Source: a virus (Duplodnaviria; Caudoviricetes). From it: 64,000 nucleotides of DNA. The stretch lies in the IMG/VR virus record IMGVR_UViG_3300009155_000035. The stretch is one strand, 5' to 3'. Numbering within the stretch: position 1 is the stretch's first letter; each line of letters opens with the position of its first letter. This document shows, in pieces, positions 1-64,000 of the stretch. The position numbers and the translations under genes were made by a program. The notes below the pieces were generated by a model. That model worked only from the letters and a program-made list of their open reading frames with translations, was not told the origin of the DNA and made no database searches.

Positions 1-945
1 TTGCTGTATGGTGGATTCAGTCGAGGTGAACTCAACATCTTTGCAGGTGGATCGGGATCAGGCAAGTCCTTGGTCATGATGAACATTGCGTTGAATTGGG
101 TACAACTGGGACTGCATGGTGTTTATATCACGCTTGAACTTAGTGAAGAGCTCACAGGTCTGCGCACAGCGGCCATGTTGACTAACATGAGCACCAAGGA
201 CATTCGCAAAGACAAAGAAACTGCATCGTTAAAAATCAAATTGGTTGGTAAAAAAGCAGGTAGTTATCAAGTCAAGGCATTGCCAGCACAAAGCAATATC
301 AATGATATTCGCGCATTCTTGAAAGAGTATCAAATCAAAACAGGACGCAAAGTAGACTTCATGATGATTGACTACTTGGACTTGTTGATGCCGGTTAGTG
401 CCAAAGTCAGTCCCAACGACTTGTTTGTTAAAGACAAGTACGTGAGTGAGGAACTGCGTAACTTGGCCAAAGAGCTGGGTATCTTGATGGTAACAGCTTC
501 GCAGTTGAACCGAAGTGCTGTGGAAGAAATTGAATTTGATCACTCGCACATTTCGGGCGGTATCTCCAAGATCAACACAGCAGACAACGTGTTCGGCATC
601 TTTACCAGTCGTGCCATGAAAGAGCGTGGCAAGTATCAGATCCAGTGTATGAAGAGTCGTAGTTCTACAGGTGTGGGACAAAAGATTGATTTAGACTACA
701 ACATGGAAACCATGCGTATTACAGACAGTGGTGACGCAGAAGGCGAGGGTTTCAGTAAAAAGCCTTCAATGAATATCATGGAAAGTATCAAGGCAAAGGC
801 CAGTGTTAGTGCGAGTACCAGTGAAACAAGTTCAACATCCTGGGAAAGAGCCACAGGAACGCCAGCGTGGGAACAACCTCCCAAGGTAGAAGCTGAAGTT
901 CAAAGTGCAAAACTAAAACAGTTGCTTGGACAAATTAAAAAATAA
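1..945 (+). CDS. DnaB/gp41-like replicative helicase (5' partial)
   Basis: Walker A GGSGSGKS, YITLELSE, Walker B MIDYLD, SQLNR, KINTADNV motifs; runs off the window start. Confidence 0.9.
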   Translation: MLYGGFSRGELNIFAGGSGSGKSLVMMNIALNWVQLGLHGVYITLELSEELTGLRTAAMLTNMSTKDIRKDKETASLKIKLVGKKAGSYQVKALPAQSNINDIRAFLKEYQIKTGRKVDFMMIDYLDLLMPVSAKVSPNDLFVKDKYVSEELRNLAKELGILMVTASQLNRSAVEEIEFDHSHISGGISKINTADNVFGIFTSRAMKERGKYQIQCMKSRSSTGVGQKIDLDYNMETMRITDSGDAEGEGFSKKPSMNIMESIKAKASVSASTSETSSTSWERATGTPAWEQPPKVEAEVQSAKLKQLLGQIKK

Positions 946-1955
946 TGTACGCATATCAAGATATACGTCATGTGCATTTAGAAATTTCTAGTCGGTGCAA
1001 TGCAGAGTGCCCGCTGTGTCCTAGAAATTTTTATGGATATCCCTACAATGATGGGTACATTGAGCATGATATGACATTGGGTGAAGCACAACGTATATTC
1101 TCGGTTGATTTTATCAAACAGTTGGGCGCAGTACAAATCAATGGTAACTTTGGCGACATCGTCATGAATCATGATGCTATCTCCATTGTTGAATATTTGC
1201 GTAGTCATAACAATGTCATGGACATCACTGTTACCACAAACGCTGGCGCCAGAGATAAAAAATTCTGGCGAGAACTGGCAAGATTACGATGCCGTGTTAT
1301 TTTTTGTATTGAGGGGTTTGAAGACACTCATCATCTCTACAGACAAAATACACGCTATGAAGTCGTTATAAAAAACGCCAAGACATTTATTGACGCGGGC
1401 GGTACAGCTACCTGGAAAATGATAGACTTTGCGCATAACAAGCATCAGCAAGAACCAGCTCGCCAACTATCTAAAGACATGGGGTTTAAGAACTTTCTTT
1501 TGGTAGATTACGGACGAGATACTGCCCCAGTATTTGACCACAGTGGCAATTTAAAACACGTCATTGGCAACCCCACAGAGACAAATTTTAAAAAAATGTT
1601 TTTTACGCGAACTGTCAACAGAGTATTTCTTAAAGATATCATTGATGATAGAACCCCTGCTCCAATCAGTTGTGCAGTCAAGGGATCAAGTTCAGTGTAC
1701 GTGTCCAGTACCGGTGATGCGTACCCATGTTGTTTCTTGGGATTTAATCCCAAAACATATGGGCATGGTAATTATCATGCCGCTGCCAACAAACAAATAT
1801 CTGAATTAATTTACGAAAACAATGCTATTGAACATGGGCTAGAACATGCTATTAAATGGTTTGATAATATTGTAAAGGCCTGGGAAATACCCGACTTCCT
1901 CAGTGGCCGCCCAATCATTTGTCATGACTATTGTTCCAAAAACGGTAAATATTGA
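945..1955 (+). CDS. Radical SAM protein with C-terminal SPASM/twitch-like Cys cluster
   Basis: CNAECPLC (CxxxCxxC), GNFGD, C-terminal ISC...YPCC...ICHDYC. Confidence 0.85.
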   Translation: MYAYQDIRHVHLEISSRCNAECPLCPRNFYGYPYNDGYIEHDMTLGEAQRIFSVDFIKQLGAVQINGNFGDIVMNHDAISIVEYLRSHNNVMDITVTTNAGARDKKFWRELARLRCRVIFCIEGFEDTHHLYRQNTRYEVVIKNAKTFIDAGGTATWKMIDFAHNKHQQEPARQLSKDMGFKNFLLVDYGRDTAPVFDHSGNLKHVIGNPTETNFKKMFFTRTVNRVFLKDIIDDRTPAPISCAVKGSSSVYVSSTGDAYPCCFLGFNPKTYGHGNYHAAANKQISELIYENNAIEHGLEHAIKWFDNIVKAWEIPDFLSGRPIICHDYCSKNGKY

Positions 1956-1971
1956 ACAAAGAGACGGTATC

Positions 1972-2229
1972 ATGCAAAAGAAAACTCGCAGTATTCTCGA
2001 AGAGCTAGACTCAATATATCAAGAACGTCAGCAGACCCGCGATCGACAATACATTATTGAAAGTCGTGCTAGCAATGTCATTGCCAGTGCTATTCGTTTA
2101 ATTGAACAAATTGAATCTACATTTACACCCGAGCAAGCAGATAATTTAAATCGAAAATTGCTAAACGCAATTAGAGACCGAGATCCTGGTAAATTTATTA
2201 GAACCGTGAGACGTACCAATGCTGGCTGA
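1972..2229 (+). CDS. Phage hypothetical protein
   Basis: ORF MQKKTRSILEELDS...; TAAATA at 1945-1950 upstream; overlaps next gene start. Confidence 0.6.
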   Translation: MQKKTRSILEELDSIYQERQQTRDRQYIIESRASNVIASAIRLIEQIESTFTPEQADNLNRKLLNAIRDRDPGKFIRTVRRTNAG

Positions 2230-4144
2230 AGGCGGTAATGTTTTTAAAGATCCTGCCGGTAATCCAGCAACTCAGCGTATAAATCAAGCTGATGTTCCTG
2301 CGACTATCGCATTTGTAGAAAAAGTACTGGGGATGAAATTCCCACAAGAGCGTTGGCTAGGATCAACTGGCCGTAAGCCCACATCTGGTGACCTTGACCT
2401 TGGGGTAGATACTAGCGAAGTAACCAAAGATCAAATTGCTGACAAGTTAACACAATGGGCACAGTCACAAAAACAAGATCCACGTGAATGGGTTAAAAAA
2501 GCAGGCGAAGTACATTTTAAAACACCCATTGCTGGTGATGCTAAAAAAGGTTTTGTGCAAACAGATTTTATGTTCTTTCCCAATCTTGATTGGGGAACAT
2601 TTTTTTATGGCGGCGCCGAAGGATCTAACTACAAGGGCATGAACCGCAATGTTCTAATGAGCAGTATTGCTAAATCCCTAGGACTCAAAGTGGGCGCCAA
2701 TGGTATGTTCAGTCGTACTACAAATCAACTGGTCAAGGGCGGCATGGACCCCGACTATGTGGCTCGAGTATTGCTAGGATCAAATGCAACTAAAGAAAAT
2801 CTCAAGAATGTTGAAAGCATTTATGCCGCACTAGAAAATGATCCAGAGCGTGATGCCAAGCTGAAAGATTTTAGAGAATATCTTGCACGAGAAGGACTCA
2901 CTGAACCTGGTGCACCTGTGCAAGAAAATGAAGTCAGCTTTATGTCTCGCTTACGTGATAGAATTGTAAATCAAGGCTATCACATTATCATTGAATCCGA
3001 AGCTCCGGCCAAGAAGAAAGATCCAAGGATCCCACATCCTGAAGACGCTTTCTTCTTAGGTGGTAGTGCAGCCGCATCAAAAGCCATACAAGGCATGGAA
3101 AATGCTATTGCCAATGCTGGTAAAACCACTATCAAGTGGGATGGTAAACCTGCATTGATCTGGGGCAGATTGCCCAACGGCAAACTAGCAGTCATGGACA
3201 AATATATGTTTGACGCCAAGTATCCGGCACAAAGTCCCGAAGACTGGGTCAAGTATGATCAACAAAAAAAATCTGGTAATTTAAGAAGCGACTTGTATCC
3301 CAAGCTCAAAGCCATATGGCCAGGATTAGATGCTGCCACAATAGGCCCTGGCTTTTATTGGGGTGACTTGATGTGGGCCGGAGAACTACAACCACAAGGC
3401 GGTAAGTACACATTCAAACCTAATTTTGTACAGTATTCAATCCCAACCAATAGCGAACTAGGTCAAACTATTCCCGGCAAAACTGGTGGCATTGTTGTTC
3501 ATCAGCAGTTTGCTAATTTAGGCGATCAAGTAGCCCAGCCTTGGGATGGTCAGGGCTTGCAGAATGTTCGTGGAGGGGTTGATATTATCAAGCCCAATAT
3601 TGGCATTACATTTAAACTAAAGCCACCTGCAAAATTAATTGCTGCCGCAAAACAAGCGGTTGGCACATACGGCGCAGCCGTGGATCAACTGTTGAATTCT
3701 CTACCGGCTAGCACACGAGCACAAATGCAGACCTATTTCAATCAACGCATTATTGGCGCTACAAAATTCAGTATGCCCAACTGGTTGAAAACCAAGTCTA
3801 GTGCTCGTCAGTACAGTGAACTAGTAACTGGTAATCCAGACGTCAATGGACAATACAATGCCAAAACTGGCAATATCCCCGGCAAACTCTACACACTTGA
3901 CGCCAACAACAAACCAGTGCCCAGTCCGGCTCACCTGGGACTGCTGGCAATTTGGAACTCAATATACAATTTAAAATTAAACCTGGCACAACAGCTTGAA
4001 CAACAAGTACAAGGGCTAGAGCAAAGCACTGGTGGTCAAGCCGAGGGCGAAGGATTTGTTGTTCCTACACCAACTGGGCTAGTCAAGTTGGTGAATCGTG
4101 GGGTATTTTCAGCAGGAAATGCCGCACAAAATAATCCCAAGTAA
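2219..4144 (+). CDS. Fusion of Pol-beta-type nucleotidyltransferase-like domain and RNA-ligase-like (KWDG; DUF6267-like) domain
   Basis: N-term GSTG..SGDLDLGVD plus VQTDFM; C-term PHPED, KWDG, GDLMW, EGFVV, LVKLV resembling ligase motifs I/III/IV/V. Confidence 0.6.
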   Translation: MLAEGGNVFKDPAGNPATQRINQADVPATIAFVEKVLGMKFPQERWLGSTGRKPTSGDLDLGVDTSEVTKDQIADKLTQWAQSQKQDPREWVKKAGEVHFKTPIAGDAKKGFVQTDFMFFPNLDWGTFFYGGAEGSNYKGMNRNVLMSSIAKSLGLKVGANGMFSRTTNQLVKGGMDPDYVARVLLGSNATKENLKNVESIYAALENDPERDAKLKDFREYLAREGLTEPGAPVQENEVSFMSRLRDRIVNQGYHIIIESEAPAKKKDPRIPHPEDAFFLGGSAAASKAIQGMENAIANAGKTTIKWDGKPALIWGRLPNGKLAVMDKYMFDAKYPAQSPEDWVKYDQQKKSGNLRSDLYPKLKAIWPGLDAATIGPGFYWGDLMWAGELQPQGGKYTFKPNFVQYSIPTNSELGQTIPGKTGGIVVHQQFANLGDQVAQPWDGQGLQNVRGGVDIIKPNIGITFKLKPPAKLIAAAKQAVGTYGAAVDQLLNSLPASTRAQMQTYFNQRIIGATKFSMPNWLKTKSSARQYSELVTGNPDVNGQYNAKTGNIPGKLYTLDANNKPVPSPAHLGLLAIWNSIYNLKLNLAQQLEQQVQGLEQSTGGQAEGEGFVVPTPTGLVKLVNRGVFSAGNAAQNNPK

Positions 4145-4211
4145 CTGTTTTTTTAGAGATCGACTAAATAAAAGCAGACCCCAAGTGGTCATATATTAAG
4201 GAGATTTAAAA

Positions 4212-4682
4212 ATGGCATATTTTCCACCTTTCAATGGTGACGCACAACCAGTATTTGCGTTAGACGTTAACAACGGTCCTCAGACCGGTAACATTGGTTC
4301 TACTGATGCGTTAGTTCAGCCTCAAGGCCCCAAGCTAGACTTCTTCAAAGTTCTAGTTAAAAACGGTTCTGCAACAGCAATTGATCTTCGCGATCAGTTG
4401 GGTAACTACAGCGGCGGCGGTACAGTGTTTAACCCAGGTGTTGTTGTTCAGATCAACCAACGTGTTCAACAAACTGCTACCATCGCTATCTACCAAGTAG
4501 AAGGCGCAAGCACTGGCCAGATCAGCTACGCTATCTACCCACAAGATGCTTACACTGCTTCCACATTGCAGACAGCTATTCAAGCTCTTGGCAACATTCA
4601 GATCACAGCATCTGATGGTACTGTGACTGGTGTTGACGTTAGCGGCACAATTGTTACTGAGCCTGGCTTCCAACTAGCTTAA
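4212..4682 (+). CDS. Putative virion structural protein
   Basis: TAAATA 4166-4171, small hairpin, AAGGAG SD; Gly/Thr/Ala-rich; followed by terminator. Confidence 0.5.
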   Translation: MAYFPPFNGDAQPVFALDVNNGPQTGNIGSTDALVQPQGPKLDFFKVLVKNGSATAIDLRDQLGNYSGGGTVFNPGVVVQINQRVQQTATIAIYQVEGASTGQISYAIYPQDAYTASTLQTAIQALGNIQITASDGTVTGVDVSGTIVTEPGFQLA

Positions 4683-4703
4683 TCGATTATACGTCGACCA
4701 CAC

Positions 4704-4730
4704 AACCCTGGATTTATTCCAGGGTTTTTT
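4704..4730 (+). terminator. Rho-independent terminator
   Basis: AACCCTGGA-tttat-TCCAGGGTT followed by T run. Confidence 0.85.
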
Positions 4731-4751
4731 CTTGTCCGTTAAATAACAGAC

Positions 4752-5183
4752 ATGACTTATCGTATCTTTTGCAAAACTAAATTTGACATCACAGCCACTG
4801 GAGTGCGCAGTCATTATAGATCTGCACGTATGCCTTTTAAGGACGAACAGGGACGGGATATTATTGACCAATCTACATGGAATCGCTCACGGAACAAACA
4901 ACGTAATTGGGAAACTGTTAATCAAGTCATAAGCCTGCGCACATTGCCAGAGAATATCAATGCACCTAAGCAGGTGATTGTGGATGATGTATCGTTTTGG
5001 GAGTTTAGTTTTGATATTGACAATATTGAAACAACCACATTAGATGACAACCCAGTTGGTGCGCTAGTACGAGACTGTCAGGGAGTACCAATGATACTAG
5101 GGCTTGACGAAACACCTGGACTAGCACCAATGCTTGATGCAAGCATTGATTCTAATATATGGTTCTGGACCAACTTAGAATAA
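4752..5183 (+). CDS. Hypothetical protein
   Basis: 143-aa ORF; TAAATA 6 nt before ATG, no SD. Confidence 0.65.
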   Translation: MTYRIFCKTKFDITATGVRSHYRSARMPFKDEQGRDIIDQSTWNRSRNKQRNWETVNQVISLRTLPENINAPKQVIVDDVSFWEFSFDIDNIETTTLDDNPVGALVRDCQGVPMILGLDETPGLAPMLDASIDSNIWFWTNLE

Positions 5184-5191
5184 ATAATTCT

Positions 5192-5455
5192 ATGTCCGAC
5201 ACCACTGAAATTGAAAAAAAGAGCCTTGAAGCGCACGTTGAATTGTGTGCTGAAAGATACCGCCAATTAGAATTCACTATTTCTGATATCAAAGCAGATG
5301 TGGCCGAACTAAAAAACATACTAAATGTGGTGCGTGATAAATTGTCTGAGATGAGTGACAAGAGAAACAATCAACTTATTACCTGGGCCATTAGTATAAT
5401 GAGTATTATGCTTGGTACCATTGGTTACTTGACTGTTAATTACGTTTTAAAATAA
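5192..5455 (+). CDS. Coiled-coil protein with C-terminal TM helix
   Basis: Start reassigned to ATG 5192 (5 nt after TAAATA 5181-5186); heptad region then LITWAISIMSIMLGTIGYLTV. Confidence 0.6.
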   Translation: MSDTTEIEKKSLEAHVELCAERYRQLEFTISDIKADVAELKNILNVVRDKLSEMSDKRNNQLITWAISIMSIMLGTIGYLTVNYVLK

Positions 5456-5456
5456 C

Positions 5457-5987
5457 ATGAATATAACAGACAACACACTTCGACAATTAGAACAAGTGCT
5501 GTCGGCTGACTTTGAATCAGCCAAACAAAATTTAATTTTTAGTACTGAAAACGGTTATCAAGTTTTTGATCGTTATACCATATTAAAAAAACAAAATAAT
5601 GTAACTGTTACAGAATACACTGGTGATCCTCTGCCTTTTACCAGCGTGAGAACAGCACTGAGCTGGTGCATAGCAGACAAATACAATCAGATTAAACTAG
5701 CCAACGAAATCAAACGATTAGATGAAAAGCGTTGGCGATTACGAAACGACGTGAGCTTTTCTCAAAAGCTCACTAGTAGATTTAAGGACCCCGGCACTCG
5801 GGAAACCGCACTACTTAAATTAGAAACCAAACAAGCTTTGCTTAACAATGTAGAAATTGGTTTAGAAAAATGTGCAAACTTAGCTAAATATTGGCAACTA
5901 CGGGGATTCAACGATGAAATTGAACGAACTAAGCGCAGTGCGCAAAACAGAGACAATCGCTCGAGTATTCGAGTCTTACCTAGGTAA
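5457..5987 (+). CDS. Hypothetical protein
   Basis: 176-aa ORF in a tightly packed late cluster. Confidence 0.6.
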   Translation: MNITDNTLRQLEQVLSADFESAKQNLIFSTENGYQVFDRYTILKKQNNVTVTEYTGDPLPFTSVRTALSWCIADKYNQIKLANEIKRLDEKRWRLRNDVSFSQKLTSRFKDPGTRETALLKLETKQALLNNVEIGLEKCANLAKYWQLRGFNDEIERTKRSAQNRDNRSSIRVLPR

Positions 5988-6768
5988 GAAGGTAGACTTT
6001 CAGGCATTGTCAAACACACAGGCTCAACACATGTTACGCCGTGTTAGATCTTTGATCAGTGAGCAGAGAAGTTCATCGGGCATTTACAAGAGCGAGAAAA
6101 ATCCTGCTTACTTGAAATTAATGATGATGGAACAAGCTTTGGCCAGTCATATCAATGAAGTTGGCACCACGCCAATGGCAATTGATGTCAACGATCCAAA
6201 GACCAAACAGATCATGCAAAAAGCCGGTAATGGTCAAACACTGAACCCTGAAGAACAAAAAACCATGAACGCTATTGCTCTCATGAAAAAAGAGGGCAAG
6301 AAAGCAGGCATGAAGCGCATGGTCAAAGAAAGCGAAATTCAACAAGCTCAAGTTGTTCTAGCAAGCCAAGACATGCTGGATCGTATTCAGAAAATGACCG
6401 AAGATATCAGCGAAATGCAATTCAAAGATCTACCAGCATTGACTGACAGTATCAAGAATGACATGGGAACCGAACAAGCCACTGCATATCAAGCACAAGC
6501 CAGTGCCGCATTGAGCACATTACTAAGTGCATTGCAACAAGGCAAAACTCAACTAGAAGCGGCTCAGGGTGCTATTACTGGCACTGGTACTGACCTTGCA
6601 GTGCCAGGCGCTGATGATGACCTGGGTGCTGATCTAGACGCTGACGTAGATGCAGCCGCCTTGGCAGCACCAGACATGGGCGGAGATGAAGAAGATATAT
6701 CAGTGGATGCTGATATTGACGCAGAAATTGAGCCAGCATCATCCCTGGGTAGAGAACGCAGAAAATGA
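5914..6768 (+). CDS. Hypothetical protein with acidic tail (possible head scaffold/core)
   Basis: Helical, D/E-rich C-terminus ending LGRERRK; TAAATA 5885-5890; function is inference. Confidence 0.5.
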   Translation: MKLNELSAVRKTETIARVFESYLGKKVDFQALSNTQAQHMLRRVRSLISEQRSSSGIYKSEKNPAYLKLMMMEQALASHINEVGTTPMAIDVNDPKTKQIMQKAGNGQTLNPEEQKTMNAIALMKKEGKKAGMKRMVKESEIQQAQVVLASQDMLDRIQKMTEDISEMQFKDLPALTDSIKNDMGTEQATAYQAQASAALSTLLSALQQGKTQLEAAQGAITGTGTDLAVPGADDDLGADLDADVDAAALAAPDMGGDEEDISVDADIDAEIEPASSLGRERRK

Positions 6769-7103
6769 GAATTGACGAAGTAGCTAGCCAGCCAGATACG
6801 GCCAGGCTGGCCGCTTTGGCAGAGTTCCTTCTAGGACGCAGTAATGATACAAATGCGTCTAAAACAATTTCTACCGAAGCATTTATAAATTTAGCTGGCG
6901 ACATGGGTATACCTTTGACTCATCAGCAATTGGTTAAATTTAGTCAAATGCCTCCACTGAATGGCATCATTGCCAATGTTGAACCAAATCAGATAACTTT
7001 CAAAGGTGCCGAGCCCGATGTTGACGATTCAGACATGAGCATCGACCAAGCTCGCGCCACTGTTGATAAAATGGCCAAAAGAGCCGCCAGCAAAGGAATA
7101 TAA
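6765..7103 (+). CDS. Hypothetical protein
   Basis: ATGA-type overlap with previous gene; MRIDE N-terminus. Confidence 0.6.
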   Translation: MRIDEVASQPDTARLAALAEFLLGRSNDTNASKTISTEAFINLAGDMGIPLTHQQLVKFSQMPPLNGIIANVEPNQITFKGAEPDVDDSDMSIDQARATVDKMAKRAASKGI

Positions 7104-7104
7104 C

Positions 7105-7221
7105 ATGCTAGAAACTATTTTTTTAATAGCCATTGGTGCCTTCATTGGGTGGAATTTTCCTCAACCCGAGTTTGCTCGTAATATTCAGAAAAAAGCAGTT
7201 GACTTTTTTTCAAAAAAGTAG
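7105..7221 (+). CDS. Small membrane protein (38 aa, not in ORF track)
   Basis: MLETIFLIAIGAFIGWNFPQPEFARNIQKKAVDFFSKK; AAAGGA SD upstream. Confidence 0.6.
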   Translation: MLETIFLIAIGAFIGWNFPQPEFARNIQKKAVDFFSKK

Positions 7222-7284
7222 TATACTAAACTGCTAGGCAAGGCGTTATATAATAGTAACACCTACCTTAAAGGAGAGAGTACT

Positions 7285-7608
7285 ATGAAAAAAATATTTG
7301 TAAGCATGTTGTTAGCTGGGGTAATGATGCCAGCATTTGCACAGCATCACCAACACCAACATGGACATGGACATGGACATGGATACTGGCACCACCGTGG
7401 GCATGGCAGTGGATGGAATTGGGTTGTCCCAGCTGTTATTGGCGGTGCAGTGGTTTATGGTGTAACACGCCCTGATCCAGTTATTGTACAGCAACCAGTT
7501 ATTGTGCAACCTCCTGTACAGGTAATACAACGACAAAATTGCAGTCCCTGGACAGAAACAGAAAATTCTGATGGTACAATTACCCGAACAAGAACATGCG
7601 CACAATAA
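7285..7608 (+). CDS. Secreted His/Gly-rich small protein
   Basis: Signal peptide MKKIFVSMLLAGVMMPAFA, HHQHQHGHGHGHG tract, PVIVQ repeats; AAGGAG SD. Confidence 0.7.
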   Translation: MKKIFVSMLLAGVMMPAFAQHHQHQHGHGHGHGYWHHRGHGSGWNWVVPAVIGGAVVYGVTRPDPVIVQQPVIVQPPVQVIQRQNCSPWTETENSDGTITRTRTCAQ

Positions 7609-7712
7609 CATTAAACAAAATAACCATTGTACCTATCACAGTGATCTGCACTTATCTATTGTATAAGATAGGTCTTGAGCTATGGTGTATATCCTACGGA
7701 CTGTTAAATTAA

Positions 7713-8105
7713 ATGGCTTACAGCGAAAAAGTTGTTGATCATTACGAAAACCCCCGCAACGTGGGCTCCTTTGAAAAGGGCGACGAAGATGTGGGCACTG
7801 GCATGGTGGGTGCACCTGCCTGCGGCGATGTAATGAAACTACAAATAAAGGTGGATCATGATACAGGTATTATTACAGATGCAAAATTTAAAACGTATGG
7901 CTGCGGCTCAGCGATCGCGAGCTCGAGTTTGGTTACTGAATGGGTCAAAGGAAAAACTCTTGACGAAGCCGGGTCAATTAAAAACTCCGAAATCGCTCAA
8001 GAGCTAGCTCTTCCACCGGTCAAAATACATTGCAGTATCCTTGCCGAAGATGCCATCAAGGCCGCAGTAGAGGACTACAGAAAGAAGCATGCTAACAGTC
8101 ACTGA
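7713..8105 (+). CDS. iscU: Fe-S cluster scaffold IscU
   Basis: MAYSEKVVDHYENPRNVG, GAPACGD, GCGSAIASSS, LPPVKIHCS. Confidence 0.97.
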   Translation: MAYSEKVVDHYENPRNVGSFEKGDEDVGTGMVGAPACGDVMKLQIKVDHDTGIITDAKFKTYGCGSAIASSSLVTEWVKGKTLDEAGSIKNSEIAQELALPPVKIHCSILAEDAIKAAVEDYRKKHANSH

Positions 8106-8409
8106 CAGTGCGGCAAAGAAGATTCAGCAAGTAATTGCCAAACGTGGCCGGGGTCTGGGCATTCGGCTAGGTGTTAGAACCACAGGTTGCTCGGGGCTAG
8201 CTTATGTGTTAGAATATGTAGATAGTCCACAAGAAACTGATCAAACTGTCGAATGCAATGGATGCAAGATATTCATTGATCCGAAAAGCTGTCCATATTT
8301 GCAAGGTGTAACTGTTGATTATGTACGCCAAGGTCTCAATGAAGGCTTTGAATTTAAAAATCCCAATGAACGTGACCGTTGCGGTTGCGGAGAAAGCTTT
8401 AGAATTTAA
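8089..8409 (+). CDS. iscA: Fe-S carrier IscA
   Basis: TTGCSG and C-terminal CGCGESF. Confidence 0.95.
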   Translation: MLTVTDSAAKKIQQVIAKRGRGLGIRLGVRTTGCSGLAYVLEYVDSPQETDQTVECNGCKIFIDPKSCPYLQGVTVDYVRQGLNEGFEFKNPNERDRCGCGESFRI

Positions 8410-9119
8410 TGATAACTCAACGCTACAATTATGCACCCCTTGATAGAACAACCATTCAAGGCAAGCGACATTATTGTTTGCCCGACGGCAGTAAAGTACC
8501 TAGTGTCACTACTATCCTTGATAAAACTAAACCGGCTGAAGCTCGACAGGCATTGGCTAATTGGAAAAAGCGTGTAGGTGAAACCAAGGCACAGGAAATT
8601 ACTACAGAAGCCGCAAATCGAGGCACACGCATGCATTCCTACTTGGAACATTATGTATTGCAGGAAGACATGAAGCCCTTGCCAAATAATCCCTTTGCAC
8701 AACCATCATGGTTCATGGCCGCAGAGGTTATTCTTAAAGGTCTATGTAATGTGGATGAATTTTGGGGAGTAGAAGTTCCTGTTTACTACAGTGGCCTTTA
8801 TGCTGGCACCAGTGACTGCGTTGGCGTCTGGAAGGGCCGTCCAGCCATCATGGACTTTAAACAAACTAACAAACCCAAAAAGCGCGAATGGATCGAAGAT
8901 TATTTCTTACAACTTGCGGCCTATGCTCAAGCACATGATAACATGCATGGCACAAGTATTGATCAGGGCGTAATTTTAATGGCCGCTCAGCCCAAACTCT
9001 TGGAAGATGGCACATATACCACGCCAGAATATCAAGAGTTTGTGGTAGAAAAAGAAGAATTTGCTCACTGGAAAGATCAGTGGAATCGGCGAGTTGAGTT
9101 CTACTATTTGTCTAGCTAA
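8409..9119 (+). CDS. PD-(D/E)XK exonuclease
   Basis: PSVTTIL, RGTRMH, YAGTSD, IMDFKQ, QLAAY motifs. Confidence 0.8.
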   Translation: MITQRYNYAPLDRTTIQGKRHYCLPDGSKVPSVTTILDKTKPAEARQALANWKKRVGETKAQEITTEAANRGTRMHSYLEHYVLQEDMKPLPNNPFAQPSWFMAAEVILKGLCNVDEFWGVEVPVYYSGLYAGTSDCVGVWKGRPAIMDFKQTNKPKKREWIEDYFLQLAAYAQAHDNMHGTSIDQGVILMAAQPKLLEDGTYTTPEYQEFVVEKEEFAHWKDQWNRRVEFYYLSS

Positions 9120-9143
9120 ATACTGGCAAACGAGGATTTCAAC

Positions 9144-10718
9144 GTGGCCATAGTACAGATTTCAAGAATAACCAATCGTAAGGGTGCAACCGATAATTTG
9201 CCACAGCTGGCAGGTGCTGAGCTTGGGTGGTGTATTGACAGTCGTCGACTGTTCATTGGCAATGGTACTTTGCAAGAAGGTGCCCCGGTTATTGGGAACA
9301 CAGAAATCCTTACAGAATTTTCTGATATTACAGTTTTAAGTAACTACACATATCAAGATGTAGCTGTTGGATATATTGCGGAAACTGGCCCAAGCGCCAG
9401 CGACCCCACAATACGAACAGTACAAGCCAAACTTGATGATCAAGCTTGTGTGCGCGATTTTGGTGCAGTAGGTGATGGCATAACCGATGACACCGCAGCC
9501 ATTAATCGAGCACTGTACCAACTGTATTGCCGAGAGTCAAATCCACAAATTAGAAGAAGTTTGTTTTTCCCAGCTGGTGTTTACTTGGTCACAGAATCTA
9601 TTGTGATCCCAACTTATGCCAAGTTGATTGGCGAAGGTGCCGATTGCAGCGTTATTCTATTGTCTACTGATGACAGCTCAATACCGGACTATGTTGCACA
9701 ATATGGAGATAGTAGACTACAAACAGGCGTTAACATTGGTACCAATGGAGCCACACCACCTAGAAACATTGAAATTAGCTCAATGTCATTTCAATCAACT
9801 AATGTCACTGATATATTCTTGGTCAACTCTGCCACACAATGTTGGTTTGACAGTGTGAATTTTATTGGCCCAGTTACACAAACTGAAATTGAAGACAACG
9901 GATCAACCCCACTACCAGAAATTACTGGTGTGTCATTTGCTAGTAACGGAAGTCTTGTAACCAACGACATTACATTTGATAAATGCGGATTTAGCAACAT
10001 CACCACCGGTATTGGTACCGGCAATGTTATTCGAGCAGTCACTGTAAGCAACAGCAAATTCAATATACTGTTTCAAGGCATTGTGCTAACCAATGACGGT
10101 GACGGCGGAGCAACTGGATTTAGATCAGTGCATAACATGTTTGACAATATCTATGCTGAAGGTATTGTATATGATGACGTTAGTTTAAATGCATCGGCAT
10201 ATAACGTTTTTTACAATGTTGGTAATAGTATTGGTAGTGAAACACCCACAGGCCCTGTGATTACTTTTACAAATGACATTTGTGTATCTATCAATGACTT
10301 ATTTGAACGCAGTGATGCAGATGCGTTCACCTACCCTAGAATATCTATAAGTAACACTAGTTCTTCAACTGGTGGAACTCAATTAACGTTGGGTCGTTAT
10401 ACTCAAGAAAATGGTAAAACGTTTACACTTCAAAATGGTGTGTCCGGACAACCAATTTTTAATGTGAACCTAACATACACGAAAGCATTTCAAATGGAAT
10501 ATACAATTACTCGAGACACTGATGTTCGTCATGGTGTATTTGTAGTGGTACCATCTACAACAGGTACAGATCCCGCATACACAGATGACTTTACAGAATT
10601 TGGTAGCGTAGGGATTGAACTCTCAGCAATACAATCCGGAACACAAGTGTCCGTTGAATATGATTCAACAGTTAGCTTGCCCGGTACCTTAACTTATACC
10701 TTATCATATTTGGCCTGA
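9144..10718 (+). CDS. Tail fibre/spike with pectate-lyase-like beta-helix
   Basis: GAELGW...RLFIGNG N-terminus; VRDFGAVGDGITDDTAAINRAL; FFPAGVY; GTG start after GAGG. Confidence 0.75.
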   Translation: MAIVQISRITNRKGATDNLPQLAGAELGWCIDSRRLFIGNGTLQEGAPVIGNTEILTEFSDITVLSNYTYQDVAVGYIAETGPSASDPTIRTVQAKLDDQACVRDFGAVGDGITDDTAAINRALYQLYCRESNPQIRRSLFFPAGVYLVTESIVIPTYAKLIGEGADCSVILLSTDDSSIPDYVAQYGDSRLQTGVNIGTNGATPPRNIEISSMSFQSTNVTDIFLVNSATQCWFDSVNFIGPVTQTEIEDNGSTPLPEITGVSFASNGSLVTNDITFDKCGFSNITTGIGTGNVIRAVTVSNSKFNILFQGIVLTNDGDGGATGFRSVHNMFDNIYAEGIVYDDVSLNASAYNVFYNVGNSIGSETPTGPVITFTNDICVSINDLFERSDADAFTYPRISISNTSSSTGGTQLTLGRYTQENGKTFTLQNGVSGQPIFNVNLTYTKAFQMEYTITRDTDVRHGVFVVVPSTTGTDPAYTDDFTEFGSVGIELSAIQSGTQVSVEYDSTVSLPGTLTYTLSYLA

Positions 10719-11143
10719 TGTGGCCCGTTACTTTCGAAGAGCGCCTGCAAGAGTGGAATGACTTACGCAAGGAGCTCGGGTCCCTTACCTTAGAACAACA
10801 ATTGCCAATTGTTAACGATTGGTGGTTTCGCGCACCCATGATCAATCAACATCTTCAATGGGATTCTCATCGCAACTGGCCTGGCCCCTGGGATCTTTTG
10901 GCCGAAGACTGCTGGTGCGATGTTGCAAGAGCACTAGGAATAGTGTATACTATTATGATGGTTCCTGCTAACAGCAATTGCAGTATTACTATGGCCTGTT
11001 GCGATATTGGCAATTTAGTCCTTGTGGAGCAAGGAAAATATATACTGAATTGGGCGCCACAAACGATCTTAAATATCGATTCAACAAACATTCAGATACT
11101 GCGACAAGTTGACAGCAGTGAGCTACAACGACAATTAGGTTAA
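10718..11143 (+). CDS. Hypothetical protein
   Basis: 141-aa ORF abutting the tail gene. Confidence 0.6.
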   Translation: MWPVTFEERLQEWNDLRKELGSLTLEQQLPIVNDWWFRAPMINQHLQWDSHRNWPGPWDLLAEDCWCDVARALGIVYTIMMVPANSNCSITMACCDIGNLVLVEQGKYILNWAPQTILNIDSTNIQILRQVDSSELQRQLG

Positions 11144-11146
11144 TAA

Positions 11147-13465
11147 ATGACACAAATACAAGTACAAAAACGTGGTGGGCGTAAAGAACCACTAGACCTT
11201 GAAAAATTACATAAAGTAGTGTTTTGGGCAACACAAGGAATCACAGGAGTATCAGCAAGCGAAGTAGAAATCAAAAGTCATTTACAGTTTTACAACGGAA
11301 TTCCAACAGCAAGCATTCAAGAAACATTGATCAAGTCAGCCGCTGATTTAATCAGCGAAGAAACGCCAAACTATCAGTATGTTGCCGGGCGCTTAATTTG
11401 TTACCACATTCGTAAACAAGTCTACGGTGACTTTACCCCATGCCACATTCGAGAATTAGTTAAACGTAATGTAGCCAGTGGGTTCTACGATCATGAACTG
11501 TTAACAGCATACAGCACTGACGAGTGGGACAAGATCAATGCATTTATACGCCATGATCGAGACGAGCAGTTGACATATGCTGCCATGGAACAGTTTCGCG
11601 GCAAATACCTAGTACAAAATCGCGTAACAAAAGAAATTTTTGAAACACCACAAGTGACCTATGCATTGATTGCTGCCACATTGTTTGTTAACTATCCATC
11701 TGAAACAAGATTGCAATGGGTCAAAGACTACTATGACGCAATTAGCACACATCAAATCAGTCTGCCTACACCTGTAATGTCTGGTGTTCGCACACCACAA
11801 CGTCAGTTCTCCAGCTGTGTTCTAATCGAGACTGACGATAGCTTAGATTCAATCAATGCAACAACGTCTAGTATTGTAAAATATGTAAGTCAAAAGGCAG
11901 GTATTGGCATCGGCGCCGGTCGCATTCGTGCTCTTGGTTCACCTATTCGCAATGGTGATGCTTATCACACTGGTGTAATTCCCTTTTATAAAATGTTCCA
12001 GGCGGCTACACGCAGTTGCAGCCAAGGTGGAGTGCGCAATGGCGCGGCTACGTTGTATTATCCGATCTGGCATCTTGAAGTTGAGGATCTGTTGGTCCTA
12101 AAAAATAACAAAGGCACCGACGACAACCGTGTACGTCATATGGACTACGGCGTACAGTTTAACAAAGTCATGTATGAACGTTTGCTGACCAATGGAAACA
12201 TATCATTGTTCTCTCCCAATGATGTTCCCGAAATGTTTGATGCATTCTACAAAGATGTTGACCGTTTCCGTGATCTATACGAAGCGGCTGAACGCAATAC
12301 AAAAATACGCAAGAAAAAGATCAAGGCAATTGATTTGTTTACAATGTTCATGCAAGAACGTAAAGACACTGGTCGTGTGTACTTGATGAATGTAGACCAC
12401 GCCAACAATCATGGCGCATTTATTCCTGAACTAGCACCGATACGTCAAAGCAATCTGTGCTGTGAAATTAATTTGCCTACAAAACCACTAAACGATATTA
12501 ATGACCCCAATGGAGAAATTGCATTATGCACACTCAGCGCATTGAACTGGGGAGTGTTTAAAGAGCCGCAAGACATGGAAAGTGCTTGCACATTGGCAGT
12601 GCGTGGACTTGATGCATTGTTGACTTATCAAGACTATCCAGTTCTCGCGGCAAAAATGGCCACAGACAATCGTCGACCCTTGGGGGTTGGCATCATTAAC
12701 TTGGCCTACTGGTTGGCCAAGAATGATCTAAGCTACAGCGATCCAGCCGCATTGGCCAAGGTCGACGAGTGGGCTCAACACTGGAGCTATTACTTGATCA
12801 AAGCCAGTGCTGATCTTGCCCAAGAGTTTGGAGCATGCCCCAAGAGCAACGAAACAAAATACCATAATGGCGTTCTCCCAGTAGACACATACAAGCAAGA
12901 AGTTGATGAGCTTGTACCACACCGTGATGTAGTTGACTGGGCCGGATTACGTGAGCAACTTAAACGTACCGGAATTCGAAACAGTACACTGATGGCGTTA
13001 ATGCCAGCAGAAACAAGTGCTCAAATTAGTAATGCCACCAATGGTATTGAACCACCACGTAGCTATGTTTCGATCAAACAAAGTAAAGATGGTGTGCTAA
13101 AACAAGTGGTGCCAGAGTATCGTAGATTAAAAAACAAATATGAACTTTTATGGGATCAAAAATCTCCTGAAGGCTATTTGAAAATTTGTGCAGTTTTGCA
13201 AAAATATATTGATCAAGGTATCAGTGTCAATACCAGCTACAATCCACAATTTTACGATGAAGAAAAAATTACCATGAGTGACATGCTCAAGCATTTGGTA
13301 ATGTTCTACAAGTACGGCGGAAAGCAACTTTACTACTTCAATACCTATGATGGATCCGGCGAAATTGATATCGACCGACTAGCACAATCCAAATCTATCT
13401 TAATTGAAAGCGTTGACACATCGTTAATAGCAGACGATGCAGATTGCGACAGTTGTAAAATTTAA
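11147..13465 (+). CDS. nrdA: Class Ia ribonucleotide reductase alpha subunit
   Basis: ATP-cone N-terminus, FSSC, QSNLCCEI, KQLYY, C-terminal CDSCKI. Confidence 0.98.
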   Translation: MTQIQVQKRGGRKEPLDLEKLHKVVFWATQGITGVSASEVEIKSHLQFYNGIPTASIQETLIKSAADLISEETPNYQYVAGRLICYHIRKQVYGDFTPCHIRELVKRNVASGFYDHELLTAYSTDEWDKINAFIRHDRDEQLTYAAMEQFRGKYLVQNRVTKEIFETPQVTYALIAATLFVNYPSETRLQWVKDYYDAISTHQISLPTPVMSGVRTPQRQFSSCVLIETDDSLDSINATTSSIVKYVSQKAGIGIGAGRIRALGSPIRNGDAYHTGVIPFYKMFQAATRSCSQGGVRNGAATLYYPIWHLEVEDLLVLKNNKGTDDNRVRHMDYGVQFNKVMYERLLTNGNISLFSPNDVPEMFDAFYKDVDRFRDLYEAAERNTKIRKKKIKAIDLFTMFMQERKDTGRVYLMNVDHANNHGAFIPELAPIRQSNLCCEINLPTKPLNDINDPNGEIALCTLSALNWGVFKEPQDMESACTLAVRGLDALLTYQDYPVLAAKMATDNRRPLGVGIINLAYWLAKNDLSYSDPAALAKVDEWAQHWSYYLIKASADLAQEFGACPKSNETKYHNGVLPVDTYKQEVDELVPHRDVVDWAGLREQLKRTGIRNSTLMALMPAETSAQISNATNGIEPPRSYVSIKQSKDGVLKQVVPEYRRLKNKYELLWDQKSPEGYLKICAVLQKYIDQGISVNTSYNPQFYDEEKITMSDMLKHLVMFYKYGGKQLYYFNTYDGSGEIDIDRLAQSKSILIESVDTSLIADDADCDSCKI

Positions 13466-13482
13466 AAAAAAAGGATAACAAC

Positions 13483-14610
13483 ATGACAGTATTCAACCCT
13501 TCCAAAAATCGCGACCACACCACTTCCTTGGCGTTTTTAGATCCACAAGGATCACTGGGGATTCAACGATATGAAACCTTAAAATACAAACAGTTTGACA
13601 AACTAACCGACAAACAACTGGGATTCTTTTGGCGTCCCGAAGAAGTGGATGTGCTTCGTGATGCCAAAGATTTTAAAGATCTAACAGACCACGAACGACA
13701 CATTTTTACGTCAAATCTAAAACGCCAAATTTTGTTAGACAGCGTTCAAGGTCGTGGTCCCAACTTGGCATTATTGCCATTGGCAACAATACCAGAACTA
13801 GAAACTTGGATCGAAACCTGGGCCTTTAGCGAAACTGTGCATAGCCGCAGTTATACACACATTATTAGAAACATTTATTCTAACCCTAGTCAAGTGTTTG
13901 ACGAGTTATTAGACATTGAAGAAATTGTTCAATGTGCCAAATCTATCAGCAAGTATTATGATGACTTATATGACGCTAGCCTAGCATATCAATATCTAGG
14001 CGTAGGCAAGCATGTAATCAATGGTAACACAGTTGTAGTTGACAGATACGAACTTAAGAAGAAACTATGGCTGGCCATTAACAGTGTCAATGCACTCGAA
14101 GGTATTCGTTTTTATGTGAGCTTTGCTTGCTCATGGGCATTTGCTGAACTCAAGAAGATGGAAGGCAACGCCAAGATTATCAAACTGATCTGCCGCGATG
14201 AAAACATACACCTAGGTAGTACACAAACTCTGATCAAGTTGTTGCCACAAGATGATCCAGACTACGTTAAGATCAAAGAAGAATGTCAGGCCGATGTTGT
14301 TGCCTTGTTTGCCGAAGTGGTGCAACAAGAAAAAAATTGGGCACAGTATTTGTTCAAAGATGGCAGCATGATTGGTTTGAACAAACAACTACTTGATGAC
14401 TATGTTGAATGGATTGCGCATAAACGCATGACTGCTCTTGGATTGCCCAGTCCCTATCGCGGTGGAAGTAATCCATTGCCTTGGACTGCCAAGTGGATTG
14501 CCGGTGCCGATGTACAAGTTGCACCCCAAGAAACTGAAATTACCAGTTACGTGATTGGTGGTACCAAACAAGACGTTGATCAAAATACATTTTCTGGACT
14601 AAGTTTATAA
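13483..14610 (+). CDS. nrdB: Class Ia ribonucleotide reductase beta subunit
   Basis: FFWRPEE, ETVHSRSY, EGIRFY, DENIH, APQETEITSY. Confidence 0.98.
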   Translation: MTVFNPSKNRDHTTSLAFLDPQGSLGIQRYETLKYKQFDKLTDKQLGFFWRPEEVDVLRDAKDFKDLTDHERHIFTSNLKRQILLDSVQGRGPNLALLPLATIPELETWIETWAFSETVHSRSYTHIIRNIYSNPSQVFDELLDIEEIVQCAKSISKYYDDLYDASLAYQYLGVGKHVINGNTVVVDRYELKKKLWLAINSVNALEGIRFYVSFACSWAFAELKKMEGNAKIIKLICRDENIHLGSTQTLIKLLPQDDPDYVKIKEECQADVVALFAEVVQQEKNWAQYLFKDGSMIGLNKQLLDDYVEWIAHKRMTALGLPSPYRGGSNPLPWTAKWIAGADVQVAPQETEITSYVIGGTKQDVDQNTFSGLSL

Positions 14611-14876
14611 TGTTAACAGTATATTCTAAAAATCATTGCCCGTTTTGTGATCAAGCAAAAGCCCTGCTTGAAAAATGGGAAATACCTTTTGAAGAAGTAA
14701 AAATCGATGCTGATGATTCTGCTCGAGAATTCATAGTCGGTGCCGGGCACCGAACAGTCCCACAAATTTACCATGAAGGCAAATTATTTGTTGACGGTGG
14801 GTTTCAAGGTTTAAGTAAGCTGACTGCAGACAATGTCAAAGAACGTCTGGGACTTACTAACTTAGGAACTCTATGA
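14610..14876 (+). CDS. Glutaredoxin
   Basis: CPFC, TVPQI; directly follows nrdB. Confidence 0.92.
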   Translation: MLTVYSKNHCPFCDQAKALLEKWEIPFEEVKIDADDSAREFIVGAGHRTVPQIYHEGKLFVDGGFQGLSKLTADNVKERLGLTNLGTL

Positions 14877-15175
14877 ATATCGAATCAAACAAAGTTTTTA
14901 TTTTTAAACTAATCACCAGCGAAGAAATTGTAGCTCGAGTTGAAGAACAACACCAGGACTTTTTAGTACTTTCACATCCCATTACCATGGTTGTAACACA
15001 ACAAGGGTTACAAATGATACCTAGTTTATTTTCCGCAAATATTGAAGCAAATGTACAGCTAAATAAAAGCAGTATTTCAATGGTAACTGAACCCAGGGAA
15101 GATATTGCTGACAGTTATCGTCAAGCAACAACTGGTATTTCAGTACCGCCAAGAAAACAAATTATTACAGGATAA
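14873..15175 (+). CDS. Hypothetical protein (Sm-like fold possible)
   Basis: FKLITSEEIVARV N-terminus; 100 aa. Confidence 0.5.
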   Translation: MNIESNKVFIFKLITSEEIVARVEEQHQDFLVLSHPITMVVTQQGLQMIPSLFSANIEANVQLNKSSISMVTEPREDIADSYRQATTGISVPPRKQIITG

Positions 15176-15180
15176 CTTTA

Positions 15181-15450
15181 ATGCCAGCAGTGTGCAGACT
15201 TGGCGATCCAGACAACGGCAAGGGTCGAATTCTTGAGGGTGTAAATTCCGTGTATGTCAATGGCAAACCCATTGCCGTCGTTGGAGCCAAGGTAAGTCCT
15301 CATGGTAAAGGTAAGCATCGATCTGCTAAAGTACAACAGGGAAGTGGCACGGTATTTGCCGGTGGCAAAGCAGTAACTTTTGTTGGCGCCATGGACAATT
15401 GCGGACATACTAGAAGCTCTGGCAGTGGCGATGTATTTGTGGGCGGTTGA
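15181..15450 (+). CDS. PAAR-like spike tip protein
   Basis: PAVCRLGD, VYVNGKPIAVVG, PH, CGH, GSGDVFVG. Confidence 0.9.
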   Translation: MPAVCRLGDPDNGKGRILEGVNSVYVNGKPIAVVGAKVSPHGKGKHRSAKVQQGSGTVFAGGKAVTFVGAMDNCGHTRSSGSGDVFVGG

Positions 15451-18400
15451 CCATGGGTGCATTGTCATCAGTGATGGCCACTGCTGGTGCAGGTTTATTA
15501 CCTAATCCCCCTCAGGATGTTGGCACCACAATAATCGCACCAAACAACATTGCAAATGCTGTGGCAACATATGGCAATGTTTCAATTATATCAACATTTC
15601 AAAGTATTTGCTCTACTGCACTAGGTGCAGTAAGTGGCGGAAATCTATCTCAAACAAACTTATTAGGCTTGTTGGCCCTGGGCTCCAACACATTCCCTGC
15701 ACTAACCAGTGTGTTACCGGAAAATACCGCACCCACTAGTGTACTGGTTTCTGGTTTAGCTAGCCCCTGGGACAGTTCTATTTCTTACATAGCCGGCGAC
15801 GTAGTTTCCTATAATGGCAATGTGTTTATTGCCAAGGTTGCAAGCAAAAATCAAACACCCACAACTGGCACATACTGGAATCTTTACATTGTATGTTATA
15901 GCTTACCAACGGTTGTTGGAATTGATTCAACAACAGTGTCCGGCAACGGGGACCAGTCAAAATTTTGTCAAGCTTTTATGGCTGCTCAGGGATATATTTC
16001 CCAGGCCAATGCAACTATTAATTCAGTAAAAAACAGTGCGATCTTGGCCGAAACATTTACACCAGCAAATGGTGGCATGGACAATTTGACCACTGGTGGG
16101 TTGAATCAAGTAACCAGCGACATTGCCGGGCTTGGTGCAGATTTAAAGAAACTGGGAAACTTGATTAATCTAGCACAGTTGGATTATTGGGGACTGCCTG
16201 GAGAGTTGTTGGCACAACTTGGGCGTGTGGGCAATGGTATATTACCAGGGCTGGCCACTCCATTAACCACTGCCGGTATAACAACACAACAAATTTCCAG
16301 TTTGTCCAAAGGGTCAAACACACTAGATGCGCAAGCAGAAAAAACTGCATATACAGTAATGACAAAAATCACTGGGTCGGTTCTTTCCCAGGTACTAGCT
16401 GTGTTTGGGGTTACAACTAGTAACATAGCCAACATGGCACAGTTGTTGAATCCAAAAGTTATAATGCCAACTGCTTACAGCAAATTGTTGTGTCCAACAA
16501 AAGATGGACTTGTGCCAATCTATGTCAACGGCGCCACAAATCAAAATCTAATTACCACAGTAGACGATGCCAACATCGTTGCTTACTCGGGACAAACTGG
16601 TACCAATGGTTACAACACACTTAAATTAATTACTCCACCAGATCAAGCCCTGGCAAACAAAGCATTTGCCCAAGCAATGCAACAGGTAAAAAATGTTTCA
16701 ACATCGTTGTTGCCTGGTATTAGCACAGCAATGTTGGCGGTAGAATCAAACACTGGATTGACTGCGGTTAAGAATTTGACCAAACCAGTTCCGGCCACTG
16801 TGATTACTGCATACCAACAACAATTAGGTCAAGGATCGGGTCCTAACGGCACACTGGTTATTGGTGACATTTTGGGAGTAGCATATAAAGAATCTATTTC
16901 CACTAGCCTTACCACTATTGCCAACGCAGTTTCTTCCATTAGCGCATCTTCTCTCAACAGTGTTTATACCAATATGTCAGATACCTTGGCTGGTACATTT
17001 GGGCCATCAACTGGTCCTGTGATTATCCCCAGTGGTCCCGGAGCTGGTACGTACACTACCTGGAACGAAGCATTTAGTACAGCATTGACACCAGCGGCTG
17101 CCTCGGCAATTTCTACTATTGCATCCAGTAATGCCAGCAAGGTGACTGCAACCAATACCCAGTATACTTCAATTATAACCGAAATCGTTAAAGAAATAAC
17201 AAATCAAAACCGAGCACAAATTGATTTTACTGCGTTCGAAGCTAATTCAACTTCGAGCACAATGAGTTTTTCAACAAACTTACATGAGTATGGAAACGAT
17301 CCAGACGCAAATGATGTTTTGCTCAAGTTTACTAACACCGCTACACTAGGTGGTCAGTCGTTGATTAGTAGTTTGCGCGAAGGCAGAAACATCGAAGCAT
17401 TGCAAAATGCTGGAATCAAGCTTGACACACAACTAGACTCTGCTCCGGGACCGGTGATTAGCAACACAACAACATCTGCAACACCTTGGTCTCGGGCATC
17501 ACAGTATTGGAGCAGAAGCTCCACGCTATCAAACACTTTTCGAAACTGGGGCATTTTACGCTCGTGGAAAGGGCAACAGATTCCAAATTGGGGATCAGAC
17601 GGCACCACAGAACAGACTGGCACAGTATCCGTAAAGGCCAGTGGTACCAATGTGGATGTTGTTATTGTTGATGCAGTGCTTGATCCTGCACATCCTGAGT
17701 TTGCAGTAAATGCAGATGGTACAGGTGGATCACGAGTAAAATACTACAACTGGTTTGATGCAAATATACCGGGCGATCCCTCTGCTGGTAGTCGATATAA
17801 CCCACCCATAACAACCAATGCACCGAGTTCTGCTGATGACAGCAGGCATGCTTGCCATGTAGCCGGCATCGCAGTCGGAAACACACAAGGGTGGGCACCA
17901 AAGGCAAACATTTTTAACATATCACCCCAGTATGTAACTGGTGGTGTTCCTTATTTGTATTTGTATCAGTACATATTGGCCTGGCACAACAAAAAGAAAG
18001 CCACTGGCAACACCAATCCAACTATTCTCAACAACAGTTGGTACAGTCGTTACACAATTCCTTATACCAGCATTACTTCCTTGACATATCGAGGAGTAAC
18101 TTACGCAGGGCCGTTTACTCTTGTTCAACTGTTGGGCTATGGCATTACCAATGATGGGGCTGGTAACTGTATTGTTGCCCTGCAAAATTCAACTATGGAT
18201 GCACAAATAAAAGCATGTATCAACGCCGGTATTATTTTTGTAGGATGTGCTGGCAATAACGATACAAGAATTGCAACATCCAGTGATGCAGACTTTAATA
18301 ACACATTGACTGCCACCGGCTTCAATGGCGGCAGTCCAATTTATTATGCTCGTGGTAGTTCGCCAGTTGCCACACAAAATGTTATATGTGTTGGCGCAAT

Positions 18401-18785
18401 TCGCGCACCAAAGAATGATGGCAAGGCTAGTTCAAGTAACTGTGGTCCTCGTGTTGATTTGTTTGCACCTGGTGCATTCATTACCAGCGCCTGGCTGACT
18501 GCCAATGGTGCATCCGGACAACCTACTCCGGTACCAGATCCAAGAAACACAGCTTATTACATTGGCAAGGATACTGGAACCAGCATGGCAGCTCCGCAGG
18601 TCACTGGCATACTTGCCGCGGCATTGGAGGTCAACCCAACCATGACACAAGCACAAGCATTGGCATACATTCAAAATGCGGCTGCACCAAATCAAATCCC
18701 GGATACTGCAGGCGGATATGCTGATACATTCAGTTTACAAGGAGCACCAAACAAATATCTTGCACTACCATCTGATTTAAAGTAA
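15447..18785 (+). CDS. Large virion protein with carbohydrate-binding-like module and C-terminal subtilase (S8) domain
   Basis: WDSSISYIAGDVVSYNG module; S8 triad-like DVVIVD, HACHVAG, GTSMAAPQVTG. Confidence 0.7.
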   Translation: MTMGALSSVMATAGAGLLPNPPQDVGTTIIAPNNIANAVATYGNVSIISTFQSICSTALGAVSGGNLSQTNLLGLLALGSNTFPALTSVLPENTAPTSVLVSGLASPWDSSISYIAGDVVSYNGNVFIAKVASKNQTPTTGTYWNLYIVCYSLPTVVGIDSTTVSGNGDQSKFCQAFMAAQGYISQANATINSVKNSAILAETFTPANGGMDNLTTGGLNQVTSDIAGLGADLKKLGNLINLAQLDYWGLPGELLAQLGRVGNGILPGLATPLTTAGITTQQISSLSKGSNTLDAQAEKTAYTVMTKITGSVLSQVLAVFGVTTSNIANMAQLLNPKVIMPTAYSKLLCPTKDGLVPIYVNGATNQNLITTVDDANIVAYSGQTGTNGYNTLKLITPPDQALANKAFAQAMQQVKNVSTSLLPGISTAMLAVESNTGLTAVKNLTKPVPATVITAYQQQLGQGSGPNGTLVIGDILGVAYKESISTSLTTIANAVSSISASSLNSVYTNMSDTLAGTFGPSTGPVIIPSGPGAGTYTTWNEAFSTALTPAAASAISTIASSNASKVTATNTQYTSIITEIVKEITNQNRAQIDFTAFEANSTSSTMSFSTNLHEYGNDPDANDVLLKFTNTATLGGQSLISSLREGRNIEALQNAGIKLDTQLDSAPGPVISNTTTSATPWSRASQYWSRSSTLSNTFRNWGILRSWKGQQIPNWGSDGTTEQTGTVSVKASGTNVDVVIVDAVLDPAHPEFAVNADGTGGSRVKYYNWFDANIPGDPSAGSRYNPPITTNAPSSADDSRHACHVAGIAVGNTQGWAPKANIFNISPQYVTGGVPYLYLYQYILAWHNKKKATGNTNPTILNNSWYSRYTIPYTSITSLTYRGVTYAGPFTLVQLLGYGITNDGAGNCIVALQNSTMDAQIKACINAGIIFVGCAGNNDTRIATSSDADFNNTLTATGFNGGSPIYYARGSSPVATQNVICVGAIRAPKNDGKASSSNCGPRVDLFAPGAFITSAWLTANGASGQPTPVPDPRNTAYYIGKDTGTSMAAPQVTGILAAALEVNPTMTQAQALAYIQNAAAPNQIPDTAGGYADTFSLQGAPNKYLALPSDLK

Positions 18786-18807
18786 TACTGTTGTACTACT
18801 TTAACGG

Positions 18808-18836
18808 TTGACAACTAATTCTAATTTCCGTATAAT
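18808..18836 (+). promoter_or_regulatory. Consensus sigma70-type early promoter
   Basis: TTGACA-17 bp-TATAAT exact. Confidence 0.85.
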
Positions 18837-18864
18837 ACTAATACTTAACTAAATGGAGATTTAG

Positions 18865-20244
18865 ATGGATGTGCTAGTGCTCAGCGATACTAAGTTTGAT
18901 GGACAAAAATTGGCCGCAGGCTGGATTTACGACCTTGAAAGCAGTGACAGTCGAATTCACAAAGAAAAGGTGATTGAAAAAGCCTTGATGGCCGCAAAGT
19001 TAGGCAGTGCAGATGCACAATGTTTTTTGTTTAACTGTTACCAAGCATACAATCCATTTTATACTTTTAATGTTAAAAAAGTGCCTGACAGCAAAGGTAG
19101 AACCGGATGCTTTAATCCTTGGACAAAATTTTGGGCCTTACTAGAAAGCCTTCGCACTCGCAGTGTCACTGGCGGCAATGCACGATCTGCCATTGCTGAA
19201 CTCATGGAAGAGTTTGATAGTGATGAGTGGAATGATGTATGTGCCAGAGTAATCAAAAAAGACCTGCGCTGTGGCATTAGCGAAAAAACACTTAACAAAG
19301 TCCTGGGCAAAACCGAGTGGAAGATTCCCACATTCAGCTGTCAGCTCGCACAAGACAGTACAGACCAACCCAAAAAGCTTCGTGGCATCAAACGATTAGA
19401 AGTCAAGCTTGACGGTGTTCGTGTGATTGCAGTAGTTTCTGGTACCAGTATTGCACTGTATAGTCGCAATGGCAAAGTATTTGAAAACTTTCCACAAATT
19501 GAAGATGCTATTCGTGAACAACGCCGAGCATTTCAACATGGTCGAGGTACCGGCGGCAACTTTGTACTAGATGGCGAGATTGTGGGCGAAACTTTTCAAC
19601 AGCTCATGCGCCAAGCACATCGTAAATCAGATGCTCAAACTGATGGTATGGTATATCATATTTTTGATATTATTCCGTTTGAAGCACTCAAAGAAGGCCA
19701 TTGTAATTTACAACAACACAAACGAATTGAGTGGCTCGAAAGTGCTCGAAACGCACTAGCAGAAGAGACTAGTTGTTTGCGCATCATGAATGGGCTTAAT
19801 GTAGATTTAGACACTGGCGAAGGGCATGACATCATGCGGCGTTTTGCTGACGATGCTGTAGCCCAAGGCTTTGAAGGAATCATGATCAAAAGCATGGATG
19901 CACCGTATGAATGCAAACGCAGTGATTTTTGGATGAAATGGAAGCCCACCATTACAGTGGACTTAAATATCATTGGCGTTGAAGAAGGCACAGGTCGTAA
20001 CCTGGGCCGATTAGGTGCAATTGTTTGTGAAGGAGTTGATAATGGACGTCGTATTAATGTTAATGTTGGCAGTGGTTTGTCTGATAGCGATCGTGATGAA
20101 TATTGGACCAACCGGGATGACTTACTTGGCCACATTGTGGAAGTCCAAGCAGACGCAGTCACCCAAAACCAAGACGGAACATACTCATTGAGATTTCCAC
20201 GCTTTTTGAGATTCCGTGATTTTGATCCAGGAGATAAAATTTGA
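18865..20244 (+). CDS. ATP-dependent DNA ligase
   Basis: EVKLDGVR, DGEI, EGIMIK, WMKWK, SLRFPRF. Confidence 0.95.
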   Translation: MDVLVLSDTKFDGQKLAAGWIYDLESSDSRIHKEKVIEKALMAAKLGSADAQCFLFNCYQAYNPFYTFNVKKVPDSKGRTGCFNPWTKFWALLESLRTRSVTGGNARSAIAELMEEFDSDEWNDVCARVIKKDLRCGISEKTLNKVLGKTEWKIPTFSCQLAQDSTDQPKKLRGIKRLEVKLDGVRVIAVVSGTSIALYSRNGKVFENFPQIEDAIREQRRAFQHGRGTGGNFVLDGEIVGETFQQLMRQAHRKSDAQTDGMVYHIFDIIPFEALKEGHCNLQQHKRIEWLESARNALAEETSCLRIMNGLNVDLDTGEGHDIMRRFADDAVAQGFEGIMIKSMDAPYECKRSDFWMKWKPTITVDLNIIGVEEGTGRNLGRLGAIVCEGVDNGRRINVNVGSGLSDSDRDEYWTNRDDLLGHIVEVQADAVTQNQDGTYSLRFPRFLRFRDFDPGDKI

Positions 20245-20486
20245 ACCAAGTATTTGTTAACACACTAAAAAATATACTGACCGAAAAGCTCACTAAAGAA
20301 GAATTCTTGGCCGAGCTTGAGCGCAGTCCCGATGAGTTTTGTTCTTTACGACTCAACGAGCTTGATGATTATTCCAAAGAAATTGTCTGGGAATGTATCA
20401 AGGTTATTGATAAAGAAAACTTCAATGGCACTGACGTTGAGTCCAAGTATAGCCGTTTAATAAGAGAACACTTTGGATTAGCATGA
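20241..20486 (+). CDS. Hypothetical protein
   Basis: 81-aa ORF overlapping flanking genes by 4 nt. Confidence 0.5.
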   Translation: MNQVFVNTLKNILTEKLTKEEFLAELERSPDEFCSLRLNELDDYSKEIVWECIKVIDKENFNGTDVESKYSRLIREHFGLA

Positions 20487-20758
20487 ACATTTGGATAGCA
20501 GTCCGTAATCCTCTACGTCATCGGCCATTCCGTAATCTTTGGGTACGGAGTAAACAAGTTACCCAACACAAAGTTTGGGAAATTCAACTAAGTCAATATG
20601 CATATAACTGCTTGGAGTTCCAAGCCAATCTTGCTTGGTGGGGAGAAGACCATGCCGGCCCCAGAATTACTATTAATATCTTTGGGTTAACTCTGGACAT
20701 TTGCATGTACGACACACGACACTGGAATGATGAAACCAACAGTTGGGCTACTCTCTGA
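20483..20758 (+). CDS. Hypothetical protein
   Basis: 91-aa ORF in operon. Confidence 0.55.
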   Translation: MNIWIAVRNPLRHRPFRNLWVRSKQVTQHKVWEIQLSQYAYNCLEFQANLAWWGEDHAGPRITINIFGLTLDICMYDTRHWNDETNSWATL

Positions 20759-21617
20759 TTTTGAACTGTCATCGTACAAGCATCGTCAAGAAGATTTTCT
20801 TTTACCAGATACGCCAAGCACATGTTTGAATCGTAAACATTTTAAAACATATCCTCACAAAGTCAACTATACTTTTAACAGTCGTGGATATCGTGATAAT
20901 GAATGGCCTGACTCTGCAAAAGAATTAACCGAGGCATTTTGGTGTATTGGTGATAGTTCAGTAATGGGCGTTGGTGCGCCTATTAGCCATTCATGGCCAG
21001 TTGTGCTGTCAGAGATGACTAATAAACGTTGTATCAACATAAGCATGCTCGGTGCCAGTAACGAATGGATTGCTCGGCAGGTCAATAAATTACTTGACCA
21101 ACTAGAAGTTGATACTGTTGTGATATGTTGGAGTTATGTACATCGTCGTGAACAGGCGCTCCAACACGCACTTGAAGACTTGTGGGAAACTTTCTATGCA
21201 TCTGTTAAAGATGCAACTTGGCCTGTTGTTGGTTTTAAAGAGTTTGACACATTGCCGGATAATATCAAACTTGAAATTAAACAACAGCATGACTTTGTTG
21301 GCTTTAGAGTAGAATCGCACTTGATGGATGAACATAGAATACTTGGTGGTGTTTGTGTAGATGAAGAACTGAATTTAATATTAACATTAAAGTTGATTCA
21401 AGAGATAGAACTACGCAAAGGTAATACCAAGATACTGCATACGTTTGTTCCAAATTTTATAAACAAGGAATATCACAGCAAGTTTGCGCAAATGTTTGAA
21501 CGCATTACTTCACAGTCAGTATTAGAAATTAAAAAAATAGATTTTGCCCGGGACTATCATCACTTTGATATTAAAACTTCTAGACAGTTTGCAAAGCAAA
21601 TCGTGGGGAGACTCTAA
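20727..21617 (+). CDS. SGNH-hydrolase-like hypothetical protein
   Basis: CIGDSSVMG, NISMLGASNE, DYHH motifs. Confidence 0.5.
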   Translation: MMKPTVGLLSDFELSSYKHRQEDFLLPDTPSTCLNRKHFKTYPHKVNYTFNSRGYRDNEWPDSAKELTEAFWCIGDSSVMGVGAPISHSWPVVLSEMTNKRCINISMLGASNEWIARQVNKLLDQLEVDTVVICWSYVHRREQALQHALEDLWETFYASVKDATWPVVGFKEFDTLPDNIKLEIKQQHDFVGFRVESHLMDEHRILGGVCVDEELNLILTLKLIQEIELRKGNTKILHTFVPNFINKEYHSKFAQMFERITSQSVLEIKKIDFARDYHHFDIKTSRQFAKQIVGRL

Positions 21618-22228
21618 TGAAAATACTAATAGTAGGTGACAGTTTTGCATCTGATTGGTCTATAAAGTACAAAGACTATCCGGGCTGGACAAACTTAATA
21701 GCAAATGATTACGATGTAACTATTTTAAGCCAGCCTGGATGCGGGGAATACAAAATTCTCAAACAATTACAATCAGTTAACATTGATCGGTATGACTTGA
21801 TTATAATTTCTCATACAAGCCCTGGTAGAATTCACACACCAAAACATCCTGTACATAGTCAAGACCTGTTGCATAAAAATTCAGATTTAATCTATACAGA
21901 CCTTGAGTATCATGCATTAAAATTTACAAATTTATTCAATAGCTCGTTGTCCACAGCACACGATTTCTTTGTGTATCACTACGATGAAGAGTATTATGAT
22001 CACGTTTATCAGTTACTACGTGACGAAATTACTAAATTGGTTGCATCCCGATCAACGCTGATAGTTAACCACCTGCCTTGCTTGTCCACTTACACCGGCA
22101 GCAACGTCTTGGATTTTTCCCCGATGCTTGAGACCCATCGAGGTATCATCAATCACTTTTCTCAACCTGGCAATCAAATAATTTATCAGGCTGTAAAAAA
22201 ATACATAGAGCAATATTGTGCAACCTAA
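21617..22228 (+). CDS. SGNH-hydrolase-like hypothetical protein
   Basis: VGDSF, PGCG, NHFS..GN motifs. Confidence 0.5.
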   Translation: MKILIVGDSFASDWSIKYKDYPGWTNLIANDYDVTILSQPGCGEYKILKQLQSVNIDRYDLIIISHTSPGRIHTPKHPVHSQDLLHKNSDLIYTDLEYHALKFTNLFNSSLSTAHDFFVYHYDEEYYDHVYQLLRDEITKLVASRSTLIVNHLPCLSTYTGSNVLDFSPMLETHRGIINHFSQPGNQIIYQAVKKYIEQYCAT

Positions 22229-23078
22229 AGATATAAAGTGGATCCATGTCGAAGCAAGTTCTAGGTGCAATGCCAGTTGCCCGGGTTGCTCACGAAACAA
22301 CAATGGATACGGCACGAACCCAGCACTGATTGAAAAAGATATTGACATTGATCAGTACACTGATTTTATAAAACAGTTTCCCAGCCTTGAAGGCATACAG
22401 TTTTGTGGTAATTTGGGCGACCCCATTGCTCATCATGATTTTTTAAAATTAGTAGAAGTTTCAAAACCACTCTGTAAAAAAATACAAATACATTCCAATG
22501 GTGGTCTAAAATCAGCAACTTGGTGGGGCAAGTTGGCCGCATTACTGTCGGGCATAGAACATGACGTTTGGTTTGGGCTTGATGGGATCGGGGAAGTACA
22601 TCAGCAGTATCGTCAAGGAACCAACTTTGATCGTGTTATTGCCAATGCCACTGCATTTATCAATGCCGGTGGTTACGCCACTTGGCAATTTATACCATTC
22701 AAACACAACGAACATCAGATCAAAGATTGCATGCGAATGAGCCAACGGCTTAAATTTAAAAAATTCAAGTTGATACGTTCGTTTAGGTCGGATCTTACCA
22801 TGGTTAGAGACTGGCGTACCGGTGAGTATCTATACGACTTAGAGCCGTCTACTGTAACACAAAAAATATTTTTCAATCCAAAGAAACACCTGGTTGAGTT
22901 TGACCGTTGTATGCACTTGTCAATGCCCAGCATTTACTTGTCATCCACAGGAAAAGCTAGCACATGTTGTTATTTTGTTAACCATGTGTCATTTGATCAA
23001 GTTGATAAACTGTTTGACAGCGTACAAATTGATCTGGCCAACCCTGACCCTGTGTGTTTGAGCAACTGTGGCTCTTGA
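22218..23078 (+). CDS. Radical SAM protein
   Basis: CNASCPGC, CGNLGDP, C-terminal STCC...CLSNC. Confidence 0.85.
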   Translation: MQPKDIKWIHVEASSRCNASCPGCSRNNNGYGTNPALIEKDIDIDQYTDFIKQFPSLEGIQFCGNLGDPIAHHDFLKLVEVSKPLCKKIQIHSNGGLKSATWWGKLAALLSGIEHDVWFGLDGIGEVHQQYRQGTNFDRVIANATAFINAGGYATWQFIPFKHNEHQIKDCMRMSQRLKFKKFKLIRSFRSDLTMVRDWRTGEYLYDLEPSTVTQKIFFNPKKHLVEFDRCMHLSMPSIYLSSTGKASTCCYFVNHVSFDQVDKLFDSVQIDLANPDPVCLSNCGS

Positions 23079-23102
23079 CATAGCAAAATTTCTGTGTATA
23101 AT
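23075..23102 (+). promoter_or_regulatory. sigma70-type promoter
   Basis: TTGACA-16 bp-TATAAT; ATG 6 nt downstream. Confidence 0.65.
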
Positions 23103-23108
23103 GTTGAC

Positions 23109-23366
23109 ATGGCTACATTGCACAGATTTAGAATTTATGTAAATTCAACCGCACAGTGGTATTCTGTTATGAATGAATGCCGTGATTGGTTTGGAAAAAA
23201 TTGGAAAACCCAGCCAAAAGTTCGCAAAAAATTAGAGACATGGCGCCGCCACAGTGGAGAGCCTATATGTGTGTGGTTTGAGGTTCCCGATGAACGATGG
23301 GCCACCTGGGTGTCGACTAAATTTGCACTAGAAGTTGTATCCGAAACACGCTTCAAGGACCGCTAA
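23109..23366 (+). CDS. Hypothetical protein
   Basis: MATLHRFRIY...; start reassigned downstream of the -10 box. Confidence 0.55.
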   Translation: MATLHRFRIYVNSTAQWYSVMNECRDWFGKNWKTQPKVRKKLETWRRHSGEPICVWFEVPDERWATWVSTKFALEVVSETRFKDR

Positions 23367-23374
23367 ATAATTTA

Positions 23375-24886
23375 ATGATCTTGACTATACTAATGTTTGT
23401 GGTGGCACTATGTCTAAGCGCAGTGGCCGCTTTTTATTCCATTGTGGGCTTGACCGCAATCTTTGCCGCCGCTGTCATGCCCATTGTTCTCATGGGCAGT
23501 ATCCTTGAAGTAGCCAAACTCACAGTCACAGTGTGGTTACACGAGCACTGGGATCGAGCTCGCTGGTTAATGAAGATTTATCTGAGCACAGCAGTGGTAG
23601 TGCTGATGGTAATCACCAGCATGGGCATCTTTGGCTTCTTAAGCAAAGCTCACAGCGATCAAAGCATGGTGTCGGGAGATGTGCAAGCAAAAATTGCAGT
23701 TTACGATGAGAAAATTAAAACATCACGAGAGAACATAGATGCAAACCGCAAAGCACTTAAACAAATGGATGAGGCAGTGGACCAAGTCATGGCAAGAAGC
23801 ACTTCAGAAACGGGTGCAGATAAAGCCGTGGCTCTCCGTAGGACGCAACAAAAGGAACGTCAGCGTCTCCTTGCTGAAATTGAAGCCGAACAGAAAAGAG
23901 TTAGCGTACTTGCTGAAGAGCGAGCGCCGATTGCCGCCGAGGTTAGAAAAGTAGAAGCCGAAGTAGGACCAATAAAATATATCGCCGCATTAATTTACGG
24001 TGATAACACTGATACTAACATGCTTGAAGCCGCGGTTCGTTGGGTCATTATATTATTGGTCATTGTGTTTGACCCTTTGGCTGTGATGATGTTGTTGGCC
24101 GCAACTGAAAGTCGTAAATGGTTGCGTCAAGATCAAACAAAACCTAAATATGAACAAGATGATGGCCCGTTGACTCAAGAGCAAGTTGAACAAATAAAAG
24201 AATCCACTAAAGAAGATTTGCCCATTGGTGAACTAGTAATCAAGGATGAACTATTTCCATCAGACCCATCACCCCCGGGATGGATGTACAACACTACCAC
24301 AACAACATACCCATCCACTGAAGAAGAAGTTGAAGAATTAAAAACCGAATTTGATCGTAGCAAACATGCATACCTTGATCAACAATTTCAACCCTTTGAA
24401 AACTTACAGCCAATGGCACATCGTCCTGAATCAGAAAATGAATCAGATACTGTAACAGACGATGAACATGATTTAGAAGATAATGACGCAGTCAAGCAAG
24501 CCAAGTCACAGTGGAAGATAGATAATCCGGGTGAAACTTTAAAAGAACAGCGTCGATTATTTGAGCGTGGAATCATTGATCGACTGCCTTGGGAAGACTA
24601 CTTGCCAAACCCAGCAGTTGGTAATGTGCCGTTTGGTGAGAAATTCCCAACTGCGCCTGCACGTGGAGATATGTTTACACACGTTGGTTATGTACCTTCT
24701 AAGTTGTACAAATTCAATGGTGAAAAGTGGATTGAAATTATCAAAGACACTACAGATCAATATACATACAATCAGTCTTATATTGATTATTTGATCAATG
24801 CTGTTAGCAGTGGCCATTATGATGCAGACCTTTTAACCGAGGGCGAACAAGCCCAAATTGAATCTCGTTTACAACAGGACAATTAA
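23375..24886 (+). CDS. Membrane protein with coiled coil and acidic C-terminal region
   Basis: Several N-terminal TM segments, long heptad region, FDPLAV; TAAATA 5 nt before ATG. Confidence 0.6.
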   Translation: MILTILMFVVALCLSAVAAFYSIVGLTAIFAAAVMPIVLMGSILEVAKLTVTVWLHEHWDRARWLMKIYLSTAVVVLMVITSMGIFGFLSKAHSDQSMVSGDVQAKIAVYDEKIKTSRENIDANRKALKQMDEAVDQVMARSTSETGADKAVALRRTQQKERQRLLAEIEAEQKRVSVLAEERAPIAAEVRKVEAEVGPIKYIAALIYGDNTDTNMLEAAVRWVIILLVIVFDPLAVMMLLAATESRKWLRQDQTKPKYEQDDGPLTQEQVEQIKESTKEDLPIGELVIKDELFPSDPSPPGWMYNTTTTTYPSTEEEVEELKTEFDRSKHAYLDQQFQPFENLQPMAHRPESENESDTVTDDEHDLEDNDAVKQAKSQWKIDNPGETLKEQRRLFERGIIDRLPWEDYLPNPAVGNVPFGEKFPTAPARGDMFTHVGYVPSKLYKFNGEKWIEIIKDTTDQYTYNQSYIDYLINAVSSGHYDADLLTEGEQAQIESRLQQDN

Positions 24887-26073
24887 TGATATCTCCCATT
24901 GATATTTGCAGTTTTTGCGGCAAACACAAGGACAGTGTACAAAAATTAATAGTCAGTGACACCGTGGCCATTTGCAATGAATGTGTTGACTTGTGCCGGG
25001 ACCTTCTCAAAGATATTGTACCCACAGAAGAAGTTGAATCTGCCATTGATCGTTCAGATCCCAGGATACTAAAAAAATATCTAGATGAATATGTTATTGG
25101 GCAAGACTCGGCCAAGGTTGTTCTTGCAGTAGCAGTCATTAATCATTACAAGCGACTACAACGCAAAGAAACAGATCCCGAAGTTACAAAAGCCAATATT
25201 CTCATGCTTGGCCCCACTGGTTCGGGCAAAACATTGTTGGCACGTACAGTGGCCAAATATCTTGATGTACCTTTTGTTATTGCCGACGCCACAAGTATTA
25301 CTGAAGCAGGCTACGTGGGCGATGACGTTGAAATGCTTATTGCTCGTTTGTATGCGGCATCGGGTAACAGTGTAGAAAAAACACAACGTGGAATTGTGTT
25401 TGTTGATGAAATTGATAAAATTGCTCGCAAAGGCGAAAGCGCAAGTATTACCCGTGATGTGTCGGGTGAAGGCGTGCAACAAGCATTGCTCAAGCTAGTT
25501 GAAGGTACTGTTTGCCGTATTCCGGCAACAGGCAACCGTAAGCATCCCAATAGTGACATGATTGAAATTGACACAGCTAATATTTTGTTCATTGCCGGCG
25601 GTGCATTTGTTGGGCTAGATTCAGTGATTCGCAGTCGAGTACATGGATCATCTATTGGGTTTAGTAGTCTGGTAACTAAAAATATCGAAGTTAACCTTGC
25701 CGACGTTAGCCCCGACGACTTGGTTAAATTTGGCATGATCCCTGAGTTTGTAGGACGTTTTCCGGTTGTGGTAAGTCTCAATGAGCTTGATCGTGCTGAC
25801 TTGAATCGAATACTAGTAGAGGTAAAGAACAATTATATTGAGCAATATCGATGGTTATTTCAGCAAGACAACGTGGACTTTGAAATTACAGAAGATGCAC
25901 GTTTTGCCTTGGTTGATCGAGCTATGACCACTGGCACTGGAGCTCGAGCATTGCATAGTGAATTGGAGAGAGTTCTATTACCGCACATGTTTGATCTAGC
26001 ACGTTATCGCAATGATGGTATCAAGACCCTGGTCATTGATCAGCAGTTGGTAAATAATCCTAAAGCACTTTAA
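24886..26073 (+). CDS. clpX: ATP-dependent Clp protease ATPase subunit ClpX
   Basis: CSFC...CNEC zinc finger, GPTGSGKT, DEIDK, RDVSGEGVQQALLK, IGF loop, GARAL. Confidence 0.95.
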   Translation: MISPIDICSFCGKHKDSVQKLIVSDTVAICNECVDLCRDLLKDIVPTEEVESAIDRSDPRILKKYLDEYVIGQDSAKVVLAVAVINHYKRLQRKETDPEVTKANILMLGPTGSGKTLLARTVAKYLDVPFVIADATSITEAGYVGDDVEMLIARLYAASGNSVEKTQRGIVFVDEIDKIARKGESASITRDVSGEGVQQALLKLVEGTVCRIPATGNRKHPNSDMIEIDTANILFIAGGAFVGLDSVIRSRVHGSSIGFSSLVTKNIEVNLADVSPDDLVKFGMIPEFVGRFPVVVSLNELDRADLNRILVEVKNNYIEQYRWLFQQDNVDFEITEDARFALVDRAMTTGTGARALHSELERVLLPHMFDLARYRNDGIKTLVIDQQLVNNPKAL

Positions 26074-26087
26074 CGAAAGGATATATC

Positions 26088-26309
26088 TTGAAATTACATG
26101 GTAGAGCTGTAATAGTTTCAGACGGTAATGTAGAAAAAGCACTGCGCAAGTTTAAAAAGAAGATTGCAACTTCTGGGTTGTTGCAAGATCTAAGGGACAA
26201 AGAATTTTATGTAAAACCCACGACACGCCGTAAAACACAAAAAAGTCTTGCTAAAAAACGTTGGGAACGCTATGTCAACGGCCAACAACTCCCGCCAAAA
26301 TTGTTTTAA
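26088..26309 (+). CDS. rpsU: Ribosomal protein bS21
   Basis: VEKALRKFKKK, EFYVKPTTRRK; TTG start after GAAAGGA. Confidence 0.85.
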   Translation: MKLHGRAVIVSDGNVEKALRKFKKKIATSGLLQDLRDKEFYVKPTTRRKTQKSLAKKRWERYVNGQQLPPKLF

Positions 26310-26563
26310 TGTATATTGAGTTTGAATTGCCCAACAGCAATGTGTCAACTTACGTAGCAGACCAACAATTATCTCGGGCACTAGTTGAGTGGTCAGAAAA
26401 ATACAATATTCCTTACACTACCAAATTGGTCAAACTCAAAAAAAGAGTAACATTTAACGAAGATCGTTACTATGAGTTTTTTATACTAACTTGGGTACCA
26501 AAAACAAAACATAGTTTTTGGCTAAACTACCGAGTGATACGTGACCTAAATAACAAACTTTAA
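26309..26563 (+). CDS. Hypothetical protein
   Basis: Start reassigned to ATG overlapping the rpsU stop. Confidence 0.5.
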   Translation: MYIEFELPNSNVSTYVADQQLSRALVEWSEKYNIPYTTKLVKLKKRVTFNEDRYYEFFILTWVPKTKHSFWLNYRVIRDLNNKL

Positions 26564-26581
26564 CATAGTTTTCGCGTATAA

Positions 26582-26650
26582 TAAATAACAATGTAGCGCC
26601 GATGGTCGGGCTACACTTATAGTCAACTTGCTTATTAAAGGAGAAATGAC
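26582..26650 (+). ncRNA. ROSE-like RNA thermometer in hsp20 5' UTR
   Basis: TAAATA, hairpin TGTAGC..GCTACA, then CTTGCT-TATTAA-AGGAG pairing over the SD with bulged G. Confidence 0.7.
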
Positions 26651-27097
26651 ATGACTAAAATCACATCTTTTGATCTAACCCCCTTCTACCGTACATCAAT
26701 TGGCGTAGACCGCTTGTTTGATCGTATTATCAACCAAATTGATAATACGGCTACAGCAGGCACTAACTATCCCCCATACAATATTGTAAAAACTGGTGAG
26801 CATACCTTTGAACTACAATTAGCATTGGCTGGGTTTACACAAGGCGAAGTTGAAATCACTGTCAAAGATGGTGTAATTTCAATCACGGGCGAGAAGAAAA
26901 CTTCAAGTCTGCCCGAAGGACATGAGTACTACTACCAGGGTATCAGTGCTCGTAAGTTCTTCCGTAGTTGGCCTTTGGGTGATTACGTGGAAGTTGTTGA
27001 CGCTTTGATGCGTGATGGTATTTTAACTGTTCGTCTTGAACAACGAGTACCCGATGCCATGAAACCGAAAACAATTGAGATCGCATATCAAAACTAA
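26651..27097 (+). CDS. Small heat shock protein Hsp20 (IbpA-like)
   Basis: SIGVDRLFD, NYPPYNI, LALAGF, YQGISARKF, DGIL. Confidence 0.95.
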   Translation: MTKITSFDLTPFYRTSIGVDRLFDRIINQIDNTATAGTNYPPYNIVKTGEHTFELQLALAGFTQGEVEITVKDGVISITGEKKTSSLPEGHEYYYQGISARKFFRSWPLGDYVEVVDALMRDGILTVRLEQRVPDAMKPKTIEIAYQN

Positions 27098-27148
27098 ACT
27101 TTAACGTAAATACACGGGGGCTTCGGCCCCCATTTAAAAGGATTCGAA

Positions 27149-27463
27149 ATGTCGCAAGCTGAACCAAAAACACGCACACGACTTAGCCCAAATGTTGATA
27201 TCAAAGAACCACCGTTGTATCGTGTGATTTATATAAATGACAACAAAACCACTGTGGATTTTGTAATTGGAAGTCTGATAGAGTTTTTTGATTATAACGA
27301 AAACACTGCTGAACAAATTACTATAAACATTCATGAAGCAGGATCGGCTATTGTTGCAGTTCTTCCTTATGAAATTGCTGAACAAAAAGGTATAGAAGTA
27401 ACTGTGAGTGCTCGTGGTCGAGGATACCCGCTACAGATCAAGCTGGAACCCGATACAGCTTAA
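27149..27463 (+). CDS. clpS: N-end-rule adaptor ClpS
   Basis: YRVIYINDNKTTVDFV, IHEAGSA, YEIAEQK, YPLQIKLE. Confidence 0.9.
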   Translation: MSQAEPKTRTRLSPNVDIKEPPLYRVIYINDNKTTVDFVIGSLIEFFDYNENTAEQITINIHEAGSAIVAVLPYEIAEQKGIEVTVSARGRGYPLQIKLEPDTA

Positions 27464-28248
27464 AGTTCTACTCGTCGTGGATAGTAGGCTACTTGGCGAA
27501 ACTCTGTGTCTCCCCTACCGCGGCAGTTGTTGACATATCGTACCCCATCAATAACTGAGTCAATTACACCATGGTAGTGGCCTATGCACCATGTTTTGAT
27601 TTTGTTTTCGGTGTCAGCAGAAAATATGTTTTGCAGTCGTGTGTTGCCCATGATATTCATTCTGTAGGTGCCATCAAGTAAAGTATCATGTTCAACTAAC
27701 TTAAACATTGGAATCGTATGAGTTACAATTACAATTTCTTTAATATCGGGGTGCATTTGTAATCTTGACACTGATCTACACAAGTATTCGGCCTCGGAAG
27801 TGGCTAGTCCGTCAATGATATATGGAACAATTTCGTTACACTTGTATTGATCGCAGAACCATTTAAAACTTTGATACGTGTCAATGCTGGGATCAAAGTT
27901 CCAGTCCCACCAACCATTTGTGCCTAAAAACGCCACACCATTGTATACTACAACATTATCATGCAAGTAAACACATCCATCGACACTGTTGACTATTTCA
28001 TGAATACGTTCGGGACCATGAGCTAAATCATCCCAGTTATGTTTGTGTTCTTCGTTGCCATCTATAAAAATAGTAAGTTTATAGCACTTGCTAATTTTTT
28101 CAAGTGTGGTTTTCAGCACTGTGGGGTCACGAGCAACATCACCTGCAACAACGCATATTGGACTAGTGGCTTGCCCACTCCACTCAAACTCAGTGTCCCA
28201 AGTTTCGATATGCAAATCAGAAATAAGATCAAACGCAATTTTCATCAT
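27460..28248 (-). CDS. Calcineurin-like metallophosphoesterase
   Basis: SDLH, AGDV, GNEEH, VTHT, GHYH. Confidence 0.85.
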   Translation of the reverse strand: MMKIAFDLISDLHIETWDTEFEWSGQATSPICVVAGDVARDPTVLKTTLEKISKCYKLTIFIDGNEEHKHNWDDLAHGPERIHEIVNSVDGCVYLHDNVVVYNGVAFLGTNGWWDWNFDPSIDTYQSFKWFCDQYKCNEIVPYIIDGLATSEAEYLCRSVSRLQMHPDIKEIVIVTHTIPMFKLVEHDTLLDGTYRMNIMGNTRLQNIFSADTENKIKTWCIGHYHGVIDSVIDGVRYVNNCRGRGDTEFRQVAYYPRRVEL

Positions 28249-28271
28249 ACATATTTAAAAGGAATTTAAAC

Positions 28272-28652
28272 ATGAACATAATATTTGGCAAAGACGCCAC
28301 TGTCGCAGTAAGCGAGAAGTATATTGTATTAGAACTAGACTCAGTTAAGATACCAGGACTGTCAGAAGTTATTCCAGCATACTGTTTGTTAGATGCACAA
28401 AAAATTCCACTGACTGAAGTAGTAACATTGGACCAATTTCGTGACCTGCATGTTAACTTGATTAAAAATTATCGACTACAAAACTGGAAGTATTGCACTG
28501 ATGCGATTGATCATCTCAAAGGTAAATGGTCAGGCGAGTTGGATAGCTTTTATACTATGTTACTTGAAAGAATTGAAGACTTTAAAATCAACCCGCCTGG
28601 CGACACCTGGGATTGGACTATTTCCGGCGGCATGTCAACAGCATCTGTCTAA
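28272..28652 (+). CDS. Hypothetical protein
   Basis: 126-aa ORF with AAGGA SD, divergent from the phosphoesterase. Confidence 0.6.
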   Translation: MNIIFGKDATVAVSEKYIVLELDSVKIPGLSEVIPAYCLLDAQKIPLTEVVTLDQFRDLHVNLIKNYRLQNWKYCTDAIDHLKGKWSGELDSFYTMLLERIEDFKINPPGDTWDWTISGGMSTASV

Positions 28653-29931
28653 GTTGTTGTTGGGTATTCTGATCGTGGAACTTCATCAGTAACACATCTT
28701 GTAAATTTGGATCCTTGCTGGCCAGTTTTCTAAATTCAATCCACCTTTGACCTTGCTTGTGTTGTTGGCAGTGTGTTTTTGCAATTGCATAATTGTCTAA
28801 AAACTCTTGAATAATTGATTTTGAAAACTCTTCAGAGAAAAACAAGTCTCGGTTATGCTTGGTTATTTTGTTAAGTTCCAAGTCAAGAGACTGTTTTTGT
28901 TCGGCAGTTAGACTTGTAATGTCTTTCATGACCTTGACAATTTTATGTAAACGTTTGACCGGGTCAATTTCTAGATCATAAGATTCGTCAATCAAGTCAC
29001 CAAATGTTTTAAATCCGTATCTGCGCAGATAGTCAAGACTGGCATGTGTGGCAGCAAGTATAAACGGTTTCCCGCATGCTATTGGACGTAGTATTTTTTC
29101 AGTTAGCTGTAATCTTGGATCATCATACAATGTTTCAAGCACAACATCAAACCAACATTCATTGTAATCTAGACTAGAGTAATCGGCACTGGATGTTGCA
29201 AATGATAAGTTTTGTTCTAATACTTCAAGGTCTCTAGTGGAACGAAAGTCTGTGTTACGGTACTGATGATCATGATAATGTACACCGTTGTCGATTGGAT
29301 TAAATTTAATTTTGCTTGTGGTGTCAAGCCTGTTCTCTAACACCAAGCTTGTAAACAACAACCGATACTCTCTAGTACCAGACCAAGCACGATTGTAAAT
29401 GTTAAAATCATACTGGTAACTGCTGTTGCTACGATCAAGCTTTGAGTCATGTTGTGCATATCGATACCAGTCTCGGGCAATTATTGCATGAGCCCACCAG
29501 TAGACACCTACTAGACCCACAGCTTCGTACTTTGCGACTTCGGGGCTTCTAAGCTCGCTGTGTAGCAGTATGTTTTTATCATAGAGTGTGCTATTTCGGT
29601 GCATGAACCCAATGTTTAACTGGCTCCAGTTATCAATAACCCTGGGACTTTTTAAAAATGTATTATTAGCACTTGGTGAGAAACGATCAAACCAGGCCGG
29701 CATGTGTTTGGCAACGTACTCGGGGGTATAAAAATCAAAATTAAGAGGTTCTTGATCATGCACGACTACCAACAACGAATTCATCCATTCTGCCCAAGTT
29801 TGAGTAGGCAATTCAACAACATCAATATCTTCAAGATTTCTACTGCCTGGTGGATTAAAGTGATAAATTATCGTATAGTGGTCTAATTGATCACTAAGAT
29901 AATCATACATTTGACTAAAAGGAATATTCAT
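28618..29931 (-). CDS. Putative glycosyltransferase-like protein (ET..TEK family, paralog 1)
   Basis: DVVLET...LTEKILRPIACGKPFI...GFKTF...DESYD; start uncertain (29931 or 29910). Confidence 0.5.
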   Translation of the reverse strand: MNIPFSQMYDYLSDQLDHYTIIYHFNPPGSRNLEDIDVVELPTQTWAEWMNSLLVVVHDQEPLNFDFYTPEYVAKHMPAWFDRFSPSANNTFLKSPRVIDNWSQLNIGFMHRNSTLYDKNILLHSELRSPEVAKYEAVGLVGVYWWAHAIIARDWYRYAQHDSKLDRSNSSYQYDFNIYNRAWSGTREYRLLFTSLVLENRLDTTSKIKFNPIDNGVHYHDHQYRNTDFRSTRDLEVLEQNLSFATSSADYSSLDYNECWFDVVLETLYDDPRLQLTEKILRPIACGKPFILAATHASLDYLRRYGFKTFGDLIDESYDLEIDPVKRLHKIVKVMKDITSLTAEQKQSLDLELNKITKHNRDLFFSEEFSKSIIQEFLDNYAIAKTHCQQHKQGQRWIEFRKLASKDPNLQDVLLMKFHDQNTQQQLRQMLLTCRRK

Positions 29932-31174
29932 GAATAACAATGTAATTGGTTTCGTTGGACTCGGTAAATTGGGTCTTGATTGCGCCGAAGTTTTCGCCGA
30001 GCACTACACTACAGTAGGCTATGATATTTACCCACGCATGAGCGACAGTGTCAGAGTTTTAGACACCATTGGTGATGTAACTCGCGAGTCCGATTGGATA
30101 TTCATCGCAGTACCAACACCGCACACAGAAGGCTATGACGGAAGTGTTCCAAGTAGTCACATGGAACCAAAAGATTTTGGGCATGAAGCAGTGGAATCAG
30201 TATTGATTGAAATCAACAAGCATGCCGACAAGCCCAAAAATATTGTTTTAATTTCTACAGTATTGCCAGGAACCACATCACGATACTTTGAAAAGCTCAT
30301 TGATAAACAACACAACTTTTTCTACAATCCTTATCTAATTGCCATGGGCAGTGTAAAGTGGGACATGGTCAACCCAGAAATGGTCATGATTGGTACACGT
30401 AACGACAACAAAGAGCTGGCACAACAACTCATTGACATTTACAAACCACTGATGAAAAACAATCCACGATATATCACAGGAACGTGGGAAGAGTGTGAAG
30501 CTATTAAAATTTTCTACAACACATTCATCAGCGCCAAAGTGGGCTTGGTTAACATGATCCAAGACTTTGCACTCAAAATTGGCAATATCAATGTTGACGT
30601 AGTTACTGACGCATTGGCACAGAGCAACATGCGTATCATGGGACCCAAATACATGACTGCTGGCATGGGAGATGCAGGTGCATGTCATCCACGAGACAAC
30701 ATTGCCTTGCGTTGGCTTGCACAAGAGTATGACATTGGTTATGACTTGTTTGACACCATCATGCATGCTCGCGAAATTCAAGCCAAAAATCTTGCTCTGT
30801 TCTTGGTTAACCAAGCCAAGGAACACAACTTGCCAATAGTGATACACGGTAAGGCATATAAACCAAATGTTCCTTATTGCATTGGTAGCTATAGTACCTT
30901 GGTTGGTTACTATGTGAAAGAAGCCGGGCAGGGTGTGGTATATGTTGACCCGCTAGCGGACGACCCAACTGAAGTTGTCAGCGACATTAACGGCCCAGCA
31001 GTTATTTTGATGGCACACAATCGTACCATCACCTTTGGCTACACCGGAGAACAAGCATCTGATCCTGATTATTTCCAATTCAAGGCCGGATCTGTCATTG
31101 TTGATCCATTCCGTCGAGAATCTGATCGAGTAGGGATGACTGTGATTCATTATGGCAACACACGAAATACGTAA
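29930..31174 (+). CDS. UDP-glucose/GDP-mannose dehydrogenase family protein
   Basis: GLGKLG, IAVPTP, STVLPGT, EAIKIFYN, GACHPRD, AYKPN. Confidence 0.9.
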   Translation: MNNNVIGFVGLGKLGLDCAEVFAEHYTTVGYDIYPRMSDSVRVLDTIGDVTRESDWIFIAVPTPHTEGYDGSVPSSHMEPKDFGHEAVESVLIEINKHADKPKNIVLISTVLPGTTSRYFEKLIDKQHNFFYNPYLIAMGSVKWDMVNPEMVMIGTRNDNKELAQQLIDIYKPLMKNNPRYITGTWEECEAIKIFYNTFISAKVGLVNMIQDFALKIGNINVDVVTDALAQSNMRIMGPKYMTAGMGDAGACHPRDNIALRWLAQEYDIGYDLFDTIMHAREIQAKNLALFLVNQAKEHNLPIVIHGKAYKPNVPYCIGSYSTLVGYYVKEAGQGVVYVDPLADDPTEVVSDINGPAVILMAHNRTITFGYTGEQASDPDYFQFKAGSVIVDPFRRESDRVGMTVIHYGNTRNT

Positions 31175-31670
31175 GTTAAAAATTAACAAGTTCTGGGATG
31201 ATGAATTTAAATCTCTTGACTATGTAAACGAAGAGTTCAATGATCTTGACAGTGTAAAAAATTGGATTGACATTGGGTATCCCAACAAGTTTACTGGGGA
31301 CATGTGTGACATGCGCAGTCCCCAACCAAGTTGGAATTCAACTTTTATCAAATACTTTGAAGAACTTGGCTGGAAAGACATTGGAACTAGTTACTATCGC
31401 ATGATGCCCGGTACTGTGTTGCCAACACACAGTGATTTGTATATCAAGTACATAGATTTGTTTAACTTACATGGCAAAGAAAGTACCATACACAGAGCCA
31501 TTGTATTTTTAGAAGATTGGAAACCGGGTCATTACTTTGAAGGATGCGGCAAACCAACAGTTGAATGGGCAGCCGGGGATGGTGTAGTGTGGGCATATGA
31601 TGCTCCTCATCTGGCCGCCAACATTGGTCTTGAACCTCGATATACATTGCAAATTACTGGACACATATGA
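31152..31670 (+). CDS. Cupin / 2OG-Fe(II) oxygenase-like protein
   Basis: LPTHSD (HxD), distal H in APHLAANIG, RYTLQIT. Confidence 0.65.
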   Translation: MATHEIRKLKINKFWDDEFKSLDYVNEEFNDLDSVKNWIDIGYPNKFTGDMCDMRSPQPSWNSTFIKYFEELGWKDIGTSYYRMMPGTVLPTHSDLYIKYIDLFNLHGKESTIHRAIVFLEDWKPGHYFEGCGKPTVEWAAGDGVVWAYDAPHLAANIGLEPRYTLQITGHI

Positions 31671-32584
31671 TTTCAAGCTATAACGAATGGGATCGTCTTA
31701 AACGAATAGTTGTTGGCTCGGCGACTGATGCAAACTGGCCTGTGTATGATCCCGTGTTTGCCAAAGAGGCTGAAAAAACTACTTGGAAAGAATCCCCAGT
31801 TCCGCGTGGGCCAGTATCACAATACATAATCGATGAAGCCAACGAAGATTTAGATAATCTGGCAAGCACTCTGACAAGCTTGGGAGTAGATGTTGTGCGG
31901 CCTGATCCACTTAACTTTCAATCGCATGATGGCATGTACAATTATTGTCCACGTGACAGACTGCTTGTACATGGATCAACTATAGTTGATCCTGCTATGA
32001 TGTATCCTTGTAGGGATATGGAATTGCAATGCTATCATGACATTGTGGACGAAGCAGAACACTATTACTTTATGCCTAGAAATGAAGGCTTTGTTTTAGA
32101 TGCAGCCAACGTGTGTCGGTTGGACGATAAGATGTTGTTCCTAGAATCAGCCAGTGGTAATCGCAAAGCCTACGAATGGTTGTGCGACGTGTTTCCAAAT
32201 GTTGAAATTGAAATATGCAATTTTTATGCAGGAGTACACATTGACTCAACCATTGTGCCCTTGCGCGAAGGGGTGGTCATGCTCAATGCCAGTCGTGTAA
32301 ATTTTGATACGGTGCCCCGAGTATTTGATGGATGGCACAAAATTTGGGTAAACGATGTAGTAGCACAAGAGTTTCACAAGTATCCATATGCGTCAAAATG
32401 GATAGCAATGAACATGTTGGTAGTTGATCCTCACACAATTATTTGTGATCAGCACCAAACTGAATTGATCAAAACACTTAAAAGTTATCGATTTGAAGTT
32501 ATACCAATGGAATTGCGTCATAGTCGTACCCTGGGCGGTGGATTTCATTGTGTTACACTAGATTTATGGAGAGAGCATGTTTGA
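31667..32584 (+). CDS. Amidinotransferase (pentein family)
   Basis: SYNEWD, YCPRD, LDAAN, HIDST, GGGFHCVTLD catalytic Cys. Confidence 0.88.
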   Translation: MISSYNEWDRLKRIVVGSATDANWPVYDPVFAKEAEKTTWKESPVPRGPVSQYIIDEANEDLDNLASTLTSLGVDVVRPDPLNFQSHDGMYNYCPRDRLLVHGSTIVDPAMMYPCRDMELQCYHDIVDEAEHYYFMPRNEGFVLDAANVCRLDDKMLFLESASGNRKAYEWLCDVFPNVEIEICNFYAGVHIDSTIVPLREGVVMLNASRVNFDTVPRVFDGWHKIWVNDVVAQEFHKYPYASKWIAMNMLVVDPHTIICDQHQTELIKTLKSYRFEVIPMELRHSRTLGGGFHCVTLDLWREHV

Positions 32585-33632
32585 TACAAATCAACTAGAA
32601 AAATTAATCGAAACTGAAATAAAAAAAGCAGTTGATCAAATAATAATTCGTACACTAGATAATTTGTCGGTGGATCCAAACTGGATTGCTAGACTTGAAA
32701 AAATTATAGCGCAAAGTTACAAACAAAAAGTTTCAGAGCATCTGAGCGGTATAGACATTGACTCACAAATTGTTGACTATATTGAAACTGGAGTAGATCG
32801 CTGGGCTCATAAATTTCGACAAAATTTTCAAACAAATGGCATCACTGATACCGCAACCAGTACACAACTTTCAGTTGAAGATGGGTTGGTTGTTGTTGAG
32901 AACCAACTGGCTGCCACTGGATTGCACGTTGGCAACGATGCCAGTATAAATGGCACATTGGATGTCAATAACCTTATTCTTCGTGGGACTGTAAACGTTG
33001 ATAATCATTCATGGAATGAATTATCAACTAAAGCAGCCAACAAAACATTGGCATTACTAACCGCGCAATGGAAAACAGAGTTAGCGCAAGCCACTCTAGA
33101 ACATGCAAAAACTTCGGGTATTAATTTTAAATCAGTTTTTATAGATGACAAGCCGCTGGTCAAAGATGACACTTTAAATGCAGGGATTAGAAAGACCAAC
33201 ATTGAGACTGTTGGTACTTTGAATAATTTGAGAACTAGCGGGACTACAAATTTAAGCAACACTCTCACTGTGGTTGATAACCGTATTGGCGTAAATACTG
33301 AACATCCCGAAATGGCGTTGAGTGTATGGGATGAGGAAGTGGCATTGGTGGCTGGTAAACTCAGCAAGGATCATGCATACATTGGTACCAGCAGACCACA
33401 AACGTTATCCATTGGTGTAAATCGTAACAAGAGTATTGACATCAACAGCGATGGGTTGGTTACTGTACAGCAATTTAGAATTGACCGTTGGCAAATTGGA
33501 CATACAAATCAAGCGCCGAGCTGGAGTGGTACTCGAGGTGATATCATGTTTAACAACGATCCCAAACCAGAACAGCCACCAGGCTGGGTGTGTTTGGGTG
33601 GATTTCGTTGGCAATCTTTATGGAATAAGTAA
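32577..33632 (+). CDS. Hypothetical protein, possibly virion-associated
   Basis: 351-aa ORF; beta-rich middle, IGVNTEHP. Confidence 0.5.
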   Translation: MFDTNQLEKLIETEIKKAVDQIIIRTLDNLSVDPNWIARLEKIIAQSYKQKVSEHLSGIDIDSQIVDYIETGVDRWAHKFRQNFQTNGITDTATSTQLSVEDGLVVVENQLAATGLHVGNDASINGTLDVNNLILRGTVNVDNHSWNELSTKAANKTLALLTAQWKTELAQATLEHAKTSGINFKSVFIDDKPLVKDDTLNAGIRKTNIETVGTLNNLRTSGTTNLSNTLTVVDNRIGVNTEHPEMALSVWDEEVALVAGKLSKDHAYIGTSRPQTLSIGVNRNKSIDINSDGLVTVQQFRIDRWQIGHTNQAPSWSGTRGDIMFNNDPKPEQPPGWVCLGGFRWQSLWNK

Positions 33633-34186
33633 TGAGAATTAATTGGGTTTTTTCAGCATCATATAACCCCGAACCCGGTGTTGACCTTGAAGCAATAAAA
33701 CAAACCGGACCAACTTGGGGTTCCTGGCGCAGTTGGAGAGCATGTAACACCGATAATGTTATTTGTCATAATAGACCTAAAACAATAGATCTAGTAGATC
33801 GTCAATTTCACAAATCGTGCAATTTCTACATACCTCGAAAACATTTTCAAGAGATAGGGCGCCCAGTTGGTGTAAAATTTTATGATGGTGAATTTTTAGA
33901 GTTAGTTGATGACCTAGAAGATATTGTTACCATGCACTTAGTAGCACCAAAATCAGACATCGTGTTATTAACTGGGTTTGATCTATCAACTCAAGCCACT
34001 CCACAAGATCGGTACGCACAACATCGACTCAAAAATCGTCTGGGTTTGATGCGTAGTGCATTTGTAAATAACCCAGAAATACAGTGGGTTTTAGTAGATC
34101 ACAACAAAGAAGTAGACAAGGCTTTTTCAGATTTGTCAAATTTAACTTGCGATGTAATGAAAAATGTGTTAAACTTATTGAAGTAA
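33632..34186 (+). CDS. Hypothetical protein
   Basis: 184-aa ORF coupled to the previous stop. Confidence 0.55.
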   Translation: MRINWVFSASYNPEPGVDLEAIKQTGPTWGSWRSWRACNTDNVICHNRPKTIDLVDRQFHKSCNFYIPRKHFQEIGRPVGVKFYDGEFLELVDDLEDIVTMHLVAPKSDIVLLTGFDLSTQATPQDRYAQHRLKNRLGLMRSAFVNNPEIQWVLVDHNKEVDKAFSDLSNLTCDVMKNVLNLLK

Positions 34187-34204
34187 TATACTTCAAGGAT
34201 TGAC

Positions 34205-35215
34205 ATGACTCGTATTGGCTTCTGTTGCAAATGGCTTAATGATCCTGCAGAATGCGGTGGCATGAAAGTCAATGCTGTAGACCGTGAGCTAAACGGCCGA
34301 TCAACCACAATGCGTTGGTTGCGTGAACATCCGGACGAAGCCGAACAGCGGCAATGGGACATCATGAATCACAACACTGCGGCAGCGATCAAAATGATCG
34401 AACGTGTGGCTACCTTGCCTGCGGGCCGCAGAATGGTTCGTTTGGGCAGTGAAATGCTACAGGGCTACACTGAACCCAGTTGGATTGACTGGTGGCAACA
34501 GCCGGACGTGCAACGACATTTAGAACGTATCTTTGCACCCATTGGCGAAACTGCTCGTAGGCTGGATGTTAGATTGAGTTTTCACCCAGGACAGTTCTGT
34601 GTTTTGGCCAGTGAGAATCCCGGCATCGTAAATAGAAGTATACAGGAGTTTGAATATCATGCAGATATGGTTCGCTGGATGGGATACGGCAAGACTTTCC
34701 AGGACTTTAAAATTAACGTCCACATCTCGGGTAAACAAGGTCCCGCCGGGATTCGCTCTGCCCTTCAGCGACTCAGCCCCGAAGCAAGAAACTGCATCAC
34801 CATCGAAAACGACGAAAACGCCTGGGGAATTGACTCAAGCCTTGAACTTGCCCGAGACTGTGCCCTCGTGCTTGATCTACACCATCACTGGATCCGTACA
34901 GGAGACTACATTCAAGCCTCCGACGATCGAGTTAAAGGCATAATTGATAGCTGGCGCGGAATAAGACCTGCCTTGCACTACAGTGTCAGTCGGGAAGACT
35001 ATCTGGTCGGACATGCCCCAGATACATTGCCGGACATGTCTGTATTGTTGGCTCAGGGCTGTAAAAAGCAAAAACTGCGAGCACACAGCGACTTCTATTG
35101 GAATTCGGCAGTGACTGATTGGGCATTGACCTTTGCTGATCAATTTGACATCCAATGCGAAGCAAAAGGCAAGAATCTAGCCAGCGAACAGGTGTATGAA
35201 CGATATATTTCTTAA
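34205..35215 (+). CDS. uvsE: UV damage endonuclease UvdE/UvsE
   Basis: RIGFCCK, RLSFHPGQF, INVH, ITIENDE, DLHHH, HYS, AHSD, CEAKGK. Confidence 0.92.
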   Translation: MTRIGFCCKWLNDPAECGGMKVNAVDRELNGRSTTMRWLREHPDEAEQRQWDIMNHNTAAAIKMIERVATLPAGRRMVRLGSEMLQGYTEPSWIDWWQQPDVQRHLERIFAPIGETARRLDVRLSFHPGQFCVLASENPGIVNRSIQEFEYHADMVRWMGYGKTFQDFKINVHISGKQGPAGIRSALQRLSPEARNCITIENDENAWGIDSSLELARDCALVLDLHHHWIRTGDYIQASDDRVKGIIDSWRGIRPALHYSVSREDYLVGHAPDTLPDMSVLLAQGCKKQKLRAHSDFYWNSAVTDWALTFADQFDIQCEAKGKNLASEQVYERYIS

Positions 35216-35483
35216 CACATTTGCATGGATCCAAGATGACTTTAAATCTAACCGAGTTCGCTTTGTTGTTGAGCTTGTTGCTTGGGCTGTTAGTATTGGT
35301 TGCAGTATTACTATGGCACTCACAGTCCCTAATCCTCCGCTTCTCGCTCTCTATCCTATTTGGATCTCTGGCTGTGCTATGTATGCTTGGGCTAGTTGGA
35401 CTAGGAAATCTTTTGGTATGTTGGCTAACTATTGTTTGCTGACCACCATCGACAGTGTTGGATTAATTCGTATGCTCACCTAA
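35196..35483 (+). CDS. Small membrane protein
   Basis: Three hydrophobic segments. Confidence 0.6.
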   Translation: MNDIFLNTFAWIQDDFKSNRVRFVVELVAWAVSIGCSITMALTVPNPPLLALYPIWISGCAMYAWASWTRKSFGMLANYCLLTTIDSVGLIRMLT

Positions 35484-35514
35484 GCACTGCTATAATTGAC
35501 TATAAATAGGAACG

Positions 35515-36156
35515 ATGAAAACCATTGCTTTATTTGTACACCAACCAAAATGCTCAATTCAAAGTGGTAACGGGATAATACAAGCACTGACTCCATATTA
35601 CCGTTTTAAAATTTTTACCCGCTACGAAGTTGAGCGGGATTTTTTTGATGATGTAGATTGTGTTTGTATTCCAGGTGGTATTGGCGATGCAAGTAGCTTT
35701 GAATACTTGCTGAGAGACAACGGCTCGCGTATTCAAGACTTTGTCGGCCAAGGTGGTGCATACCTGGGAATCTGCATGGGTGCTTATTGGGCTGGTAGTA
35801 ATTATCTTGACATTCTTCAAGATGTTGATGCCGAACAGTACATGACAAGACCCGGAACCGACACACATAGACCACATGCTAAAAACGTCAGTATAACCTG
35901 GAATAATCAAGCCATGAAAATGTTTTGGTATGATGGTTGTGCTCTTGTAGGCAACGAGTCAAAATTTACAACAATAGCTCGATATGTTGGAAACAACGAT
36001 CCCATGGCCATTGTGCAAAATCGTGTGGGATTAATTGGTTGCCATCCCGAAAGCACTGCACATTGGTATTCTTCGTATAGTTGGATGCATGGTCAGTATC
36101 ATCACGGCAAACATCATCAACTGTTGTTGAAGTTTGTCGACGAACTTTTATTGTAA
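35515..36156 (+). CDS. Class I glutamine amidotransferase-like (BPL_N-like) protein
   Basis: IPGG, YLGICMGAY nucleophile elbow, GCHPE; TATAAATA at 35501-35508. Confidence 0.75.
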   Translation: MKTIALFVHQPKCSIQSGNGIIQALTPYYRFKIFTRYEVERDFFDDVDCVCIPGGIGDASSFEYLLRDNGSRIQDFVGQGGAYLGICMGAYWAGSNYLDILQDVDAEQYMTRPGTDTHRPHAKNVSITWNNQAMKMFWYDGCALVGNESKFTTIARYVGNNDPMAIVQNRVGLIGCHPESTAHWYSSYSWMHGQYHHGKHHQLLLKFVDELLL

Positions 36157-36189
36157 CATAATTTTAACTGTTTTTGTCTTAAATACTAG

Positions 36190-36984
36190 ATGAAGACATA
36201 CCGCAGTATCTTTGTCAGTGATGTACATCTTGGCACCAAAGATAGTCAGGCAAGCCGTCTTAACAATTTTCTCAAACACAACACTTGTGATACCCTATAC
36301 CTAATAGGAGATATCATTGACGCCTGGCGTATACAACAAAACAAGTGGCGTTGGAAGCAGAGTCACACCAATTTGGTTCGCCGTGTTCTGGGACATGCCA
36401 AGCGCGGCACCAGGGTCGTGTATGTTGCTGGTAATCATGATGAATTTTTAAGACCCATGATTCCTTATGGGTTCAGTTTTGGACTTATTGAAATAACAAA
36501 TCAAACAACTCATATAGGTGCCGATGGCCGACGTTACTTAGTCACGCACGGTGACTTGTTTGATGGCATTACCAGATTGGCACCTTGGATAGCATTTTTA
36601 GGAGACAAAGCATATGATATCATTCTTTCGCTTAATAGCAAATTCAATTGGATACGTCATCGTCTTGGTTTTGGGTACTTTAGTCTTAGTCAGTACCTTA
36701 AAAGGCGAGTAAAAAAGGCTGTTGATTTTATCTTTCACTTTGAAAGGAATCTAGCAGGCTATTGTAAGAAGCGTGGATTCGATGGTGTAATATGCGGACA
36801 TATACATCATGCTGAAATAAAAACAATAGACGGTGTCGCATATATGAACGACGGAGACTGGGTTGAATCATGCACGGCACTTGTAGAACACTGGGATGGT
36901 CGATGGGAAATCGTAACTTGGACCAAGGAGAGTGATGATGTGGGTACTGATAATACTGGCAGTTCATATAAACAATTCAGATGA
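36190..36984 (+). CDS. UDP-2,3-diacylglucosamine hydrolase-like metallophosphoesterase
   Basis: SDVHLG, GDIID, GNHD, HGD, CGHIH, NDGDWVESCT. Confidence 0.88.
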   Translation: MKTYRSIFVSDVHLGTKDSQASRLNNFLKHNTCDTLYLIGDIIDAWRIQQNKWRWKQSHTNLVRRVLGHAKRGTRVVYVAGNHDEFLRPMIPYGFSFGLIEITNQTTHIGADGRRYLVTHGDLFDGITRLAPWIAFLGDKAYDIILSLNSKFNWIRHRLGFGYFSLSQYLKRRVKKAVDFIFHFERNLAGYCKKRGFDGVICGHIHHAEIKTIDGVAYMNDGDWVESCTALVEHWDGRWEIVTWTKESDDVGTDNTGSSYKQFR

Positions 36985-37111
36985 CGTGCCAGGGCGGGTG
37001 GAGCTGACATTCCAGGATCAGCAAACTTGCCAACAGGTTTTAAGTACAATCAAGTACAAATTGAAGTTTAATAATTTCAAGGTGGTGGCAGAATGCAAGA
37101 AACAAAACTAA
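36938..37111 (+). CDS. Small hypothetical protein (57 aa, not in ORF track)
   Basis: MWVLIILAVHINN...TC...EC; AAGGAG SD; bridges the two flanking genes. Confidence 0.55.
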   Translation: MWVLIILAVHINNSDDVPGRVELTFQDQQTCQQVLSTIKYKLKFNNFKVVAECKKQN

Positions 37112-37812
37112 GTGAAAAAATTACCATCGTAGTGCCATGCAAGAATGAGGAAAACTATATTCATTACTTGTTAGAATCACTAAGACAACAAAATATTGGC
37201 AATACCAAGGTGATCATTGCCGACTGCTCTACTGACAATACTAGACAAGTCATACATGACAACAGTGCAGGATTAAATGTCGAAGTCATTGAAGGCGGCC
37301 CGGTTTCTATTGCCAAGAATCGCGGTGCCCGATTAGTCACCACACCCTATATCTTGTTCATCGACGCCGATGTACGTTTTTTTAAGAATACTGTGATACA
37401 AGATGCTGTAAGTGAGATTGAATCAAAGAATTTAGATCTTGTTGGATTGAATATTAAATGCTATGACCGAGACTCAAGAGCCGCGCTTGGATTTATGCTT
37501 TTTAATACTATAAATCACACACTGAAATTCTTCTCTCCATTTGCTGTAGGTGCATTCATGTTAACTCGTAGAGATCGCTTTGAAGAATTTGGTGGATTTC
37601 CTGAGAAGTTCTCAACATCCGAGGACTACTTCTTGTCAAGAAAGTACAGCCCTAAAAAGTTTAAGATTGTCCGACATCACTTTGGACAAGATAGTCGTAG
37701 ATTCAAGAAGATGGGTTACCTTGGTATGGGCAAGTATCTAATAAAGAATTTTATCAATCGCAACAATCGAGCATATTGGGACAAGCTAGATTCAACAAAA
37801 TATTGGAATTAA
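37093..37812 (+). CDS. Glycosyltransferase family 2
   Basis: IVVPCKNE, IADCSTD, ARL..FIDAD, SED. Confidence 0.9.
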   Translation: MQETKLSEKITIVVPCKNEENYIHYLLESLRQQNIGNTKVIIADCSTDNTRQVIHDNSAGLNVEVIEGGPVSIAKNRGARLVTTPYILFIDADVRFFKNTVIQDAVSEIESKNLDLVGLNIKCYDRDSRAALGFMLFNTINHTLKFFSPFAVGAFMLTRRDRFEEFGGFPEKFSTSEDYFLSRKYSPKKFKIVRHHFGQDSRRFKKMGYLGMGKYLIKNFINRNNRAYWDKLDSTKYWN

Positions 37813-37856
37813 AATTCGGACACAGGATAGCATGTCGCTGGATTTGCGTAACCAGT

Positions 37857-37882
37857 AAAGTGCCCCTTGCGGGGCATTTTTT
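37857..37882. terminator. Bidirectional terminator
   Basis: AAAGTGCCCC-ttgc-GGGGCATTTTTT between convergent genes. Confidence 0.8.
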
Positions 37883-38195
37883 ATTTTTCATTAGTCTTTT
37901 TAGTAGCCCGAGGCTTAGACGATGTCTTTTTAGCAACAGGTGTCTTTTTAGCAACAGGTTTTTTTTCTGCTGTGATGGCAGGCTTTTCTTCTACCACTGG
38001 CTTTTCTTCTACCACTGGCTTTTCTTCTACCACTGGCTTTTCTTCTACCACTGGCGTTACTGCCGGCGTAGTTTCAACTACCAACGGTGCTAGTGTTGTG
38101 GGCACAGGCGCTTCAACCTTGTAAGGCGCTGGTTCCTGCGTTGCTTCTGTTTGCACTGGCTTGCCAAACAAGAATTCTTTGATTTTCGTAAACAT
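37881..38195 (-). CDS. Low-complexity Pro/Lys/Glu-rich protein
   Basis: PVVEEK x4, PVAKKT x2; AGGAG SD; TAAATA 38213-38218. Confidence 0.7.
   Translation of the reverse strand: MFTKIKEFLFGKPVQTEATQEPAPYKVEAPVPTTLAPLVVETTPAVTPVVEEKPVVEEKPVVEEKPVVEEKPAITAEKKPVAKKTPVAKKTSSKPRATKKTNEK
37981..38055. repeat. 18-bp coding tandem repeat x4
   Basis: GGCTTTTCTTCTACCACT repeated 4 times; a second 18-mer TGTCTTTTTAGCAACAGG x2 at 37923-37958. Confidence 0.95.
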
Positions 38196-38204
38196 AATGT
38201 TCTC

Positions 38205-39239
38205 CTATAAAGTATTTACACAAGATGCAATATCTTTGCACATTTCAACCTGCCAATTAAAATTCATGACATGATTGAAATTGTGCTCAACGACCGGGGC
38301 AATTTTTTGCTGTATCACAGCAGGATCTTGTGTGTGCAAATATGCAACCTGGTCCAGCATCATGTTCATTCGTTTTCCTGCATCGGGCTCTAAATCATAT
38401 GATTCGTCAACAACATCATTGAATGTTTTAAAACCCAGCAGTTTTAGATTTTGCAAATAGCGTTGGCCACCTTCAACTAAAAACAGCCTACGAGCCAACA
38501 TGGGTTTGATTATTTTTTCTGTAAAAAAGCTCCAGTTATTGTTGTTTGTAGTTTCCGCCACAATTGAATAGTGGGTTTGATTATATATGTCTACTGGTAT
38601 AATTTGACTCAAACTAACTATCACACCGTTTACTGTTACTTCTTGTACAGTAAAGTTTATTTCGGTGTTGGGACGATCAATTATTTCAACAGGCCAAGAA
38701 AATTCTTCATCATGGTATTTTGTTAAGTCTAAGTCTTGTGCTGTGGGGAAATATTTTACTATGTTATAGTCATGACTGATATTGTTAAAAATATAATCTC
38801 GATAGGGTTTTTTTCTTCCCAATAGCACGTCAAAACACCGCGACTTTTTAGAATCACTTAACCGAGACAGAATTTCTGGAAATTGCTTGTAAAAGTGTAC
38901 AGTGCTCCAAAACCAATACGAACAGAACTTGGCCCTGGCGTTTTGCAATGAATAATTTAGTTTGCCCCCAAGAAAGAATACCACGTTGTTAAAATCAAAC
39001 TTTTTGCAAATTTCATCGTCAAATAGTTCAAACATCATGATGATTACCAATTTGGATTCGCGTACTGCCGCTGACACAAGCTCATCTGCGGCTTTGTCAA
39101 ATACCATGAGTTCAATGATGCTGATTTTGTTTGATTGTTGCAACCAAGAGTCCCAGTCTGTGTGAGTGGTATAGTTAGCTAACCCTGATTCTTTGAGCCA
39201 CCATTGGCCTTGGTCACCGTGGAGGTAAATGTTATGCAT
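38205..39239 (-). CDS. Putative glycosyltransferase-like protein (paralog 2)
   Basis: SIVAET...FFTEKIIKPM...GFKTF..VDESYD; start reassigned 5 nt after minus-strand TAAATA. Confidence 0.5.
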   Translation of the reverse strand: MHNIYLHGDQGQWWLKESGLANYTTHTDWDSWLQQSNKISIIELMVFDKAADELVSAAVRESKLVIIMMFELFDDEICKKFDFNNVVFFLGGKLNYSLQNARAKFCSYWFWSTVHFYKQFPEILSRLSDSKKSRCFDVLLGRKKPYRDYIFNNISHDYNIVKYFPTAQDLDLTKYHDEEFSWPVEIIDRPNTEINFTVQEVTVNGVIVSLSQIIPVDIYNQTHYSIVAETTNNNNWSFFTEKIIKPMLARRLFLVEGGQRYLQNLKLLGFKTFNDVVDESYDLEPDAGKRMNMMLDQVAYLHTQDPAVIQQKIAPVVEHNFNHVMNFNWQVEMCKDIASCVNTL

Positions 39240-39263
39240 AATGATATTTACTAAATATAACAT

Positions 39264-39965
39264 ATGAGTGAAATTGTTTACACACTTGTAGTGACACATA
39301 TTACTATACTGTGTGTGACACTATTCTTGCACCGTGGTCAAGCACATAGAGCAGTGACCTTCCACCCGGCAATAGAGCATTTTATGCGTTTCTGGTTATG
39401 GATGACAACCGGACAAATTACCAAGCAGTGGGTCGCTGTGCATCGCAAGCATCATAGATTCACTGAACAACCGGGCGACCCGCACAGCCCGCACGTATTT
39501 GGATTTTGGAGAGTGCTGTTCAAGGGTGCTTTCTTGTATCATTCGGCAACCAAAGATTCTAAAATGGTCGCACAGTACGGGTCGGGTACTCCGGATGATT
39601 GGATGGAACGTAATGTCTACACTCCACATAGTCGACTGGGAATTATTCTGTTATTGTTGATAAATTTACTTTGTTTTTCCTGGTGGGGGTTATTGATATG
39701 GGGTATGCAAATGATTTGGATACCATTCTGGGCCGCTGGTGTTGTCAACGGTGTTGGTCATTGGTTGGGTTATAGAAACGGCGAAACCCGAGATCACAGT
39801 ACTAACTTCAGTCCTTGGGGTATTATTATAGGTGGTGAGGAATTACACAACAATCATCACTTGGATCCTGCCAGTGCTAAATTAAGCCGCAAGTGGTGGG
39901 AATTTGATATTGGGTGGACATGGATTTGTCTACTAGAACGATTTGAACTAGCCACAGTTCGGTAA
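39264..39965 (+). CDS. Membrane fatty-acid (acyl-lipid/CoA) desaturase
   Basis: His boxes HRGQAH, HRKHH, HNNHH; GDPHSP. Confidence 0.92.
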   Translation: MSEIVYTLVVTHITILCVTLFLHRGQAHRAVTFHPAIEHFMRFWLWMTTGQITKQWVAVHRKHHRFTEQPGDPHSPHVFGFWRVLFKGAFLYHSATKDSKMVAQYGSGTPDDWMERNVYTPHSRLGIILLLLINLLCFSWWGLLIWGMQMIWIPFWAAGVVNGVGHWLGYRNGETRDHSTNFSPWGIIIGGEELHNNHHLDPASAKLSRKWWEFDIGWTWICLLERFELATVR

Positions 39966-40004
39966 AAATTAGTGCCCGTTTACTAATAAAAATTGTGATT
40001 TATA

Positions 40005-40023
40005 TTGCAATGCAACATAAATA
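40005..40023 (+). promoter_or_regulatory. TTGC-N3-GCAA box fused to TAAATA late promoter (copy 1)
   Basis: TTGCAATGCAACATAAATA, identical to the reverse complement of 47544-47562. Confidence 0.7.
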
Positions 40024-40039
40024 AGTGTACAATAGAAAT

Positions 40040-40093
40040 ACAAGATGCCTGTATTGGGTCTTGTTCGTAAACTTGCTTAATAAGGAGAAAACT
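40040..40093 (+). ncRNA. ROSE-like SD-sequestering 5' UTR
   Basis: Hairpin ACAAGA..TCTTGT, then CTTGCT-TAATA-AGGAG. Confidence 0.55.
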
Positions 40094-40363
40094 ATGTTTA
40101 CAGCCGACACACTTATCGATACCGTACAAACCGGTAAAAAAACTTTGGTGAACACTTTTATCACCAACGAAACAGCCAAAGACGCAATGATCAAATTCAT
40201 TGACGCTCAGTCAGACTACACCAAAAAGGCCGCCAAAGTTAGCATGGACACATTTACTACACTATCTAGTGAAATGGTCAAAGCCAGTCAAAACGCCATG
40301 AAATTTGATTACGTCAAATTTGGTGAAGGCATTATGAAGGCTTACACCGCCAAAGCCAATTAA
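40094..40363 (+). CDS. Phasin-like helical protein
   Basis: MFTADTLIDTVQTGKK...; amphipathic helical pattern; start set by the AGGAG SD; phasin call is inference. Confidence 0.45.
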   Translation: MFTADTLIDTVQTGKKTLVNTFITNETAKDAMIKFIDAQSDYTKKAAKVSMDTFTTLSSEMVKASQNAMKFDYVKFGEGIMKAYTAKAN

Positions 40364-40380
40364 ATCTGACCAAAATCAGG

Positions 40381-40409
40381 TTGACCAGTAATCCTGTTCA
40401 TGTTATATT
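40381..40409 (+). promoter_or_regulatory. Early promoter
   Basis: TTGACC-17-TATATT; ATG 5 nt downstream. Confidence 0.6.
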
Positions 40410-40414
40410 ACAGC

Positions 40415-40627
40415 ATGAGCAGGATTTTTATTATTGTCTCTATATTGATAGCAGGGTGCGCACAGGCTCCAAAAGTACCTGTTGATGTTGCCCTAATTCC
40501 CAACGATTGTGCGAACCGGCATGCCATTATTCGATGGCTTGAATCGGTGCTTGAAACGGATAAAAGCAATGAAAGTGCTATTAAAGCCCGCATTTGGACT
40601 TTGCGTTATAGCTGTCAGCCTGTTTAA
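40415..40627 (+). CDS. Lipoprotein
   Basis: Lipobox LIAGC. Confidence 0.6.
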   Translation: MSRIFIIVSILIAGCAQAPKVPVDVALIPNDCANRHAIIRWLESVLETDKSNESAIKARIWTLRYSCQPV

Positions 40628-40904
40628 TACTGGATGCGCAACTGGGCAATATCAACCCATGGCAGTAGACGACCTTGATCGATTTCAAATTGATTGTCGC
40701 ATCAAAGAACAACAAATCCGTTTCCTTCAAGGCATGAGAGCCACGCAGGATGATAGATTTCTTGCAGGCGCAAACAATTTGGTTCGTCCCTGGGCCATAG
40801 CAACTAATTTCCCAGAATACAAACACCGTGTGTTAGTCAACAACGGATATACTAACTGGAGCATCAATCAACTGTTGATGCGCATATCGCACGATTGCCC
40901 ATGA
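40569..40904 (+). CDS. Putative lipoprotein
   Basis: Hydrophobic N-terminus ending NTGC. Confidence 0.5.
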   Translation: MKVLLKPAFGLCVIAVSLFNTGCATGQYQPMAVDDLDRFQIDCRIKEQQIRFLQGMRATQDDRFLAGANNLVRPWAIATNFPEYKHRVLVNNGYTNWSINQLLMRISHDCP

Positions 40905-41464
40905 AAAAAATTATACCTTTGATGCTGTTGGCTTCTACAGCCCTGGCTGATGATAACTGTGTGTTACAAGAACGCACAGTAACCACAAACTCCACTGTGA
41001 TTTTGGAACGTAGCACTATTCGTCGTGATGTTGTGCCGTACGGTGCCAACCAAAAGAAATGCATAGTTGATTTTCGTGTGAGAATCAAAGGGGAGTGGTA
41101 CACTGCATTTGGTGAACACATTTGGTCGGGCGACACTCCCAGTTCACAAGCCTGTGCTGTTGCAGTCAATCGTGCAGAAGCAGATGCCATTTCCAGAGTT
41201 GCCCGCAGTAGTGTCACAAACGAACGAACCTTGGTGTGCAAGGATAGACCAGAATTAAAAACTCTACGTAACAGTCAAATTGGCACAGTTGGTGATGCTG
41301 GACAGTTTAGGCCACACCCAGACTATCCAAAACGATTTTACCATAATGGTGTCCAGTGTCGCTGGTTCGTAGAACCCTCATTCACTGGCAATGATGTGCG
41401 CATGTTCCAGGGAGTGGTTTGTGAAGTCCAAGATCAGAAATGGGTAGTTGTGGACAAATTTTAA
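40901..41464 (+). CDS. Secreted protein
   Basis: Signal peptide MKKIIPLMLLASTALA; several Cys. Confidence 0.65.
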   Translation: MKKIIPLMLLASTALADDNCVLQERTVTTNSTVILERSTIRRDVVPYGANQKKCIVDFRVRIKGEWYTAFGEHIWSGDTPSSQACAVAVNRAEADAISRVARSSVTNERTLVCKDRPELKTLRNSQIGTVGDAGQFRPHPDYPKRFYHNGVQCRWFVEPSFTGNDVRMFQGVVCEVQDQKWVVVDKF

Positions 41465-41465
41465 C

Positions 41466-41494
41466 TTGACTGGATATTGCGTTTCTTGTACAAT
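41466..41494 (+). promoter_or_regulatory. Early promoter
   Basis: TTGACT-17-TACAAT. Confidence 0.65.
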
Positions 41495-41525
41495 TGTGTT
41501 ATGTTAAAATTACCAGGAGGTAAAA

Positions 41526-41654
41526 ATGGGCAAATTTATAGCAGGCACAATTTTTGGAATTGCGCTAGCCACAGTGGGATTCAGTGGCATCGCTAGAATC
41601 ATGGATCGAGGTGTTGACACTGTAAAAACACAAACTCAGGAAATTGCACGATGA
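41526..41654 (+). CDS. Small membrane protein (42 aa)
   Basis: AGGAGG SD; MGKFIAGTIFGIALATVGFSG... Confidence 0.65.
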   Translation: MGKFIAGTIFGIALATVGFSGIARIMDRGVDTVKTQTQEIAR

Positions 41655-41773
41655 AACATTTGATTATGATTGCTGTATTAGCAGTGCTCACAGGATGTGG
41701 AACTATGGGCGGTATGGTCGGTGGTGCAGGCGACGACCTTAAAAAAGCCGGCGATTGGATTAAAACTCGTTAA
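41651..41773 (+). CDS. Entericidin-like small lipoprotein (40 aa)
   Basis: MKHLIMIAVLAVLTGCGTMGGMVGGAGDDLKKAGDWIKTR. Confidence 0.65.
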   Translation: MKHLIMIAVLAVLTGCGTMGGMVGGAGDDLKKAGDWIKTR

Positions 41774-41781
41774 GGATAATC

Positions 41782-42357
41782 ATGAAAAACTTTATTGTAT
41801 TGGCTGTTGTATCAACGCTGGCAGCTTGTAGTTCTGCTCCCAAAGACACGTTTGAACGCAGGGCTTACGAAGAACAACGACAGCAAGAGAAGAACGTTGA
41901 ACGTGCAATTGATCAAGCACCCAAGTGGATGACTGAACTTCCCAAGTCAGCTTCTGCGGTGTACCAAAATGGTACCTCTGTTAGCCCCGATATGAGCATG
42001 AGCGTTAGCAAGGCCAAGACTGTGGCCTTTGGTAAAATTTGTATGGCAGCAGGCGGCAAAGTAAATCAGCAAAGCAAAATTTATCGCACCGACAGTGACA
42101 ATGCCAGCACTGAATTTTCTGAACTGGCTATCAAGAGCTTTTGTCCCAATGTGGACATCACTGGAGTAGAGGTAGTAGAAACCAAGATGGTATCTGAGGG
42201 CAGTCGATTTAGAACTTACGTACTGATTGCATTGCCCACCGGACCGGCCAATCCCATGGCACGTGAGCGAGATGCACGAGAACAACGCAGGATCGCTGAA
42301 ACACGCAGTCGTGAAGCATTTAAAGAGATGGAACAAACATCCAAACAGCCACAGTGA
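41782..42357 (+). CDS. Lipoprotein
   Basis: Lipobox LAAC; PKWM. Confidence 0.7.
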   Translation: MKNFIVLAVVSTLAACSSAPKDTFERRAYEEQRQQEKNVERAIDQAPKWMTELPKSASAVYQNGTSVSPDMSMSVSKAKTVAFGKICMAAGGKVNQQSKIYRTDSDNASTEFSELAIKSFCPNVDITGVEVVETKMVSEGSRFRTYVLIALPTGPANPMARERDAREQRRIAETRSREAFKEMEQTSKQPQ

Positions 42358-42374
42358 GTTAAGTGGTGCATGAC

Positions 42375-42398
42375 AAAACCGGGCATTGCCCGGTTTTT
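42375..42398. terminator. Bidirectional terminator
   Basis: AAAACCGGGC-att-GCCCGGTTTTT. Confidence 0.85.
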
Positions 42399-42401
42399 CT
42401 C

Positions 42402-43133
42402 TTAATAAGTTAAGTGTTCATTTGTTTTGAAAGGCTTGCCCAAGCAGGCATTGTCAAGCTGACACATCACTTTGTGTCTTAGGCGCCGAATAATTTTGTG
42501 TTTGGTGTCCCAGTTGAATGCTTTTAAGTATCGATAATAAGATGTGCGTTTGTGACGTCGTGCATTACAGCTTGCCAGGTACTGACCAATGGTGTCGGGA
42601 TCGTACCCAAATCTCTCAATCATTTCGCAGGCAATGTTAAAACTAAATGCGCCCATTTCATCAGTGTCACCGTAGTACTCTTGTTCTCGACGATCTTTAG
42701 CACGTTCAGCTGTGCTCAGATATCCAGGTATGGCTTTGAACTTTCTTGCTCGATATTGCCGCATGTGTACAACTTCGTGCAATATAGTATCAGCAAACAA
42801 ACGACACATCCGTTGAAATCGATATTTTGTTAGATATATCTTTTCGTCAAGAATGTTGTAGTTGAAGTTGACCTCTATGGGTCTTGACTGGTGCTTGCAA
42901 TCGATATTGCTATAGTACATGCCACCAATGTAAATCCAACCTGGGTCGGTGGTTGTGTCTTTGAGATTCTTTACACGGATGGGAAGATTACGCCGAATAT
43001 GGCTGCTCAAGATTTTTTGAATTTGTGCCACAGGTATTTCGCGATTGGTCACTTGGTTGCATATTGAATACAACAAGCTATACAAATTATCACGAGTTAA
43101 CAAAGCCCAATTATACGGTTTTCGATTTGACAC
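42402..43133 (-). CDS. HExxH (zincin-like) protein
   Basis: TILHEVVHMRQY...Y..DTDEMGAF. Confidence 0.55.
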   Translation of the reverse strand: MSNRKPYNWALLTRDNLYSLLYSICNQVTNREIPVAQIQKILSSHIRRNLPIRVKNLKDTTTDPGWIYIGGMYYSNIDCKHQSRPIEVNFNYNILDEKIYLTKYRFQRMCRLFADTILHEVVHMRQYRARKFKAIPGYLSTAERAKDRREQEYYGDTDEMGAFSFNIACEMIERFGYDPDTIGQYLASCNARRHKRTSYYRYLKAFNWDTKHKIIRRLRHKVMCQLDNACLGKPFKTNEHLTY

Positions 43134-43189
43134 AGTTATCTCCCACGTACATTATTACTTAGTGTACTAGAAGATTTGGGCATAGTCAA

Positions 43190-44551
43190 TTAATCGCTGA
43201 CCTGATAACCAATTTTGCCCTTGTCTTCTTGAGCCGAGCTCTTGGTTCTAAGCTTGACTTGGCCGTCAATTTGAGCAGGCCAGAACGCTTTGGTAACAAG
43301 TTTGCCATTCTTGATGTTACTGTAAATCTGCACAAAGTTAAATCCCAAACTGGTTAGAATAGCTTCGCGGAAGTTAGGCACAGCACCTGCATTGACCAGT
43401 TTCATTACGTCGTTAATCACAGCATAAAATACCTTGCCGCCATCGGTGGCATTGCCATTTGCCACTTGCGGGCTTAGTCTAGAAGCAGTGGCTTTCATTA
43501 ATTTCGGAGGTAACTTTCCTCCGTTGTGCTTAAAGCTAGTGACAATGTCTTGCACTTCGTCTGGCTGCCAGGGCAAATATGGGCGCCAGGCTTCGGGCAC
43601 TAATTCGGGCTGATATTGATAAAACCAGTTCATCAGCGCAAATGGTTGCGTTACACCACTGAGTCCTGGTTCTTGTGCTTTCTTGATAAAGCTATAGGCT
43701 TCGGGATATTTTTTCTTTAAAAAATCCGGTACCTTGAGTGATGTCAGTGCTGGTGGTGCGCCTTTTCCAGCAGCCTTGCTGGACATGGCAAGAGCATTAC
43801 CTGTTGCACGATTTAACAATCCATAACTGTCAGCAATGGGGTTATTGCTGGCCTTGGGAAAATACAACAACAAGCTTCCTAGATCTTGACCAACCCACTC
43901 TAAAAATGATTCTCGCTTGGGAAAGTCAGCAACACCATTCAACACACTCATTACACCCAAGAATTCACTTGCGTACAATTCAATGGCTTTTTGTTCTTGT
44001 GCGCTGAGATTGGGTGGTACTGTTGGTACTTGACCTTGCGTGATTTGTTTGGCCATGGCAATAACAGCATCGCCTACTTGACCCAGGTCTTTTAAATGAG
44101 AGCTAGCAATTTTATTGTAGATATCACTGGCAGGAAAACCACCAAAGTCCAAAATGGTTTGTACGCCAGACTCTAACTTTTCAGGGTCTACGTCAGTGCT
44201 GGGGAAAACATCTGACGGCTTGATAGGAATGCCTTCACTTTCTTTGCTGCCAAATTCTACAGTTTTTTGCAGTTCAGTATTCTTAACTGGAGTACCATCA
44301 ATGGTTTGCATGTTAATCACACCCGACGGCCCGCTTTTTAACCAAGCAGTTACATTTTTTGCTTCTTTGGGATCAATGGTTACTTCATCACCACTGACAG
44401 TGGTAAATGGCAGTTTATTGATGACCTTGTAAAGAAATAACTCTTGACGAGTGAATGGCTTTCCAGTCTTGGGATTTTTGACCCCACTTAGCTTGTTAGC
44501 CGGTATTTCGTTTGCCCCTAGCTTGGCCTCGGTTAAATCTTGTAATCGCAT
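43190..44551 (-). CDS. Hypothetical protein
   Basis: Start reassigned to MRLQDLTE, 4 nt after TAAATA (44556-44561). Confidence 0.6.
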   Translation of the reverse strand: MRLQDLTEAKLGANEIPANKLSGVKNPKTGKPFTRQELFLYKVINKLPFTTVSGDEVTIDPKEAKNVTAWLKSGPSGVINMQTIDGTPVKNTELQKTVEFGSKESEGIPIKPSDVFPSTDVDPEKLESGVQTILDFGGFPASDIYNKIASSHLKDLGQVGDAVIAMAKQITQGQVPTVPPNLSAQEQKAIELYASEFLGVMSVLNGVADFPKRESFLEWVGQDLGSLLLYFPKASNNPIADSYGLLNRATGNALAMSSKAAGKGAPPALTSLKVPDFLKKKYPEAYSFIKKAQEPGLSGVTQPFALMNWFYQYQPELVPEAWRPYLPWQPDEVQDIVTSFKHNGGKLPPKLMKATASRLSPQVANGNATDGGKVFYAVINDVMKLVNAGAVPNFREAILTSLGFNFVQIYSNIKNGKLVTKAFWPAQIDGQVKLRTKSSAQEDKGKIGYQVSD

Positions 44552-44582
44552 GGTGTATTTATTACAATAAATAGATGCCACT

Positions 44583-45563
44583 ATGATAACAATTCCTATT
44601 AGAACCTGTGGAGATCACTGGATCAACGTTGAAGAAGTTAAAACACAGCTTGAAAACGCTGGTAGCGCAAGTGCTATTGAATTAGACTTTTTTTGCGAAG
44701 GCAGTAGTCTCGACGCCCTGGGCATCACACCAGTGGTATTAGATCATTGCTTGAAACACAACATAAGTCCTGACAAAATAATCATTGCCAACTGGCCTAA
44801 CTCAGTTGAAGACATACCTTTCCAGCGCAAATATATGCCCTTGATGAGTCACTTTTTTTGGCTCAGCGAGCGTTACTGGTGCGACATTGTACCTTCAACA
44901 CATCAGTACAGATTTGGTTATTTTGTCGGAAGGCGGACTCCGTCACGAGCCACAATGTTGTACGAACTCTATCATCAACATCGTGACAATTTCCTGTTCA
45001 GTGTTATGGGTCAGTTGCCACCCATGCCCTGGGATACAGCGCCAGATGGCAACTATGCTGAACAACTAGACCAGTGGGTCAACCCTAATAAACAAGAACA
45101 ATTTGTACAGTGGTGGCGTAACTGTCCCGTGCCCAGTATCGACAGCACATTTATCAATCATCAATATGATCCAAGGTTTAATACCAATCAGAGTTTGATA
45201 TCTCATTACGACCAGTTTGATATTGAACTGGTTGCTGAAACATTTACCCTGGGCACAGCATTCTTTCCCACAGAAAAAACAATACGTCCCTTGGTGACCG
45301 GGAAGCCCATAATTGTATACGGGCCTGCAAATTATTTGTCCCGACTAAAAAATCTTGGATTTAAAACATTTAACAGTGCATGGGACGAAAGTTATGATCA
45401 ATATCAAGGTCCTGAGAGATGGCATAAAATACACAATGTGATTAGCACATTCTTGAGTAACCCTCAAGATGAACAGCTAGACATAGTTGCCAGTGTGCAA
45501 CCAATTGTTGAACACAATCGTCGTAATTTAATAAAAATAATTGGAAAATATAAACCTTTATGA
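44583..45563 (+). CDS. Putative glycosyltransferase-like protein (paralog 3)
   Basis: ELVAET...FFPTEKTIRPL..GKP...GFKTF...DESYD. Confidence 0.5.
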   Translation: MITIPIRTCGDHWINVEEVKTQLENAGSASAIELDFFCEGSSLDALGITPVVLDHCLKHNISPDKIIIANWPNSVEDIPFQRKYMPLMSHFFWLSERYWCDIVPSTHQYRFGYFVGRRTPSRATMLYELYHQHRDNFLFSVMGQLPPMPWDTAPDGNYAEQLDQWVNPNKQEQFVQWWRNCPVPSIDSTFINHQYDPRFNTNQSLISHYDQFDIELVAETFTLGTAFFPTEKTIRPLVTGKPIIVYGPANYLSRLKNLGFKTFNSAWDESYDQYQGPERWHKIHNVISTFLSNPQDEQLDIVASVQPIVEHNRRNLIKIIGKYKPL

Positions 45564-46552
45564 TTGTACATACTGTTGACGAAGGCTGGGGACTTGATTG
45601 GCCAATCAAACAATTTGAAAAAGAAATTCTGGACCAGTACCTAGCACCAATAAGAAACGACTCCTCAAAAACTGTGTTGATCAACAGTGTGTGGTATACC
45701 ACTGATTTACATCAACAAACATTATCACAACTAAGACACATGGATTTTAATCGAATTGTTCTTGTGTCTACACTAGACTGTTCTATCCCACAGCCGGACT
45801 GGTTTGCAGAATTCAATTGTGAAGTAATTGGAGTTGGGTATTATCCGGGTGAAGGTTACATTGATTTGTGGGCTCTTGTTGTTGACAAATATTTTAATCT
45901 TGAAAAATACACGTTTGGAGATGCATCGGCAATTGACACGGCATACATGTGCTTGAACAGAAAACCCCACCATCACCGACGTCGTTTATATAAACAGTTA
46001 ACAAGTGCAAATCTGCTGGATCAAGGCATAGTAAGTCTAGGTGGCGACGAAAACTATCCTGCACAACGCATATTGACACTTGATGACGGAATGTCATATA
46101 TTGCACCAAACCCCGGCAAAGAACAACACGGCATTGCTAATGACATTGCCAGTCTAGGACACCCAGAAAATTGGCAAAGACACTTTTTAAATGTGGTGAC
46201 TGAAACAGTATGGGATATCAGCAAACTGCATTTTGTCAGTGAAAAAATATTTAAACCCATTGTTGGGGAAAAGCCGTTTATATTGTACGATCCCACCGGC
46301 GGAGACACATGGTTTCGCGACAGAGGATTTGCTACCTTCTATCAAGATTTCGGTGACATAACTGACTTGGACATTGCCAAAGATACAAATCAACCGCTGT
46401 TTTTACAAGCTCTTTGCAAGCAACCAAAAAGTTATTTGAGCTCCAAATACGTTGCATTGCAAGACAAAATCCTGTACAATAAACATAGATTCAGTGAATA
46501 CGTAGCTGAACAAAAGACCAAAATTAAACAAGGAATACAATGCCAAATCTAG
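45560..46552 (+). CDS. Putative glycosyltransferase-like protein (paralog 4)
   Basis: CLNRKP...NVVTET...[14 protein letters not shown]...GFATF. Confidence 0.5.
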
Positions 46553-47133
46553 TACCAATGGTTCTTGAACAAACAAGCAAGGGTGAACGCAGTTACGACA
46601 TCTACAGTCGCTTGCTAAGAGATCGTGTTATTTTGCTTGAAGGTGAAGTGCATGATCAAATGGCAAATTTAGTTGTTGCTCAGTTGTTGTATCTAGAGAG
46701 TGAAGACCCAGACAAAGACATCAGCTTGTATATCAACAGTCCCGGTGGGTCAGTGACAGCTGGAATGGCCATTTACGATGCCATGCAGTTTATCCGTTCT
46801 GATGTGCAAACCATTGTCATGGGACAGGCCTGCTCCATGGGGTCATTGTTGGCACAATCTGGTGCCAGGGGCAAGCGCAGTATTCTACCCAATGCTCGTC
46901 ACATGATTCACCAGCCCTCGGGTGGCGCACGTGGTCAGGCCACTGACATGGAAATTCAAGTACGAGAGATTTTAGCTATGAAGAAGAGTTTAACCCAGAT
47001 CTATGTTGATCACAACAGTGCTGAGAAAACCTTTGACGAACTCAGCCGAGACATGGAACGTGATAACTTTATGACAGCCGAACAGGCTGTGGCTTATGGG
47101 CTAGCCGATAAAGTCATCAATCGACGCAGTTAA
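46540..47133 (+). CDS. clpP: ATP-dependent Clp protease proteolytic subunit
   Basis: [20 protein letters not shown] (Ser), MIHQP (His), RDNFM (Asp). Confidence 0.97.
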
Positions 47134-47231
47134 ATCCAGCCTGCAAATTCATCGGGATCAATGATGGGATGAACTTCCCATCCGTCCCGAGCCCAACGTA
47201 ATAGCATCAAAAGTGAGTCCAAATAGTTCAT
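47130..47231 (-). CDS. Small protein (33 aa)
   Basis: [33 protein letters not shown]; AAGGAG SD. Confidence 0.6.
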
Positions 47232-47244
47232 TAATACAACTCCT

Positions 47245-47349
47245 TTACTTCCAATAATGGTATCTGCTGGCGGGACTTTGGCGATATTCGTGGATTATCT
47301 CTGCCCAAGACATTAATCCGTTAATGAATTTATTTAGAATATGTTTCAT
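47245..47349 (-). CDS. Small protein (34 aa)
   Basis: MKHILNKFINGLMSWAEIIHEYRQ...; ATGA overlap with the upstream ORF. Confidence 0.5.
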   Translation of the reverse strand: MKHILNKFINGLMSWAEIIHEYRQSPASRYHYWK

Positions 47350-47501
47350 AATCCGTAGTCCTTTTGATTATAACGTTCGATCCAGTAATTGACTTCGCCT
47401 TCACTTTGAATGTTTTTTGATTTTAAATACTGCTCTAAACGAGTTTGATAATCTTGTTTGGGGAACATTTCTGCTAATCTCTCTAATAGTCGTGCTATCA
47501 T
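47346..47501 (-). CDS. DUF3563-like small protein (51 aa)
   Basis: MIARLLERLAEMFPKQDYQTRLEQYLKSK...EVNYWIERY; AAGGAG SD; family name from recall. Confidence 0.6.
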   Translation of the reverse strand: MIARLLERLAEMFPKQDYQTRLEQYLKSKNIQSEGEVNYWIERYNQKDYGL

Positions 47502-47543
47502 ATTTTCTCCTTGTTAATGTAGATACTCGTGGTTTCTACGGAG

Positions 47544-47562
47544 TATTTATGTTGCATTGCAA
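47544..47562 (-). promoter_or_regulatory. TTGC-N3-GCAA box fused to TAAATA late promoter (copy 2)
   Basis: Reverse complement identical 19/19 to 40005-40023. Confidence 0.7.
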
Positions 47563-47624
47563 CAACACTCGTGGTTTCTACTGAGTGTTGCACAAACACA
47601 ACACCAAAAAACACCAGATTTCAG

Positions 47625-47677
47625 TTGACCAGAATCTGCTCATTTGCTATAATAGAAGCATAGTAAGAAACAAAGGA
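47625..47677 (+). promoter_or_regulatory. Early promoter cassette
   Basis: TTGACC-17-TATAAT, then AGAAGCATAGTAAGAAACAAAGGA (30 nt identical to 62495-62524). Confidence 0.85.
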
Positions 47678-47684
47678 ACTTTAG

Positions 47685-47963
47685 ATGTCATACGTAATCG
47701 TTGCTAGAGGTACAGGTCTTATCGTTACAGACGGTCCTAACAAAACTCGTGCCTACAAAACTTATGGTGCCGCCCGTGCCACTCGCACCCGTCTCTGCCG
47801 CAAAGCAGGTTGGAGTGCCGGTGATTTGAGCATTGTGGCTCGCGACACTTATGTGGCGCCCAAAATCACAGTTAAGAATTTGATGACGGGCAAGCCCGTG
47901 GAAATTGACGCAGACACCCCTTGGTGTTGCAATCCTGCCAGCGAAACTTATTGGAGCATGTGA
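47685..47963 (+). CDS. Early hypothetical protein
   Basis: Follows promoter/SD; ends CCNPASETYWSM. Confidence 0.7.
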   Translation: MSYVIVARGTGLIVTDGPNKTRAYKTYGAARATRTRLCRKAGWSAGDLSIVARDTYVAPKITVKNLMTGKPVEIDADTPWCCNPASETYWSM

Positions 47964-47964
47964 T

Positions 47965-48108
47965 ATGAAGGTTGTTTATAACAGTTTATTGTCGGGTTGG
48001 TTCATTGTGCGCGGCGCACATCAAACCCCCATCTCGGGACGTTTTGAAACCAAAGAACAGGCCCTGGCCCACTTGCGCCGACGCGACCCTTTTCATACTG
48101 GGTTGTAA
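47965..48108 (+). CDS. Small early protein
   Basis: MKVVYNSLLSGWFIVRG...; start reassigned. Confidence 0.55.
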   Translation: MKVVYNSLLSGWFIVRGAHQTPISGRFETKEQALAHLRRRDPFHTGL

Positions 48109-48156
48109 AAATACAACACATTTCTGGTTGACCAGAAATACATCATTTGCTATAAT
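48102..48156 (+). promoter_or_regulatory. Early promoter with GTTG-N8-CAAC operator
   Basis: GTTG taaaaata CAAC, 10 bp, TTGACC-17-TATAAT. Confidence 0.85.
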
Positions 48157-48188
48157 AGAAACATACAGTAACGAAACAGGAGCGAAGC

Positions 48189-48419
48189 ATGAACGAGCGA
48201 CTAGCTCAACTCAAAGCCGCTACAGAAAAGGTAACTGTTCGTAATCCTGACCAGTTTGCCGAAGTGTTTGGCAGGCTCATGATGAATGATTTAGCAAAGA
48301 TCCTGGAAGACATCCAAAACAACGAAATTGGTGAGGTCAAAATGAACATGGACACTCACTTGGGTTGGCAGATCGCACTTGCTGAAGTTAATGTTAGACT
48401 GCAGAAATATTTCAAATAA
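48189..48419 (+). CDS. Early hypothetical protein
   Basis: AGGAG SD. Confidence 0.6.
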   Translation: MNERLAQLKAATEKVTVRNPDQFAEVFGRLMMNDLAKILEDIQNNEIGEVKMNMDTHLGWQIALAEVNVRLQKYFK

Positions 48420-48430
48420 AGGAGTTTAAA

Positions 48431-48877
48431 ATGGGCACACGTTCAAGAATTGGCGTCATGCATGGCGACATTTGCAAATCAGTTTACTGTCATTGGGACG
48501 GCTATTTGGCTCACAATGGCCAGATCTTGCAAGAGCACTATGACAGTGCCAAGGCCAATAACTTGGTGGCACTAGGCGACTTGTCCACCCTGCGTGAAAA
48601 CGTCATGGTTCCCGATGGTGTTGATCATAGTTTTGAAAAGCCCTTGGCTGGTATCACGGTGTTTTACGGTCGTGACCGTGGCGAGACTGATGTAGAATTC
48701 AAAGTGGCACATTCTTTTGACGAGTTCTTGACACAGGTTGATAACTGTGGTGGCGAGTATTACTATGTCATGCAAAATGGTCAATGGTACTGTGGTAGCA
48801 TGTACGGTGAGCTCAACGGGCGTTTGGTTCTGTTGAGTGAGGCATTGGAATCTCTCAAAGTAGCGGAGGAAGCATGA
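48431..48877 (+). CDS. Early hypothetical protein
   Basis: MGTRSRIG...YCHWDGY; AAGGAG SD. Confidence 0.7.
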   Translation: MGTRSRIGVMHGDICKSVYCHWDGYLAHNGQILQEHYDSAKANNLVALGDLSTLRENVMVPDGVDHSFEKPLAGITVFYGRDRGETDVEFKVAHSFDEFLTQVDNCGGEYYYVMQNGQWYCGSMYGELNGRLVLLSEALESLKVAEEA

Positions 48878-49022
48878 TTCGAGTAATACTTGGACTGATC
48901 ATAGTCATGTCTGGCGTGGGCGGAATTGAAACCAGCACAGATGATTTTGAGCTGTTCTACTCGGCGCTGATAGCAAGTTTTGGTATATTAGTGATGTATA
49001 TTGGTGTAAACACTGTCAAGGA

Positions 49023-49229
49023 GTGATCATGGGTTATCATGTTTTCAAACACAACCAGGAATATAGCCCGCGCCCGGGCCTTGAAGGTCCGTTCCACTAT
49101 CCCAACGGTCAGGTCTTGTACTATGACCCGCGGGCCGGCGAATACTGGGACCCAAGAACCGATTTTTATGTAGATTCTCAAGATGTTGCACGTTTACAAC
49201 AGCAGATCTTTGATGTAATCAGCGGTTGA
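49023..49229 (+). CDS. Early hypothetical protein
   Basis: PGLEGPFHY..GQVLYYDP..GEYWDP; AAGGAG SD. Confidence 0.6.
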   Translation: MIMGYHVFKHNQEYSPRPGLEGPFHYPNGQVLYYDPRAGEYWDPRTDFYVDSQDVARLQQQIFDVISG

Positions 49230-49254
49230 CCAGAAATTCCCATTTTGCTATAAT
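49226..49254 (+). promoter_or_regulatory. Early promoter
   Basis: TTGACC-17-TATAAT in GGTTGACCAGAAAT context. Confidence 0.85.
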
Positions 49255-49284
49255 ACTTGTATTGTAATTAAAAAGGAGTTTGAA

Positions 49285-49611
49285 ATGACTGCACTTGACA
49301 ACATTGAATTCATTCACAACACCGCATTGGCCGAGGCACAGAAGGCCGAAGCTGAATTTCGTGCCCGCCATGGTGAACCTGGCTACTGTGGGTTTGCTTG
49401 GGTTGTAGTACACGAAAAGGCCAGTACCAAGTTGGGTCGTGCATTGAAACAACTGGGTTTCCGCAAAGAGTATGGCGGTGGTTTGAGCCTGTGGAACCCC
49501 GGCGGCAGTTTTACGCAGAGCATGGATATCAAAGAAGCAGGTGCTGAAGCCTACGCCAGTGTTCTACGTCAACATGGCATCAATGCCTACATGTCAAGCC
49601 GTGCTGACTAA
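49285..49611 (+). CDS. Early hypothetical protein
   Basis: YCGFAWV motif; AAGGAG SD. Confidence 0.7.
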   Translation: MTALDNIEFIHNTALAEAQKAEAEFRARHGEPGYCGFAWVVVHEKASTKLGRALKQLGFRKEYGGGLSLWNPGGSFTQSMDIKEAGAEAYASVLRQHGINAYMSSRAD

Positions 49612-49623
49612 TCGGAGATAACA

Positions 49624-49899
49624 ATGACCAATATCAAAGACATCAATTCTGCAATCATGTTTGGTAACTTCACCAACACCGAGCTTATCAGTATCATTGA
49701 TGCTGTGAAATATGCTCGGGCTCAACTCACACAGAAAACCAAACGTAGTCTCATGCTGGGGGACACTGTGAAGTTTACCAGCACCAAGCACGGTATGCCC
49801 ATGCAAGGCACTGTGAACAAGATTGCTATCAAGTACATCACAGTTCGTACCGCACAAGGCTTGTGGCGAGTCCCTGCCAACATGTTGGAAGTTGTATGA
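49624..49899 (+). CDS. Early hypothetical protein (SH3-like C-terminus possible)
   Basis: GDTVKF...GTV.KI..K...WRVPANML. Confidence 0.6.
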   Translation: MTNIKDINSAIMFGNFTNTELISIIDAVKYARAQLTQKTKRSLMLGDTVKFTSTKHGMPMQGTVNKIAIKYITVRTAQGLWRVPANMLEVV

Positions 49900-50116
49900 A
49901 CCAACGAGCTCTAGAGCTTGCAATAGAAGCAGGAATGTATGTTGACGTTAACGGTAACCCGTGGCCCCGATGGATGGGGGCCGAAGAATGTGAGCAGGCT
50001 TACCAAAAGTATGCCGAGTTGATTGTGAGACAATGCGCCCTTACAGCTGGCTTGATGGAACATGAAGGCCGCAAAGGTATTGGCGCACAAATATTAGATA
50101 ATTTTGGAGTTGAAGA

Positions 50117-50362
50117 ATGACACTATCTCAAAAAGACATTGATGAATTGTTGCAGTGGTCAGGTGCCGTGGCAATCATTGCCGGACATGTGCTCAATGCA
50201 GTGGGTCCCGAGGCATATCCTTGGAATATTGCAACCTTTGCTGTGGGCACCGTGATGTTCTTGACATGGGCAATTAGAGTAAACAACAAACCACAGATGC
50301 TGGTCAATGTTGTGGCATTTGCTATCGGACTTGCGGGTTTGGTCAAGGCGTTTGTACAATGA
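50117..50362 (+). CDS. Small membrane protein
   Basis: Three hydrophobic segments. Confidence 0.6.
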   Translation: MTLSQKDIDELLQWSGAVAIIAGHVLNAVGPEAYPWNIATFAVGTVMFLTWAIRVNNKPQMLVNVVAFAIGLAGLVKAFVQ

Positions 50363-50706
50363 AGGTATTTTTAGAAACCACTGAGTGGGAAACAAGCACA
50401 CCCAATCACGTTTACTTCATGGACGATGGTCGAAGCAAAATGTTTGCTTATGTAAAGTTTGGTCAAGGCAAGCCGTTTAAATTCAAAAACCCAATACGCA
50501 TTGACACTAGAGGTCGTAAGTTTAAAGAAGTACCAAATACTTGGAACTTTTCTCTAAAGGAAGATGAACCCGAAGGTCGCGTATGGACAGTAAAAGGCAG
50601 CAAAGGTGATGAGTACACGGTATCAGAAATCAACGGTAACTATTCTTGTACCTGCTCGGGTTTCAAGTTTCGCGGTGACTGTAAACATGTAAAATCCGTG
50701 CAGTAA
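50359..50706 (+). CDS. SWIM zinc-finger protein
   Basis: C-terminal SCTCSGFKFRGDCKHV. Confidence 0.8.
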   Translation: MKVFLETTEWETSTPNHVYFMDDGRSKMFAYVKFGQGKPFKFKNPIRIDTRGRKFKEVPNTWNFSLKEDEPEGRVWTVKGSKGDEYTVSEINGNYSCTCSGFKFRGDCKHVKSVQ

Positions 50707-50718
50707 AATTTTAAACAT

Positions 50719-50742
50719 AAAAATGCCCCTTTCGGGGCATTT
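50719..50742. terminator. Bidirectional terminator (ends the pqqA transcript)
   Basis: AAAAATGCCCC-tttc-GGGGCATTT. Confidence 0.85.
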
Positions 50743-50745
50743 ATA

Positions 50746-50817
50746 TTATCGATTTGCGATATACATTGTGATTTCGAAACCGTAGCGCATTTCAGTTGCT
50801 TCTGGCTTTGTCCACAT
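50746..50817 (-). CDS. pqqA: Pyrroloquinoline quinone precursor peptide PqqA (23 aa, not in ORF track)
   Basis: [23 protein letters not shown] with ExxxY core; AAGGAG SD; -10 TATAAT at 50863-50868; terminator downstream. Confidence 0.92.
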
Positions 50818-50909
50818 AGTAGTTCTCCTTTTAACAAATATACTGCATTAGTATGTACCACTATTATACTGGAGAAACTGCCTATTTCACATAGTGAATA
50901 TCATTAATC

Positions 50910-50987
50910 TTATATCGTTTTTCTACGTATCTCTGTTCGGTAATACTGTTTAGCAGTAAGAATAACAGCACCAATAAACGGAAGCAA
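50910..50987 (-). CDS. Candidate riboswitch-controlled small peptide (25 aa, TTG start)
   Basis: MLPFIGAVILTAKQYYRTEIRRKTI after AAAGGA; SD spacing is short; alternative ORF 50882-51016. Confidence 0.3.
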   Translation of the reverse strand: MLPFIGAVILTAKQYYRTEIRRKTI

Positions 50988-51003
50988 TTTTCCTTTAAAA
51001 AGT

Positions 51004-51089
51004 TATGGTCTCGCATCTTTGTCTGTGTGCCGGACTTGCGTCGTGTTGACGGCACACAGAACCCTTTTACAGGTTAGCTACTCCCCATG
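51004..51089 (-). ncRNA. yybP-ykoY (Mn2+-sensing) riboswitch
   Basis: AUGG-GGAGUAGC ... CUGUGUGCC-GUCAACAC-GAC(GCAA)GUC-C-GGCACACAG ... GCGAGA-CCAU matches the known P1/L1/P3/L3 architecture. Confidence 0.88.
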
Positions 51090-51097
51090 AATATTTA

Positions 51098-51616
51098 TTA
51101 GCTATTCAATACCTTGGCAACACTATTCATAACGCTGGCAATACGACCAATGTCACGAAGCTGTTCTACTGTATAGCCTTCCTTCTTGAGTGTTTCGTAA
51201 TGTGCCTTAACACAGAAATGGCACTTGCCAACAATGCTTGCGGCCAAGCTATAGGCTTCAAATCGAGCTTTAGTTGTGCCGCCATGTGACGCAATAGCAT
51301 TCATACGTAACTGAGCGGGTAGTCCTTTTAGAGCAGGGTCGTCTGCCATTTCAACGTAAGGATACCATACGTTGTTTTGAGCCATGATGCTGGCGGCAGT
51401 AAGGGCGGCATCGGCTTCTTTGCGATCTGCAATCTGGCTATGGACCCATGTCCAAAGCTTGCTGTTGCCTGTGGCAAAAGCCGCCGCCAATGCCACAGCT
51501 TCGGCTTCATCCACAGGCAATGCACTGCGTTTGATCACAGCGTCAATATTGAGCTTGGTATCCTTTGCGTATTCGGGAATACTGGATTCTTTTAATGCGT
51601 CTACCCATTGGGTCAT
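51098..51616 (-). CDS. ahpD: Alkyl hydroperoxide reductase AhpD
   Basis: IPEYAKDTKLN, MAQNNVWY, GKCHFCVKAH. Confidence 0.93.
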   Translation of the reverse strand: MTQWVDALKESSIPEYAKDTKLNIDAVIKRSALPVDEAEAVALAAAFATGNSKLWTWVHSQIADRKEADAALTAASIMAQNNVWYPYVEMADDPALKGLPAQLRMNAIASHGGTTKARFEAYSLAASIVGKCHFCVKAHYETLKKEGYTVEQLRDIGRIASVMNSVAKVLNS

Positions 51617-53046
51617 TTTGTTTCTCCTAAAATAATATTGTGTTTTGCAAATTCATCCACCAGCCAGGGAAAAGTTTTTGGCCAGCTGGTTGATCTACGT
51701 CGATCTAACTCGTTAAGGTACAAATACAAGTTGAATATCTCCTTGACGTTTGGATTACTGCTACAAGACTGTTTGGCAATGCCTTCAAGATACTGACGAC
51801 TAGACAAGTCCTCGGGAGTTGATGTTGGCTTCAGTGCCAGGGCTTTTTCAAAATCTTCTTTGAATATAGCACCAAACATATCAATTGACTGATTGTTTCT
51901 TCCTTGCACAGAATTTTGATAGTGATGAACTCTACGAGTTTTATTCCAGTGATTTATTTTATCTATCAATGTTGGCAAAGTTTTTATGGTAAGCGGTGTT
52001 ACTGTGGAACCAATGATCAAATTGATCCAGTGCTGTGATAACAAATATTCAAAATTTCTTTCCCATACTGTTAGGTTCAAGGGAAAGCGAACATACTCTT
52101 GCTCGGGACCCCAACAATCCAAACTGGCAGTTACTTCAAATTCTCTGAGATGGTTGGTGTCGATTAGTTTCTTCACACGTTCGACTATCTTCACAAGATG
52201 TGGTAATCGTGTGTTTAAATTTGTGAATATTTGCAATTTGAGTTCTGGTGCGGGGTGCTGTTCAAATAAATCCAAGCACTGTTCAAACTCGTCTTGGTAT
52301 AACGGCTCACCACCCAGCACGTTAAACACTGTTAGATTATGTACATTTTTTTTCAGCCACTCAAACAACTTGTTTTTATTGTCTTTGAGGTCTGGGCTCT
52401 TCTTAAAGCTCGGCGATAAGAAACTGGTTTCAAGACTTTCATGTACATACAAACCGTGTTTTTTGTTTTCGGCGTCCCACAGGCTTGAATACAATGGACC
52501 ACAATACATGCATTTTAAGTTGCAGGTATTGTCAAAATAAACTTCAAGTATCCTTGGAGTTACATGCACAGCATGCAGATCAATATCCAGCTCAGGTGGT
52601 GCATGCATTCCGGGGAAGTCTAAGTTGGTGATTCGATCACTGGCACCGCCAACAGCTTCAATGTCACGACAGTATTCACATCCGCCGCCAGGCCACTTCC
52701 CTTCAAGCATTTTTGTTCTTGCTTGCATTTTTTCTGGGGTGTTGTGAAAATCAAATGTGTCGGGATCAAACTTGCTGCCAAATGTTCTATGGCAACTTGA
52801 AGTCATGCCAGTGGTTAAAAACAAAGTGCTCCAGTTCCATTTTAGTTGACACGCTGTAGCAGTTTTAATCGGAAAAATTTTATGTGATAGTTTGGATGAC
52901 TTTTTAAACAAGCCCGGGACATAACCAAACCGAGTCTTGCACTCTTGTTGAATAAGTTCGGGTAAAAATCTAAACTGCTCCTCGGACTCACAGTCGGGCC
53001 AGGACTGATCTCGAATCTCTTGATAAAACTCTTTCCAAGAAGACAT
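51613..53046 (-). CDS. Radical SAM protein with N-terminal twitch-like Cys module
   Basis: TACQLKW..SSCH..CEYC; CNLKCMYC; GGEP. Confidence 0.85.
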   Translation of the reverse strand: MSSWKEFYQEIRDQSWPDCESEEQFRFLPELIQQECKTRFGYVPGLFKKSSKLSHKIFPIKTATACQLKWNWSTLFLTTGMTSSCHRTFGSKFDPDTFDFHNTPEKMQARTKMLEGKWPGGGCEYCRDIEAVGGASDRITNLDFPGMHAPPELDIDLHAVHVTPRILEVYFDNTCNLKCMYCGPLYSSLWDAENKKHGLYVHESLETSFLSPSFKKSPDLKDNKNKLFEWLKKNVHNLTVFNVLGGEPLYQDEFEQCLDLFEQHPAPELKLQIFTNLNTRLPHLVKIVERVKKLIDTNHLREFEVTASLDCWGPEQEYVRFPLNLTVWERNFEYLLSQHWINLIIGSTVTPLTIKTLPTLIDKINHWNKTRRVHHYQNSVQGRNNQSIDMFGAIFKEDFEKALALKPTSTPEDLSSRQYLEGIAKQSCSSNPNVKEIFNLYLYLNELDRRRSTSWPKTFPWLVDEFAKHNIILGETK

Positions 53047-53069
53047 TGATTTTTACCCTTTTGATCTAA

Positions 53070-53609
53070 TTAAAGTGTTTCGCCGCCAACTGTACGATTG
53101 CAAGCACACAGTTCACCTGTTTGCAGTGCATCCAATACACGCAGAGTTTCTTCTGGGCTACGACCAACGTTGAGGTTGTTAACAGTAACGTGCTGAATTT
53201 CGTTGTTAGGATCAACAATGAATGTTGCACGAAGTGCGGCACCTGCAGGAGCATAGAGCACACCTAGTTGTTCAATCAAGCTGAGTTCACCGCGCTGTGT
53301 ATCAGCAAACTGGTGATGTGTGATCTTTTGTAGATCGGGGTGTGCTTTTTGCCATGCTACCTTGCAGAACTCGTTGTCTGTGCTACCCGTTAGCAATACT
53401 GCATCACGGTCGGCAAAATCTTGTGCCAACTTGTCATACGCCACAATTTCAGTGGGGCAAACAAATGTAAAATCTTTTGGATAGTAAACAATTACTTTCC
53501 ACTTGCCTTCAAACGAGCGTTCAGTAATGGTGTAAAAAGCATCTTCTGGTTGCCCAGGACGCACGCCAGTGATGGCAAAAGTGGTGAGTTGGTCGCCTAC
53601 AGTTTTCAT
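53070..53609 (-). CDS. ahpC: Peroxiredoxin AhpC
   Basis: YYPKDFTFVCPTEI, RATFIVD, ELCACN. Confidence 0.95.
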   Translation of the reverse strand: MKTVGDQLTTFAITGVRPGQPEDAFYTITERSFEGKWKVIVYYPKDFTFVCPTEIVAYDKLAQDFADRDAVLLTGSTDNEFCKVAWQKAHPDLQKITHHQFADTQRGELSLIEQLGVLYAPAGAALRATFIVDPNNEIQHVTVNNLNVGRSPEETLRVLDALQTGELCACNRTVGGETL

Positions 53610-53662
53610 TTTTGATTTCCTTTAAGTTAAAAATTGATACTCAGTGTTTGTACTGAGGGTTT

Positions 53663-53714
53663 ATTGTACACATATATATCAATGAAATCAAGCAAAATCT
53701 ATGAATTTGCTTGA
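53663..53714 (-). promoter_or_regulatory. ahpC promoter with overlapping inverted repeat
   Basis: TTGATT-17-TACAAT on minus strand; TCAAGCAAA-N9-TTTGCTTGA (53688-53714) overlaps the -35. Confidence 0.6.
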
Positions 53715-53742
53715 AATTATTTTTATGACGATAATAGACAAA

Positions 53743-53768
53743 ATAAAAGGCGCACCGGCGCCTTTTAT
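53743..53768 (-). terminator. Terminator after the porin gene
   Basis: ATAAAAGGCGC-accg-GCGCCTTTTAT. Confidence 0.8.
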
Positions 53769-53786
53769 CATAAGTGCAATCTAATT

Positions 53787-55064
53787 TTAGAATGCTTTGC
53801 GCATGCCAATTGCAAATGCGTCAATGGCTTGTCCCTTGGCAGGAGCACCTGCTGTCATACCAAAGATTGGGCCCATATTGGCGTTACCTTGGTTGTCAGC
53901 ACGACTATACAATGCAAACACTGCAAACGTTTTAGAAAAATTGTATTGACCATACACAGAAGTCAAGTTAACTTTGTTTGCGTCAACTGTTTTGTCCACA
54001 ACTGCTGTGTACTGTGCGGCAACACGAGTTCGATCATTGACTTTATAACTGACACCAAGAGCATTGGCATCAAAATCATTGCCATACGCAGTACCAACTG
54101 GAGCATTGCGTGCGGCAGTGATAATACCGCTAGCAGAAATGCTCATTGGAGTCGTCATGCAGTTACCACCAGATTTGGTTTCACTGCACTGGCCCCATCG
54201 AGCACCAAAGTAACCATACTTGAATGTAAGGTCTTTATATGTGTATGCGGCACCGGCCATTTGGGTTTTTAGCTGGGTAGCACCGGTGTTGTCGTTAACA
54301 TCTTGTACGCCAACTAGTGCTGAGAATGGACCTTTTTCATATTCGACCACAACGTTGCGTTGACCTTGTTGTTCGAATTCGTTGCTGGCAGTTGGACCAT
54401 TCTGGTTCATTCCCCACATGGCATGAACAGTGACACCGTTGTAAGTTGGTGACTTCCAGCCAATACCGTTGCTGTAGTTGTTGGGACCACCGTTGATACC
54501 GGACACATTCAAGTCTGGATTAAGTGGAGCAACTACACCACTCAACATACGATTACCGGATGAACCGTGTCCGGTCAATGTACCGTTGACTGCACCAATA
54601 CCACCAGAGGCAATACCAAGCGCATCCAAACGTGTGGACATGTAAAATTGTGGAGTCAATTGACGTCCAAGTGTAAAGTTACCAACTGTTGGTGTGATTA
54701 TTTCCAAGTTGGCTTTGCGATAAAACAACGAGGTAGAACCACCCGAAATAGCATAACCATTACCAGGGTTGGTACCACCAACACCGCTTAACGACGAGCT
54801 AACATTACCACTGTTGGTATTAACTGCGGTTTCCAAGTTAACTGATGCTTTGTACCCACCAGCAATGTCGTGTGTTCCACGGAAGCCCAATGAGCTGTTG
54901 CCTAAAACAGAACTGGACATATTAAATGCGTTGAGTCCCGGGGCATTGTGTGCAACACCGGCAATATTCAAATTGCCATAAATTTGAAGTGGTGCTTCTT
55001 GCGACTGCGCCTGCGCAGTAGAGAACCCCGCGGCAATAAGCAGAGGTAGAAGTAGTTTTTTCAT
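53787..55064 (-). CDS. Gram-negative outer-membrane porin
   Basis: Signal peptide, LQIYG, SSLGFRGTHDI, LGRQ, C-terminal GMRKAF. Confidence 0.88.
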   Translation of the reverse strand: MKKLLLPLLIAAGFSTAQAQSQEAPLQIYGNLNIAGVAHNAPGLNAFNMSSSVLGNSSLGFRGTHDIAGGYKASVNLETAVNTNSGNVSSSLSGVGGTNPGNGYAISGGSTSLFYRKANLEIITPTVGNFTLGRQLTPQFYMSTRLDALGIASGGIGAVNGTLTGHGSSGNRMLSGVVAPLNPDLNVSGINGGPNNYSNGIGWKSPTYNGVTVHAMWGMNQNGPTASNEFEQQGQRNVVVEYEKGPFSALVGVQDVNDNTGATQLKTQMAGAAYTYKDLTFKYGYFGARWGQCSETKSGGNCMTTPMSISASGIITAARNAPVGTAYGNDFDANALGVSYKVNDRTRVAAQYTAVVDKTVDANKVNLTSVYGQYNFSKTFAVFALYSRADNQGNANMGPIFGMTAGAPAKGQAIDAFAIGMRKAF

Positions 55065-55289
55065 TTCGTTTCCTTTTGATTTGAATTCACGACAACTGTC
55101 GAAGTCGTATTATATTATATAGCACACTTAGAAAGTATACAAGAAATTTACTGTCGTGTGGAAAAATTATTTAGGTATGCTTCACCAAAACTACGGTATT
55201 TGGCAAGATCTATGCTTGTTTTATTCTGCGATCTGTTATAAACTAGAATCACGATGCAAGGACATCGACTTAAATTAAAGGAACTTTTT

Positions 55290-55559
55290 ATGAAACACAT
55301 GAATCCAGAAACCAAAACTTTCAAGGTCTTCTCTGCCCTACGCAACGGCGAGAGTCTTACTCCTGCCGAAGCCAAAAAGCGTTTTGGTGTAGGTAACTTG
55401 GCTGCCGAAGCCAGCCGTATTCGTCAGCATGGCTTTGCTGTTTACGCCAACAGCCGTAAAGCAGGTAATGGTGTTCAGGTCACTGAGTATGTAATTGGCA
55501 AGCCAAGCCGTAAAATTGTAGCCGCTGGTTACAAGGCCTTGGCTTTAGGTTTGGTCTAA
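55290..55559 (+). CDS. Winged-helix DNA-binding protein
   Basis: GESLTPAEAKKRFGVGNLAAEASRIRQHG; AAGGA SD. Confidence 0.6.
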   Translation: MKHMNPETKTFKVFSALRNGESLTPAEAKKRFGVGNLAAEASRIRQHGFAVYANSRKAGNGVQVTEYVIGKPSRKIVAAGYKALALGLV

Positions 55560-55595
55560 CCCACTCGCTGAACTGCCCAAACAGTTCACAATGTG

Positions 55596-55622
55596 AAAAA
55601 GCCACCGCCCCGGTGGCTTTTT
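55596..55622. terminator. Terminator
   Basis: AAAAAGCCACCG-ccc-CGGTGGCTTTTT. Confidence 0.85.
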
Positions 55623-55636
55623 CTTTAAATAGTGCA

Positions 55637-56542
55637 ATGAATATTACAGGATTTCACATAGAGCCCACTAACATGTGTACACTTAAATGTGCTGGGTGTG
55701 CTCGCACCAGATTTATCGATCAATGGCCACAGCACTGGCGCAATCAAAATTTGAGTATCACCGCCCTGACGCAATTCCTTGATATCGATATAACAGGGTT
55801 GTCAGTAGATTTTTGTGGTGATTATGGTGATCCTATCTATCATCCTGAATTTATTGAGATGGTCAGGGCAGTCAAGCAACGCGGGGCACGAGTTACCATT
55901 ACTACCAATGGCAGTTATCACAAAGCTGATTGGTGGCAGGAGTTATGTAATCACCTAGATGGTGTTGACATCATCAGATTTAGCATAGACGGTCTTCCCG
56001 ATAACTTTACTCAGTATCGTAAAAATGCCGACTGGGAATCAATTAAAGTGGGAATTGATGTGTGCAGAAAAAATACAGTTCAACTGGTCTGGAAATTTAT
56101 TCCGTTTGCCTACAACTATTGTCAAATTGATCAAGCACAACAGTTGGCTACTAATTTAGGCATGCAATTTGCTCTGGACGCCAGCGATAGGTTTGATGCA
56201 GTTACTATGCACTACCGGCCACCTGCTGAGTTCTTGCGCAGTAGGTCACATGTGCAGGAACAAGTTAAACAAGGAATCCAACACACAGTAACACCCAAGT
56301 GTAGTAATGGCAGGATGCACTACATTTCGGCAAGTGGGCATTATGTTTCATGTTGCTATCTAGCCGATCATAGATTTTACTACAAAACTGATTTTGGAAA
56401 GAACAAGCAGTCTTATCAAATTGATCAAACCACTCTTACCCAACTAATCAATCAATCAAGGATGGTCGAATTTTATCAAAGCATTGATACAAGTCCACAT
56501 ATTGCATGCCAATTTAACTGCCCAACCACAAAAACATCTTGA
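55637..56542 (+). CDS. Radical SAM protein
   Basis: CTLKCAGC, CGDYGDP, SCC...CQFNC; start reassigned 5 nt after TAAATA. Confidence 0.85.
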   Translation: MNITGFHIEPTNMCTLKCAGCARTRFIDQWPQHWRNQNLSITALTQFLDIDITGLSVDFCGDYGDPIYHPEFIEMVRAVKQRGARVTITTNGSYHKADWWQELCNHLDGVDIIRFSIDGLPDNFTQYRKNADWESIKVGIDVCRKNTVQLVWKFIPFAYNYCQIDQAQQLATNLGMQFALDASDRFDAVTMHYRPPAEFLRSRSHVQEQVKQGIQHTVTPKCSNGRMHYISASGHYVSCCYLADHRFYYKTDFGKNKQSYQIDQTTLTQLINQSRMVEFYQSIDTSPHIACQFNCPTTKTS

Positions 56543-56567
56543 CTTATAAATGCATTTTGTGTATAAT
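56539..56567 (+). promoter_or_regulatory. Early promoter
   Basis: TTGACT-17-TATAAT. Confidence 0.75.
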
Positions 56568-56599
56568 ACACTGAGTATAGTATTTTGGAGATTTTACGT

Positions 56600-56776
56600 A
56601 TGCACGATGCCAAAAGATGGGTAGTAGTAATTGAAGAGGATCCCGAAACCGGAGATGGTATTTTGACGTTTCCGCCTGACTTGTTAGAAGCCGCAGGGTG
56701 GCATGAAGGTGATGTACTCAATTGGGAAGATAACAAAGACGGTTCATGGACGTTAACCAAAAAGGATATGAAATGA
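56600..56776 (+). CDS. AbrB/MazE-like small DNA-binding protein
   Basis: GDGILTFPPDLLEAAGWHEGDVLNW. Confidence 0.7.
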   Translation: MHDAKRWVVVIEEDPETGDGILTFPPDLLEAAGWHEGDVLNWEDNKDGSWTLTKKDMK

Positions 56777-57498
56777 AAGTTTACATCGGCAAATATCGAA
56801 ATCACTGGATTTCACCTTACACTGTGTTGGATTACATGTTCTTTTGGACAGACTGGTCAAAGTGTAGTCGCAACAAAAGTCTGCAATCTGCCATTGATGA
56901 GATGGATGGCAAATACAAATATGTAGAACATCCTGAGTGGGTAGAAAAGTGGTCAGATCGACTTGAGCCCATTAGCCGAGGCATCCAGTGGGTGTTGGAT
57001 CGAGTACATCCAAAGATTGATTATGTAAAGATTGACAAATGGGATACTTGGAGCATGGATCATACCTTGGCTCATATTGTGTTGCCCATGTTGAAACAAC
57101 TGCAAGCAACCAAACATGGTAGCCCATTGGTAGATGACGAAGATGTTCCTGAAGAACTTCGTTCTACCAGTGCCCCTCCTAAAGAAAACGAGTGGGACAC
57201 AGACGGCAATCACTTTAAACGCTGGGACTGGGCGTTTGACGAAATGATCTTTGCATTTGAATGCAAGATAGATGATTCTTGGCAAGATGCTTTCCGTTCA
57301 GGCGATCATGACCTACTGTGGATTCCTGTGGATGCAAACGGCAATGAAGTCCCCAAGGGCGAGCACAAGTACTACCAAATGTCTCATGGCCCCAACGACA
57401 CTTACAAATGCGACTACGAAGGCATGAAAGTGGTAGAAGCACGTATTCAAAACGGTTTCCGTTTATTTGGCAAATACTATCAAGCCCTGTGGGATTGA
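56773..57498 (+). CDS. Phage hypothetical protein
   Basis: MKVYIGKY...WDTWSMDHTLA...GFRLFGKYYQALWD. Confidence 0.7.
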   Translation: MKVYIGKYRNHWISPYTVLDYMFFWTDWSKCSRNKSLQSAIDEMDGKYKYVEHPEWVEKWSDRLEPISRGIQWVLDRVHPKIDYVKIDKWDTWSMDHTLAHIVLPMLKQLQATKHGSPLVDDEDVPEELRSTSAPPKENEWDTDGNHFKRWDWAFDEMIFAFECKIDDSWQDAFRSGDHDLLWIPVDANGNEVPKGEHKYYQMSHGPNDTYKCDYEGMKVVEARIQNGFRLFGKYYQALWD

Positions 57499-57515
57499 TA
57501 AAAACTGGAGTTTGC

Positions 57516-57758
57516 ATGAATTTGGCAACCATGGTAAAGCAACTTAATCAACCCAAAGAAAATAAAAAAGTTTCCAAGCAAAGATATGATCTTTGGAGAT
57601 CTGGGTACATGTTTGACGCTCTTAAAGGACTACGATACGGCCAAAGTTTTTGTAATCACTTTAATATCACAGATTATATACTGTATTATGATATCAAGTC
57701 AGAGCGGTGTCATAGGTATATTTGCAAAAATTATGTCCAACAAAGAATCACGACGTGA
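57516..57758 (+). CDS. Hypothetical protein
   Basis: GGAG SD; RYGQSFCNHF. Confidence 0.55.
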   Translation: MNLATMVKQLNQPKENKKVSKQRYDLWRSGYMFDALKGLRYGQSFCNHFNITDYILYYDIKSERCHRYICKNYVQQRITT

Positions 57759-57982
57759 GTGTAACAGAACAACCACGTACTAAAGAAAGTTTCAAATACA
57801 CATGTGAAATATCCAAACCATTTGGACATCTCGATTATGTGATAGATTGGTGCAAGTCTGAACTGGCGCATGACTGGCGCTGGCAACTTGTGTCTGTTAG
57901 CACTGATCGGCGCCCAGGAATTTATGTATTTTACTTTGATAACGAGCAAGACGTACTAGCATTCAATTTGAAGTGGCTGTAA
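57722..57982 (+). CDS. Hypothetical protein
   Basis: IDWCK...W...YVFYFDNEQD; start uncertain. Confidence 0.5.
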   Translation: MQKLCPTKNHDVSVTEQPRTKESFKYTCEISKPFGHLDYVIDWCKSELAHDWRWQLVSVSTDRRPGIYVFYFDNEQDVLAFNLKWL

Positions 57983-58129
57983 TTAATCAAATTCGAACAA
58001 AAAATAAACTGTTGTTATTATACCTGTTTAGTGTGCTATATAAACTTGCGTCCGTAAAATTTCACAAGAGCTTTTGTATATTTTCAGGCTCTTGGTGTGT
58101 GAAAACACACTAACACAAAGGAGAAACCA

Positions 58130-58696
58130 ATGGAAAAATATATTAAACTATCACTGCATACTGTGGTGTTTTTAATAATTGCCACTTTCGGCATAACGCT
58201 GATTAATGCAGTAACCCAAAACAAACTAAGCCGTTTGGCAGATGCCGACATCAGTTCAGTATCTACAATTGGCGAATTCAAGGCTGCGCTCAAAGACAAA
58301 GAGCGCCGATTGCAATGCATGACCCAAAACATATATTGGGAAGCTGCCAGTGAGCCTGCCGAAGGCAAGCTAGCAGTGGCACAGATTGTAATGAACCGGG
58401 TGGAGAGTGGAAAATTTCCCGATGACCCATGCCAAGTTGTACACCAAAAGAATGTGGTGTATCAACGAGTGCTGTGCCAATTTTCATGGTATTGTGAGCA
58501 AACTTTCAAGACTCGACCTATTCATAAGAACCTTTGGCTTGAAAGTGAAGAAGCCGCAAAGATGGTGATGTTTGATGGGTTCAGGATTCCTGAACTCAAA
58601 GATGCACTGTACTATCATGCTGACTATGTTAACCCACAATGGAACAAACGCCGTGTGGCCAAAATTGGTCGTCACATTTTTTATAAGGACCTGTAA
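58130..58696 (+). CDS. Cell wall hydrolase (SleB/Hydrolase_2)
   Basis: CMTQNIYWEA, VMNRV, FPDDPCQVV, CQFSW, YYHA, IGRHIFY. Confidence 0.92.
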   Translation: MEKYIKLSLHTVVFLIIATFGITLINAVTQNKLSRLADADISSVSTIGEFKAALKDKERRLQCMTQNIYWEAASEPAEGKLAVAQIVMNRVESGKFPDDPCQVVHQKNVVYQRVLCQFSWYCEQTFKTRPIHKNLWLESEEAAKMVMFDGFRIPELKDALYYHADYVNPQWNKRRVAKIGRHIFYKDL

Positions 58697-59002
58697 ATGA
58701 AAAACTTTGATATTGAAAAAATCGTTACTACCTTTCAATCTTATATTGCCCCAATCTCGGCAGCCACGCTGAGTTGGTTGGCAGTGATCTTGTTTCATTC
58801 AGCCACTTTGCCAACACTGATTGCTGTGCTAACTGGACTCAGTGATCGGATGCCCAGTGTAGACATGGTGATGTTGACCTGGGCAGGTCTCACTGCAATG
58901 TTTGCTCAGGCAGTGGTACAACGCAATTTCTTAAACATTGTGACCATTGCTCTGGGTTTTATTATCCAAAGTAGTCTCATGGTGTTGATTTTCTTCAAGT
59001 GA
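58697..59002 (+). CDS. Membrane protein
   Basis: Three hydrophobic segments; adjacent to the hydrolase. Confidence 0.6.
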   Translation: MKNFDIEKIVTTFQSYIAPISAATLSWLAVILFHSATLPTLIAVLTGLSDRMPSVDMVMLTWAGLTAMFAQAVVQRNFLNIVTIALGFIIQSSLMVLIFFK

Positions 59003-59019
59003 TCTGTTATACTTGCTAG

Positions 59020-59751
59020 ATGAACTTACATAGATTTTTAGATAGACTTGAAGAGTGGTGGCGTTATCCACAGCCCACCAAAGCACAAAAGCAACTGCTG
59101 GGTCTGTACACTGATGTAATTGACACAGAGTTTACTGCTGTACGCCTGGCCAGTGAAGAGTCTGCTCGTTATGTGCTAAATCACATGCGAGCAGTTCCAA
59201 ACTTTGACACTGATTATGATTTGCATGAGTGGGTCGCTACTACACAACTAGATCGTGGATTGTTGGCGCATGGGCAAATTTTAGAGTTTGGTGTAGCTAC
59301 CGGAAGAACATTGAATCAATTTGCACATTGGTTACCACACAAAACTGTTTATGGGTTTGATGGGTTTGATGGTCTTCCCGAAGACTGGACATCCAGGATG
59401 CGCAAGGGATTTTTTGCCAGAGATCATTTGCCTCGTGTGCGCCGAAACTGTGAACTTGTGGTGGGTTGGTTCAATGAAACACTGCCGGGTTTTGTTGAAA
59501 AACATCCGGAGCCAATTGCACTATTACATGTTGACTGTGACTTGTATTCGAGTACAGTTACAATTTTAAACAACTTGAAAAACAACATTGTGCCAGGTAC
59601 TGTGATTGTGTTTGATGAATACATTAACTATCCAGGCTGGCAATTGGATGAGTTTAAAGCCTGGCAAGAGCATTGTAAGGCGTATGGTGTCAGGTACAAA
59701 TACATTGGCAGAGTTTCTAAACACCAAAAAGTAGCAGTAAAGGTGTTGTAA
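59020..59751 (+). CDS. TylF-like class I SAM-dependent methyltransferase
   Basis: LEFGV, GFDGFDGLPEDW, HVDCDLYSS, FDEY. Confidence 0.85.
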   Translation: MNLHRFLDRLEEWWRYPQPTKAQKQLLGLYTDVIDTEFTAVRLASEESARYVLNHMRAVPNFDTDYDLHEWVATTQLDRGLLAHGQILEFGVATGRTLNQFAHWLPHKTVYGFDGFDGLPEDWTSRMRKGFFARDHLPRVRRNCELVVGWFNETLPGFVEKHPEPIALLHVDCDLYSSTVTILNNLKNNIVPGTVIVFDEYINYPGWQLDEFKAWQEHCKAYGVRYKYIGRVSKHQKVAVKVL

Positions 59752-59800
59752 AAACGCAACACTGTGCTGGTTGACAACAATCAGAATTTTCGCGTATAAT
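59745..59800 (+). promoter_or_regulatory. Early promoter with GTTG-N8-CAAC operator
   Basis: GTTG taaaaacg CAAC, 10 bp, TTGACA-18-TATAAT. Confidence 0.75.
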
Positions 59801-59895
59801 ATGCATACGGTAGAAGATCCTACCGGCTAACCTAAAGACAATGACGTGGCGTGGGGTCACAGATTTGAATGGTTACGAACGAAAGGTACTCGACT

Positions 59896-61080
59896 ATGGC
59901 AACAGCCAACATCTCCTACGCGGCTCAACGCAACTCTGTTTATCAAAACTCTTCTTCTAATCTTGTTGACTTGGTACAACGTCTCAATGACACCGTTGCC
60001 GCCATGCCACTACAGGCACAACGCAACTGGCAAAGCAAGCTTGCCAAAGCATTGGCAACGTTCAAGCGAAACAACCCCGGACTCCGTAGCATCAACGATC
60101 CCAAATTCCGTTTGTGCAAGAGTTTGATGCGTAAACTCAAAGACATTCAGATTGATACCACAATGCAACGTGAACCTAACTTGCAGTGGATCATAACCAT
60201 CATTGAAAACTTCCGTGCATATCAGGCACAGCCCATTCAGGTATATGAAACTTCCACTGGGATGGGAGCATGGGATGGTCAACACACTTCGCTGGCCCTG
60301 TACTTGATTGCCACCCAAGCCCTGGGCATGCCTTTTGAAGATGTTGAAGTCCCAGTCAACATCTATGACATTGTGAGCCGTGGTGAGATTCGCGGCAACT
60401 TTATTAACAACAACACCACAGTGGGCAAGAATGCCGGCAAGAAGCCACTAGACATCATTGACATTATTACACAAATGATCTATGGTGTAGAGGTTGACGG
60501 TGTTACCGAGCAAGAATGGGTAGATGCACATGCCAAGTGGCAAGCCATTGCGGCCGCAGGCATGTTTATGACTGCCGACAAGTTCAACGACACAGATCAA
60601 GTTGGTGCTATTAGTCGTCTCAACGAGATCAACGACTCTAGTGTCAACGTGGTAAAGAAGTTTGCTGTATACGGCAAGTATGTTGTGGGCTTGCAACAAC
60701 GTCCTATTAACACTAAGGAAATTCCCATCATCATGGAGTTCCTTAACATCTGTGAACAGCAAGACATTACCTATACTGATACCGAGATTGAAGACTTGGC
60801 TCAGCATTGTGTTGACTTGTTTGACGCAAACTTTGATGCTAAAGGCCCGTATTGGGAACAGTGTCATCAAGCCAACATCAATGCGTGGAACAAGCACAAC
60901 AAAGGACGTCCTAAAACTGACTGGACTGACCCTCCACGTAACAACAAGAACACCCCACAAGGTACGGCGTTCTTTTGGCACCAACTCAACTCAACTTGGG
61001 TTCCCACACAACCAGCTGGATTTAAGTTTCCCAAGATGCCGTTCAGTGTTTACACACCTGATGTAAAGGACATGTTCTAA
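59896..61080 (+). CDS. ParB/Srx-fold (DGQH motif) protein
   Basis: IDTTMQRE...QPIQV...WDGQHT; start reassigned after GAAAGG. Confidence 0.55.
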   Translation: MATANISYAAQRNSVYQNSSSNLVDLVQRLNDTVAAMPLQAQRNWQSKLAKALATFKRNNPGLRSINDPKFRLCKSLMRKLKDIQIDTTMQREPNLQWIITIIENFRAYQAQPIQVYETSTGMGAWDGQHTSLALYLIATQALGMPFEDVEVPVNIYDIVSRGEIRGNFINNNTTVGKNAGKKPLDIIDIITQMIYGVEVDGVTEQEWVDAHAKWQAIAAAGMFMTADKFNDTDQVGAISRLNEINDSSVNVVKKFAVYGKYVVGLQQRPINTKEIPIIMEFLNICEQQDITYTDTEIEDLAQHCVDLFDANFDAKGPYWEQCHQANINAWNKHNKGRPKTDWTDPPRNNKNTPQGTAFFWHQLNSTWVPTQPAGFKFPKMPFSVYTPDVKDMF

Positions 61081-61322
61081 TGACATTACCTGATGAAAGA
61101 TATCGAGCAGTTGTTCAGACTCAAAAGTTTCTAGTTGAGATCTTGAACACGCCGCGTGTCCCAAAAGCAATTAAAGAACAGGCTAGATGGTGTCTTAGAC
61201 ACTATCCTACCGACTGGGATATGCAACGGACGGCACTTCAGGCGCCTGACGTATTTCAAGAAAGAATGGAACCTGTGTATCGAATGATCAAACAATACGA
61301 ACAAGACAAGGAACAACAATGA
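61080..61322 (+). CDS. Hypothetical protein
   Basis: MTLPDERYRA...WCLRHYP. Confidence 0.65.
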   Translation: MTLPDERYRAVVQTQKFLVEILNTPRVPKAIKEQARWCLRHYPTDWDMQRTALQAPDVFQERMEPVYRMIKQYEQDKEQQ

Positions 61323-61870
61323 AAACACTAATGGAACGTGTCACAGGGTTTGCACAAAAGAAACCCACACCTGTAAAACGTGGCGGCGCCAGTTATGATG
61401 CTACTCAACAGTTTTGTAAAAGCGAGATTGAGCGTTATGTAGCGATGTACCGACAGCTCAAGGTCGAAGATCAAACTGCACGTCTTATCCGAGACATGAT
61501 TGATGTATTGTTGCGTAGATACCATGGCTATGCCATCAAAGAAAACTTTGGTGCTCACTACCGAGAAAAAGGCCTAGCACATGGTACCAAGACAGAGTTT
61601 GAACATGTGATTCCTGCAAGTGTGGCACGAGATATGTTGCTGTTCAACCGACTCACAGTTGATGAGGCGCTCAACATTCCCACCTGCCAACTCAGCCGGG
61701 AAAAGCACAAGCGATTGAACTCAACCAAGTTGGGAAGCACTACACCAGACATTTACTGGTTTTGGAAACGTTATCAAGAGCTTGGTGTTGAAGTTGAAAC
61801 TCACGACAGTGTTGTGGTTGATACCGCAACTTGGAGTTTAGACAATCACTATTCTTACTTTAAGGTATAA
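61319..61870 (+). CDS. HNH-like hypothetical protein
   Basis: TEFEHVIPA motif only. Confidence 0.4.
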   Translation: MKTLMERVTGFAQKKPTPVKRGGASYDATQQFCKSEIERYVAMYRQLKVEDQTARLIRDMIDVLLRRYHGYAIKENFGAHYREKGLAHGTKTEFEHVIPASVARDMLLFNRLTVDEALNIPTCQLSREKHKRLNSTKLGSTTPDIYWFWKRYQELGVEVETHDSVVVDTATWSLDNHYSYFKV

Positions 61871-61872
61871 TT

Positions 61873-62139
61873 ATGAGCAGACTTGCATTATTTGGACGTC
61901 CCTGGGTAGTATTTGATGTCACTAACAAAGATCATCGACGTTGGTTCGCAGAATTCAACACTAACAGAACCTGGGCACATTGTCCGGTGCGATTTGTTGT
62001 AGACGATGATCAAGGTGATTTGATCACTATGATTCAGCGGCGTTTGATACAGTATTATGTAGACCGGGAGTTTGTTGCAAAAAAACAACAAAATTCCGCA
62101 GTTAGACGTGTTGTAAAAACACAACAAAAATCTACTTGA
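61873..62139 (+). CDS. Hypothetical protein
   Basis: RPWVVFD..NKDHRRWF..W..CPVRF. Confidence 0.65.
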   Translation: MSRLALFGRPWVVFDVTNKDHRRWFAEFNTNRTWAHCPVRFVVDDDQGDLITMIQRRLIQYYVDREFVAKKQQNSAVRRVVKTQQKST

Positions 62140-62164
62140 CCGAAATCTACTGGTTTGCTATAAT
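62110..62164 (+). promoter_or_regulatory. Early promoter with GTTG-N8-CAAC operator
   Basis: GTTG taaaaaca CAAC, 10 bp, TTGACC-17-TATAAT; second operator at 62074-62089. Confidence 0.85.
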
Positions 62165-62197
62165 ACTAGTATTGTAAGCAACAAGGAGTTGATTATT

Positions 62198-62446
62198 ATG
62201 GACATTGAAATTGATTACGAACTCACTGGTTCTACCCCGGACTATGACATGTTTACCGAACTTGGTAACGCGGCCGTGCATGCTATTGTGTTGGCCGCTC
62301 GCGCCAACAATCTGACCTGGGCCCAGACCCAACGAGCTCTGTCTGCTCTGGGCGAGCAAAAAGAGTTTGGCGAAGCTATGGACACCGCTGTGCGCGAGTG
62401 CGTTTACAGTGCTCTGGGCTACAAAAACGAGCCTTTTTATTCTTAA
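62198..62446 (+). CDS. Early hypothetical protein
   Basis: AAGGAG SD; EAMDTAVRECVY. Confidence 0.6.
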   Translation: MDIEIDYELTGSTPDYDMFTELGNAAVHAIVLAARANNLTWAQTQRALSALGEQKEFGEAMDTAVRECVYSALGYKNEPFYS

Positions 62447-62471
62447 TACTCAAGTATTACATTCTATCTGG

Positions 62472-62524
62472 TTGACCAGAAATGGTGAATTTCGTATAAT
62501 AGAAGCATAGTAAGAAACAAAGGA
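62472..62524 (+). promoter_or_regulatory. Early promoter cassette
   Basis: TTGACC-17-TATAAT; 30-nt identity with 47648-47677. Confidence 0.85.
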
Positions 62525-62531
62525 GCCTAGC

Positions 62532-62804
62532 ATGACAGCAACAGAATCAATCCGTGCCACAGTTGGCCGCAACATTCAAGAAGAACGTGAGCGTTCGATG
62601 TACGGTTGTACAGAAGCTCAACTTCGTGCCAGTGTTGAGTCCAGCATTACTTTCAAGCTTTCTGGTCCTGCAATGGTTGCCGCTGGCATGATGAGCGATG
62701 CGCAAGAAGAAATTGCGCACGGCATGGAAGAAGCGGCTCGCAAAACTTTGAATCGTGCCAAGTTTGTGTTGTTTGAGTACATTGTTGACAAGGAACAAAA
62801 ATGA
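62532..62804 (+). CDS. Early hypothetical protein
   Basis: Follows the promoter cassette. Confidence 0.7.
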   Translation: MTATESIRATVGRNIQEERERSMYGCTEAQLRASVESSITFKLSGPAMVAAGMMSDAQEEIAHGMEEAARKTLNRAKFVLFEYIVDKEQK

Positions 62805-63505
62805 GTTATACCAGTTATTTTGTTCAGCCCCGTGCCACCAAACCCAACATGAAATCATTTGATTATTCAGTTGATGATGTTTGGGGTGCGGCCGTAGCGG
62901 CACAACGTGTTAACGGTGAGTATGTCAAAGAAGACCAGATCAAGATCAATGAAGATGGTTCTCACGAGACTCTCAAAAAGCGCAATCGTGACATCATGAT
63001 GGACTTCTTGGCTGTGCCTGGCACCATCACTGACGAAGATCGTGCAACCGGTCGTGAGTGTCGTGGGTTTCTGCAGAATGATCTGACCTTCCGTGCGCTC
63101 AAGGGTCAACTCAGCGAATTTGACGCCAGTGTTGCCAAGGTTGTGGCAGTTGAAGACAAATTTAACAGTGTGCAACATCGTTTGGAACTGGCAGTGGTCG
63201 CATGCTTGCCACAAAGCCATCAACGTGCGCTGGTACGCCAGTCAATCCAGGATCGTGTGCGTAGTGCTGGCGGCGGACTTATTGGCAAAATTGGTGACAA
63301 AGTATCGTTGACTGCGGAAGTTGTCAGTGCCAAATACAGTCAAACTTATGGAATCTTTTGGGTTACAGCAATTACCCAAGACAATCAAGCCGTGTTTTTC
63401 AGCTACAAGCATCAGCTGAATTCGGCTACACAAATCAACTTGGTTGGTACAGTAAAAGCTCATCGCGACAACCAAACCCAACTTAACCGCGTCAAGATAC
63501 TGTGA
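62801..63505 (+). CDS. Hypothetical protein with C-terminal OB-fold-like region
   Basis: IGKIGDKV...GTVKAHRDNQTQLNRVK. Confidence 0.6.
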   Translation: MSYTSYFVQPRATKPNMKSFDYSVDDVWGAAVAAQRVNGEYVKEDQIKINEDGSHETLKKRNRDIMMDFLAVPGTITDEDRATGRECRGFLQNDLTFRALKGQLSEFDASVAKVVAVEDKFNSVQHRLELAVVACLPQSHQRALVRQSIQDRVRSAGGGLIGKIGDKVSLTAEVVSAKYSQTYGIFWVTAITQDNQAVFFSYKHQLNSATQINLVGTVKAHRDNQTQLNRVKIL

Positions 63506-63741
63506 TGAACAATAAACCAATTACACTCACAAATCTCACACCTCATCAGGTGGACTTGTTGGATCACATGTGGAGTCTTGAAAGCATGCAAGAAGTAGAA
63601 GAATGGCAGGCTACCTTGAGTGCCAGTGATCGTGTGATGAGTGATACACTGATGCGTATGGTGCTTCATGAAGTAGTTGAGGATCTTGTGGTGGAAGATC
63701 TAAGTCTAGCACGTGAATACTTGACAAGGTTTCGGCTGTGA
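63502..63741 (+). CDS. Hypothetical protein
   Basis: QVDLLDHMW; in operon. Confidence 0.55.
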   Translation: MMNNKPITLTNLTPHQVDLLDHMWSLESMQEVEEWQATLSASDRVMSDTLMRMVLHEVVEDLVVEDLSLAREYLTRFRL

Positions 63742-64000
63742 ACTATTCTGAACATCAATTCTTGGTAATGTGGGACTGCAACGGTCTAGAATATGTGGCC
63801 GATATCACTGCTGATCACCAACGTGTGTTCTGGGAAAAGCTACAAGGCAAAGAATCGCCAAAACATGCGTATGCAAACCCATATCACTTAAAGCTTAGGG
63901 CACAGTTTAATTCTCAAAGACACTACGAGATCTACACATTCAATGCCACAGAAGGTATTGGTGAACAAGATATTCGTGATATGTTTGACAACAATCCGCA
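63738..64000 (+). CDS. Hypothetical protein (3' partial)
   Basis: GTG start; FLVMWDCNGLE...LKLRAQFNSQRHYEIY; runs off the window end. Confidence 0.6.
   Translation, partial: MNYSEHQFLVMWDCNGLEYVADITADHQRVFWEKLQGKESPKHAYANPYHLKLRAQFNSQRHYEIYTFNATEGIGEQDIRDMFDNNP

Follow-up and report, generated by a model that had tools for sequence, protein, structure and literature searches.

In the 64,000-nucleotide stretch of phage DNA analysed here (the window), a 19-nt repeat stands in front of two gene units, and on balance it appears to be a composite control element in which a PhaR-type operator (TTGC-N3-GCAA, core TGC-R-N-Y-GCA) is fused to promoter elements. PhaR is a bacterial repressor that responds to PHB carbon-storage granules and binds such palindromes at phasin genes. 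Because a palindrome of PhaR type precedes just these two units, the gene of a small phasin-like protein and an operon of micro-proteins, the giant freshwater phage probably ties both of them to the carbon reserve of its host.

Placement of the repeat and match to PhaR operators

The sequence TTGCAATGCAACATAAATA is found at 40005-40023 (+, site 1) and 47544-47562 (-, site 2), identical in 19/19 positions and present in exactly two copies in the window. The copies point inward, are separated by 7.5 kb, and in both TTGC-N3-GCAA adjoins (C)ATAAATA. A first-pass annotation of this DNA had described such an identical pair with the palindrome set against TAAATA, and this was confirmed at both sites, together with the genes it had placed downstream, an 89-aa ORF (40094-40363) and ORFs of 51, 34 and 33 aa (47501-47130, - strand). 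None of 100 dinucleotide-preserving shuffles reached three matches at ≤3 mismatches (mean 0.08). The third match listed for the window, at 39997-40015 (-), is the opposite arm of site 1, which itself forms a 27-bp near-palindrome (39997-40023). All features are compiled in Table 1.

Table 1. Features of the two control regions, the third box and the encoded small proteins (positions within the window).
Feature	Position	Strand	Remarks
Operator 1, PhaR-type palindrome ATATTGCAATGCAACAT	40002..40018	.	core TGCAATGCA at 40006-40014
Promoter of 89-aa gene	40005..40033	+	-35 TTGCAA 40005-40010; 17-nt spacer; -10 TACAAT 40028-40033
ROSE_3-like 5'UTR of 89-aa gene	40039..40099	+	two predicted hairpins; AUG at 40094
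P0001, 89-aa three-helix protein	40094..40363	+	possibly a short, divergent phasin
Weak third box TTGCATTGCAA	46452-46462	+	78 nt upstream of clpP; within coding sequence
Third-box promoter TTGCAT-N17-TACAAT	46452..46480	+	60 nt upstream of clpP; inside 3' end of ORF 45560-46552
P0004, 33-aa peptide	47130..47231	-	stop codon overlaps clpP stop codon, convergent
P0003, 34-aa peptide	47245..47349	-	68% identical in G001
P0002, 51 aa	47346..47501	-	first gene of micro-protein operon
Micro-protein operon promoter region	47525..47562	-	box, ATAAATA (47544-47550), CTCC-GTAGAAACCACGAGT (47525-47539)
Operator 2, PhaR-type palindrome	47549..47565	.	perfect 15-mer TGTTGCATTGCAACA at 47550-47564
Second GTAGAAACCACGAGT copy	47567..47581	-	upstream of operator 2, 42 bp from first copy

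Within the window, and likewise in G001, a complete relative of 352 kb, TGCRNYGCA occurs outside coding sequence only in the two orthologous promoters, and G001 keeps the gene order desaturase, box, P0001 ... clpP, P0004, P0003, P0002, box. A relaxed form of the 19-mer occurs just two to three times per genome in three relatives of ~350 kb, and the exact 19-mer was also detected upstream of small-protein genes in seven other viral contigs. The scan of related phages that the first pass had proposed retrieved the motif upstream of the same genes. About 1-2 non-coding copies of the core motif are expected by chance per 350 kb; since the motif is this short, the argument relies on where the orthologous copies lie and on their conservation rather than on how many there are.

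Experiments or analyses of the regulon have defined the operators of PhaR/PhbF/AniA for H. seropedicae, R. eutropha, B. diazoefficiens and S. meliloti. The core TGC-R-N-Y-GCA of the phage boxes, TGCAATGCA at site 1 and TGCATTGCA at site 2, fits four published PhaR operator consensuses, and operator 1 also matches W2N2YGCRNYGCRN2W2. The footprinted consensus of H. seropedicae, TG-N-TGC-N3-GCAA, is matched by site 1 on the - strand and by site 2 on both; the window contains five such matches (0.82 expected from shuffles), three of which are located at the two sites. Compared with the R. eutropha 17-mer YTKNTGCRNYGCANMAR, site 2 shows one mismatch on either strand and site 1 three. For the strict 12-mer of B. 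diazoefficiens (TGCRNYGCASMA) no match was obtained in the window, the phage boxes having A at S (position 10); TGCATTGCAACA at site 2 is identical to a site listed for B. diazoefficiens bsr4236. As a positive control, a YGCRNYGCR box (e.g., TTGTTGCAATGCACAAT) was recovered for 7 of the 12 Phasin_2 genes in five sampled bacterial genomes. The negative control, bacterial DUF3563 genes, yielded the box upstream of one gene out of 13, so that the micro-protein operon is without bacterial precedent as a PhaR target. The likeness to a PhaR box proposed in the first pass was therefore borne out by the consensus match, the overlap with the -35 element, the restriction to two promoters and the conservation.

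The palindrome might instead be the operator of another dimeric regulator, encoded by the phage or by the host, its likeness to PhaR sites being coincidental, which we consider rather unlikely. Such a reading is favoured by the core information of just ~14 bits and by the scarcity of the box at bacterial DUF3563 genes, as well as by N4-spaced variants (TGTGCGATCGCACA; TGTGC-N4-GCACA), which are common at the micro-protein operon of relatives (about a third) and fit none of the PhaR consensuses compared. Jumbo phages moreover encode many unannotated proteins, and most ORFs of the 7.5-kb block are without family; however, no candidate phage regulator was identified. Against coincidence argue the fit to all four published consensuses with their AT-rich arms included, the near-identical boxes at the sampled bacterial phasin genes and the weak phasin leads for the controlled gene. 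PHB_acc_N, the DNA-binding domain of PhaR, is not encoded in three near-complete relatives (G001-G003; two 100%, one 97%), and a host factor would hence be required if the binder is PhaR. No indication of the host came from scans with the porin and ClpP.

Architecture of the two promoters

Upstream of the 89-aa gene the left half-site of operator 1 coincides with the -35 hexamer, the box thereby overlapping the -35 element as in bacterial phaP promoters, and the spacer contains CATAAATA (40016-40023), a motif of T4-late type. Among 65 distinct promoters of genes homologous to P0001, 46 place the box 21-23 nt upstream of the -10 element; its 3-nt centre drifts, yet R-N-Y is kept in 41 of these 46. 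TGC-N3-GCA was present in 43/63 distinct P0001-homologue promoters, the background density being 0.033 per 100 nt, and a few relatives lack the box in this promoter.

Of 46 promoters belonging to P0002 homologues, 24 contain a box with N3 or N4 spacing. About 30 relatives keep, in the promoter of the micro-protein operon, an NTAAATA element followed after 3-5 nt by AGTAGAAAC, and the flanking GTAGAAACCACGAGT pair is likewise present in the complete relative G001 (L007). The distance between box and TAAATA varies from 2 to ~14 nt in these promoters, which indicates that the box is a separate module.

The NTAAATA element is probably the T4-like late promoter of this lineage, as judged from its distribution. 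In G001, NATAAATA occurs upstream of 29 genes (1.5 expected) and [CT]TAAATA upstream of 30 (3.7 expected); NTAAATA is located 15-63 nt upstream of ~48 genes, many of them large, and in the window a motif of TAAATA type precedes genes eight times (0.8 expected). Late promoters of T4 type have the sequence TATAAATA and are read by gp55. The phage element resembles them in its enrichment upstream of genes and differs from them in its variable first base. With this enrichment in the relative, the designation of the two promoters as late, made in the first pass, is plausible; the 89-aa gene also possesses a near-consensus promoter of sigma70 type.

These elements bear on a second explanation, according to which no repressor is involved and the 19-mer is an intrinsic promoter sequence (a -35 with a spacer or an extended element, recognised by the sigma70 of the host or by a phage-modified polymerase) that was copied from one promoter to the other by recombination. 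TTGCAA is a good -35 hexamer with a 17-nt spacer to TACAAT, ATAAATA belongs to the motif class enriched upstream of G001 genes, and a recent gene conversion could account for the 19/19 identity. Spacers, however, are normally unconserved, yet 46 diverged promoters retain the symmetric right half-site GCA(A/G)C although the 3-nt centre drifts; the box-to-TAAATA distance at the micro-protein operon is variable, and the other ~48 NTAAATA promoters of G001 carry no box of PhaR type. We therefore regard this explanation as improbable. A functionless chance repeat or assembly artefact, for which nothing but the shortness of the motif speaks, is practically negligible, as no shuffle reached the observed count and independently assembled relatives share the arrangement, a conservation which already contradicts it.

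A third, weak box before clpP, which the first pass had not listed, is a doubtful member of the putative regulon. Its core is TGCATTGCA, but TG-N-TGC-N3-GCAA is not matched, and with four mismatches it gave the worst fit to the R. eutropha 17-mer and fails the limit of ≤3. At the corresponding place it is absent in the three relatives G001-G003.

ROSE-like leader and encoded proteins

The 5'UTR of the 89-aa gene is, as judged from covariation, a two-hairpin ROSE_3-like element. Hairpin I spans 40040-40064; in hairpin II (40072-40087) UUGCU (40073-40077; G at 40075 bulged) is base-paired to the Shine-Dalgarno sequence AGGAG (40083-40087). The Rfam model RF02523 (ROSE_3) matched the leader over its full length with 29.4 bits (E 1e-4), below the gathering score of 43, which none of 20 loci reached; leaders at the same place in four relatives scored 25.8-34.4 bits. 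Compensatory changes affect 9 of 11 pairs, with 93 doubly changed cells compared with 28 in shuffles (0/500 as high), and 93% of cells are paired compared with 34-59% when the partners are slid. The pairing that masks the Shine-Dalgarno sequence is retained in 99% of cells over 59 sequences, U and C alternating opposite G. A leader of the same ROSE-like kind is carried by the phage's own hsp20. According to ViennaRNA, by which helices with a bulged G are poorly modelled, the probability that the Shine-Dalgarno sequence is paired is 0.60 at 5 °C and still 0.37 at 42 °C. The first pass had described neither the leader nor AGTAGAAAC, the element conserved at site 2.

The predicted structure of P0001 is all-helical with three helices (pLDDT 88.5). 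P0001 itself matched no Pfam family even at E 10 and no NCBIfam family. Among 117 representatives of its family, 25 weakly matched Phasin_2 (PF09361; E ≤ 0.1, the best at 1.2e-4), which was the only family to recur. The top AFDB structure match is a phasin-domain protein and the protein-atlas neighbours are Phasin_2, PHB_acc and PHA_synth_III_E, all of them weak hits. An hhalign comparison with 10 bacterial phasins was non-significant (P 0.014, probability 3%, N-terminal register), the hydrophobic moment of P0001 was not above that of shuffled sequence (p 0.24), and typical phasins are twice as long as its 89 aa (Phasin_2 about 150-200 aa). The earlier description as phasin-like is weakly supported, by the all-helical fold, the weak Phasin_2 matches of relatives and the weak structure and atlas neighbours; P0001 may represent a divergent phasin of short length. 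An exact match to 40056-40386 was found in a contig of a lake metatranscriptome (weak). No PHA enzymes were recognised in the block bracketed by the two boxes.

All three small ORFs of the operon have homologues in the same order in the complete relative, with 57-68% identity. P0002 has 72 relatives in viral contigs and no family match. It had been called DUF3563-like, an assignment that was not supported: no Pfam match was obtained at E 10, and a profile of 36 phage homologues scored about 1 bit against eight DUF3563 (PF12086) proteins. In two further loci (L001 and L002) a similar second ORF with an F..MSWA motif follows the P0002-like gene, and the identity of P0004 to its counterparts in G001 and G003 is 61-66%.

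Proposed circuit and related systems

As no PhaR encoded by the phage was found, the likely reader of the operators is the PhaR of the host. In front of the 89-aa gene, the -35 of the sigma70-type promoter is formed by the left half-site and the spacer is filled by the right one, and a dimer bound to operator 1 would block RNA polymerase, much as PhaR blocks the phaP promoters of bacteria. The putative operator of the micro-protein operon adjoins the NTAAATA element. Host PhaR would leave the DNA for nascent PHB granules, and both units would be turned on in infected cells that contain or are producing PHB. PhaR is able to activate as well as to repress, so the sign of the regulation could go either way. 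P0001 would then coat granules or serve as a phasin-type chaperone. Translation of the 89-aa gene would add a second layer, in which U(U/C)GCU of the ROSE-like leader masks the Shine-Dalgarno sequence. Only tentatively do we suggest the full combination, namely that in this freshwater jumbo-phage lineage one gene reads both host PhaR (PHB) and, by its ROSE-type leader, temperature or proteotoxic state, and that its product seizes PHB granules.

With the PhaR/PhbF/AniA-phaP circuit known from PHB-storing proteobacteria (R. eutropha, H. seropedicae, B. diazoefficiens, S. meliloti and R. sphaeroides) the phage arrangement shares TGC-R-N-Y-GCA with AT-rich arms, a palindrome over or beside the -35/-10 elements of a promoter of sigma70 type that precedes the gene of a small helical protein and, given the predicted binding, the logic of a repressor titrated off by PHB granules. 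It differs in being placed on a phage genome without its own phaR, in its targets, an 89-aa, marginally Phasin_2-like protein and a micro-protein operon, and in the combination of the box with an NTAAATA promoter and a ROSE-like leader. In short ROSE-like thermometers such as that of Pseudomonas ibpA, U(U/C)GCU with a bulged G pairs with the Shine-Dalgarno sequence in the 3' hairpin (PMC3669281). The phage leader agrees with these in its stable, bulged 5' hairpin I, the masking by hairpin II and the AUG just downstream. Unlike ibpA ROSE (RF02523), it scores below the gathering threshold, precedes a non-heat-shock gene whose promoter is not of sigma32 type, and changes its predicted folding modestly with temperature in the nearest-neighbour model.

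Boxes of host regulators on phage genes are known for PhoB before cyanophage pstS/phoA, for NtcA in cyanophage promoters and for LexA and Fur in temperate phages. As in the PhoB and NtcA cases, a lytic phage would gate few genes by a host regulator of nutrient status; unlike in all of these cases, the candidate sensor PhaR reads a carbon-storage polymer and not phosphate, nitrogen, iron or DNA damage. We found no paper describing PhaR-type control of phage genes. In the full combination suggested tentatively above, P0001 would coat PHB granules and displace host phasins, PhaR or depolymerase from them, the co-regulated micro-protein operon would belong to the same programme, and stored carbon would fuel phage production in nutrient-limited lakes.

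The repeat and its distribution

The window is a piece of an uncultured giant phage, whose genes include those for a ribonucleotide reductase, a DNA ligase, a ClpX-like ATPase, ClpP, UvdE, a Gram-negative porin, a fatty-acid desaturase and tail-like proteins. By megablast, 39000-48000 matched none of the deposited phages; IMG/VR contains many relatives of 300-365 kb, two of which are complete with terminal repeats. The 19-mer TTGCAATGCAACATAAATA had been annotated as identical at two positions, which was borne out: both copies are exact, and no dinucleotide-preserving shuffle attained the observed count. They point toward one another, 7.5 kb apart, site 1 preceding the gene of the 89-aa protein P0001 and site 2 an operon of three micro-proteins (P0002, P0003 and P0004). 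Site 1 lies inside a 27-bp near-palindrome, and the perfect 15-bp palindrome TGTTGCATTGCAACA contains site 2, which is flanked by two copies of a 15-mer; the downstream one begins 4 nt after ATAAATA. A third box, TTGCATTGCAA, 5' of clpP was excluded as a conserved member, since it lies within coding sequence, fits the published 17-mer (see below) worst of the three and is missing from three relatives.

The architecture TGTTGC-N3-GCAACA, followed by an AT-rich stretch and TACAAT/TATAAT, recurs 5' of P0001 homologues in 80 viral loci. Scanning related phages upstream of the same genes, as the first-pass annotation had proposed, recovered TGC-N3-GCA before P0001 homologues in 43 of 63 distinct cases, compared with a frequency of 0.033 per 100 nt in the rest of these loci, and in both promoters of the complete relative G001. 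In 46/65 distinct P0001-homologue promoters the box stands 21-23 nt before the -10 element, which makes TTGCNN the -35 element with a 17-18-nt spacer. GTTGC and GCA(A/G)C persist on either side of a 3-nt centre that drifts but conforms to R-N-Y in 41 of these 46 promoters; the others of the 65 mostly have four-nucleotide centres or displaced variants, and five are without a box. Non-coding TGCRNYGCA boxes were found only in the two orthologous promoters, both in the window and in the 352-kb genome of G001, where the genes between the desaturase and the micro-protein operon also follow one another as in the window. Relaxed versions of the 19-mer number only two to three per ~350-kb genome. The box therefore marks a regulon of two promoters rather than a class of promoters. 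Seven other viral contigs carry the exact 19-mer, in every case 5' of genes for small proteins; in five contigs these are P0002-like operons, and the other two have a DUF1127 protein (E 1.5e-11) and a borderline DUF3563 protein (E 2.8e-5). The operator travels with differing small-protein genes, and the repeat is a genuine control element that is conserved and has two sites.

Features of the window and of two further viral contigs
Feature	Position	Strand	Remarks
hsp20 leader, ROSE_3-like	26590-26656		28.8 bits; behind TATAATAAATA (region 26577-27097)
hsp20	26651-27097		PF00011, E 5.5e-16
19-mer, site 1	40005-40023	+	71 nt to P0001 start
P0001 leader, ROSE_3 match	40039-40099
P0001	40094-40363		89 aa
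Small genes after P0001	40415-41464		lipoprotein signals (MSRIFIIVSILIAGC at 40415)
Two unannotated ORFs	42402-44581	-
Third box	46452-46462
Overlapping stop codons	47130-47133		clpP (+) and P0004 (-)
15-mer GTAGAAACCACGAGT, two copies	47525-47539 and 47567-47581	-	42 bp apart, flanking site 2
19-mer, site 2	47544-47562	-	43 nt to P0002 start; P0002 (51 aa), then ORFs of 34 and 33 aa
TTGACC-N17-TATAAT	47625-47653		rightward
92-aa gene	47685-47963
Gram-negative porin	53787-55064		Porin_4, E 1.5e-28
19-mer in L005 (IMGVR_UViG_3300032753_000003)	4012-4030		large viral contig; before DUF1127 protein
19-mer in L003 (IMGVR_UViG_3300028948_000703)	787-805		large viral contig; before borderline DUF3563 protein

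Likeness to PhaR operators and promoter classes

The repeat had initially been likened to the box of PhaR, a bacterial repressor sensing PHB granules, and operator consensuses from four papers bear this likeness out, though not at every position. Both sites match the core, the footprint-confirmed PhbF consensus of H. seropedicae, TG[N]TGC[N]3GCAA (PMC3206438), and that of S. meliloti, W2N2YGCRNYGCRN2W2 (bioRxiv 10.1101/2025.02.17.638283), but they miss the strict S position, and this one alone, of the B. diazoefficiens 12-mer TGCRNYGCASMA; the sites listed for that species include TGCATTGCAACA, and its phaP4 site overlaps the -35 element (PMC6201568). From the 17-mer YTKNTGCRNYGCANMAR of R. 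eutropha, where PhaR represses phaP1 and activates phaP3 (PMC12849132), site 1 deviates by three mismatches and site 2 by one. As a control, the 220 nt upstream of Phasin_2 genes from five sampled Pseudomonadota genomes were searched for YGCRNYGCR; the box was present in 7/12 genes, often in two copies, and one of these boxes, TTGTTGCAATGCACAAT, is identical to site 2 at 15/17 positions. A PhaR DNA-binding domain was found in none of the three near-complete relatives (100% for two of them and 97% for the third), so that the reader, if it is PhaR, would be the PhaR of the host. We lean towards a host PhaR-type operator fused to phage promoters as the best explanation of the repeat.

It appears rather unlikely that a different regulator acts at the palindrome. 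The sigma54, sigma32, CRP and MerR-type readings of the motif were discarded by eye because of unsuitable spacing or half-sites. More doubtful still is an intrinsic promoter sequence. At the micro-protein operon of the relatives the distance between the box and the NTAAATA that follows it ranges from 2 to about 14 nt, so that the box is a separate module. Chance is a negligible explanation for a repeat that the shuffles never reproduced in number.

The NTAAATA element is found 15-63 nt 5' of ~48 genes of G001, about 10-20 times the expectation (counts of 29-30 genes where 1.5-3.7 would be expected); many of these genes are large, and the window follows the same trend. The late promoter consensus of T4 is TATAAATA, and NTAAATA is probably the T4-like late promoter class of this lineage. 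Late expression, as originally assigned to both transcription units, is thus plausible for the micro-protein operon, but only partly for P0001, because the latter also has a near-consensus sigma70-type promoter and about half of the relatives have TATAAT without TAAATA. In the operon promoters of ~30 relatives the conserved AGTAGAAAC follows NTAAATA by 3-5 nt, whereas the other NTAAATA promoters of G001 all lack it. RNAalifold detected no consensus structure in 24 leaders of the P0002 operon; AGTAGAAAC is therefore regarded as a sequence element and not as a conserved hairpin. Divergent from the operon promoter is a near-consensus sigma70 promoter (TTGACC-N17-TATAAT) directed to a 92-aa gene.

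Leaders and gene products

The P0001 leader matches the thermometer-type family ROSE_3 (RF02523) over its full length with 29.4 bits (E 1e-4 in a small search), and four relatives reach 25.8-34.4 bits at the same place; the gathering score of 43 was attained by none. In an alignment of 59 distinct leaders, compensatory changes occur at 9/11 pairs of hairpin I (0/500 shuffles as high); in hairpin II, U(U/C)GCU, whose G is bulged, pairs with the Shine-Dalgarno sequence, and 99% of the cells are paired. Both features are the defining traits of the short ibpA thermometers of Pseudomonas (PMC3669281), which the P0001 leader resembles in this respect. Minimum free energy folding of the leader was no better than that of shuffles (z = -0.49). 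In ViennaRNA, whose model treats the bulged-G helix poorly, warming from 5 to 42 C lowers the probability of a paired Shine-Dalgarno sequence only from 0.60 to 0.37. GUAAAC (40067-40072) can pair with GUUUAC (40098-40103, the second and third codons of the conserved MFT start), which would enclose the Shine-Dalgarno sequence and AUG; GTAAAC is kept in most relatives, and its variants are uncompensated. The hsp20 gene of the phage has a leader of the same kind, and no PhaR-type box was found upstream of it.

The homologues of P0001 are all small proteins; over 1000 are close, and there are 385 clusters at 50% identity. The designation of P0001 as phasin-like is weakly supported. Pfam Phasin_2 is matched by 25/117 family representatives (best E 1.2e-4; any other family by at most three), the best AFDB cluster match is a phasin-domain protein (E 0.8), and a language-model search places it next to Phasin_2, PHB_acc and PHA_synth_III_E clusters, with every score below 0.9. 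P0001 itself, however, has no match in Pfam, PHROG or NCBIfam, and hhalign against ten bacterial phasins was not significant (P 0.014, probability 3%), with the N-termini aligned in register. The AlphaFold2 model built with 38 homologues has three helices (pLDDT 88.5); Foldseek against the PDB returned only generic helical matches (E > 1), and the ESM-atlas fold search gave no match. Amphipathicity is unremarkable and the length is half that of a usual phasin. These leads are weak yet concordant, and the chances that P0001 is a divergent short phasin are about even. A 331-nt contig from a lake metatranscriptome, available as contigs only, is identical to 40056-40386; it is weak evidence of expression, as DNA carry-over is possible and RNA start and level are not given.

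P0002 has 72 viral relatives, and P0003 and P0004 are also conserved in relatives; none of the three matched PHROGs or NCBIfam. The former label of P0002, DUF3563-like, found no support: the P0002 profile has no detectable similarity to DUF3563. With this, and with the box in only 1/13 bacterial DUF3563 genes, an origin of the operon from a bacterial PhaR regulon is unsupported. The stop codons of clpP and P0004 overlap convergently.

Host signals and implications

No PHA enzyme was recognised in the block between the two sites because Pfam returned nothing for its four large ORFs; neighbouring ORFs were blank in PHROGs and NCBIfam. The small genes directly 3' of P0001 are syntenic in two near-complete relatives (G001 and G002) and include a weak 17-kDa-antigen-like match (40895-41464). 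All three near-complete relatives have a second, distant ClpP-like gene (~25% identity) in this block (in G001 at offsets 8745-9269 of the joined stretch, about 348744-349268), at whose position the window has two unannotated ORFs. A pattern scan with the phage porin found no bacterial relative from which a host could be derived. ClpP was uninformative as a host indicator: its nearest relatives (66-76% identity) are on Bacteroidota MAG contigs (NZ_JBBAKG010000031.1 of a 'Haliscomenobacter' MAG and three others, L166-L168), which are probably mis-binned phage DNA.

Phages are known to time their genes with regulators taken from the phosphate, nitrogen, iron and SOS responses of the host. In the literature we found no description of phage phasins or PhaR-gated phage genes, and a viral ROSE-type leader outside heat-shock genes would be new. 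The PhaR, PHB-granule and thermometer readings are open to direct testing by established assays. If the reading is true, the PHB storage sensor would join the borrowed host regulators as a new example, and the P0001 homologues would form a large family of short phasin-like proteins. Giant lytic phages of abundant freshwater bacteria would then adapt infection to how much carbon each cell has in store, and may remodel its storage granules.

Follow-up and report, generated by a model that had tools for sequence, protein, structure and literature searches.

A probable mosaic locus in a freshwater jumbo phage with a P4-less relative of the yybP-ykoY riboswitch and a deleted terC gene

The locus at positions 50719-53714 of the phage DNA analysed here is probably an island of auxiliary genes of host origin, a mosaic of four units that each have their own history, and not an operon gated by Mn2+. 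These units would be an ahpC-ahpD pair, a viral radical SAM gene, a Mn2+ riboswitch and a pqqA cassette. The riboswitch RNA belongs to the yybP-ykoY family and lacks helix P4, and the terC gene that it once preceded has been deleted down to its last codons. The whole stretch analysed (the window: 64,000 nucleotides of IMG/VR record IMGVR_UViG_3300009155_000035) also encodes ribonucleotide reductase, DNA ligase and tail genes and belongs to a contig of up to 242 kb. A megablast search with 24 kb of it gave no match among cultured phages. Its source is a jumbo freshwater phage, for which we infer a betaproteobacterial methylotroph as the probable host.

An earlier note on this DNA had described the locus as a new module in which the sensing of metal is tied to the provision of antioxidants and a cofactor, between one operator-bearing promoter and one terminator. 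Every element that it named was found on the minus strand, at or near the place given, and profile scores bear out the identities of ahpC, the radical SAM gene, ahpD and pqqA. In the order of transcription, the features are:

53663-53691, minus strand: sigma-70-like candidate promoter of ahpC (TTGATT, 17-nt spacer, TACAAT; consensus scan)
53640-53657, minus strand: inverted repeat CTCAGT...ACTGAG in the ahpC leader (sequence scan)
53070-53609, minus strand: AhpC-type 2-Cys peroxiredoxin of the mycobacterial kind (PF00578, 76 bits)
51613-53046, minus strand: radical SAM protein with twitch domain (NF033640, 216.6 bits against a cut-off of 170)
51098-51616, minus strand: AhpD-type alkylhydroperoxidase (PF02627, TIGR00778)
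51002-51091, minus strand: yybP-ykoY (Mn2+) riboswitch aptamer, three-way-junction variant (covariance model R1)
50910-50987, minus strand: terC relic, a small ORF of 25 codons (identity to phage TerC C-termini)
50863-50907, minus strand: candidate pqqA promoter region, with the conserved box TTAATGATATTCACTAT (50891-50907) and GTGAAA / TATAAT (50863-50890; scan)
50746-50817, minus strand: pqqA, 23-aa PQQ precursor peptide (TIGR02107, 38.2 against 20; PF08042, 35 against 21.1)
50721-50742, minus strand: intrinsic terminator with a 9-bp stem and U tract (scan)

Structure and family of the riboswitch RNA

The assignment of the RNA to the Mn riboswitches made in the earlier note was confirmed by an independent covariance model, which identifies it as a relative of yybP-ykoY. 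This model (R1), built solely from two bacterial examples (L132 and L125) with the window left out, matches the window over model positions 1-89 of 89 with 82.3 bits (E 1.9e-22), its sole match in the 64 kb. P1.1, L1, P1.2, P2, P3.1, L3 (UCAACAC) and P3.2 are all present, and 24 of the 26 R1 pairs are standard. The L1 motifs are exact (GGGGAGUAG ... GAGACC) and closed by P1.1, in which AUGG pairs with CCAU. L3 is flanked by a P3.1 of 10 bp and a P3.2 of 3 bp capped by a GNRA loop, and the GUCAACA motif was found in L3. P4 is replaced by a 7-nt linker, ACAAAGA. Furthermore, 36 metagenome members, in an alignment that was fitted to R1 and so favours the structure, are 96% paired, with changes on both sides at 20 of the 26 pairs. 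Covariation scores 0.83 for this pairing and no more than 0.12 once the partners are slid. The structure was written by hand on the two-sequence alignment, MAFFT with RNAalifold having recovered only P1 in 16 variants.

The Rfam 15 model RF00080 gave no match, at the gathering score or at E<=10, on the window or on 116 nt of it alone, and sister sequences score 19-34 bits for a gathering score of 45. We had considered this null result as evidence against a Mn riboswitch and dropped it, since P4 alone is missing relative to the RF00080 consensus. Like the RF00080 aptamers of L. lactis, X. oryzae and E. coli mntP, the window RNA has L1, P1.1, P1.2, P2, P3.1 with an asymmetric L3, and P3.2. Its relatives also precede TerC and other cation-stress genes: the bacterial members examined lie upstream of TerC, M48 peptidase, OEP or Na_Ca_ex (CaCA) genes. 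Unlike RF00080 members, it forms a three-way and not a four-way junction, is phage-borne, and lies directly behind the ahpD stop codon with no obvious promoter of its own and with its cargo deleted.

Among Mn riboswitches, a natural three-way junction has already been described for the E. coli alx element, a Mn/pH switch that exerts translational control on a TerC-family exporter (PMC12153347). The alx element lacks P2, with reports confined to Enterobacteriales (PMC12153347), whereas the window RNA has P2 and lacks P4. The alx riboswitch is the sole published three-way form that we found. R1 had no match in 89 related phage loci or in a sample of 151 genomes from the order of a Burkholderiales genome, and Rfam revealed no Mn riboswitch in seven terC-carrying phage loci. 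Moreover, no title or abstract in the searchable literature reported a yybP-ykoY element carried by a phage. Judging from the sequence, both a phage-borne Mn riboswitch and the P4-less architecture appear to be novel here. A bolder proposal would treat the P4-less RNA as a distinct, unannotated Mn-riboswitch subclass, intercistronic in jumbo phages of freshwater methylotrophs within a co-selected island of periplasmic redox and metal genes (AhpC/AhpD, TerC, PqqA), and still tuning the stub or read-through into pqqA by Mn2+ after the loss of terC; we regard this as unlikely.

The ahpC-ahpD pair and the radical SAM gene

The first gene of the locus, ahpC, encodes a protein with the AhpC-TSA fold, the peroxidatic cysteine in FVCPTE and a C-terminal resolving cysteine (CxC). 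Its best solved relative is AhpC of M. tuberculosis (2BMX, 152 bits), which aligns over the full length, including CxC. The enterobacterial, AhpF-dependent AhpC type (TIGR03137) was rejected, the score being 110 bits against a cut-off of 272. AhpD is likewise closest, among solved structures, to its M. tuberculosis counterpart (1GU9): the CxxC...H residues align and the CMD fold was found. It scores 30.3 with TIGR00778 (cut-off 27.8) and falls below the cut-off of the TIGR00777 subfamily (110.6 against 192). By analogy with the lipoyl-dependent peroxidase of M. tuberculosis (2BMX, 1GU9/1KNC), whose active-site motifs are present and whose genes also lie in one operon, AhpC would reduce peroxides and AhpD, through CxxC, would re-reduce AhpC via host lipoyl proteins. 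Unlike the mycobacterial system, the pair is phage-encoded, has extra genes between ahpC and ahpD and scores under the NCBIfam equivalog cut-offs.

The candidate promoter of ahpC follows the terminator of an upstream porin gene (53742-53769). As for the operator that the earlier note attached to it, the sigma-70-like site is present at 53663-53691 and the operator could be the inverted repeat at 53640-53657, which from its sequence might also be an attenuator hairpin. The promoter region is kept in L005, L015 and L013. The first two also retain the repeat, whose position in L013 is taken by another hairpin.

The pair itself is widespread in phages, and ahpC lies upstream in 76 of 80 IMG/VR ahpD loci. 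At least 590 matches to AhpD were found in IMG/VR. The window AhpC is 86-94% identical to those of related phage contigs, and AhpD is 88-95% identical to metagenome relatives, the examined contigs of which look phage-like. Identity of AhpD is at most 72% to bacterial genome assemblies and about 50-59% to the Burkholderiales AhpD proteins of a bacterial genome scan, and a search for an exact match to the protein returned none. The slot between ahpC and ahpD is variable: in the 80 loci it holds nothing (27), a GDSL-like gene (33), TerC (6) or other or unknown genes (11), and a radical SAM gene in none.

In the window, this slot is occupied by a radical SAM gene that matches NF033640 over its full length, with the CxxxCxxC motif as CNLKCMYC in the translation, and whose stop codon overlaps the ahpD start (ATGA). 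Its homologue clusters (2717 homologues) are 88-100% viral, indicating that the family is almost confined to viruses. To our knowledge, no member of the NF033640 family has a known function. No sequence relative was found in the PDB, and the predicted model, although confident (mean pLDDT 84), matched only generic radical SAM cores (TM 0.3-0.5). An exact-protein look-up returned only one 2-kb contig.

The placement between ahpC and ahpD is clade-specific. It is found only in close relatives (L005/6, L015-17, L277/8). The gene stands alone in L001-4 and L007-9, and in the jumbo phage UViG_3300032116_000004 it lies at 118-131 kb, ~90 kb from ahpCD at 209-223 kb. Moreover, in one contig of the source sample ahpC and ahpD are linked without it. 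The radical SAM gene would thus have entered the variable slot in the clade of the window only, and by this insertion it would be co-transcribed and translationally coupled to ahpD.

It could also be tied functionally to its neighbours, either because AhpC and AhpD protect or service its Fe-S clusters or because it acts on PqqA in a PqqE-like manner. The tight packing with the overlap at ahpD would fit such a tie, as would the occurrence of the same gene arrangement in two sub-lineages whose radical SAM proteins are just 64% identical, and the presence of other radical SAM genes near ahpC in some relatives. However, any radical SAM-like gene lies within 7 kb in only 11 of the 80 IMG/VR loci, the family is mostly found alone and without pqqA nearby, one genome separates it widely from ahpCD, and the same slot accommodates GDSL-like and TerC genes. 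We therefore find a functional tie quite unlikely and retain a clade-specific insertion. The PqqE-like role in particular was rejected on the predicted fold, that of generic radical SAM cores, with PqqE outside the top 50 structure matches.

The pqqA cassette and the transcription of the locus

The last gene of the locus, pqqA, carries the conserved E-x3-Y motif as EITMY. The promoter-like site before it (50863-50890), which the earlier note did not list, agrees with the consensus at 10 of 12 positions, more than any other site in the region, and is followed by a conserved leader hairpin and a ribosome-binding site. This promoter-leader architecture is kept in most of 12 related loci compared, and related phages carry the cassette at several different positions. 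Its terminator is common to a convergent SWIM-finger gene on the other side of pqqA. No ORF of at least 90 aa lies between pqqA and ahpD.

Homologues of pqqA were found in all cultured Methylophilales phages and are unannotated in most of those records. Viral pqqA is a published auxiliary metabolic gene of Lake Baikal viruses of methylotrophs (PMC7678222), and the module of the earlier note cannot in this respect be called previously undescribed. As in the Lake Baikal and Methylophilales phages, the window gene is stand-alone and encodes 23 aa with E-x3-Y; new relative to published viral pqqA are its conserved arrangement as a cassette with promoter, leader and terminator and the repeated arrival of this cassette beside ahpD. 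Phage pqqA would feed a consumable precursor peptide into the PQQ pathway of the host, supporting PQQ-dependent alcohol/methanol dehydrogenases, and this role in host PQQ supply has already been proposed in the literature.

These data bear on whether ahpC to pqqA form a single co-regulated operon, in which the Mn riboswitch would link metal status to antioxidant and PQQ-precursor supply. All genes share one strand, no strong terminator lies between ahpC and pqqA, including behind ahpD, and the one strong terminator follows pqqA; hence, transcripts begun at the ahpC promoter could read through the riboswitch into pqqA. The aptamer is intact, and one contig of an RNA library covers the ahpD stop codon, the riboswitch and the stub of terC. 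Moreover, ahpCD, terC and pqqA recur in proximity in related phages, terC in 8 and pqqA in 13 of the 80 IMG/VR ahpD loci.

Against this, the riboswitch cannot gate ahpC, the radical SAM gene or ahpD, because it is located downstream of all three, and its natural cargo is terC, now deleted. The idea of one promoter also fits poorly with pqqA, which has its own conserved candidate promoter, a better match than that of ahpC, as well as its own leader and ribosome-binding site, and which in none of 13 other phage loci is accompanied by a riboswitch. The conserved synteny does not extend to the riboswitch (0 of 89 related loci) or to the radical SAM gene (between ahpC and ahpD in 0 of 80), and in the sister contigs L015-17 and L277/8 a terminator stands immediately behind ahpD. 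A single operon is therefore very unlikely, and the single module, with its terC cargo deleted, its pqqA apparently self-promoted and its radical SAM gene inserted in one clade, is not upheld. An integrated circuit of Mn, redox and PQQ would be striking if true, but the evidence does not support it.

The terC relic and the fate of the riboswitch

The small ORF listed in the earlier note is present and is a fragment of a terC gene, which that note had overlooked. A tblastn search over the whole window detected it (E 1e-4), and its last 21-24 residues are 76-81% identical to phage TerC C-termini (E 3e-9 to 5e-9). It consists of the last ~24 codons of terC and the stop codon, joined to the ribosome-binding site of the riboswitch (AAAGGAAAA). 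About 195 codons, from the start codon to about codon 196, have been deleted. The full TerC membrane domain is absent from the ORF and no other TerC-like sequence was found in the window, so that the 24-codon stub is all that lies downstream of the riboswitch.

A relative with an intact terC start, known from one 178-nt contig of low depth (X4, from a metatranscriptomic RNA library), is identical to window positions 50986-51108 (123 nt, 100%) and continues with MEILSLQFLW, a TerC-like N-terminus. Because the identical riboswitch precedes an intact terC start in X4, the deletion is recent. Contigs from X1 and X3 cross the deleted junction without mismatch, placing the deleted form in two samples; the combination of riboswitch and stub was absent from the other contigs searched, including the 89 related phage loci. 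The aptamer bears no sign of decay, but the deletion is too recent for this to be a sign of selection. The RNA-library contig that spans the element could mean that it is transcribed and still used, with DNA carry-over as an alternative source.

In the relatives, the riboswitch sits between ahpD and terC, where it would probably gate the translation of terC as Mn rises. In the window phage, a recent deletion would have taken terC and left the aptamer with the 25-codon stub. Since only this stub is left under its control, the riboswitch is most likely vestigial. That it was instead kept for a new function after the loss of terC, controlling the 25-aa stub peptide or polarity into pqqA, is highly improbable: the stub frame stays open downstream of the original ribosome-binding site and may start at UUG, the peptide is hydrophobic and basic, the aptamer is perfect and the deleted form occurs in two samples, but the riboswitch does not differ over 123 nt from that of the terC-bearing relative, the stub is just the final transmembrane segment of TerC with the tail behind it, and searches of other contigs did not return the form.

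The locus has several implications. The P4-less form, with strong covariation yet under the Rfam threshold, reveals an annotation gap and offers a natural test case for the part of the four-way junction in Mn sensing. In practical terms, pqqA has been overlooked in the annotation of most cultured Methylophilales phages. Furthermore, the ahpC-ahpD slot, which accepts TerC, GDSL-like or radical SAM genes, is a recombination hot spot, and the identical riboswitch, with its cargo present or absent depending on the sample, captures gene turnover in progress. The repeated co-localisation of ahpCD, terC and pqqA may reflect selection for a common physiological theme in these phages.

The redox island and its phage setting

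The earlier note had viewed ahpC, a radical SAM gene, ahpD, a Mn riboswitch, a small ORF and pqqA as one module coupling metal sensing to antioxidant and cofactor supply. All of these elements exist: AhpC, the radical SAM protein (rSAM), AhpD and PqqA were recovered by profile or structure-relative matches, and the promoter and terminator by scans.

Features of the island and its surroundings
46540-47133 and 58130-58696, (+): ClpP protease and cell-wall hydrolase
50721-50742, (-): terminator after pqqA (scan)
50746-50817, (-): PqqA (TIGR02107, 38.2 bits vs a cut-off of 20; PF08042)
50891-50907, (-): conserved box TTAATGAT-TTCA-TAT, ~20-30 nt upstream of the pqqA -10 element, with matching sites in L254, L265, L279 and other comparison loci
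51002-51091, (-): predicted Mn riboswitch aptamer
51098-51616, (-): AhpD (top solved relative M. tuberculosis AhpD 1GU9, 78 bits; CxxC...H aligns)
51613-53046, (-): rSAM (NCBIfam NF033640, 216.6 bits vs a cut-off of 170)
53070-53609, (-): AhpC/TSA peroxiredoxin (top solved relative M. tuberculosis AhpC 2BMX, 152 bits)
53663-53691, (-): promoter-like site of ahpC (promoter scan)
53787-55064, (-): Gram-negative porin (PF13609, 101 bits), directly upstream of ahpC
55613-56542, (+): second radical SAM gene past the porin gene, opposite strand (PF04055, 46 bits)

The window belongs to a large phage genome: it encodes a ribonucleotide reductase, an ATP-dependent DNA ligase and tail-like genes, and the exact rSAM protein is encoded on a contig up to 242 kb long. 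Megablast of 24 kb of the window against cultured phages found no close cultured relative. The order TylF-like methyltransferase, cell-wall hydrolase, porin, ahpC, rSAM, ahpD is also that of metagenome contigs L015 and L016. These two carry a different porin, of 308 aa, at the equivalent position; weak porin-like matches were also obtained in L216, L259 and L266. In related phage contigs, tmRNA genes of betaproteobacterial or permuted type lie near ahpCD (L198 609-971, L218 2588-3013, L239 6116-6526, L244 3069-3557) and hint at the host group.

A putative Mn riboswitch lacking P4 and its lost cargo

Rfam 15 gave no match on the riboswitch region, nor did a search of 116 nt at E<=10. The RNA nevertheless has the motifs AUGG-GGAGUAGC, GUCAACA and GCGAGA-CCAU in the correct order. 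Compared with the RF00080 consensus, as revealed by a genuine match in viral contig L109 (51 bits), all parts match but the last long hairpin, P4, in place of which stands a 7-nt linker, ACAAAGA. In a pattern scan of metagenome contigs limited to short spacings (85 loci), the same layout was seen in three AT-rich loci, L132, L125 and L171, the first two also having the ACAAAGA linker. A covariance model, R1, was built from a three-way-junction structure hand-written on the two-sequence alignment of L132 and L125, the window being left out. In the 64 kb window, R1 has a single, full-length match (82.3 bits, E 1.9e-22), which upholds the riboswitch call of the earlier note. Under R1, 24 of the 26 pairs of the window aptamer are standard, and compensatory changes relative to L132 are found in P3.1 and P3.2. 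Furthermore, R1 gathers 36 metagenome members, in which pairing holds in 96% of cells and both sides vary in 20 of 26 pairs; their covariation score is 0.83 vs <=0.12 with slid partners, in an alignment that is model-fitted and so favours the structure.

Rfam gives the sister RNAs only 19-34 bits vs a gathering score of 45. The release-15 Manganese model apparently ends at P4, leaving P1 unpaired and the 3' GAGACC strand out; P4 is therefore forced onto downstream sequence in members that lack it. The genes behind the sister RNAs encode TerC (three cases), an M48 peptidase, outer-membrane efflux proteins and a Na/Ca exchanger, as is typical of a Mn/cation regulon. Among published RNAs, the sole three-way-junction form that we found, E. 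coli alx (PMC12153347), lacks P2, whereas the window RNA lacks P4. The window RNA is therefore a true relative of the Mn riboswitch, yet a structural variant, predicted to bind Mn. No R1 match was found in 89 related phage loci (951 kb), and Rfam detects no Mn riboswitch in terC-bearing phage loci.

The small ORF behind the aptamer is a stub of terC, which replaces an alternative reading as a Mn-regulated small protein. Downstream of its aptamer, L132 has TTTAAAGGAAAATAATG and a 231-aa TerC, while the window retains TTTAAAGGAAAAT ahead of 25 codons. These encode a peptide that shares 76-81% identity with the final 21 residues of phage TerC proteins such as those of L208 and L225 (blastp-short E 3e-9 to 5e-9). 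With tblastn, the TerC tail is matched in the entire window at E 1e-4, and no further TerC-like sequence was found there. A 178-nt contig from RNA library X4 equals window 50986-51108 except that a poly-A tract is longer by one A, a stretch spanning the end of ahpD and the entire aptamer. Past the junction it continues with ATGGAAATT..., which translates to MEILSLQFLW, similar to the N-terminus of L132 TerC (MELFTLQALW). Hence, a relative exists in which ahpD, riboswitch and terC are still together. Contigs from another RNA library (X3, 151 nt) and from the source DNA sample (X1, 299 nt) cross the deleted junction with 0 mismatches. Therefore, the loss of terC is genuine and happened very recently, and the intact aptamer is uninformative on any new function.

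The variable slots around ahpD

The window AhpC has the FVCPTE peroxidatic motif and a C-terminal CxC, and scores far under the cut-off of the enterobacterial AhpC equivalog. The ahpC unit is preceded by the porin gene's own terminator; its promoter and the inverted repeat that follows are kept in three related contigs. Viral contigs are rich in AhpD homologues with 73-95% identity, with at least 590 matches in IMG/VR and thousands among metagenome proteins. In bacterial genome assemblies, the top identity is <=72%, on two MAG contigs of 6.6 and 23 kb, and AhpD of recovered Burkholderiales genomes is about 50-59% identical to that of the window.

The slot between ahpC and ahpD is an insertion hot spot. 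Among 80 IMG/VR ahpD loci, ahpC lies upstream of ahpD in 76; the slot is empty in 27 and holds a GDSL-like gene of 131-137 aa in 33, TerC in six (one with the GDSL-like gene too) and other or unknown genes in 11. Across L196-L275 and the window clade, it contains nothing, the GDSL-like gene, TerC, a 55-aa ORF or rSAM, between AhpC and AhpD that are still 68-95% identical. Downstream of ahpD, TerC is found in two of the 80 loci, and pqqA on the same strand ~100-205 nt away in six and 1.9-5.4 kb away in seven. The source sample (X1) also contains related strains: in one, ahpD is joined to ahpC without rSAM (51244/53320), and in another, ahpD runs nearly straight into the ribosome-binding-site region of pqqA (50831/51097); both slots thus vary within the population. 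A 58-61-aa membrane protein (MTETHKRTI...) often follows ahpD (L013 8582-8758, L010 6556-6741), itself followed in some loci by TerC or a second, distant peroxiredoxin-like gene. It has no match in a Pfam scan; a weak precomputed match to PF09834 DUF2061 concerns only another ORF of L013.

The radical SAM gene is a lineage-specific insert. It lies between ahpC and ahpD only in close relatives of the window, L005/6 (86% identity), L015-17 (64%) and L277/8, and a terminator immediately follows ahpD in the latter two groups. Outside this clade, the family (2717 homologues, in clusters 88-100% viral) stands alone; on a 316-kb contig, ~90 kb separate rSAM from ahpCD. The predicted fold (mean pLDDT 84) matches generic radical SAM cores only, PqqE being absent from the top 50 matches.

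The pqqA cassette and the island as a whole

Viral pqqA is already known from Lake Baikal viruses of methylotrophs (PMC7678222). By tblastn, all cultured Methylophilales phages of the collection have it, mostly unannotated: the 23-aa pqqA was seen in OP830906/7, MT375522, MW452941 and KX815270, and is called hypothetical in the records of the Melnitz phages. In the window, pqqA is immediately preceded by the top promoter-like site of the region (GTGAAA, 16 nt spacer, TATAAT; 10/12 matches). Most of 12 other phage loci have upstream of pqqA a TTAATGAT-TTCA box, a TATAAT-type -10 element, a ATACATACT...AGTATGT leader hairpin and an AAGGAGA ribosome-binding site, with a terminator after the gene; in L235, the box is missing. 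This layout is the same beside ahpD and amid tRNA genes; pqqA forms a self-contained cassette. The box, which in the window begins three bases past the stop codon of the terC stub, might bind a host regulator that acts on pqqA.

An integrated module is not supported, since the riboswitch lies 3' of ahpC, rSAM and ahpD, which are out of its reach, its cargo is lost, pqqA has its own predicted promoter and rSAM was inserted in one lineage. rSAM occupies the slot in 0/80 IMG/VR loci, and the exact combination of elements was found in the window phage only. The region is instead best read as an auxiliary-gene island with a common redox/metal theme, which arose through repeated insertions into a hot spot. 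What is modestly new is a predicted Mn riboswitch on a phage, its P4-less form missed by Rfam, and the loss of its cargo seen under way.

Follow-up and report, generated by a model that had tools for sequence, protein, structure and literature searches.

A 23-codon gene in the genome of a very large freshwater phage would probably serve as a supply line to its host: we consider it likely that this phage pqqA, which on the evidence of its sequence is a genuine PqqA precursor gene, feeds the consumable precursor into the PQQ pathway of the infected cell. The gene occupies positions 50746-50817, minus strand, of a 64,000-nucleotide stretch of viral DNA (IMG/VR record IMGVR_UViG_3300009155_000035), hereafter referred to as the window, and consists of 23 codons followed by TAA. 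Over its full length the encoded peptide matches both TIGR02107, the NCBIfam equivalog model for PqqA (38.2 bits against a cut-off of 20, E 8.8e-10, model positions 1-21 of 21), and PF08042 (35 bits against a cut-off of 21.1, model positions 1-19 of 19), and it keeps the Glu15-x3-Tyr19 motif in the form EITMY. The Glu and Tyr of this motif are the residues that are cross-linked and become PQQ. An earlier note, made from the letters of the DNA alone, had called the 23-residue open reading frame a pqqA because of its ExxxY motif and had named the TIGRFAM pqqA model as the way to check the call; that model, now run, bears it out. The gene is also of the expected kind in other respects, being a small open reading frame (within the range of about 20 to 40 codons) with its own ribosome binding site and coding-type selection: among 107 unique viral 23-codon copies, third codon positions are about 5 times more variable than first and second positions (minor-allele fraction 0.25 versus 0.05-0.06), in a count for which part of the sequence was fixed beforehand by the search pattern.

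Our assignment of pqqA to the interior of a very large freshwater tailed-phage genome, and not to a host flank, draws on three observations: i) phage genes, as identified by PHROG, Pfam, and homologous IMG/VR phage contigs, lie on both sides of pqqA, several of the flanking PHROG families being of unknown function; ii) a 503-residue protein (23375-24886) without a known family shares 54-62% identity with proteins encoded on IMG/VR contigs of 356, 316, 210, and 96 kb, of which CheckV rates the 356-kb contig (G406) as 96% complete and the 316-kb contig (G407) as 91% complete; and iii) the only public run containing the window DNA is a freshwater metagenome (DNA). Among the functions typical of large phages, the window codes for a class I ribonucleotide reductase, an ATP-dependent DNA ligase, a ClpX-like ATPase, a pectate-lyase-type tail-spike-like protein, and an endolysin-like protein. 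A megablast search of positions 48000-56000 against the GenBank phages gave no match.

The gene is an orphan copy, not the head of a pqqABCDE operon. A tblastn search of the window with the PqqB, PqqC, PqqD, and PqqE proteins of one Burkholderiales pqq operon found none of the four genes, the best match (E 0.009) falling on the generic radical SAM core of another gene, and so agrees with the earlier statement that no pqqB, C, or D is in the window; nor does the window encode a PQQ-dependent dehydrogenase. Of the related phage contigs, G406 and G410 have pqqA and in G407 it was not found; pqqC and pqqD were found in none of them, the 96%-complete G406 included (a bacterial genome served as positive control for the pqqC search and gave 342 bits). 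This distribution indicates that in the present phage clade pqqA is an accessory gene and the only pqq gene; for the remainder of the window phage's own genome, pqqB-E are excluded only by way of a relative, G406. The same pqqA coding sequence recurs in four further contigs, two from IMG/VR (L005 and L006) and two from metagenomes (L125 and L126), and is identical at 72/72 bases in three of these; L126 has a single non-synonymous change.

Judging by the signals around it, pqqA appears to sit in a promoter-to-terminator cassette of its own, from which it would be transcribed and translated. All of these signals are on the minus strand. The putative promoter is sigma-70-like. A -10 box, TATAAT (50863-50868), has a weak -35-like hexamer, GTGAAA (50885-50890), 16 nt upstream, and the two together make 10/12 consensus matches and are the best promoter-like site of the region in a promoter scan; a TTAATGAT box (50900-50907) lies about 32 nt upstream of the -10 box; the strong Shine-Dalgarno sequence AAGGAG (50825-50830) is located 7 nt before the ATG; and the coding sequence is followed by a strong intrinsic terminator (50721-50742) with a 9-bp GC-rich stem, a GAAA loop, and a T run. 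The Shine-Dalgarno sequence and -10 box had both been noticed before. Both are kept in the sister cassettes, as are the first transcribed bases, and the terminator stem of the sisters is identical except for one difference in the loop; where the window has GTGAAA, the sisters have T-rich sequence.

Three bases past the -10 box, the window and the sister group share G-R-TACATACT, the start of an inverted repeat (ATACT-AATGC-AGTAT in the window, 50840-50854, minus strand) which lies near the 5′ end of the transcript, predicted to be 7 nt past the -10 box. A 6-bp stem, CATACT/AGTATG, with loops of 5, 11, or 12 nt is found in L005, L126, L134, L154, and L231, and a 7-bp stem (ACATACT/AGTATGT) in four of these five relatives; the window's repeat is reduced to 5 bp and is absent from the minimum-free-energy fold of its own leader. 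A loose pattern for the repeat has three matches in the window, of which only 50840-50854 is at a cassette; the repeat is not a general motif of the window. A stem at the extreme 5′ end of a transcript is a known mRNA stabiliser, and the leader stem may conceivably play such a role here. Further upstream, AATGAT occurs within 150 nt of pqqA in 43/114 unique viral cassettes, against a background of about 9%, with its positions concentrated at -92 to -61 from the ATG; it was seen upstream of only 1/21 bacterial copies.

The cassette of the window also contains a palindrome, TTCAC-N3-GTGAA (50886-50898), whose right arm is overlapped by the -35-like hexamer. Its existence and its location at the -35 position are as originally described, and the two exact copies in the window compare with 0.14 expected, the second (55585-55597) being flanked by the stop codon of a winged-helix gene (PF14090, 55254-55559) on one side and by a terminator-like hairpin on the other. 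No exact copy was found in about 1.05 Mb of other viral pqqA loci, and none in the sister cassettes, so the palindrome is specific to the window and no conserved part of the cassette, and we reject it as a conserved operator. Rfam has no family matching at or upstream of pqqA, and a yybP-ykoY Mn riboswitch at 51004-51097 received no match even at E <= 10 (311-base search space). A 57-codon open reading frame at 50882-51055 is regarded as spurious; it overlaps the pqqA promoter region, and the ahpD-pqqA spacer of the sisters, at about 120 bp, leaves no room for it.

PQQ synthesis uses up one PqqA molecule per PQQ, and PqqB, C, D, and E are catalysts (established pathway knowledge; references in PMC7678222 and PMC9851590). 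Methylophilaceae carry 3-12 pqqA copies per single pqqBCDE set (PMC4109929), and high pqqA expression accompanies high PQQ yield (PMC9851590). The earlier note had concluded that the phage supplies only the consumable substrate, and the finding of a true PqqA, flanked by phage genes and without other pqq genes, fits that conclusion, which is also the published reading (PMC7678222). Specifically, we envisage that the phage would make extra PqqA during infection from a strongly expressed cassette, without carrying the pathway; that host PqqD, PqqE, PqqB, and PqqC would accept the phage peptide; that PQQ supply would be maintained or raised for the periplasmic quinoprotein dehydrogenases of the host; and that more PQQ could in turn provide energy for phage production. 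The nearest bacterial PqqA types are found in genomes with both pqqBCDE and PQQ alcohol dehydrogenases. When phage PqqA was folded together with PqqD from a proxy Burkholderiales genome, the pair scored 0.52 and the best control 0.03, a result rated weak (<=0.60) for a peptide below calibration size, the mark having been reached in calibration by 51/78 solved complexes and 2/108 mismatched pairs with no protein under 30 residues; in this weak model the peptide meets PqqD through its leader, residues 1-12. To our knowledge, no experiment has yet demonstrated conversion of a phage PqqA to PQQ, or PQQ formation limited by PqqA supply in infected cells.

The strongest competitor to precursor supply arises from the genes upstream of pqqA. 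An ahpD-like gene of the CMD family with the CxxC motif CHFC (51098-51616, minus strand; TIGR00777 E 7e-32, PF02627) and an ahpC-type peroxiredoxin gene (53070-53609, minus strand; TIGR03137 E 1e-31, PF00578), the latter the first gene of the upstream operon, are arranged in the order ahpC-ahpD-pqqA in the four contigs that share the pqqA coding sequence, which are related to the window at 91% amino-acid identity in ahpC and about 75% in ahpD, and also in a further contig, L231, whose PqqA is 83% identical. In addition, in a second, related pair of contigs (L247 and L152; 71% nucleotide identity) pqqA immediately precedes the gene for another AhpC-type peroxiredoxin, which is only 30-32% identical to the window's. 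One might therefore suppose that pqqA works together with ahpC-ahpD in redox protection, with PQQ acting as an antioxidant or AhpC/AhpD protecting PQQ synthesis, so that the aim would be peroxide tolerance and not dehydrogenase capacity. The recurrence of the gene order, and the second pairing with an unrelated peroxiredoxin, are both in favor of this idea, as is the biochemistry of the pathway, since the Fe-S clusters of PqqE are sensitive to oxygen and PqqC gives off H2O2. On the other hand, ahpC-ahpD pairs without pqqA are found in four related contigs (L011, L013, L016, and L017); most of the 120 listed viral pqqA loci lack a nearby peroxiredoxin; no pqqA was found within 4 kb of ahpC at the bacterial loci among 80 retrieved; pqqA has its own promoter and terminator; and the clustering of auxiliary genes in variable regions is often due to chance. 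We judge peroxide tolerance as the purpose of the gene to be distinctly unlikely. A broader proposal, that in this phage clade ahpC-ahpD-pqqA is a conserved redox module coupling peroxide removal to PQQ supply, in which the cassette is kept near-identical by exchange or codon selection, and that a second lineage has independently paired pqqA with another peroxiredoxin, strikes us as unlikely too, if a little easier to entertain; a recurrent viral link between pqqA and peroxiredoxins is in any case testable.

The pqqA cassette has diverged far less than its neighbors. When the window is compared with its sisters, 42-48% of the degenerate codons that specify the same amino acid differ in ahpC and ahpD, whereas the same measure for pqqA is 0/19, 0/18, and 2/15; at the ahpC/ahpD rate, the chance of obtaining 0/19 is about 6e-6. 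The near-identical patch extends over 116 bp, from ribosome binding site to terminator, and its 4 mismatches are all outside the coding sequence; in one sister phage with a 72/72 identical pqqA, the flanking ahpC and ahpD are 79% and 71% identical. Two explanations remain for such low divergence: recent exchange of the mini-cassette, whether with another phage during co-infection or with a copy in the host, or codon or mRNA selection in a tiny, heavily translated gene. The value is also low for L231, which has a peptide with four changed residues; this speaks against exchange as the full explanation.

Exchange of this kind raises the question of whether pqqA could be a passenger that does little or nothing, a mobile mini-cassette acquired from the host or a co-infecting phage and not yet lost. 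Recent transfer would fit the contrast between the identical coding sequence and the much less similar ahpC and ahpD of the same sister, and the accessory status of the gene, which is absent from the 91%-complete G407, would fit as well; but several lineages of the clade, and over 100 further viral contigs, carry pqqA intact and with its expression signals conserved, its pattern of variation is that of purifying selection, and phages do not keep non-functional DNA in this way. We consider an idle passenger improbable.

Could the phage peptide instead act against the host pathway? The window peptide has Tyr12 where 99/107 viral copies have Phe, and Ile16 where 102/107 have Val, two unusual residues beside the cross-linked Glu; such a variant might serve as a decoy that blocks host PqqD/PqqE and stops PQQ synthesis, or else the short transcript might be a regulatory RNA, for which very low synonymous divergence could reflect RNA constraint. 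Yet the peptide retains Glu15, Tyr19, and its entire leader and matches the HMM from end to end; copies with the usual Phe12 and Val16 occur in other phages; the way third positions vary across phages is what one expects of coding sequence; and no Rfam family matches the region. An inhibitory peptide or regulatory RNA seems to us highly improbable.

The remaining alternative was suggested by three radical SAM genes in the window (22218-23078, 51613-53046, and 55613-56542), of which one lies 280 bp upstream of pqqA. The gene at 51613-53046 (minus strand) encodes a 477-residue N-terminal-twitch radical SAM protein (NF033640, 216.6 bits with the cut-off at 170; Pfam recognises no more than a weak Radical_SAM core), and its stop overlaps the start of ahpD. 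In every related contig examined (L005, L006, L011, L012, L013, L016, L017, L125, L126, and L231) ahpC and ahpD abut, so the intervening gene is an insertion specific to the window phage; none of pqqA, ahpC, and ahpD was found within 6 kb of its homologues (58-63% identical) in four viral contigs (L001-L004). It is not a PqqE-type peptide-modifying enzyme by our searches, the best of the three radical SAMs reaching 25 bits against a PqqE cut-off of 381, and all three match only Radical_SAM and Fer4_12 in Pfam, with no SPASM domain found. We conclude that the 51613-53046 gene is, to judge from this comparison, not part of the pqqA unit. The suggestion in the earlier note that a phage radical SAM makes a new RiPP from the peptide accordingly found no support, and we regard it as scarcely credible: the neighbor belongs to NF033640 and not to PqqE, no PqqD-like recognition protein occurs in the window or its relatives, the sisters have ahpC-ahpD-pqqA without the neighboring enzyme, and pqqA is also carried by small cultured phages of 35-44 kb, whatever radical SAM genes these may have.

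Matches to PqqA were found in 108/401 sampled genomes of the GTDB order Burkholderiales, a tally that takes in one unpublished genome (G299) on which none of our claims depends, and the best bacterial matches, also in Burkholderiales, are 87% identical (20/23 residues) and share the C-terminal end YIANR. In the genome examined, the 87% copy heads a pqqABCDE operon, with a second pqqA copy about 5 kb away. Four small YIANR-type genomes (1.8-2.1 Mb) encode PQQ alcohol dehydrogenases that exceed the TIGR03075 cut-off, and no RuMP hexulose-phosphate synthase was found in these four; a genome with six pqqA copies (83% identity, YVCNR end) has both a PQQ alcohol dehydrogenase and a RuMP hexulose-phosphate synthase. 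The YVMNK end (70-74%) belongs to OM43-like 1.3-Mb genomes and their phages. Since phage pqqA copies tend to share the peptide type of the host, the YIANR end points weakly away from Methylophilaceae and towards other PQQ-using freshwater Burkholderiales, with the caveat that one or two residues in a 23-mer carry little weight and that close relatives end otherwise, for example in YVMNR.

AhpC similarity again leads to the Burkholderiales, with Oxalobacteraceae and Cupriavidus as the closest among cultured genomes at 65-69%, and carries limited information. The closest AhpC matches (80-90%) are on short contigs binned in taxonomically scattered MAGs; these contigs are probably mis-binned phage DNA, since at least two of them (L011 and L014) carry homologues of other window open reading frames. 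The phage porin (53787-55064) had no match at E <= 1e-10 in the 401 Burkholderiales genomes. Nor was near-identical DNA that could have donated the cassette found in these 401 genomes, where the best nucleotide identity is only about 80-84%, and hence we see no recent donor among them. Taken together, the evidence makes a PQQ-making bacterium of the order Burkholderiales (betaproteobacteria by older usage) the most likely host, possibly one outside the methylotrophs of the Methylophilaceae. The earlier proposal of a PQQ-dependent, possibly methylotrophic betaproteobacterial host is supported as to the bacterial group, by virtue of the 87% PqqA matches, while methylotrophy is not specifically supported, given that the four small genomes have no RuMP synthase.

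Stand-alone viral pqqA has already been published (2020) and is widespread, and the window is another example, which leaves the established picture unchanged. A tblastn search of the GenBank phages with the peptide matched 12 records, 10 of which are cultured Methylophilales/Methylophilaceae phages (MEP301, MEP401, MEP402, Venkman, P19250A, and four Melnitz genomes) or an uncultured podovirus, at 70-74% identity, and the other 2 are Acinetobacter phages with a weaker match (59%). In the four phage records that we opened, pqqA is either unannotated or covered only by a hypothetical open reading frame on the opposite strand; gene callers miss a 23-codon open reading frame, and pqqA is consequently under-counted in viromes. 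A scan of IMG/VR with a degenerate DNA pattern for E-M-R-[FY]-G-F-E-[VI]-T-M-Y matched at least 120 contigs; in all 120 listed, the pqqA open reading frame is intact, and no pqqB-E was found in their available flanks. We wish to stress the general point that phage pqqA would allow a virus to raise the cofactor output of its host through the sole component that is consumed, and that the known range of phage pqqA now extends to a clade of 316-356 kb freshwater phages.

Comparison with known systems places the window copy as follows. Coutinho et al. (2020, Microbiome 8:163; PMC7678222) described virus-encoded PqqA in methylotroph phages of Lake Baikal and proposed that it aids methanol oxidation by the host; like the window, the Baikal population consists of freshwater uncultured phage, and the gene is read as an auxiliary gene for host PQQ supply. 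The Baikal phages were assigned to Methylophilaceae hosts, however, and the gene is discussed together with a viral methanol dehydrogenase (PMC7678222), whereas the window has no dehydrogenase, its phage belongs to a 316-356 kb clade, its peptide is of another C-terminal type (YIANR), and its pqqA follows ahpC-ahpD. The Methylophilales phages (Venkman, Melnitz, MEP301/401/402, and P19250A) resemble the window in having a stand-alone pqqA of 23-24 codons that is 70-74% identical, but are 35-142 kb phages of marine or lake OM43/LD28, have peptides that end in YVMNK or YIMTR, like the copy of OM43-type hosts, instead of YIANR, and have no ahpC-ahpD neighbor at the four loci read. A bacterial precedent for raising precursor dosage alone is provided by the orphan pqqA genes of Methylophilaceae chromosomes, which are monocistronic and located apart from the single pqqBCDE set (PMC4109929); these are chromosomal and not viral, and the multi-copy, RuMP-positive G139 is of the YVCNR type (83% identity). 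The operonic PqqA of Burkholderiales (G120, for example) has the highest identity and the same YIANR end, but heads pqqBCDE and is only about 80-84% identical in nucleotide sequence. Of particular interest in the window are the ahpC-ahpD-pqqA linkage, the near-absence of synonymous change in pqqA, and a possibly non-methylotrophic host.

The 23-codon pqqA gene is far better conserved at the codon level than its neighbors. When the pqqA stretch (window 50716-50831) is compared with the corresponding loci of related phages (L005, L006, L125, L126, and L231), 0/19, 0/18, and 2/15 of the codons specifying the same amino acid differ in pqqA, whereas the figure for the flanking ahpC and ahpD genes is 42-48%, far above that for pqqA; the low synonymous divergence could stem either from a cassette swap in the recent past or from selection at the codon level. 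The -10 box is preceded, at a distance of about 32 nt, by a TTAATGAT box at 50900-50907. Across the upstream regions of viral pqqA loci (L131-L250), the hexamer AATGAT is enriched (43/114, against a background of about 9%), but it seldom precedes the bacterial pqqA copies that were sampled (1/21).

An N-terminal-twitch radical SAM gene (51613-53046, minus strand; NF033640) sits between ahpC and ahpD, its own stop overlapping the ahpD start; because ahpC and ahpD directly adjoin in ten related contigs, this gene is an insertion into a conserved pair, specific to the phage of the window. Two further short radical SAM genes, encoding 286 aa (22218-23078) and 309 aa (55613-56542), both on the plus strand, match named subfamilies only weakly. 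A second phage lineage (L247:228-945 and L152:3885-4601) has a different AhpC-type peroxiredoxin, of 193-198 aa, immediately downstream of pqqA; it is just 30-32% identical to the AhpC of the window, and this looks like an independent pairing of pqqA with a peroxiredoxin.

The palindrome TTCAC-N3-GTGAA of the pqqA promoter has only one other exact copy in the window, located 26 nt past the stop of a 101-aa winged-helix protein gene (PF14090) and followed by a terminator-like hairpin (gene and palindrome together, 55254-55597, plus strand). Four further viral contigs (L159, L185, L192, and L234) encode homologs of the winged-helix protein at a distance of 3.6-5.6 kb from pqqA. The protein may regulate the pqqA promoter of the window. 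Convergent with pqqA is a gene for a 115-aa SWIM zinc-finger protein (50359-50706, plus strand), which ends 15 nt beyond the pqqA terminator; two more viral contigs that carry pqqA (L207 and L239) encode homologs of this protein with 39-44% identity.

A structured element follows ahpD (50990-51100, minus strand). It folds better than shuffled sequences (z -2.67), is centered on an 11-bp hairpin, and lies within a stretch of about 160 bp that is missing from sister phages; a search of 311 bases against Rfam matched no family, the yybP-ykoY manganese riboswitch included, at a threshold as loose as E <= 10. The phage also encodes a Gram-negative porin (53787-55064, minus strand; PF13609) with a signal peptide and C-terminal Phe; no match at E <= 1e-10 was found among the 401 Burkholderiales genomes searched, and the porin of this phage genome is very divergent.

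In cultured Methylophilales phages (L127-L130; GenBank MZ577095, MW202481, MT375522, and KX815270), the pqqA ORFs are unannotated, or the annotation covers only a hypothetical ORF on the opposite strand; that of Melnitz lies between a hypothetical gene and a tRNA-Leu.

Follow-up and report, generated by a model that had tools for sequence, protein, structure and literature searches.

A P4-less phage relative of the yybP-ykoY Mn2+ riboswitch, probably orphaned by deletion of terC

The window analyzed in this study, a 64,000-nucleotide stretch of a virus of the class Caudoviricetes (IMG/VR record IMGVR_UViG_3300009155_000035), carries on its minus strand (51088..51005) a compact yybP-ykoY-type aptamer of 84 nt, organized around a three-way junction. 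Comparison with its relatives indicates that this RNA is very probably a compact yybP-ykoY homologue of a phage terC cassette, orphaned in the window by the deletion of terC. Classed accordingly, it is a phage-borne variant, new and without P4, within a known riboswitch class, and in the window it is an orphan.

Results

The aptamer in the window

The elements of the aptamer and of the box that precedes it are given below; all of them were read from the sequence, except the linker, which was placed by alignments A1 and A2.

51092..51097, minus strand: TAAATA box, similar to the -10 element of a T4-type late promoter, directly 3' of the ahpD stop, with a distance of 5 nt to the aptamer's GGGG
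51088-51085 with 51008-51005, minus strand: P1, AUGG paired with CCAU
51084-51079 with 51012-51009, minus strand: L1, GGAGUA with GAGA
51078-51077 with 51014-51013, minus strand: P1.1, GC with GC
51075-51071 with 51064-51060, minus strand: P2
51059-51050 with 51032-51023, minus strand: P3, 10 bp
51049-51043, minus strand: L3 bulge, UCAACAC
51042-51033, minus strand: P3.1, GAC-GCAA-GUC, with the GCAA cap
51022-51015, minus strand: single-stranded linker of 8 nt, ACAAAGAU, replacing P4

On the minus strand, the TAAATA after the ahpD stop, the AUGG/CCAU pairing of P1, the helices P2 and P3, and the GAC-GCAA-GUC hairpin all lie exactly where an earlier note on this DNA, made from its letters, had located them. 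The same note had described P4 as reduced; it is absent instead, and the 8-nt linker ACAAAGAU occupies its place. With R2, a covariance model made from 34 relatives from which the window was left out, the aptamer scores 88.0 bits (E ~1e-18) over its full length, and it was the sole match of the covariance-model search in the 64-kb window. Its fold energy is by itself only mildly unusual (z = -1.97). A U-U mismatch in P1.1 was considered as a sign of decay, which was ruled out, since an allele with intact terC carries an identical aptamer.

Relatives and covariation

When IMG/VR was scanned with a degenerate pattern, 88 stretches were retrieved, among them 16 clear homologues, and a scan of metagenomes added about 19; the relatives found are 34 aptamers in viral and metagenome contigs. 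A strict pattern built from the window's own sequence gave 0 matches in IMG/VR. In alignment A1, which holds the window and 15 viral homologues (16 sequences, the larger alignment having 34), 95% of the cells are paired, as against 25-42% when the partners are slid by 1-3 columns. Compensatory changes, with both sides altered, occur at 15 of the 25 base pairs of A1, and its observed covariation score was reached by none of 500 shuffles. In P3, 8 of the 11 aligned pairs show such changes, and P1.1 covaries as well, being CG in 8 and UA in 8 of the 16 sequences. No variation was seen among the 34 sequences in the L1 nucleotides (GGGGAGUAG ... RAGACC) or in the L3 core, CGUCAA. The phage form measures 79-84 nt, and its P1, of only 2-4 bp, begins about at the predicted transcript start.

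Eight phage-type members (L107, L117, L165, L181, L214, L282, L284, and L291) form a subgroup of 89-95 nt with a longer P1.1 and a possible mini-hairpin of 3-4 bp at the position of P4. On a 785-kb contig (L202, locus GC 0.31), a phage-type aptamer and a terC start are present without a TAAATA box. Furthermore, a large family of bacterial P4-less Mn-type aptamers of 80-90 nt was noticed (L179, L186, L194, L196, L200, L206-L211, L215, L216, and many more), in which ..ACUCCGAU precedes the aptamer, a terminator hairpin re-using AGACCAU follows it, and R2 scores 50-64 bits. The P4-less architecture is not phage-specific.

Membership in the Mn2+ riboswitch class

The search that the earlier note had proposed as a check, cmsearch with the Rfam model RF00080 (currently 177 positions, gathering cut-off 45 bits), left the window unmatched both at the gathering score and at E<=10, in slices of 801 and 126 nt, and the best Rfam match in these slices was SSRC10, at 15.2 bits, covering the P3/L3 part only. 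Likewise, RF00080 found no match at the gathering score in the loci of 13 IMG/VR relatives, nor for L204 and L244 at E<=0.01. This silence is weak evidence against membership, because the model under-scores the validated E. coli mntP switch, which receives 41.6 bits against the cut-off of 45, as well as compact bacterial aptamers, which receive 24-35 bits or no match; it performs well only for high-GC examples with a four-way junction (48-70 bits). In runs on L169 (2462-2558) and L177-L255, it placed the 3' half of L1/P1 (..GGCAAGACCAU..) inside a long loop. RF00080 misses most compact P4-less aptamers, an annotation blind spot of Rfam, and this form is common in bacterial metagenome contigs too.

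Covariance model R1, made from phage RNAs, matches E. coli mntP over its full length (36.3 bits, E = 4e-7, 638 kb searched) and the Paenibacillus terC leader (36.9 bits), and in its alignment the P4 hairpin of both appears as an insertion at the point of the linker. Model R2 gives 35.7 bits to E. coli mntP, 34.6 to the Paenibacillus terC leader, and 50-64 to compact bacterial aptamers. The L1 of the RF00080 class, which has GGGGAGUAG in its 5' strand and RAGAC in its 3' strand and which P1 and P1.1 close, is present in the window, and so is the L3 bulge with the conserved UCAA adenines on P3, which aligns to the Rfam consensus CGUCAACAUAC. The class-defining four-way junction, with P4 under P3, is absent from the window. 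Instead of P4, the window and 26 of the 34 relatives have a linker of 6-9 nt, and 8 of the 34 have a mini-hairpin of at most 3-4 bp.

Judged by these sequence comparisons, the RNA of the window is a true relative of the yybP-ykoY aptamer, and it is filed as a variant rather than as a plain member because the four-way junction feature fails. The Mn2+ riboswitch architecture that the earlier note proposed is upheld as far as a yybP-ykoY-type aptamer in a large phage is concerned (88.0 bits with R2, and covariation), and it falls short in P4 with its four-way junction and in the RF00080 match. From the conserved core and the mutually exclusive hairpins described below, we infer that the phage-type RNA would bind Mn2+ selectively and turn expression on. 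No description of a P4-less form of the class was found in the searchable literature.

The terC cassette in intact phages

The riboswitch class occupies 5' leaders of genes for Mn2+ export or homeostasis, among them those for TerC, MntP, and P-type ATPases. In all 16 IMG/VR homologues, which lie on viral contigs, a TerC gene is located 3' of the aptamer, and these downstream genes match Pfam TerC (PF03741) with scores of 1.6e-45 to 6.8e-53. Two kinds of TerC follow the aptamer, one of 223-233 aa (MELLSLQ...) and one of 313-318 aa (MEMLLSA...). In L106, L107, and L117, TerC starts 80-160 nt past the aptamer, with a short ORF between them.

One copy was found per carrier contig checked, in a five-contig positive control that includes a 343-kb record rated 99% complete, and the genes flanking the cassette vary among carriers. 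At 80 IMG/VR loci with close AhpD homologues no aptamer was found, and five large AhpD-bearing contigs (178-316 kb) had no RF00080 or R2 match anywhere; consequently, the cassette is accessory and not a part of the ahpD locus. Single copies, absence in AhpD relatives, and differing neighbors together point to the aptamer and terC as a mobile accessory cassette. In a search for donors, the closest bacterial TerC homologues (72-75% identity, in MAG contigs of freshwater Hyphomicrobiales and Gammaproteobacteria) had no upstream aptamer. In the interpretation preferred here, some uncultivated freshwater jumbo phages carry this self-contained cassette, made up of the late-promoter-like TAAATA box, the aptamer, the phage terC, and between these two a short linker with the ribosome-binding site.

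Related phage contigs carry tRNAs and a tmRNA of the betaproteobacterial type, permuted and in two pieces (L106, 5059-5383; L121, 8802-9225). Based on this tmRNA and on the resemblance of the pqqA stretch of the window to Methylophilales phages, it is plausible that the host of the window phage is a freshwater betaproteobacterium, possibly a methylotrophic one.

Expression platform

In the intact leaders, CCAU (the 3' half of P1) and 2-9 more bases are complementary to bases ending in the start-codon AUGG, and the extension of this CCAU...AUGG pairing covaries (UUUUA/UAAAA, AA/UU, AAUAU/AUAUU). Over 32 leaders, the hairpin has on average 6.5 contiguous bp, or 9.0 when one defect is allowed, against 4.7 and 5.9 with shuffled linkers. 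The start-codon hairpin, which also engages the ribosome-binding purines, was the minimum-free-energy state in 8 of 8 leaders folded, and P1 and the start-codon pairing were shown to be mutually exclusive.

With the aptamer folded, the 3' strand of P1, consisting of CCAU and a few more bases, would pair with the 5' strand of P1; in the alternative state, it would pair with the start-codon region, burying the ribosome-binding site and the AUG. Binding of Mn2+ would lock P1, free the start codon, and turn TerC translation on, by analogy with E. coli mntP and alx, in which the Mn2+-docked aptamer has been reported to permit translation start (PMC12153347). The platform fits a predicted Mn2+-ON translational switch.

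The 5' strand of L1, GGGGAGUAG, is also complementary to terC codons 3-5 (..UUACUCUC.. or ..CUACUUUCC..) in L105 (3830-3950), L113, L150, and L089. These pairs are present in the minimum-free-energy folds and are unconserved in L165 and in the 317-aa TerC type; they may represent a further anti-aptamer pairing, or they may result from the conserved N-terminus MELLS.

The TAAATA box as a candidate late promoter

T4-type late promoters have a box of this kind, TATAAATA, a few bases before the start site, where it is read by a gp55-type factor; the box of the window is AATAAATA. TAAATA stands 5-7 nt upstream of 32 distinct phage-type aptamers, which sit in different gene contexts, and upstream of none of about 95 other pattern matches. 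Boxes like it also stand ahead of several genes of the window, including tail genes. Regarding genes for late factors (gp55, gp33, and the gp45 clamp), only clamp-loader-like PHROG matches and one protein similar to T4-like cyanophages were noticed, and RNA-library contigs reach upstream of the TAAATA box. It is a reasonable prediction from the sequence that a late promoter initiates transcripts at the foot of P1. Thus, of the earlier claim that the riboswitch lies behind a late promoter, the position directly behind TAAATA is conserved in 32 phage-type relatives, and the promoter itself stands as a candidate.

Elsewhere in the window, TAAATA boxes end only 3-9 nt before the ATG of an ORF (plus strand, 4738, 23362, 35501, 36178, 39250, and 44566; minus strand, 44563 and 28259); if these are promoters, their mRNAs would be near-leaderless, and otherwise the boxes would have another role there. 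An inverted repeat was also observed around TAAATA, with GUAUUUA a few bases before (C/U)UAAAUAC (L089, L093, L095, L117, L121, and L150).

Deletion of terC in the window

Around the aptamer, the window contains the following features.

51098..51616, minus strand: AhpD-like gene (carboxymuconolactone decarboxylase family; Pfam CMD 2.9e-13), with its TAA stop at 51100-51098
50988..51004, minus strand: remains of the expression platform, a U-run linker and the ribosome-binding site AAAGGA (comparison with L105, L113, L165, and L204)
50910..50987, minus strand: terC stump of 25 codons, a UUG-started "micro-ORF" (last 25-27 residues of the 224-aa phage TerC)
50863..50890, minus strand: sigma-70-like promoter between the stump and pqqA, GTGAAA, 16 nt spacer, TATAAT (consensus scan, 10/12)
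50746..50817, minus strand: pqqA, PQQ precursor peptide of 23 aa (Pfam PqqA 1.3e-8)
50742-50721, minus strand: intrinsic terminator after pqqA (terminator scan)

The closest viral relative, L105, has the order AhpD, TAAATA, aptamer, and a TerC of 224 aa, and the order in the window is the same up to the deletion. According to blastn, the window is without L105 3928-4545 (~618 bp), since the alignment of the two runs to the ribosome-binding site and resumes only over the last 57 nt of terC. The only TerC match of the window in tblastn, at 50999..50919, covers residues 197-223 of the L105 TerC with 78% identity. What lies 3' of the window aptamer is only the last 25-27 codons of terC, versus a TerC gene in 16 of 16 IMG/VR relatives; Pfam gave no match for the 25-aa stump, and the full TerC membrane domain (PF03741) is absent. 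The junction is located directly after AAAGGAAAAUU, at 50986/50985, and there the leader (..AAAGGAAAAUU..) meets a similar terC-internal ..GAAAAU... A short microhomology, GAAAAU(U), is thereby suggested as the site of the deletion.

In the sample that is the probable source of the window, a Logan contig of 299 nt crosses the junction without any difference, and a lake metatranscriptome contains a contig of 151 nt with the same deletion junction as the window. In turn, a 178-nt contig from a DNase-treated metatranscriptome (X3) equals the window from 51108 to 50986, except for one extra A, departs from it precisely at position 50986, and then reads into the intact start of a terC, MEILSLQFLW. 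These junction contigs, together with the intact allele of X3 and its matching aptamer, indicate that the deletion is real and recent and that both alleles circulate. The deletion allele was found in at least two samples, and the aptamer of the window is undamaged.

According to the proposed course of events, the ~618-bp deletion took codons 1 to ~200 of terC plus the AUGG partner, and because this partner went with terC, both the helix of the OFF state and the regulated gene were lost. The aptamer, intact and with nothing to switch, would then be an orphan relic transcribed between ahpD and pqqA. A residual function of the window aptamer is possible. The proposal of the earlier note that the phage senses Mn2+ late in infection is unlikely to apply to the window genome, in which terC and the start-codon half of the platform are deleted; from their sequences, it is a reasonable reading for the relatives that keep terC.

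Gene neighborhood

The minus-strand order in the window is porin, AhpC, a 477-aa radical SAM protein, the AhpD-like CMD, the RNA, the 25-codon ORF, PqqA, and the terminator. The porin (Gram-negative, Porin_4, 1.5e-28), AhpC, the 477-aa radical SAM protein, and AhpD run in one direction (51613-55064, minus strand). AhpD homologues are present in at least 590 IMG/VR contigs. The terminator scan identified no terminator between the aptamer and pqqA, and the pqqA stretch with its leader is conserved in L059 and L062, both without aptamer and stump. The pqqA of the phage is stand-alone, with pqqB-E not adjacent, and its stretch matches unannotated DNA of the Methylophilales phages MEP401 and MEP402 with 82-84% identity. 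The window phage also encodes ribonucleotide reductase, DNA ligase, and tail-like proteins; no tRNA genes were found in the window.

Discussion

Several other explanations of these data were weighed. That the RNA resembles the class by chance, or that the terC deletion is a mis-assembly, has next to no probability in our judgment: the missing Rfam match and a fold z of only -1.97 would suit chance, but the 88 bits come from a model never shown the window and the covariation is extensive, while an independent 299-nt Logan contig crosses the junction unchanged and a second sample has the same junction. We also consider it unlikely that the P4-less phage RNA, though homologous to the Mn2+ riboswitch, is a sensor of another divalent ion or, like alx, of pH, or a constitutive structured leader. 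In every structure solved, the leg bearing L3 includes P4 (PMC12153347), the loss of P4 could shift affinity, and the Rfam model fails to recognize the P4-less variant; however, the metal-site nucleotides of L1 and L3 do not vary among 34 sequences, bacterial metagenome contigs commonly contain P4-less aptamers with terminator platforms, and the regulated gene, TerC, is a standard output of Mn2+ riboswitches (PMC10550928, PMC13598126).

Two further explanations would leave the aptamer of the window in use. It could still switch the 25-codon UUG micro-ORF (50987..50910), whose product would be a Mn2+-responsive small membrane or basic peptide, and indeed this frame is open, follows AAAGGA, encodes a hydrophobic and then basic stretch, and belongs to a deletion allele seen in at least two samples. 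Against this, the micro-ORF is the C-terminal tail of TerC (78% identity, residues 197-223), with the ancestral stop at its end; an AUG is missing, and only 3-4 nt separate its UUG from the GGA of the ribosome-binding site; the AUGG partner needed for the OFF state is deleted; and a micro-ORF in place of terC occurs in 0 of 34 relatives. As a new Mn-regulated peptide it was rejected, being a terC stump without AUG and with the AUGG partner lost, and we rate the whole explanation as very unlikely. Quite unlikely, too, is a rewiring of the retained aptamer to pqqA or to the ahpC-rSAM-ahpD transcript, for example by Mn2+-dependent stability or read-through. The absence of a terminator between the aptamer and pqqA, with one terminator after pqqA, would allow it, and RNA-library contigs cover the aptamer and extend past TAAATA, so an ahpD read-through RNA may exist; nevertheless, these contigs could stem from carried-over DNA, pqqA begins 190 nt further 3' and has its own sigma-70-like promoter and leader, this leader is kept in L059 and L062, which have no aptamer, and there is no alternative pairing between the aptamer and the ribosome-binding site of pqqA. 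The interpretation that we prefer for the window is an aptamer of a terC cassette orphaned by deletion. For the freshwater giant phages as a group, we lean slightly toward a cassette that is mobile and brings its own late promoter, and whose P4-less Mn2+ riboswitch, behind this promoter, would turn on the phage TerC, the window holding a freshly decayed copy.

In comparison with RF00080 members (E. coli mntP, L. lactis yoaB, X. oryzae, and B. subtilis yybP/ykoY), the phage form shares L1, P1.1, P2, P3/L3 UCAA, and P3.1, and the association with TerC is common to both; its predicted translational ON logic is like that of E. coli mntP (PMC12153347). It differs from these members in being without P4, with a three-way junction and an 8-nt purine-rich linker instead, in its length of 79-84 nt and its P1 of 2-4 bp, and in being carried by phages behind TAAATA. 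A three-way junction compatible with the Mn2+ core has been described in alx, which acts translationally (PMC12153347; bioRxiv 2026.02.18.706685), but alx is without P2 and keeps P4, whereas the phage form keeps P2 and is without P4. Moreover, alx-like switches have been reported only in Enterobacterales (PMC12153347; bioRxiv 2026.02.18.706685). The phage form and the compact P4-less bacterial aptamers of metagenome contigs have one set of helices, with P4 missing from both; TAAATA is absent from the bacterial ones, most of which have a terminator hairpin (transcriptional), whereas the phage ones have a hairpin that sequesters the start codon.

Phage riboswitches reported to date are c-di-GMP-I in C. 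difficile prophages (PMC5473149) and glutamine riboswitches (glnA RNA) in cyanophages, pelagiphages, and the methylophage Melnitz (PMC9004378). A survey of riboswitch distribution has stated that phages rarely use metabolite or ion riboswitches, with c-di-GMP-I and glutamine as the only examples (PMC5473149). The RNA described here is like them a cis-acting phage sensor of a phage gene, and it belongs to another class, for an inorganic ion. In the searchable literature, which is incomplete, no Mn2+ riboswitch was found to have been reported for phages. The TerC proteins of cultured phages (Pseudomonas Otagovirus, Bacillus CP-51/JL, Rhizobium RHph_I1_18, and Acinetobacter vB_AciJM_313) share only 26-39% identity with those of the cassette, and their terC genes start 1-80 nt behind the preceding gene. 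In three of the cultured phages with terC, a search with R1 found no aptamer, and in the other three the gaps of 1-17 nt leave no room for one.

In brief, for the window, the "micro-ORF" is read as a terC stump and the aptamer as a relic, not as an active Mn2+ circuit tied to ahpD or pqqA, and the interest lies mainly in the phage aptamer family as a whole. At least 34 distinct Mn2+-type aptamers, of the phage type with the box, a covarying platform, and terC, offer a testable case of metal-ion sensing by phages. If this holds true, it would be the first inorganic-ion riboswitch class used by lytic phages, which would read the Mn2+ of the host cell late in infection.
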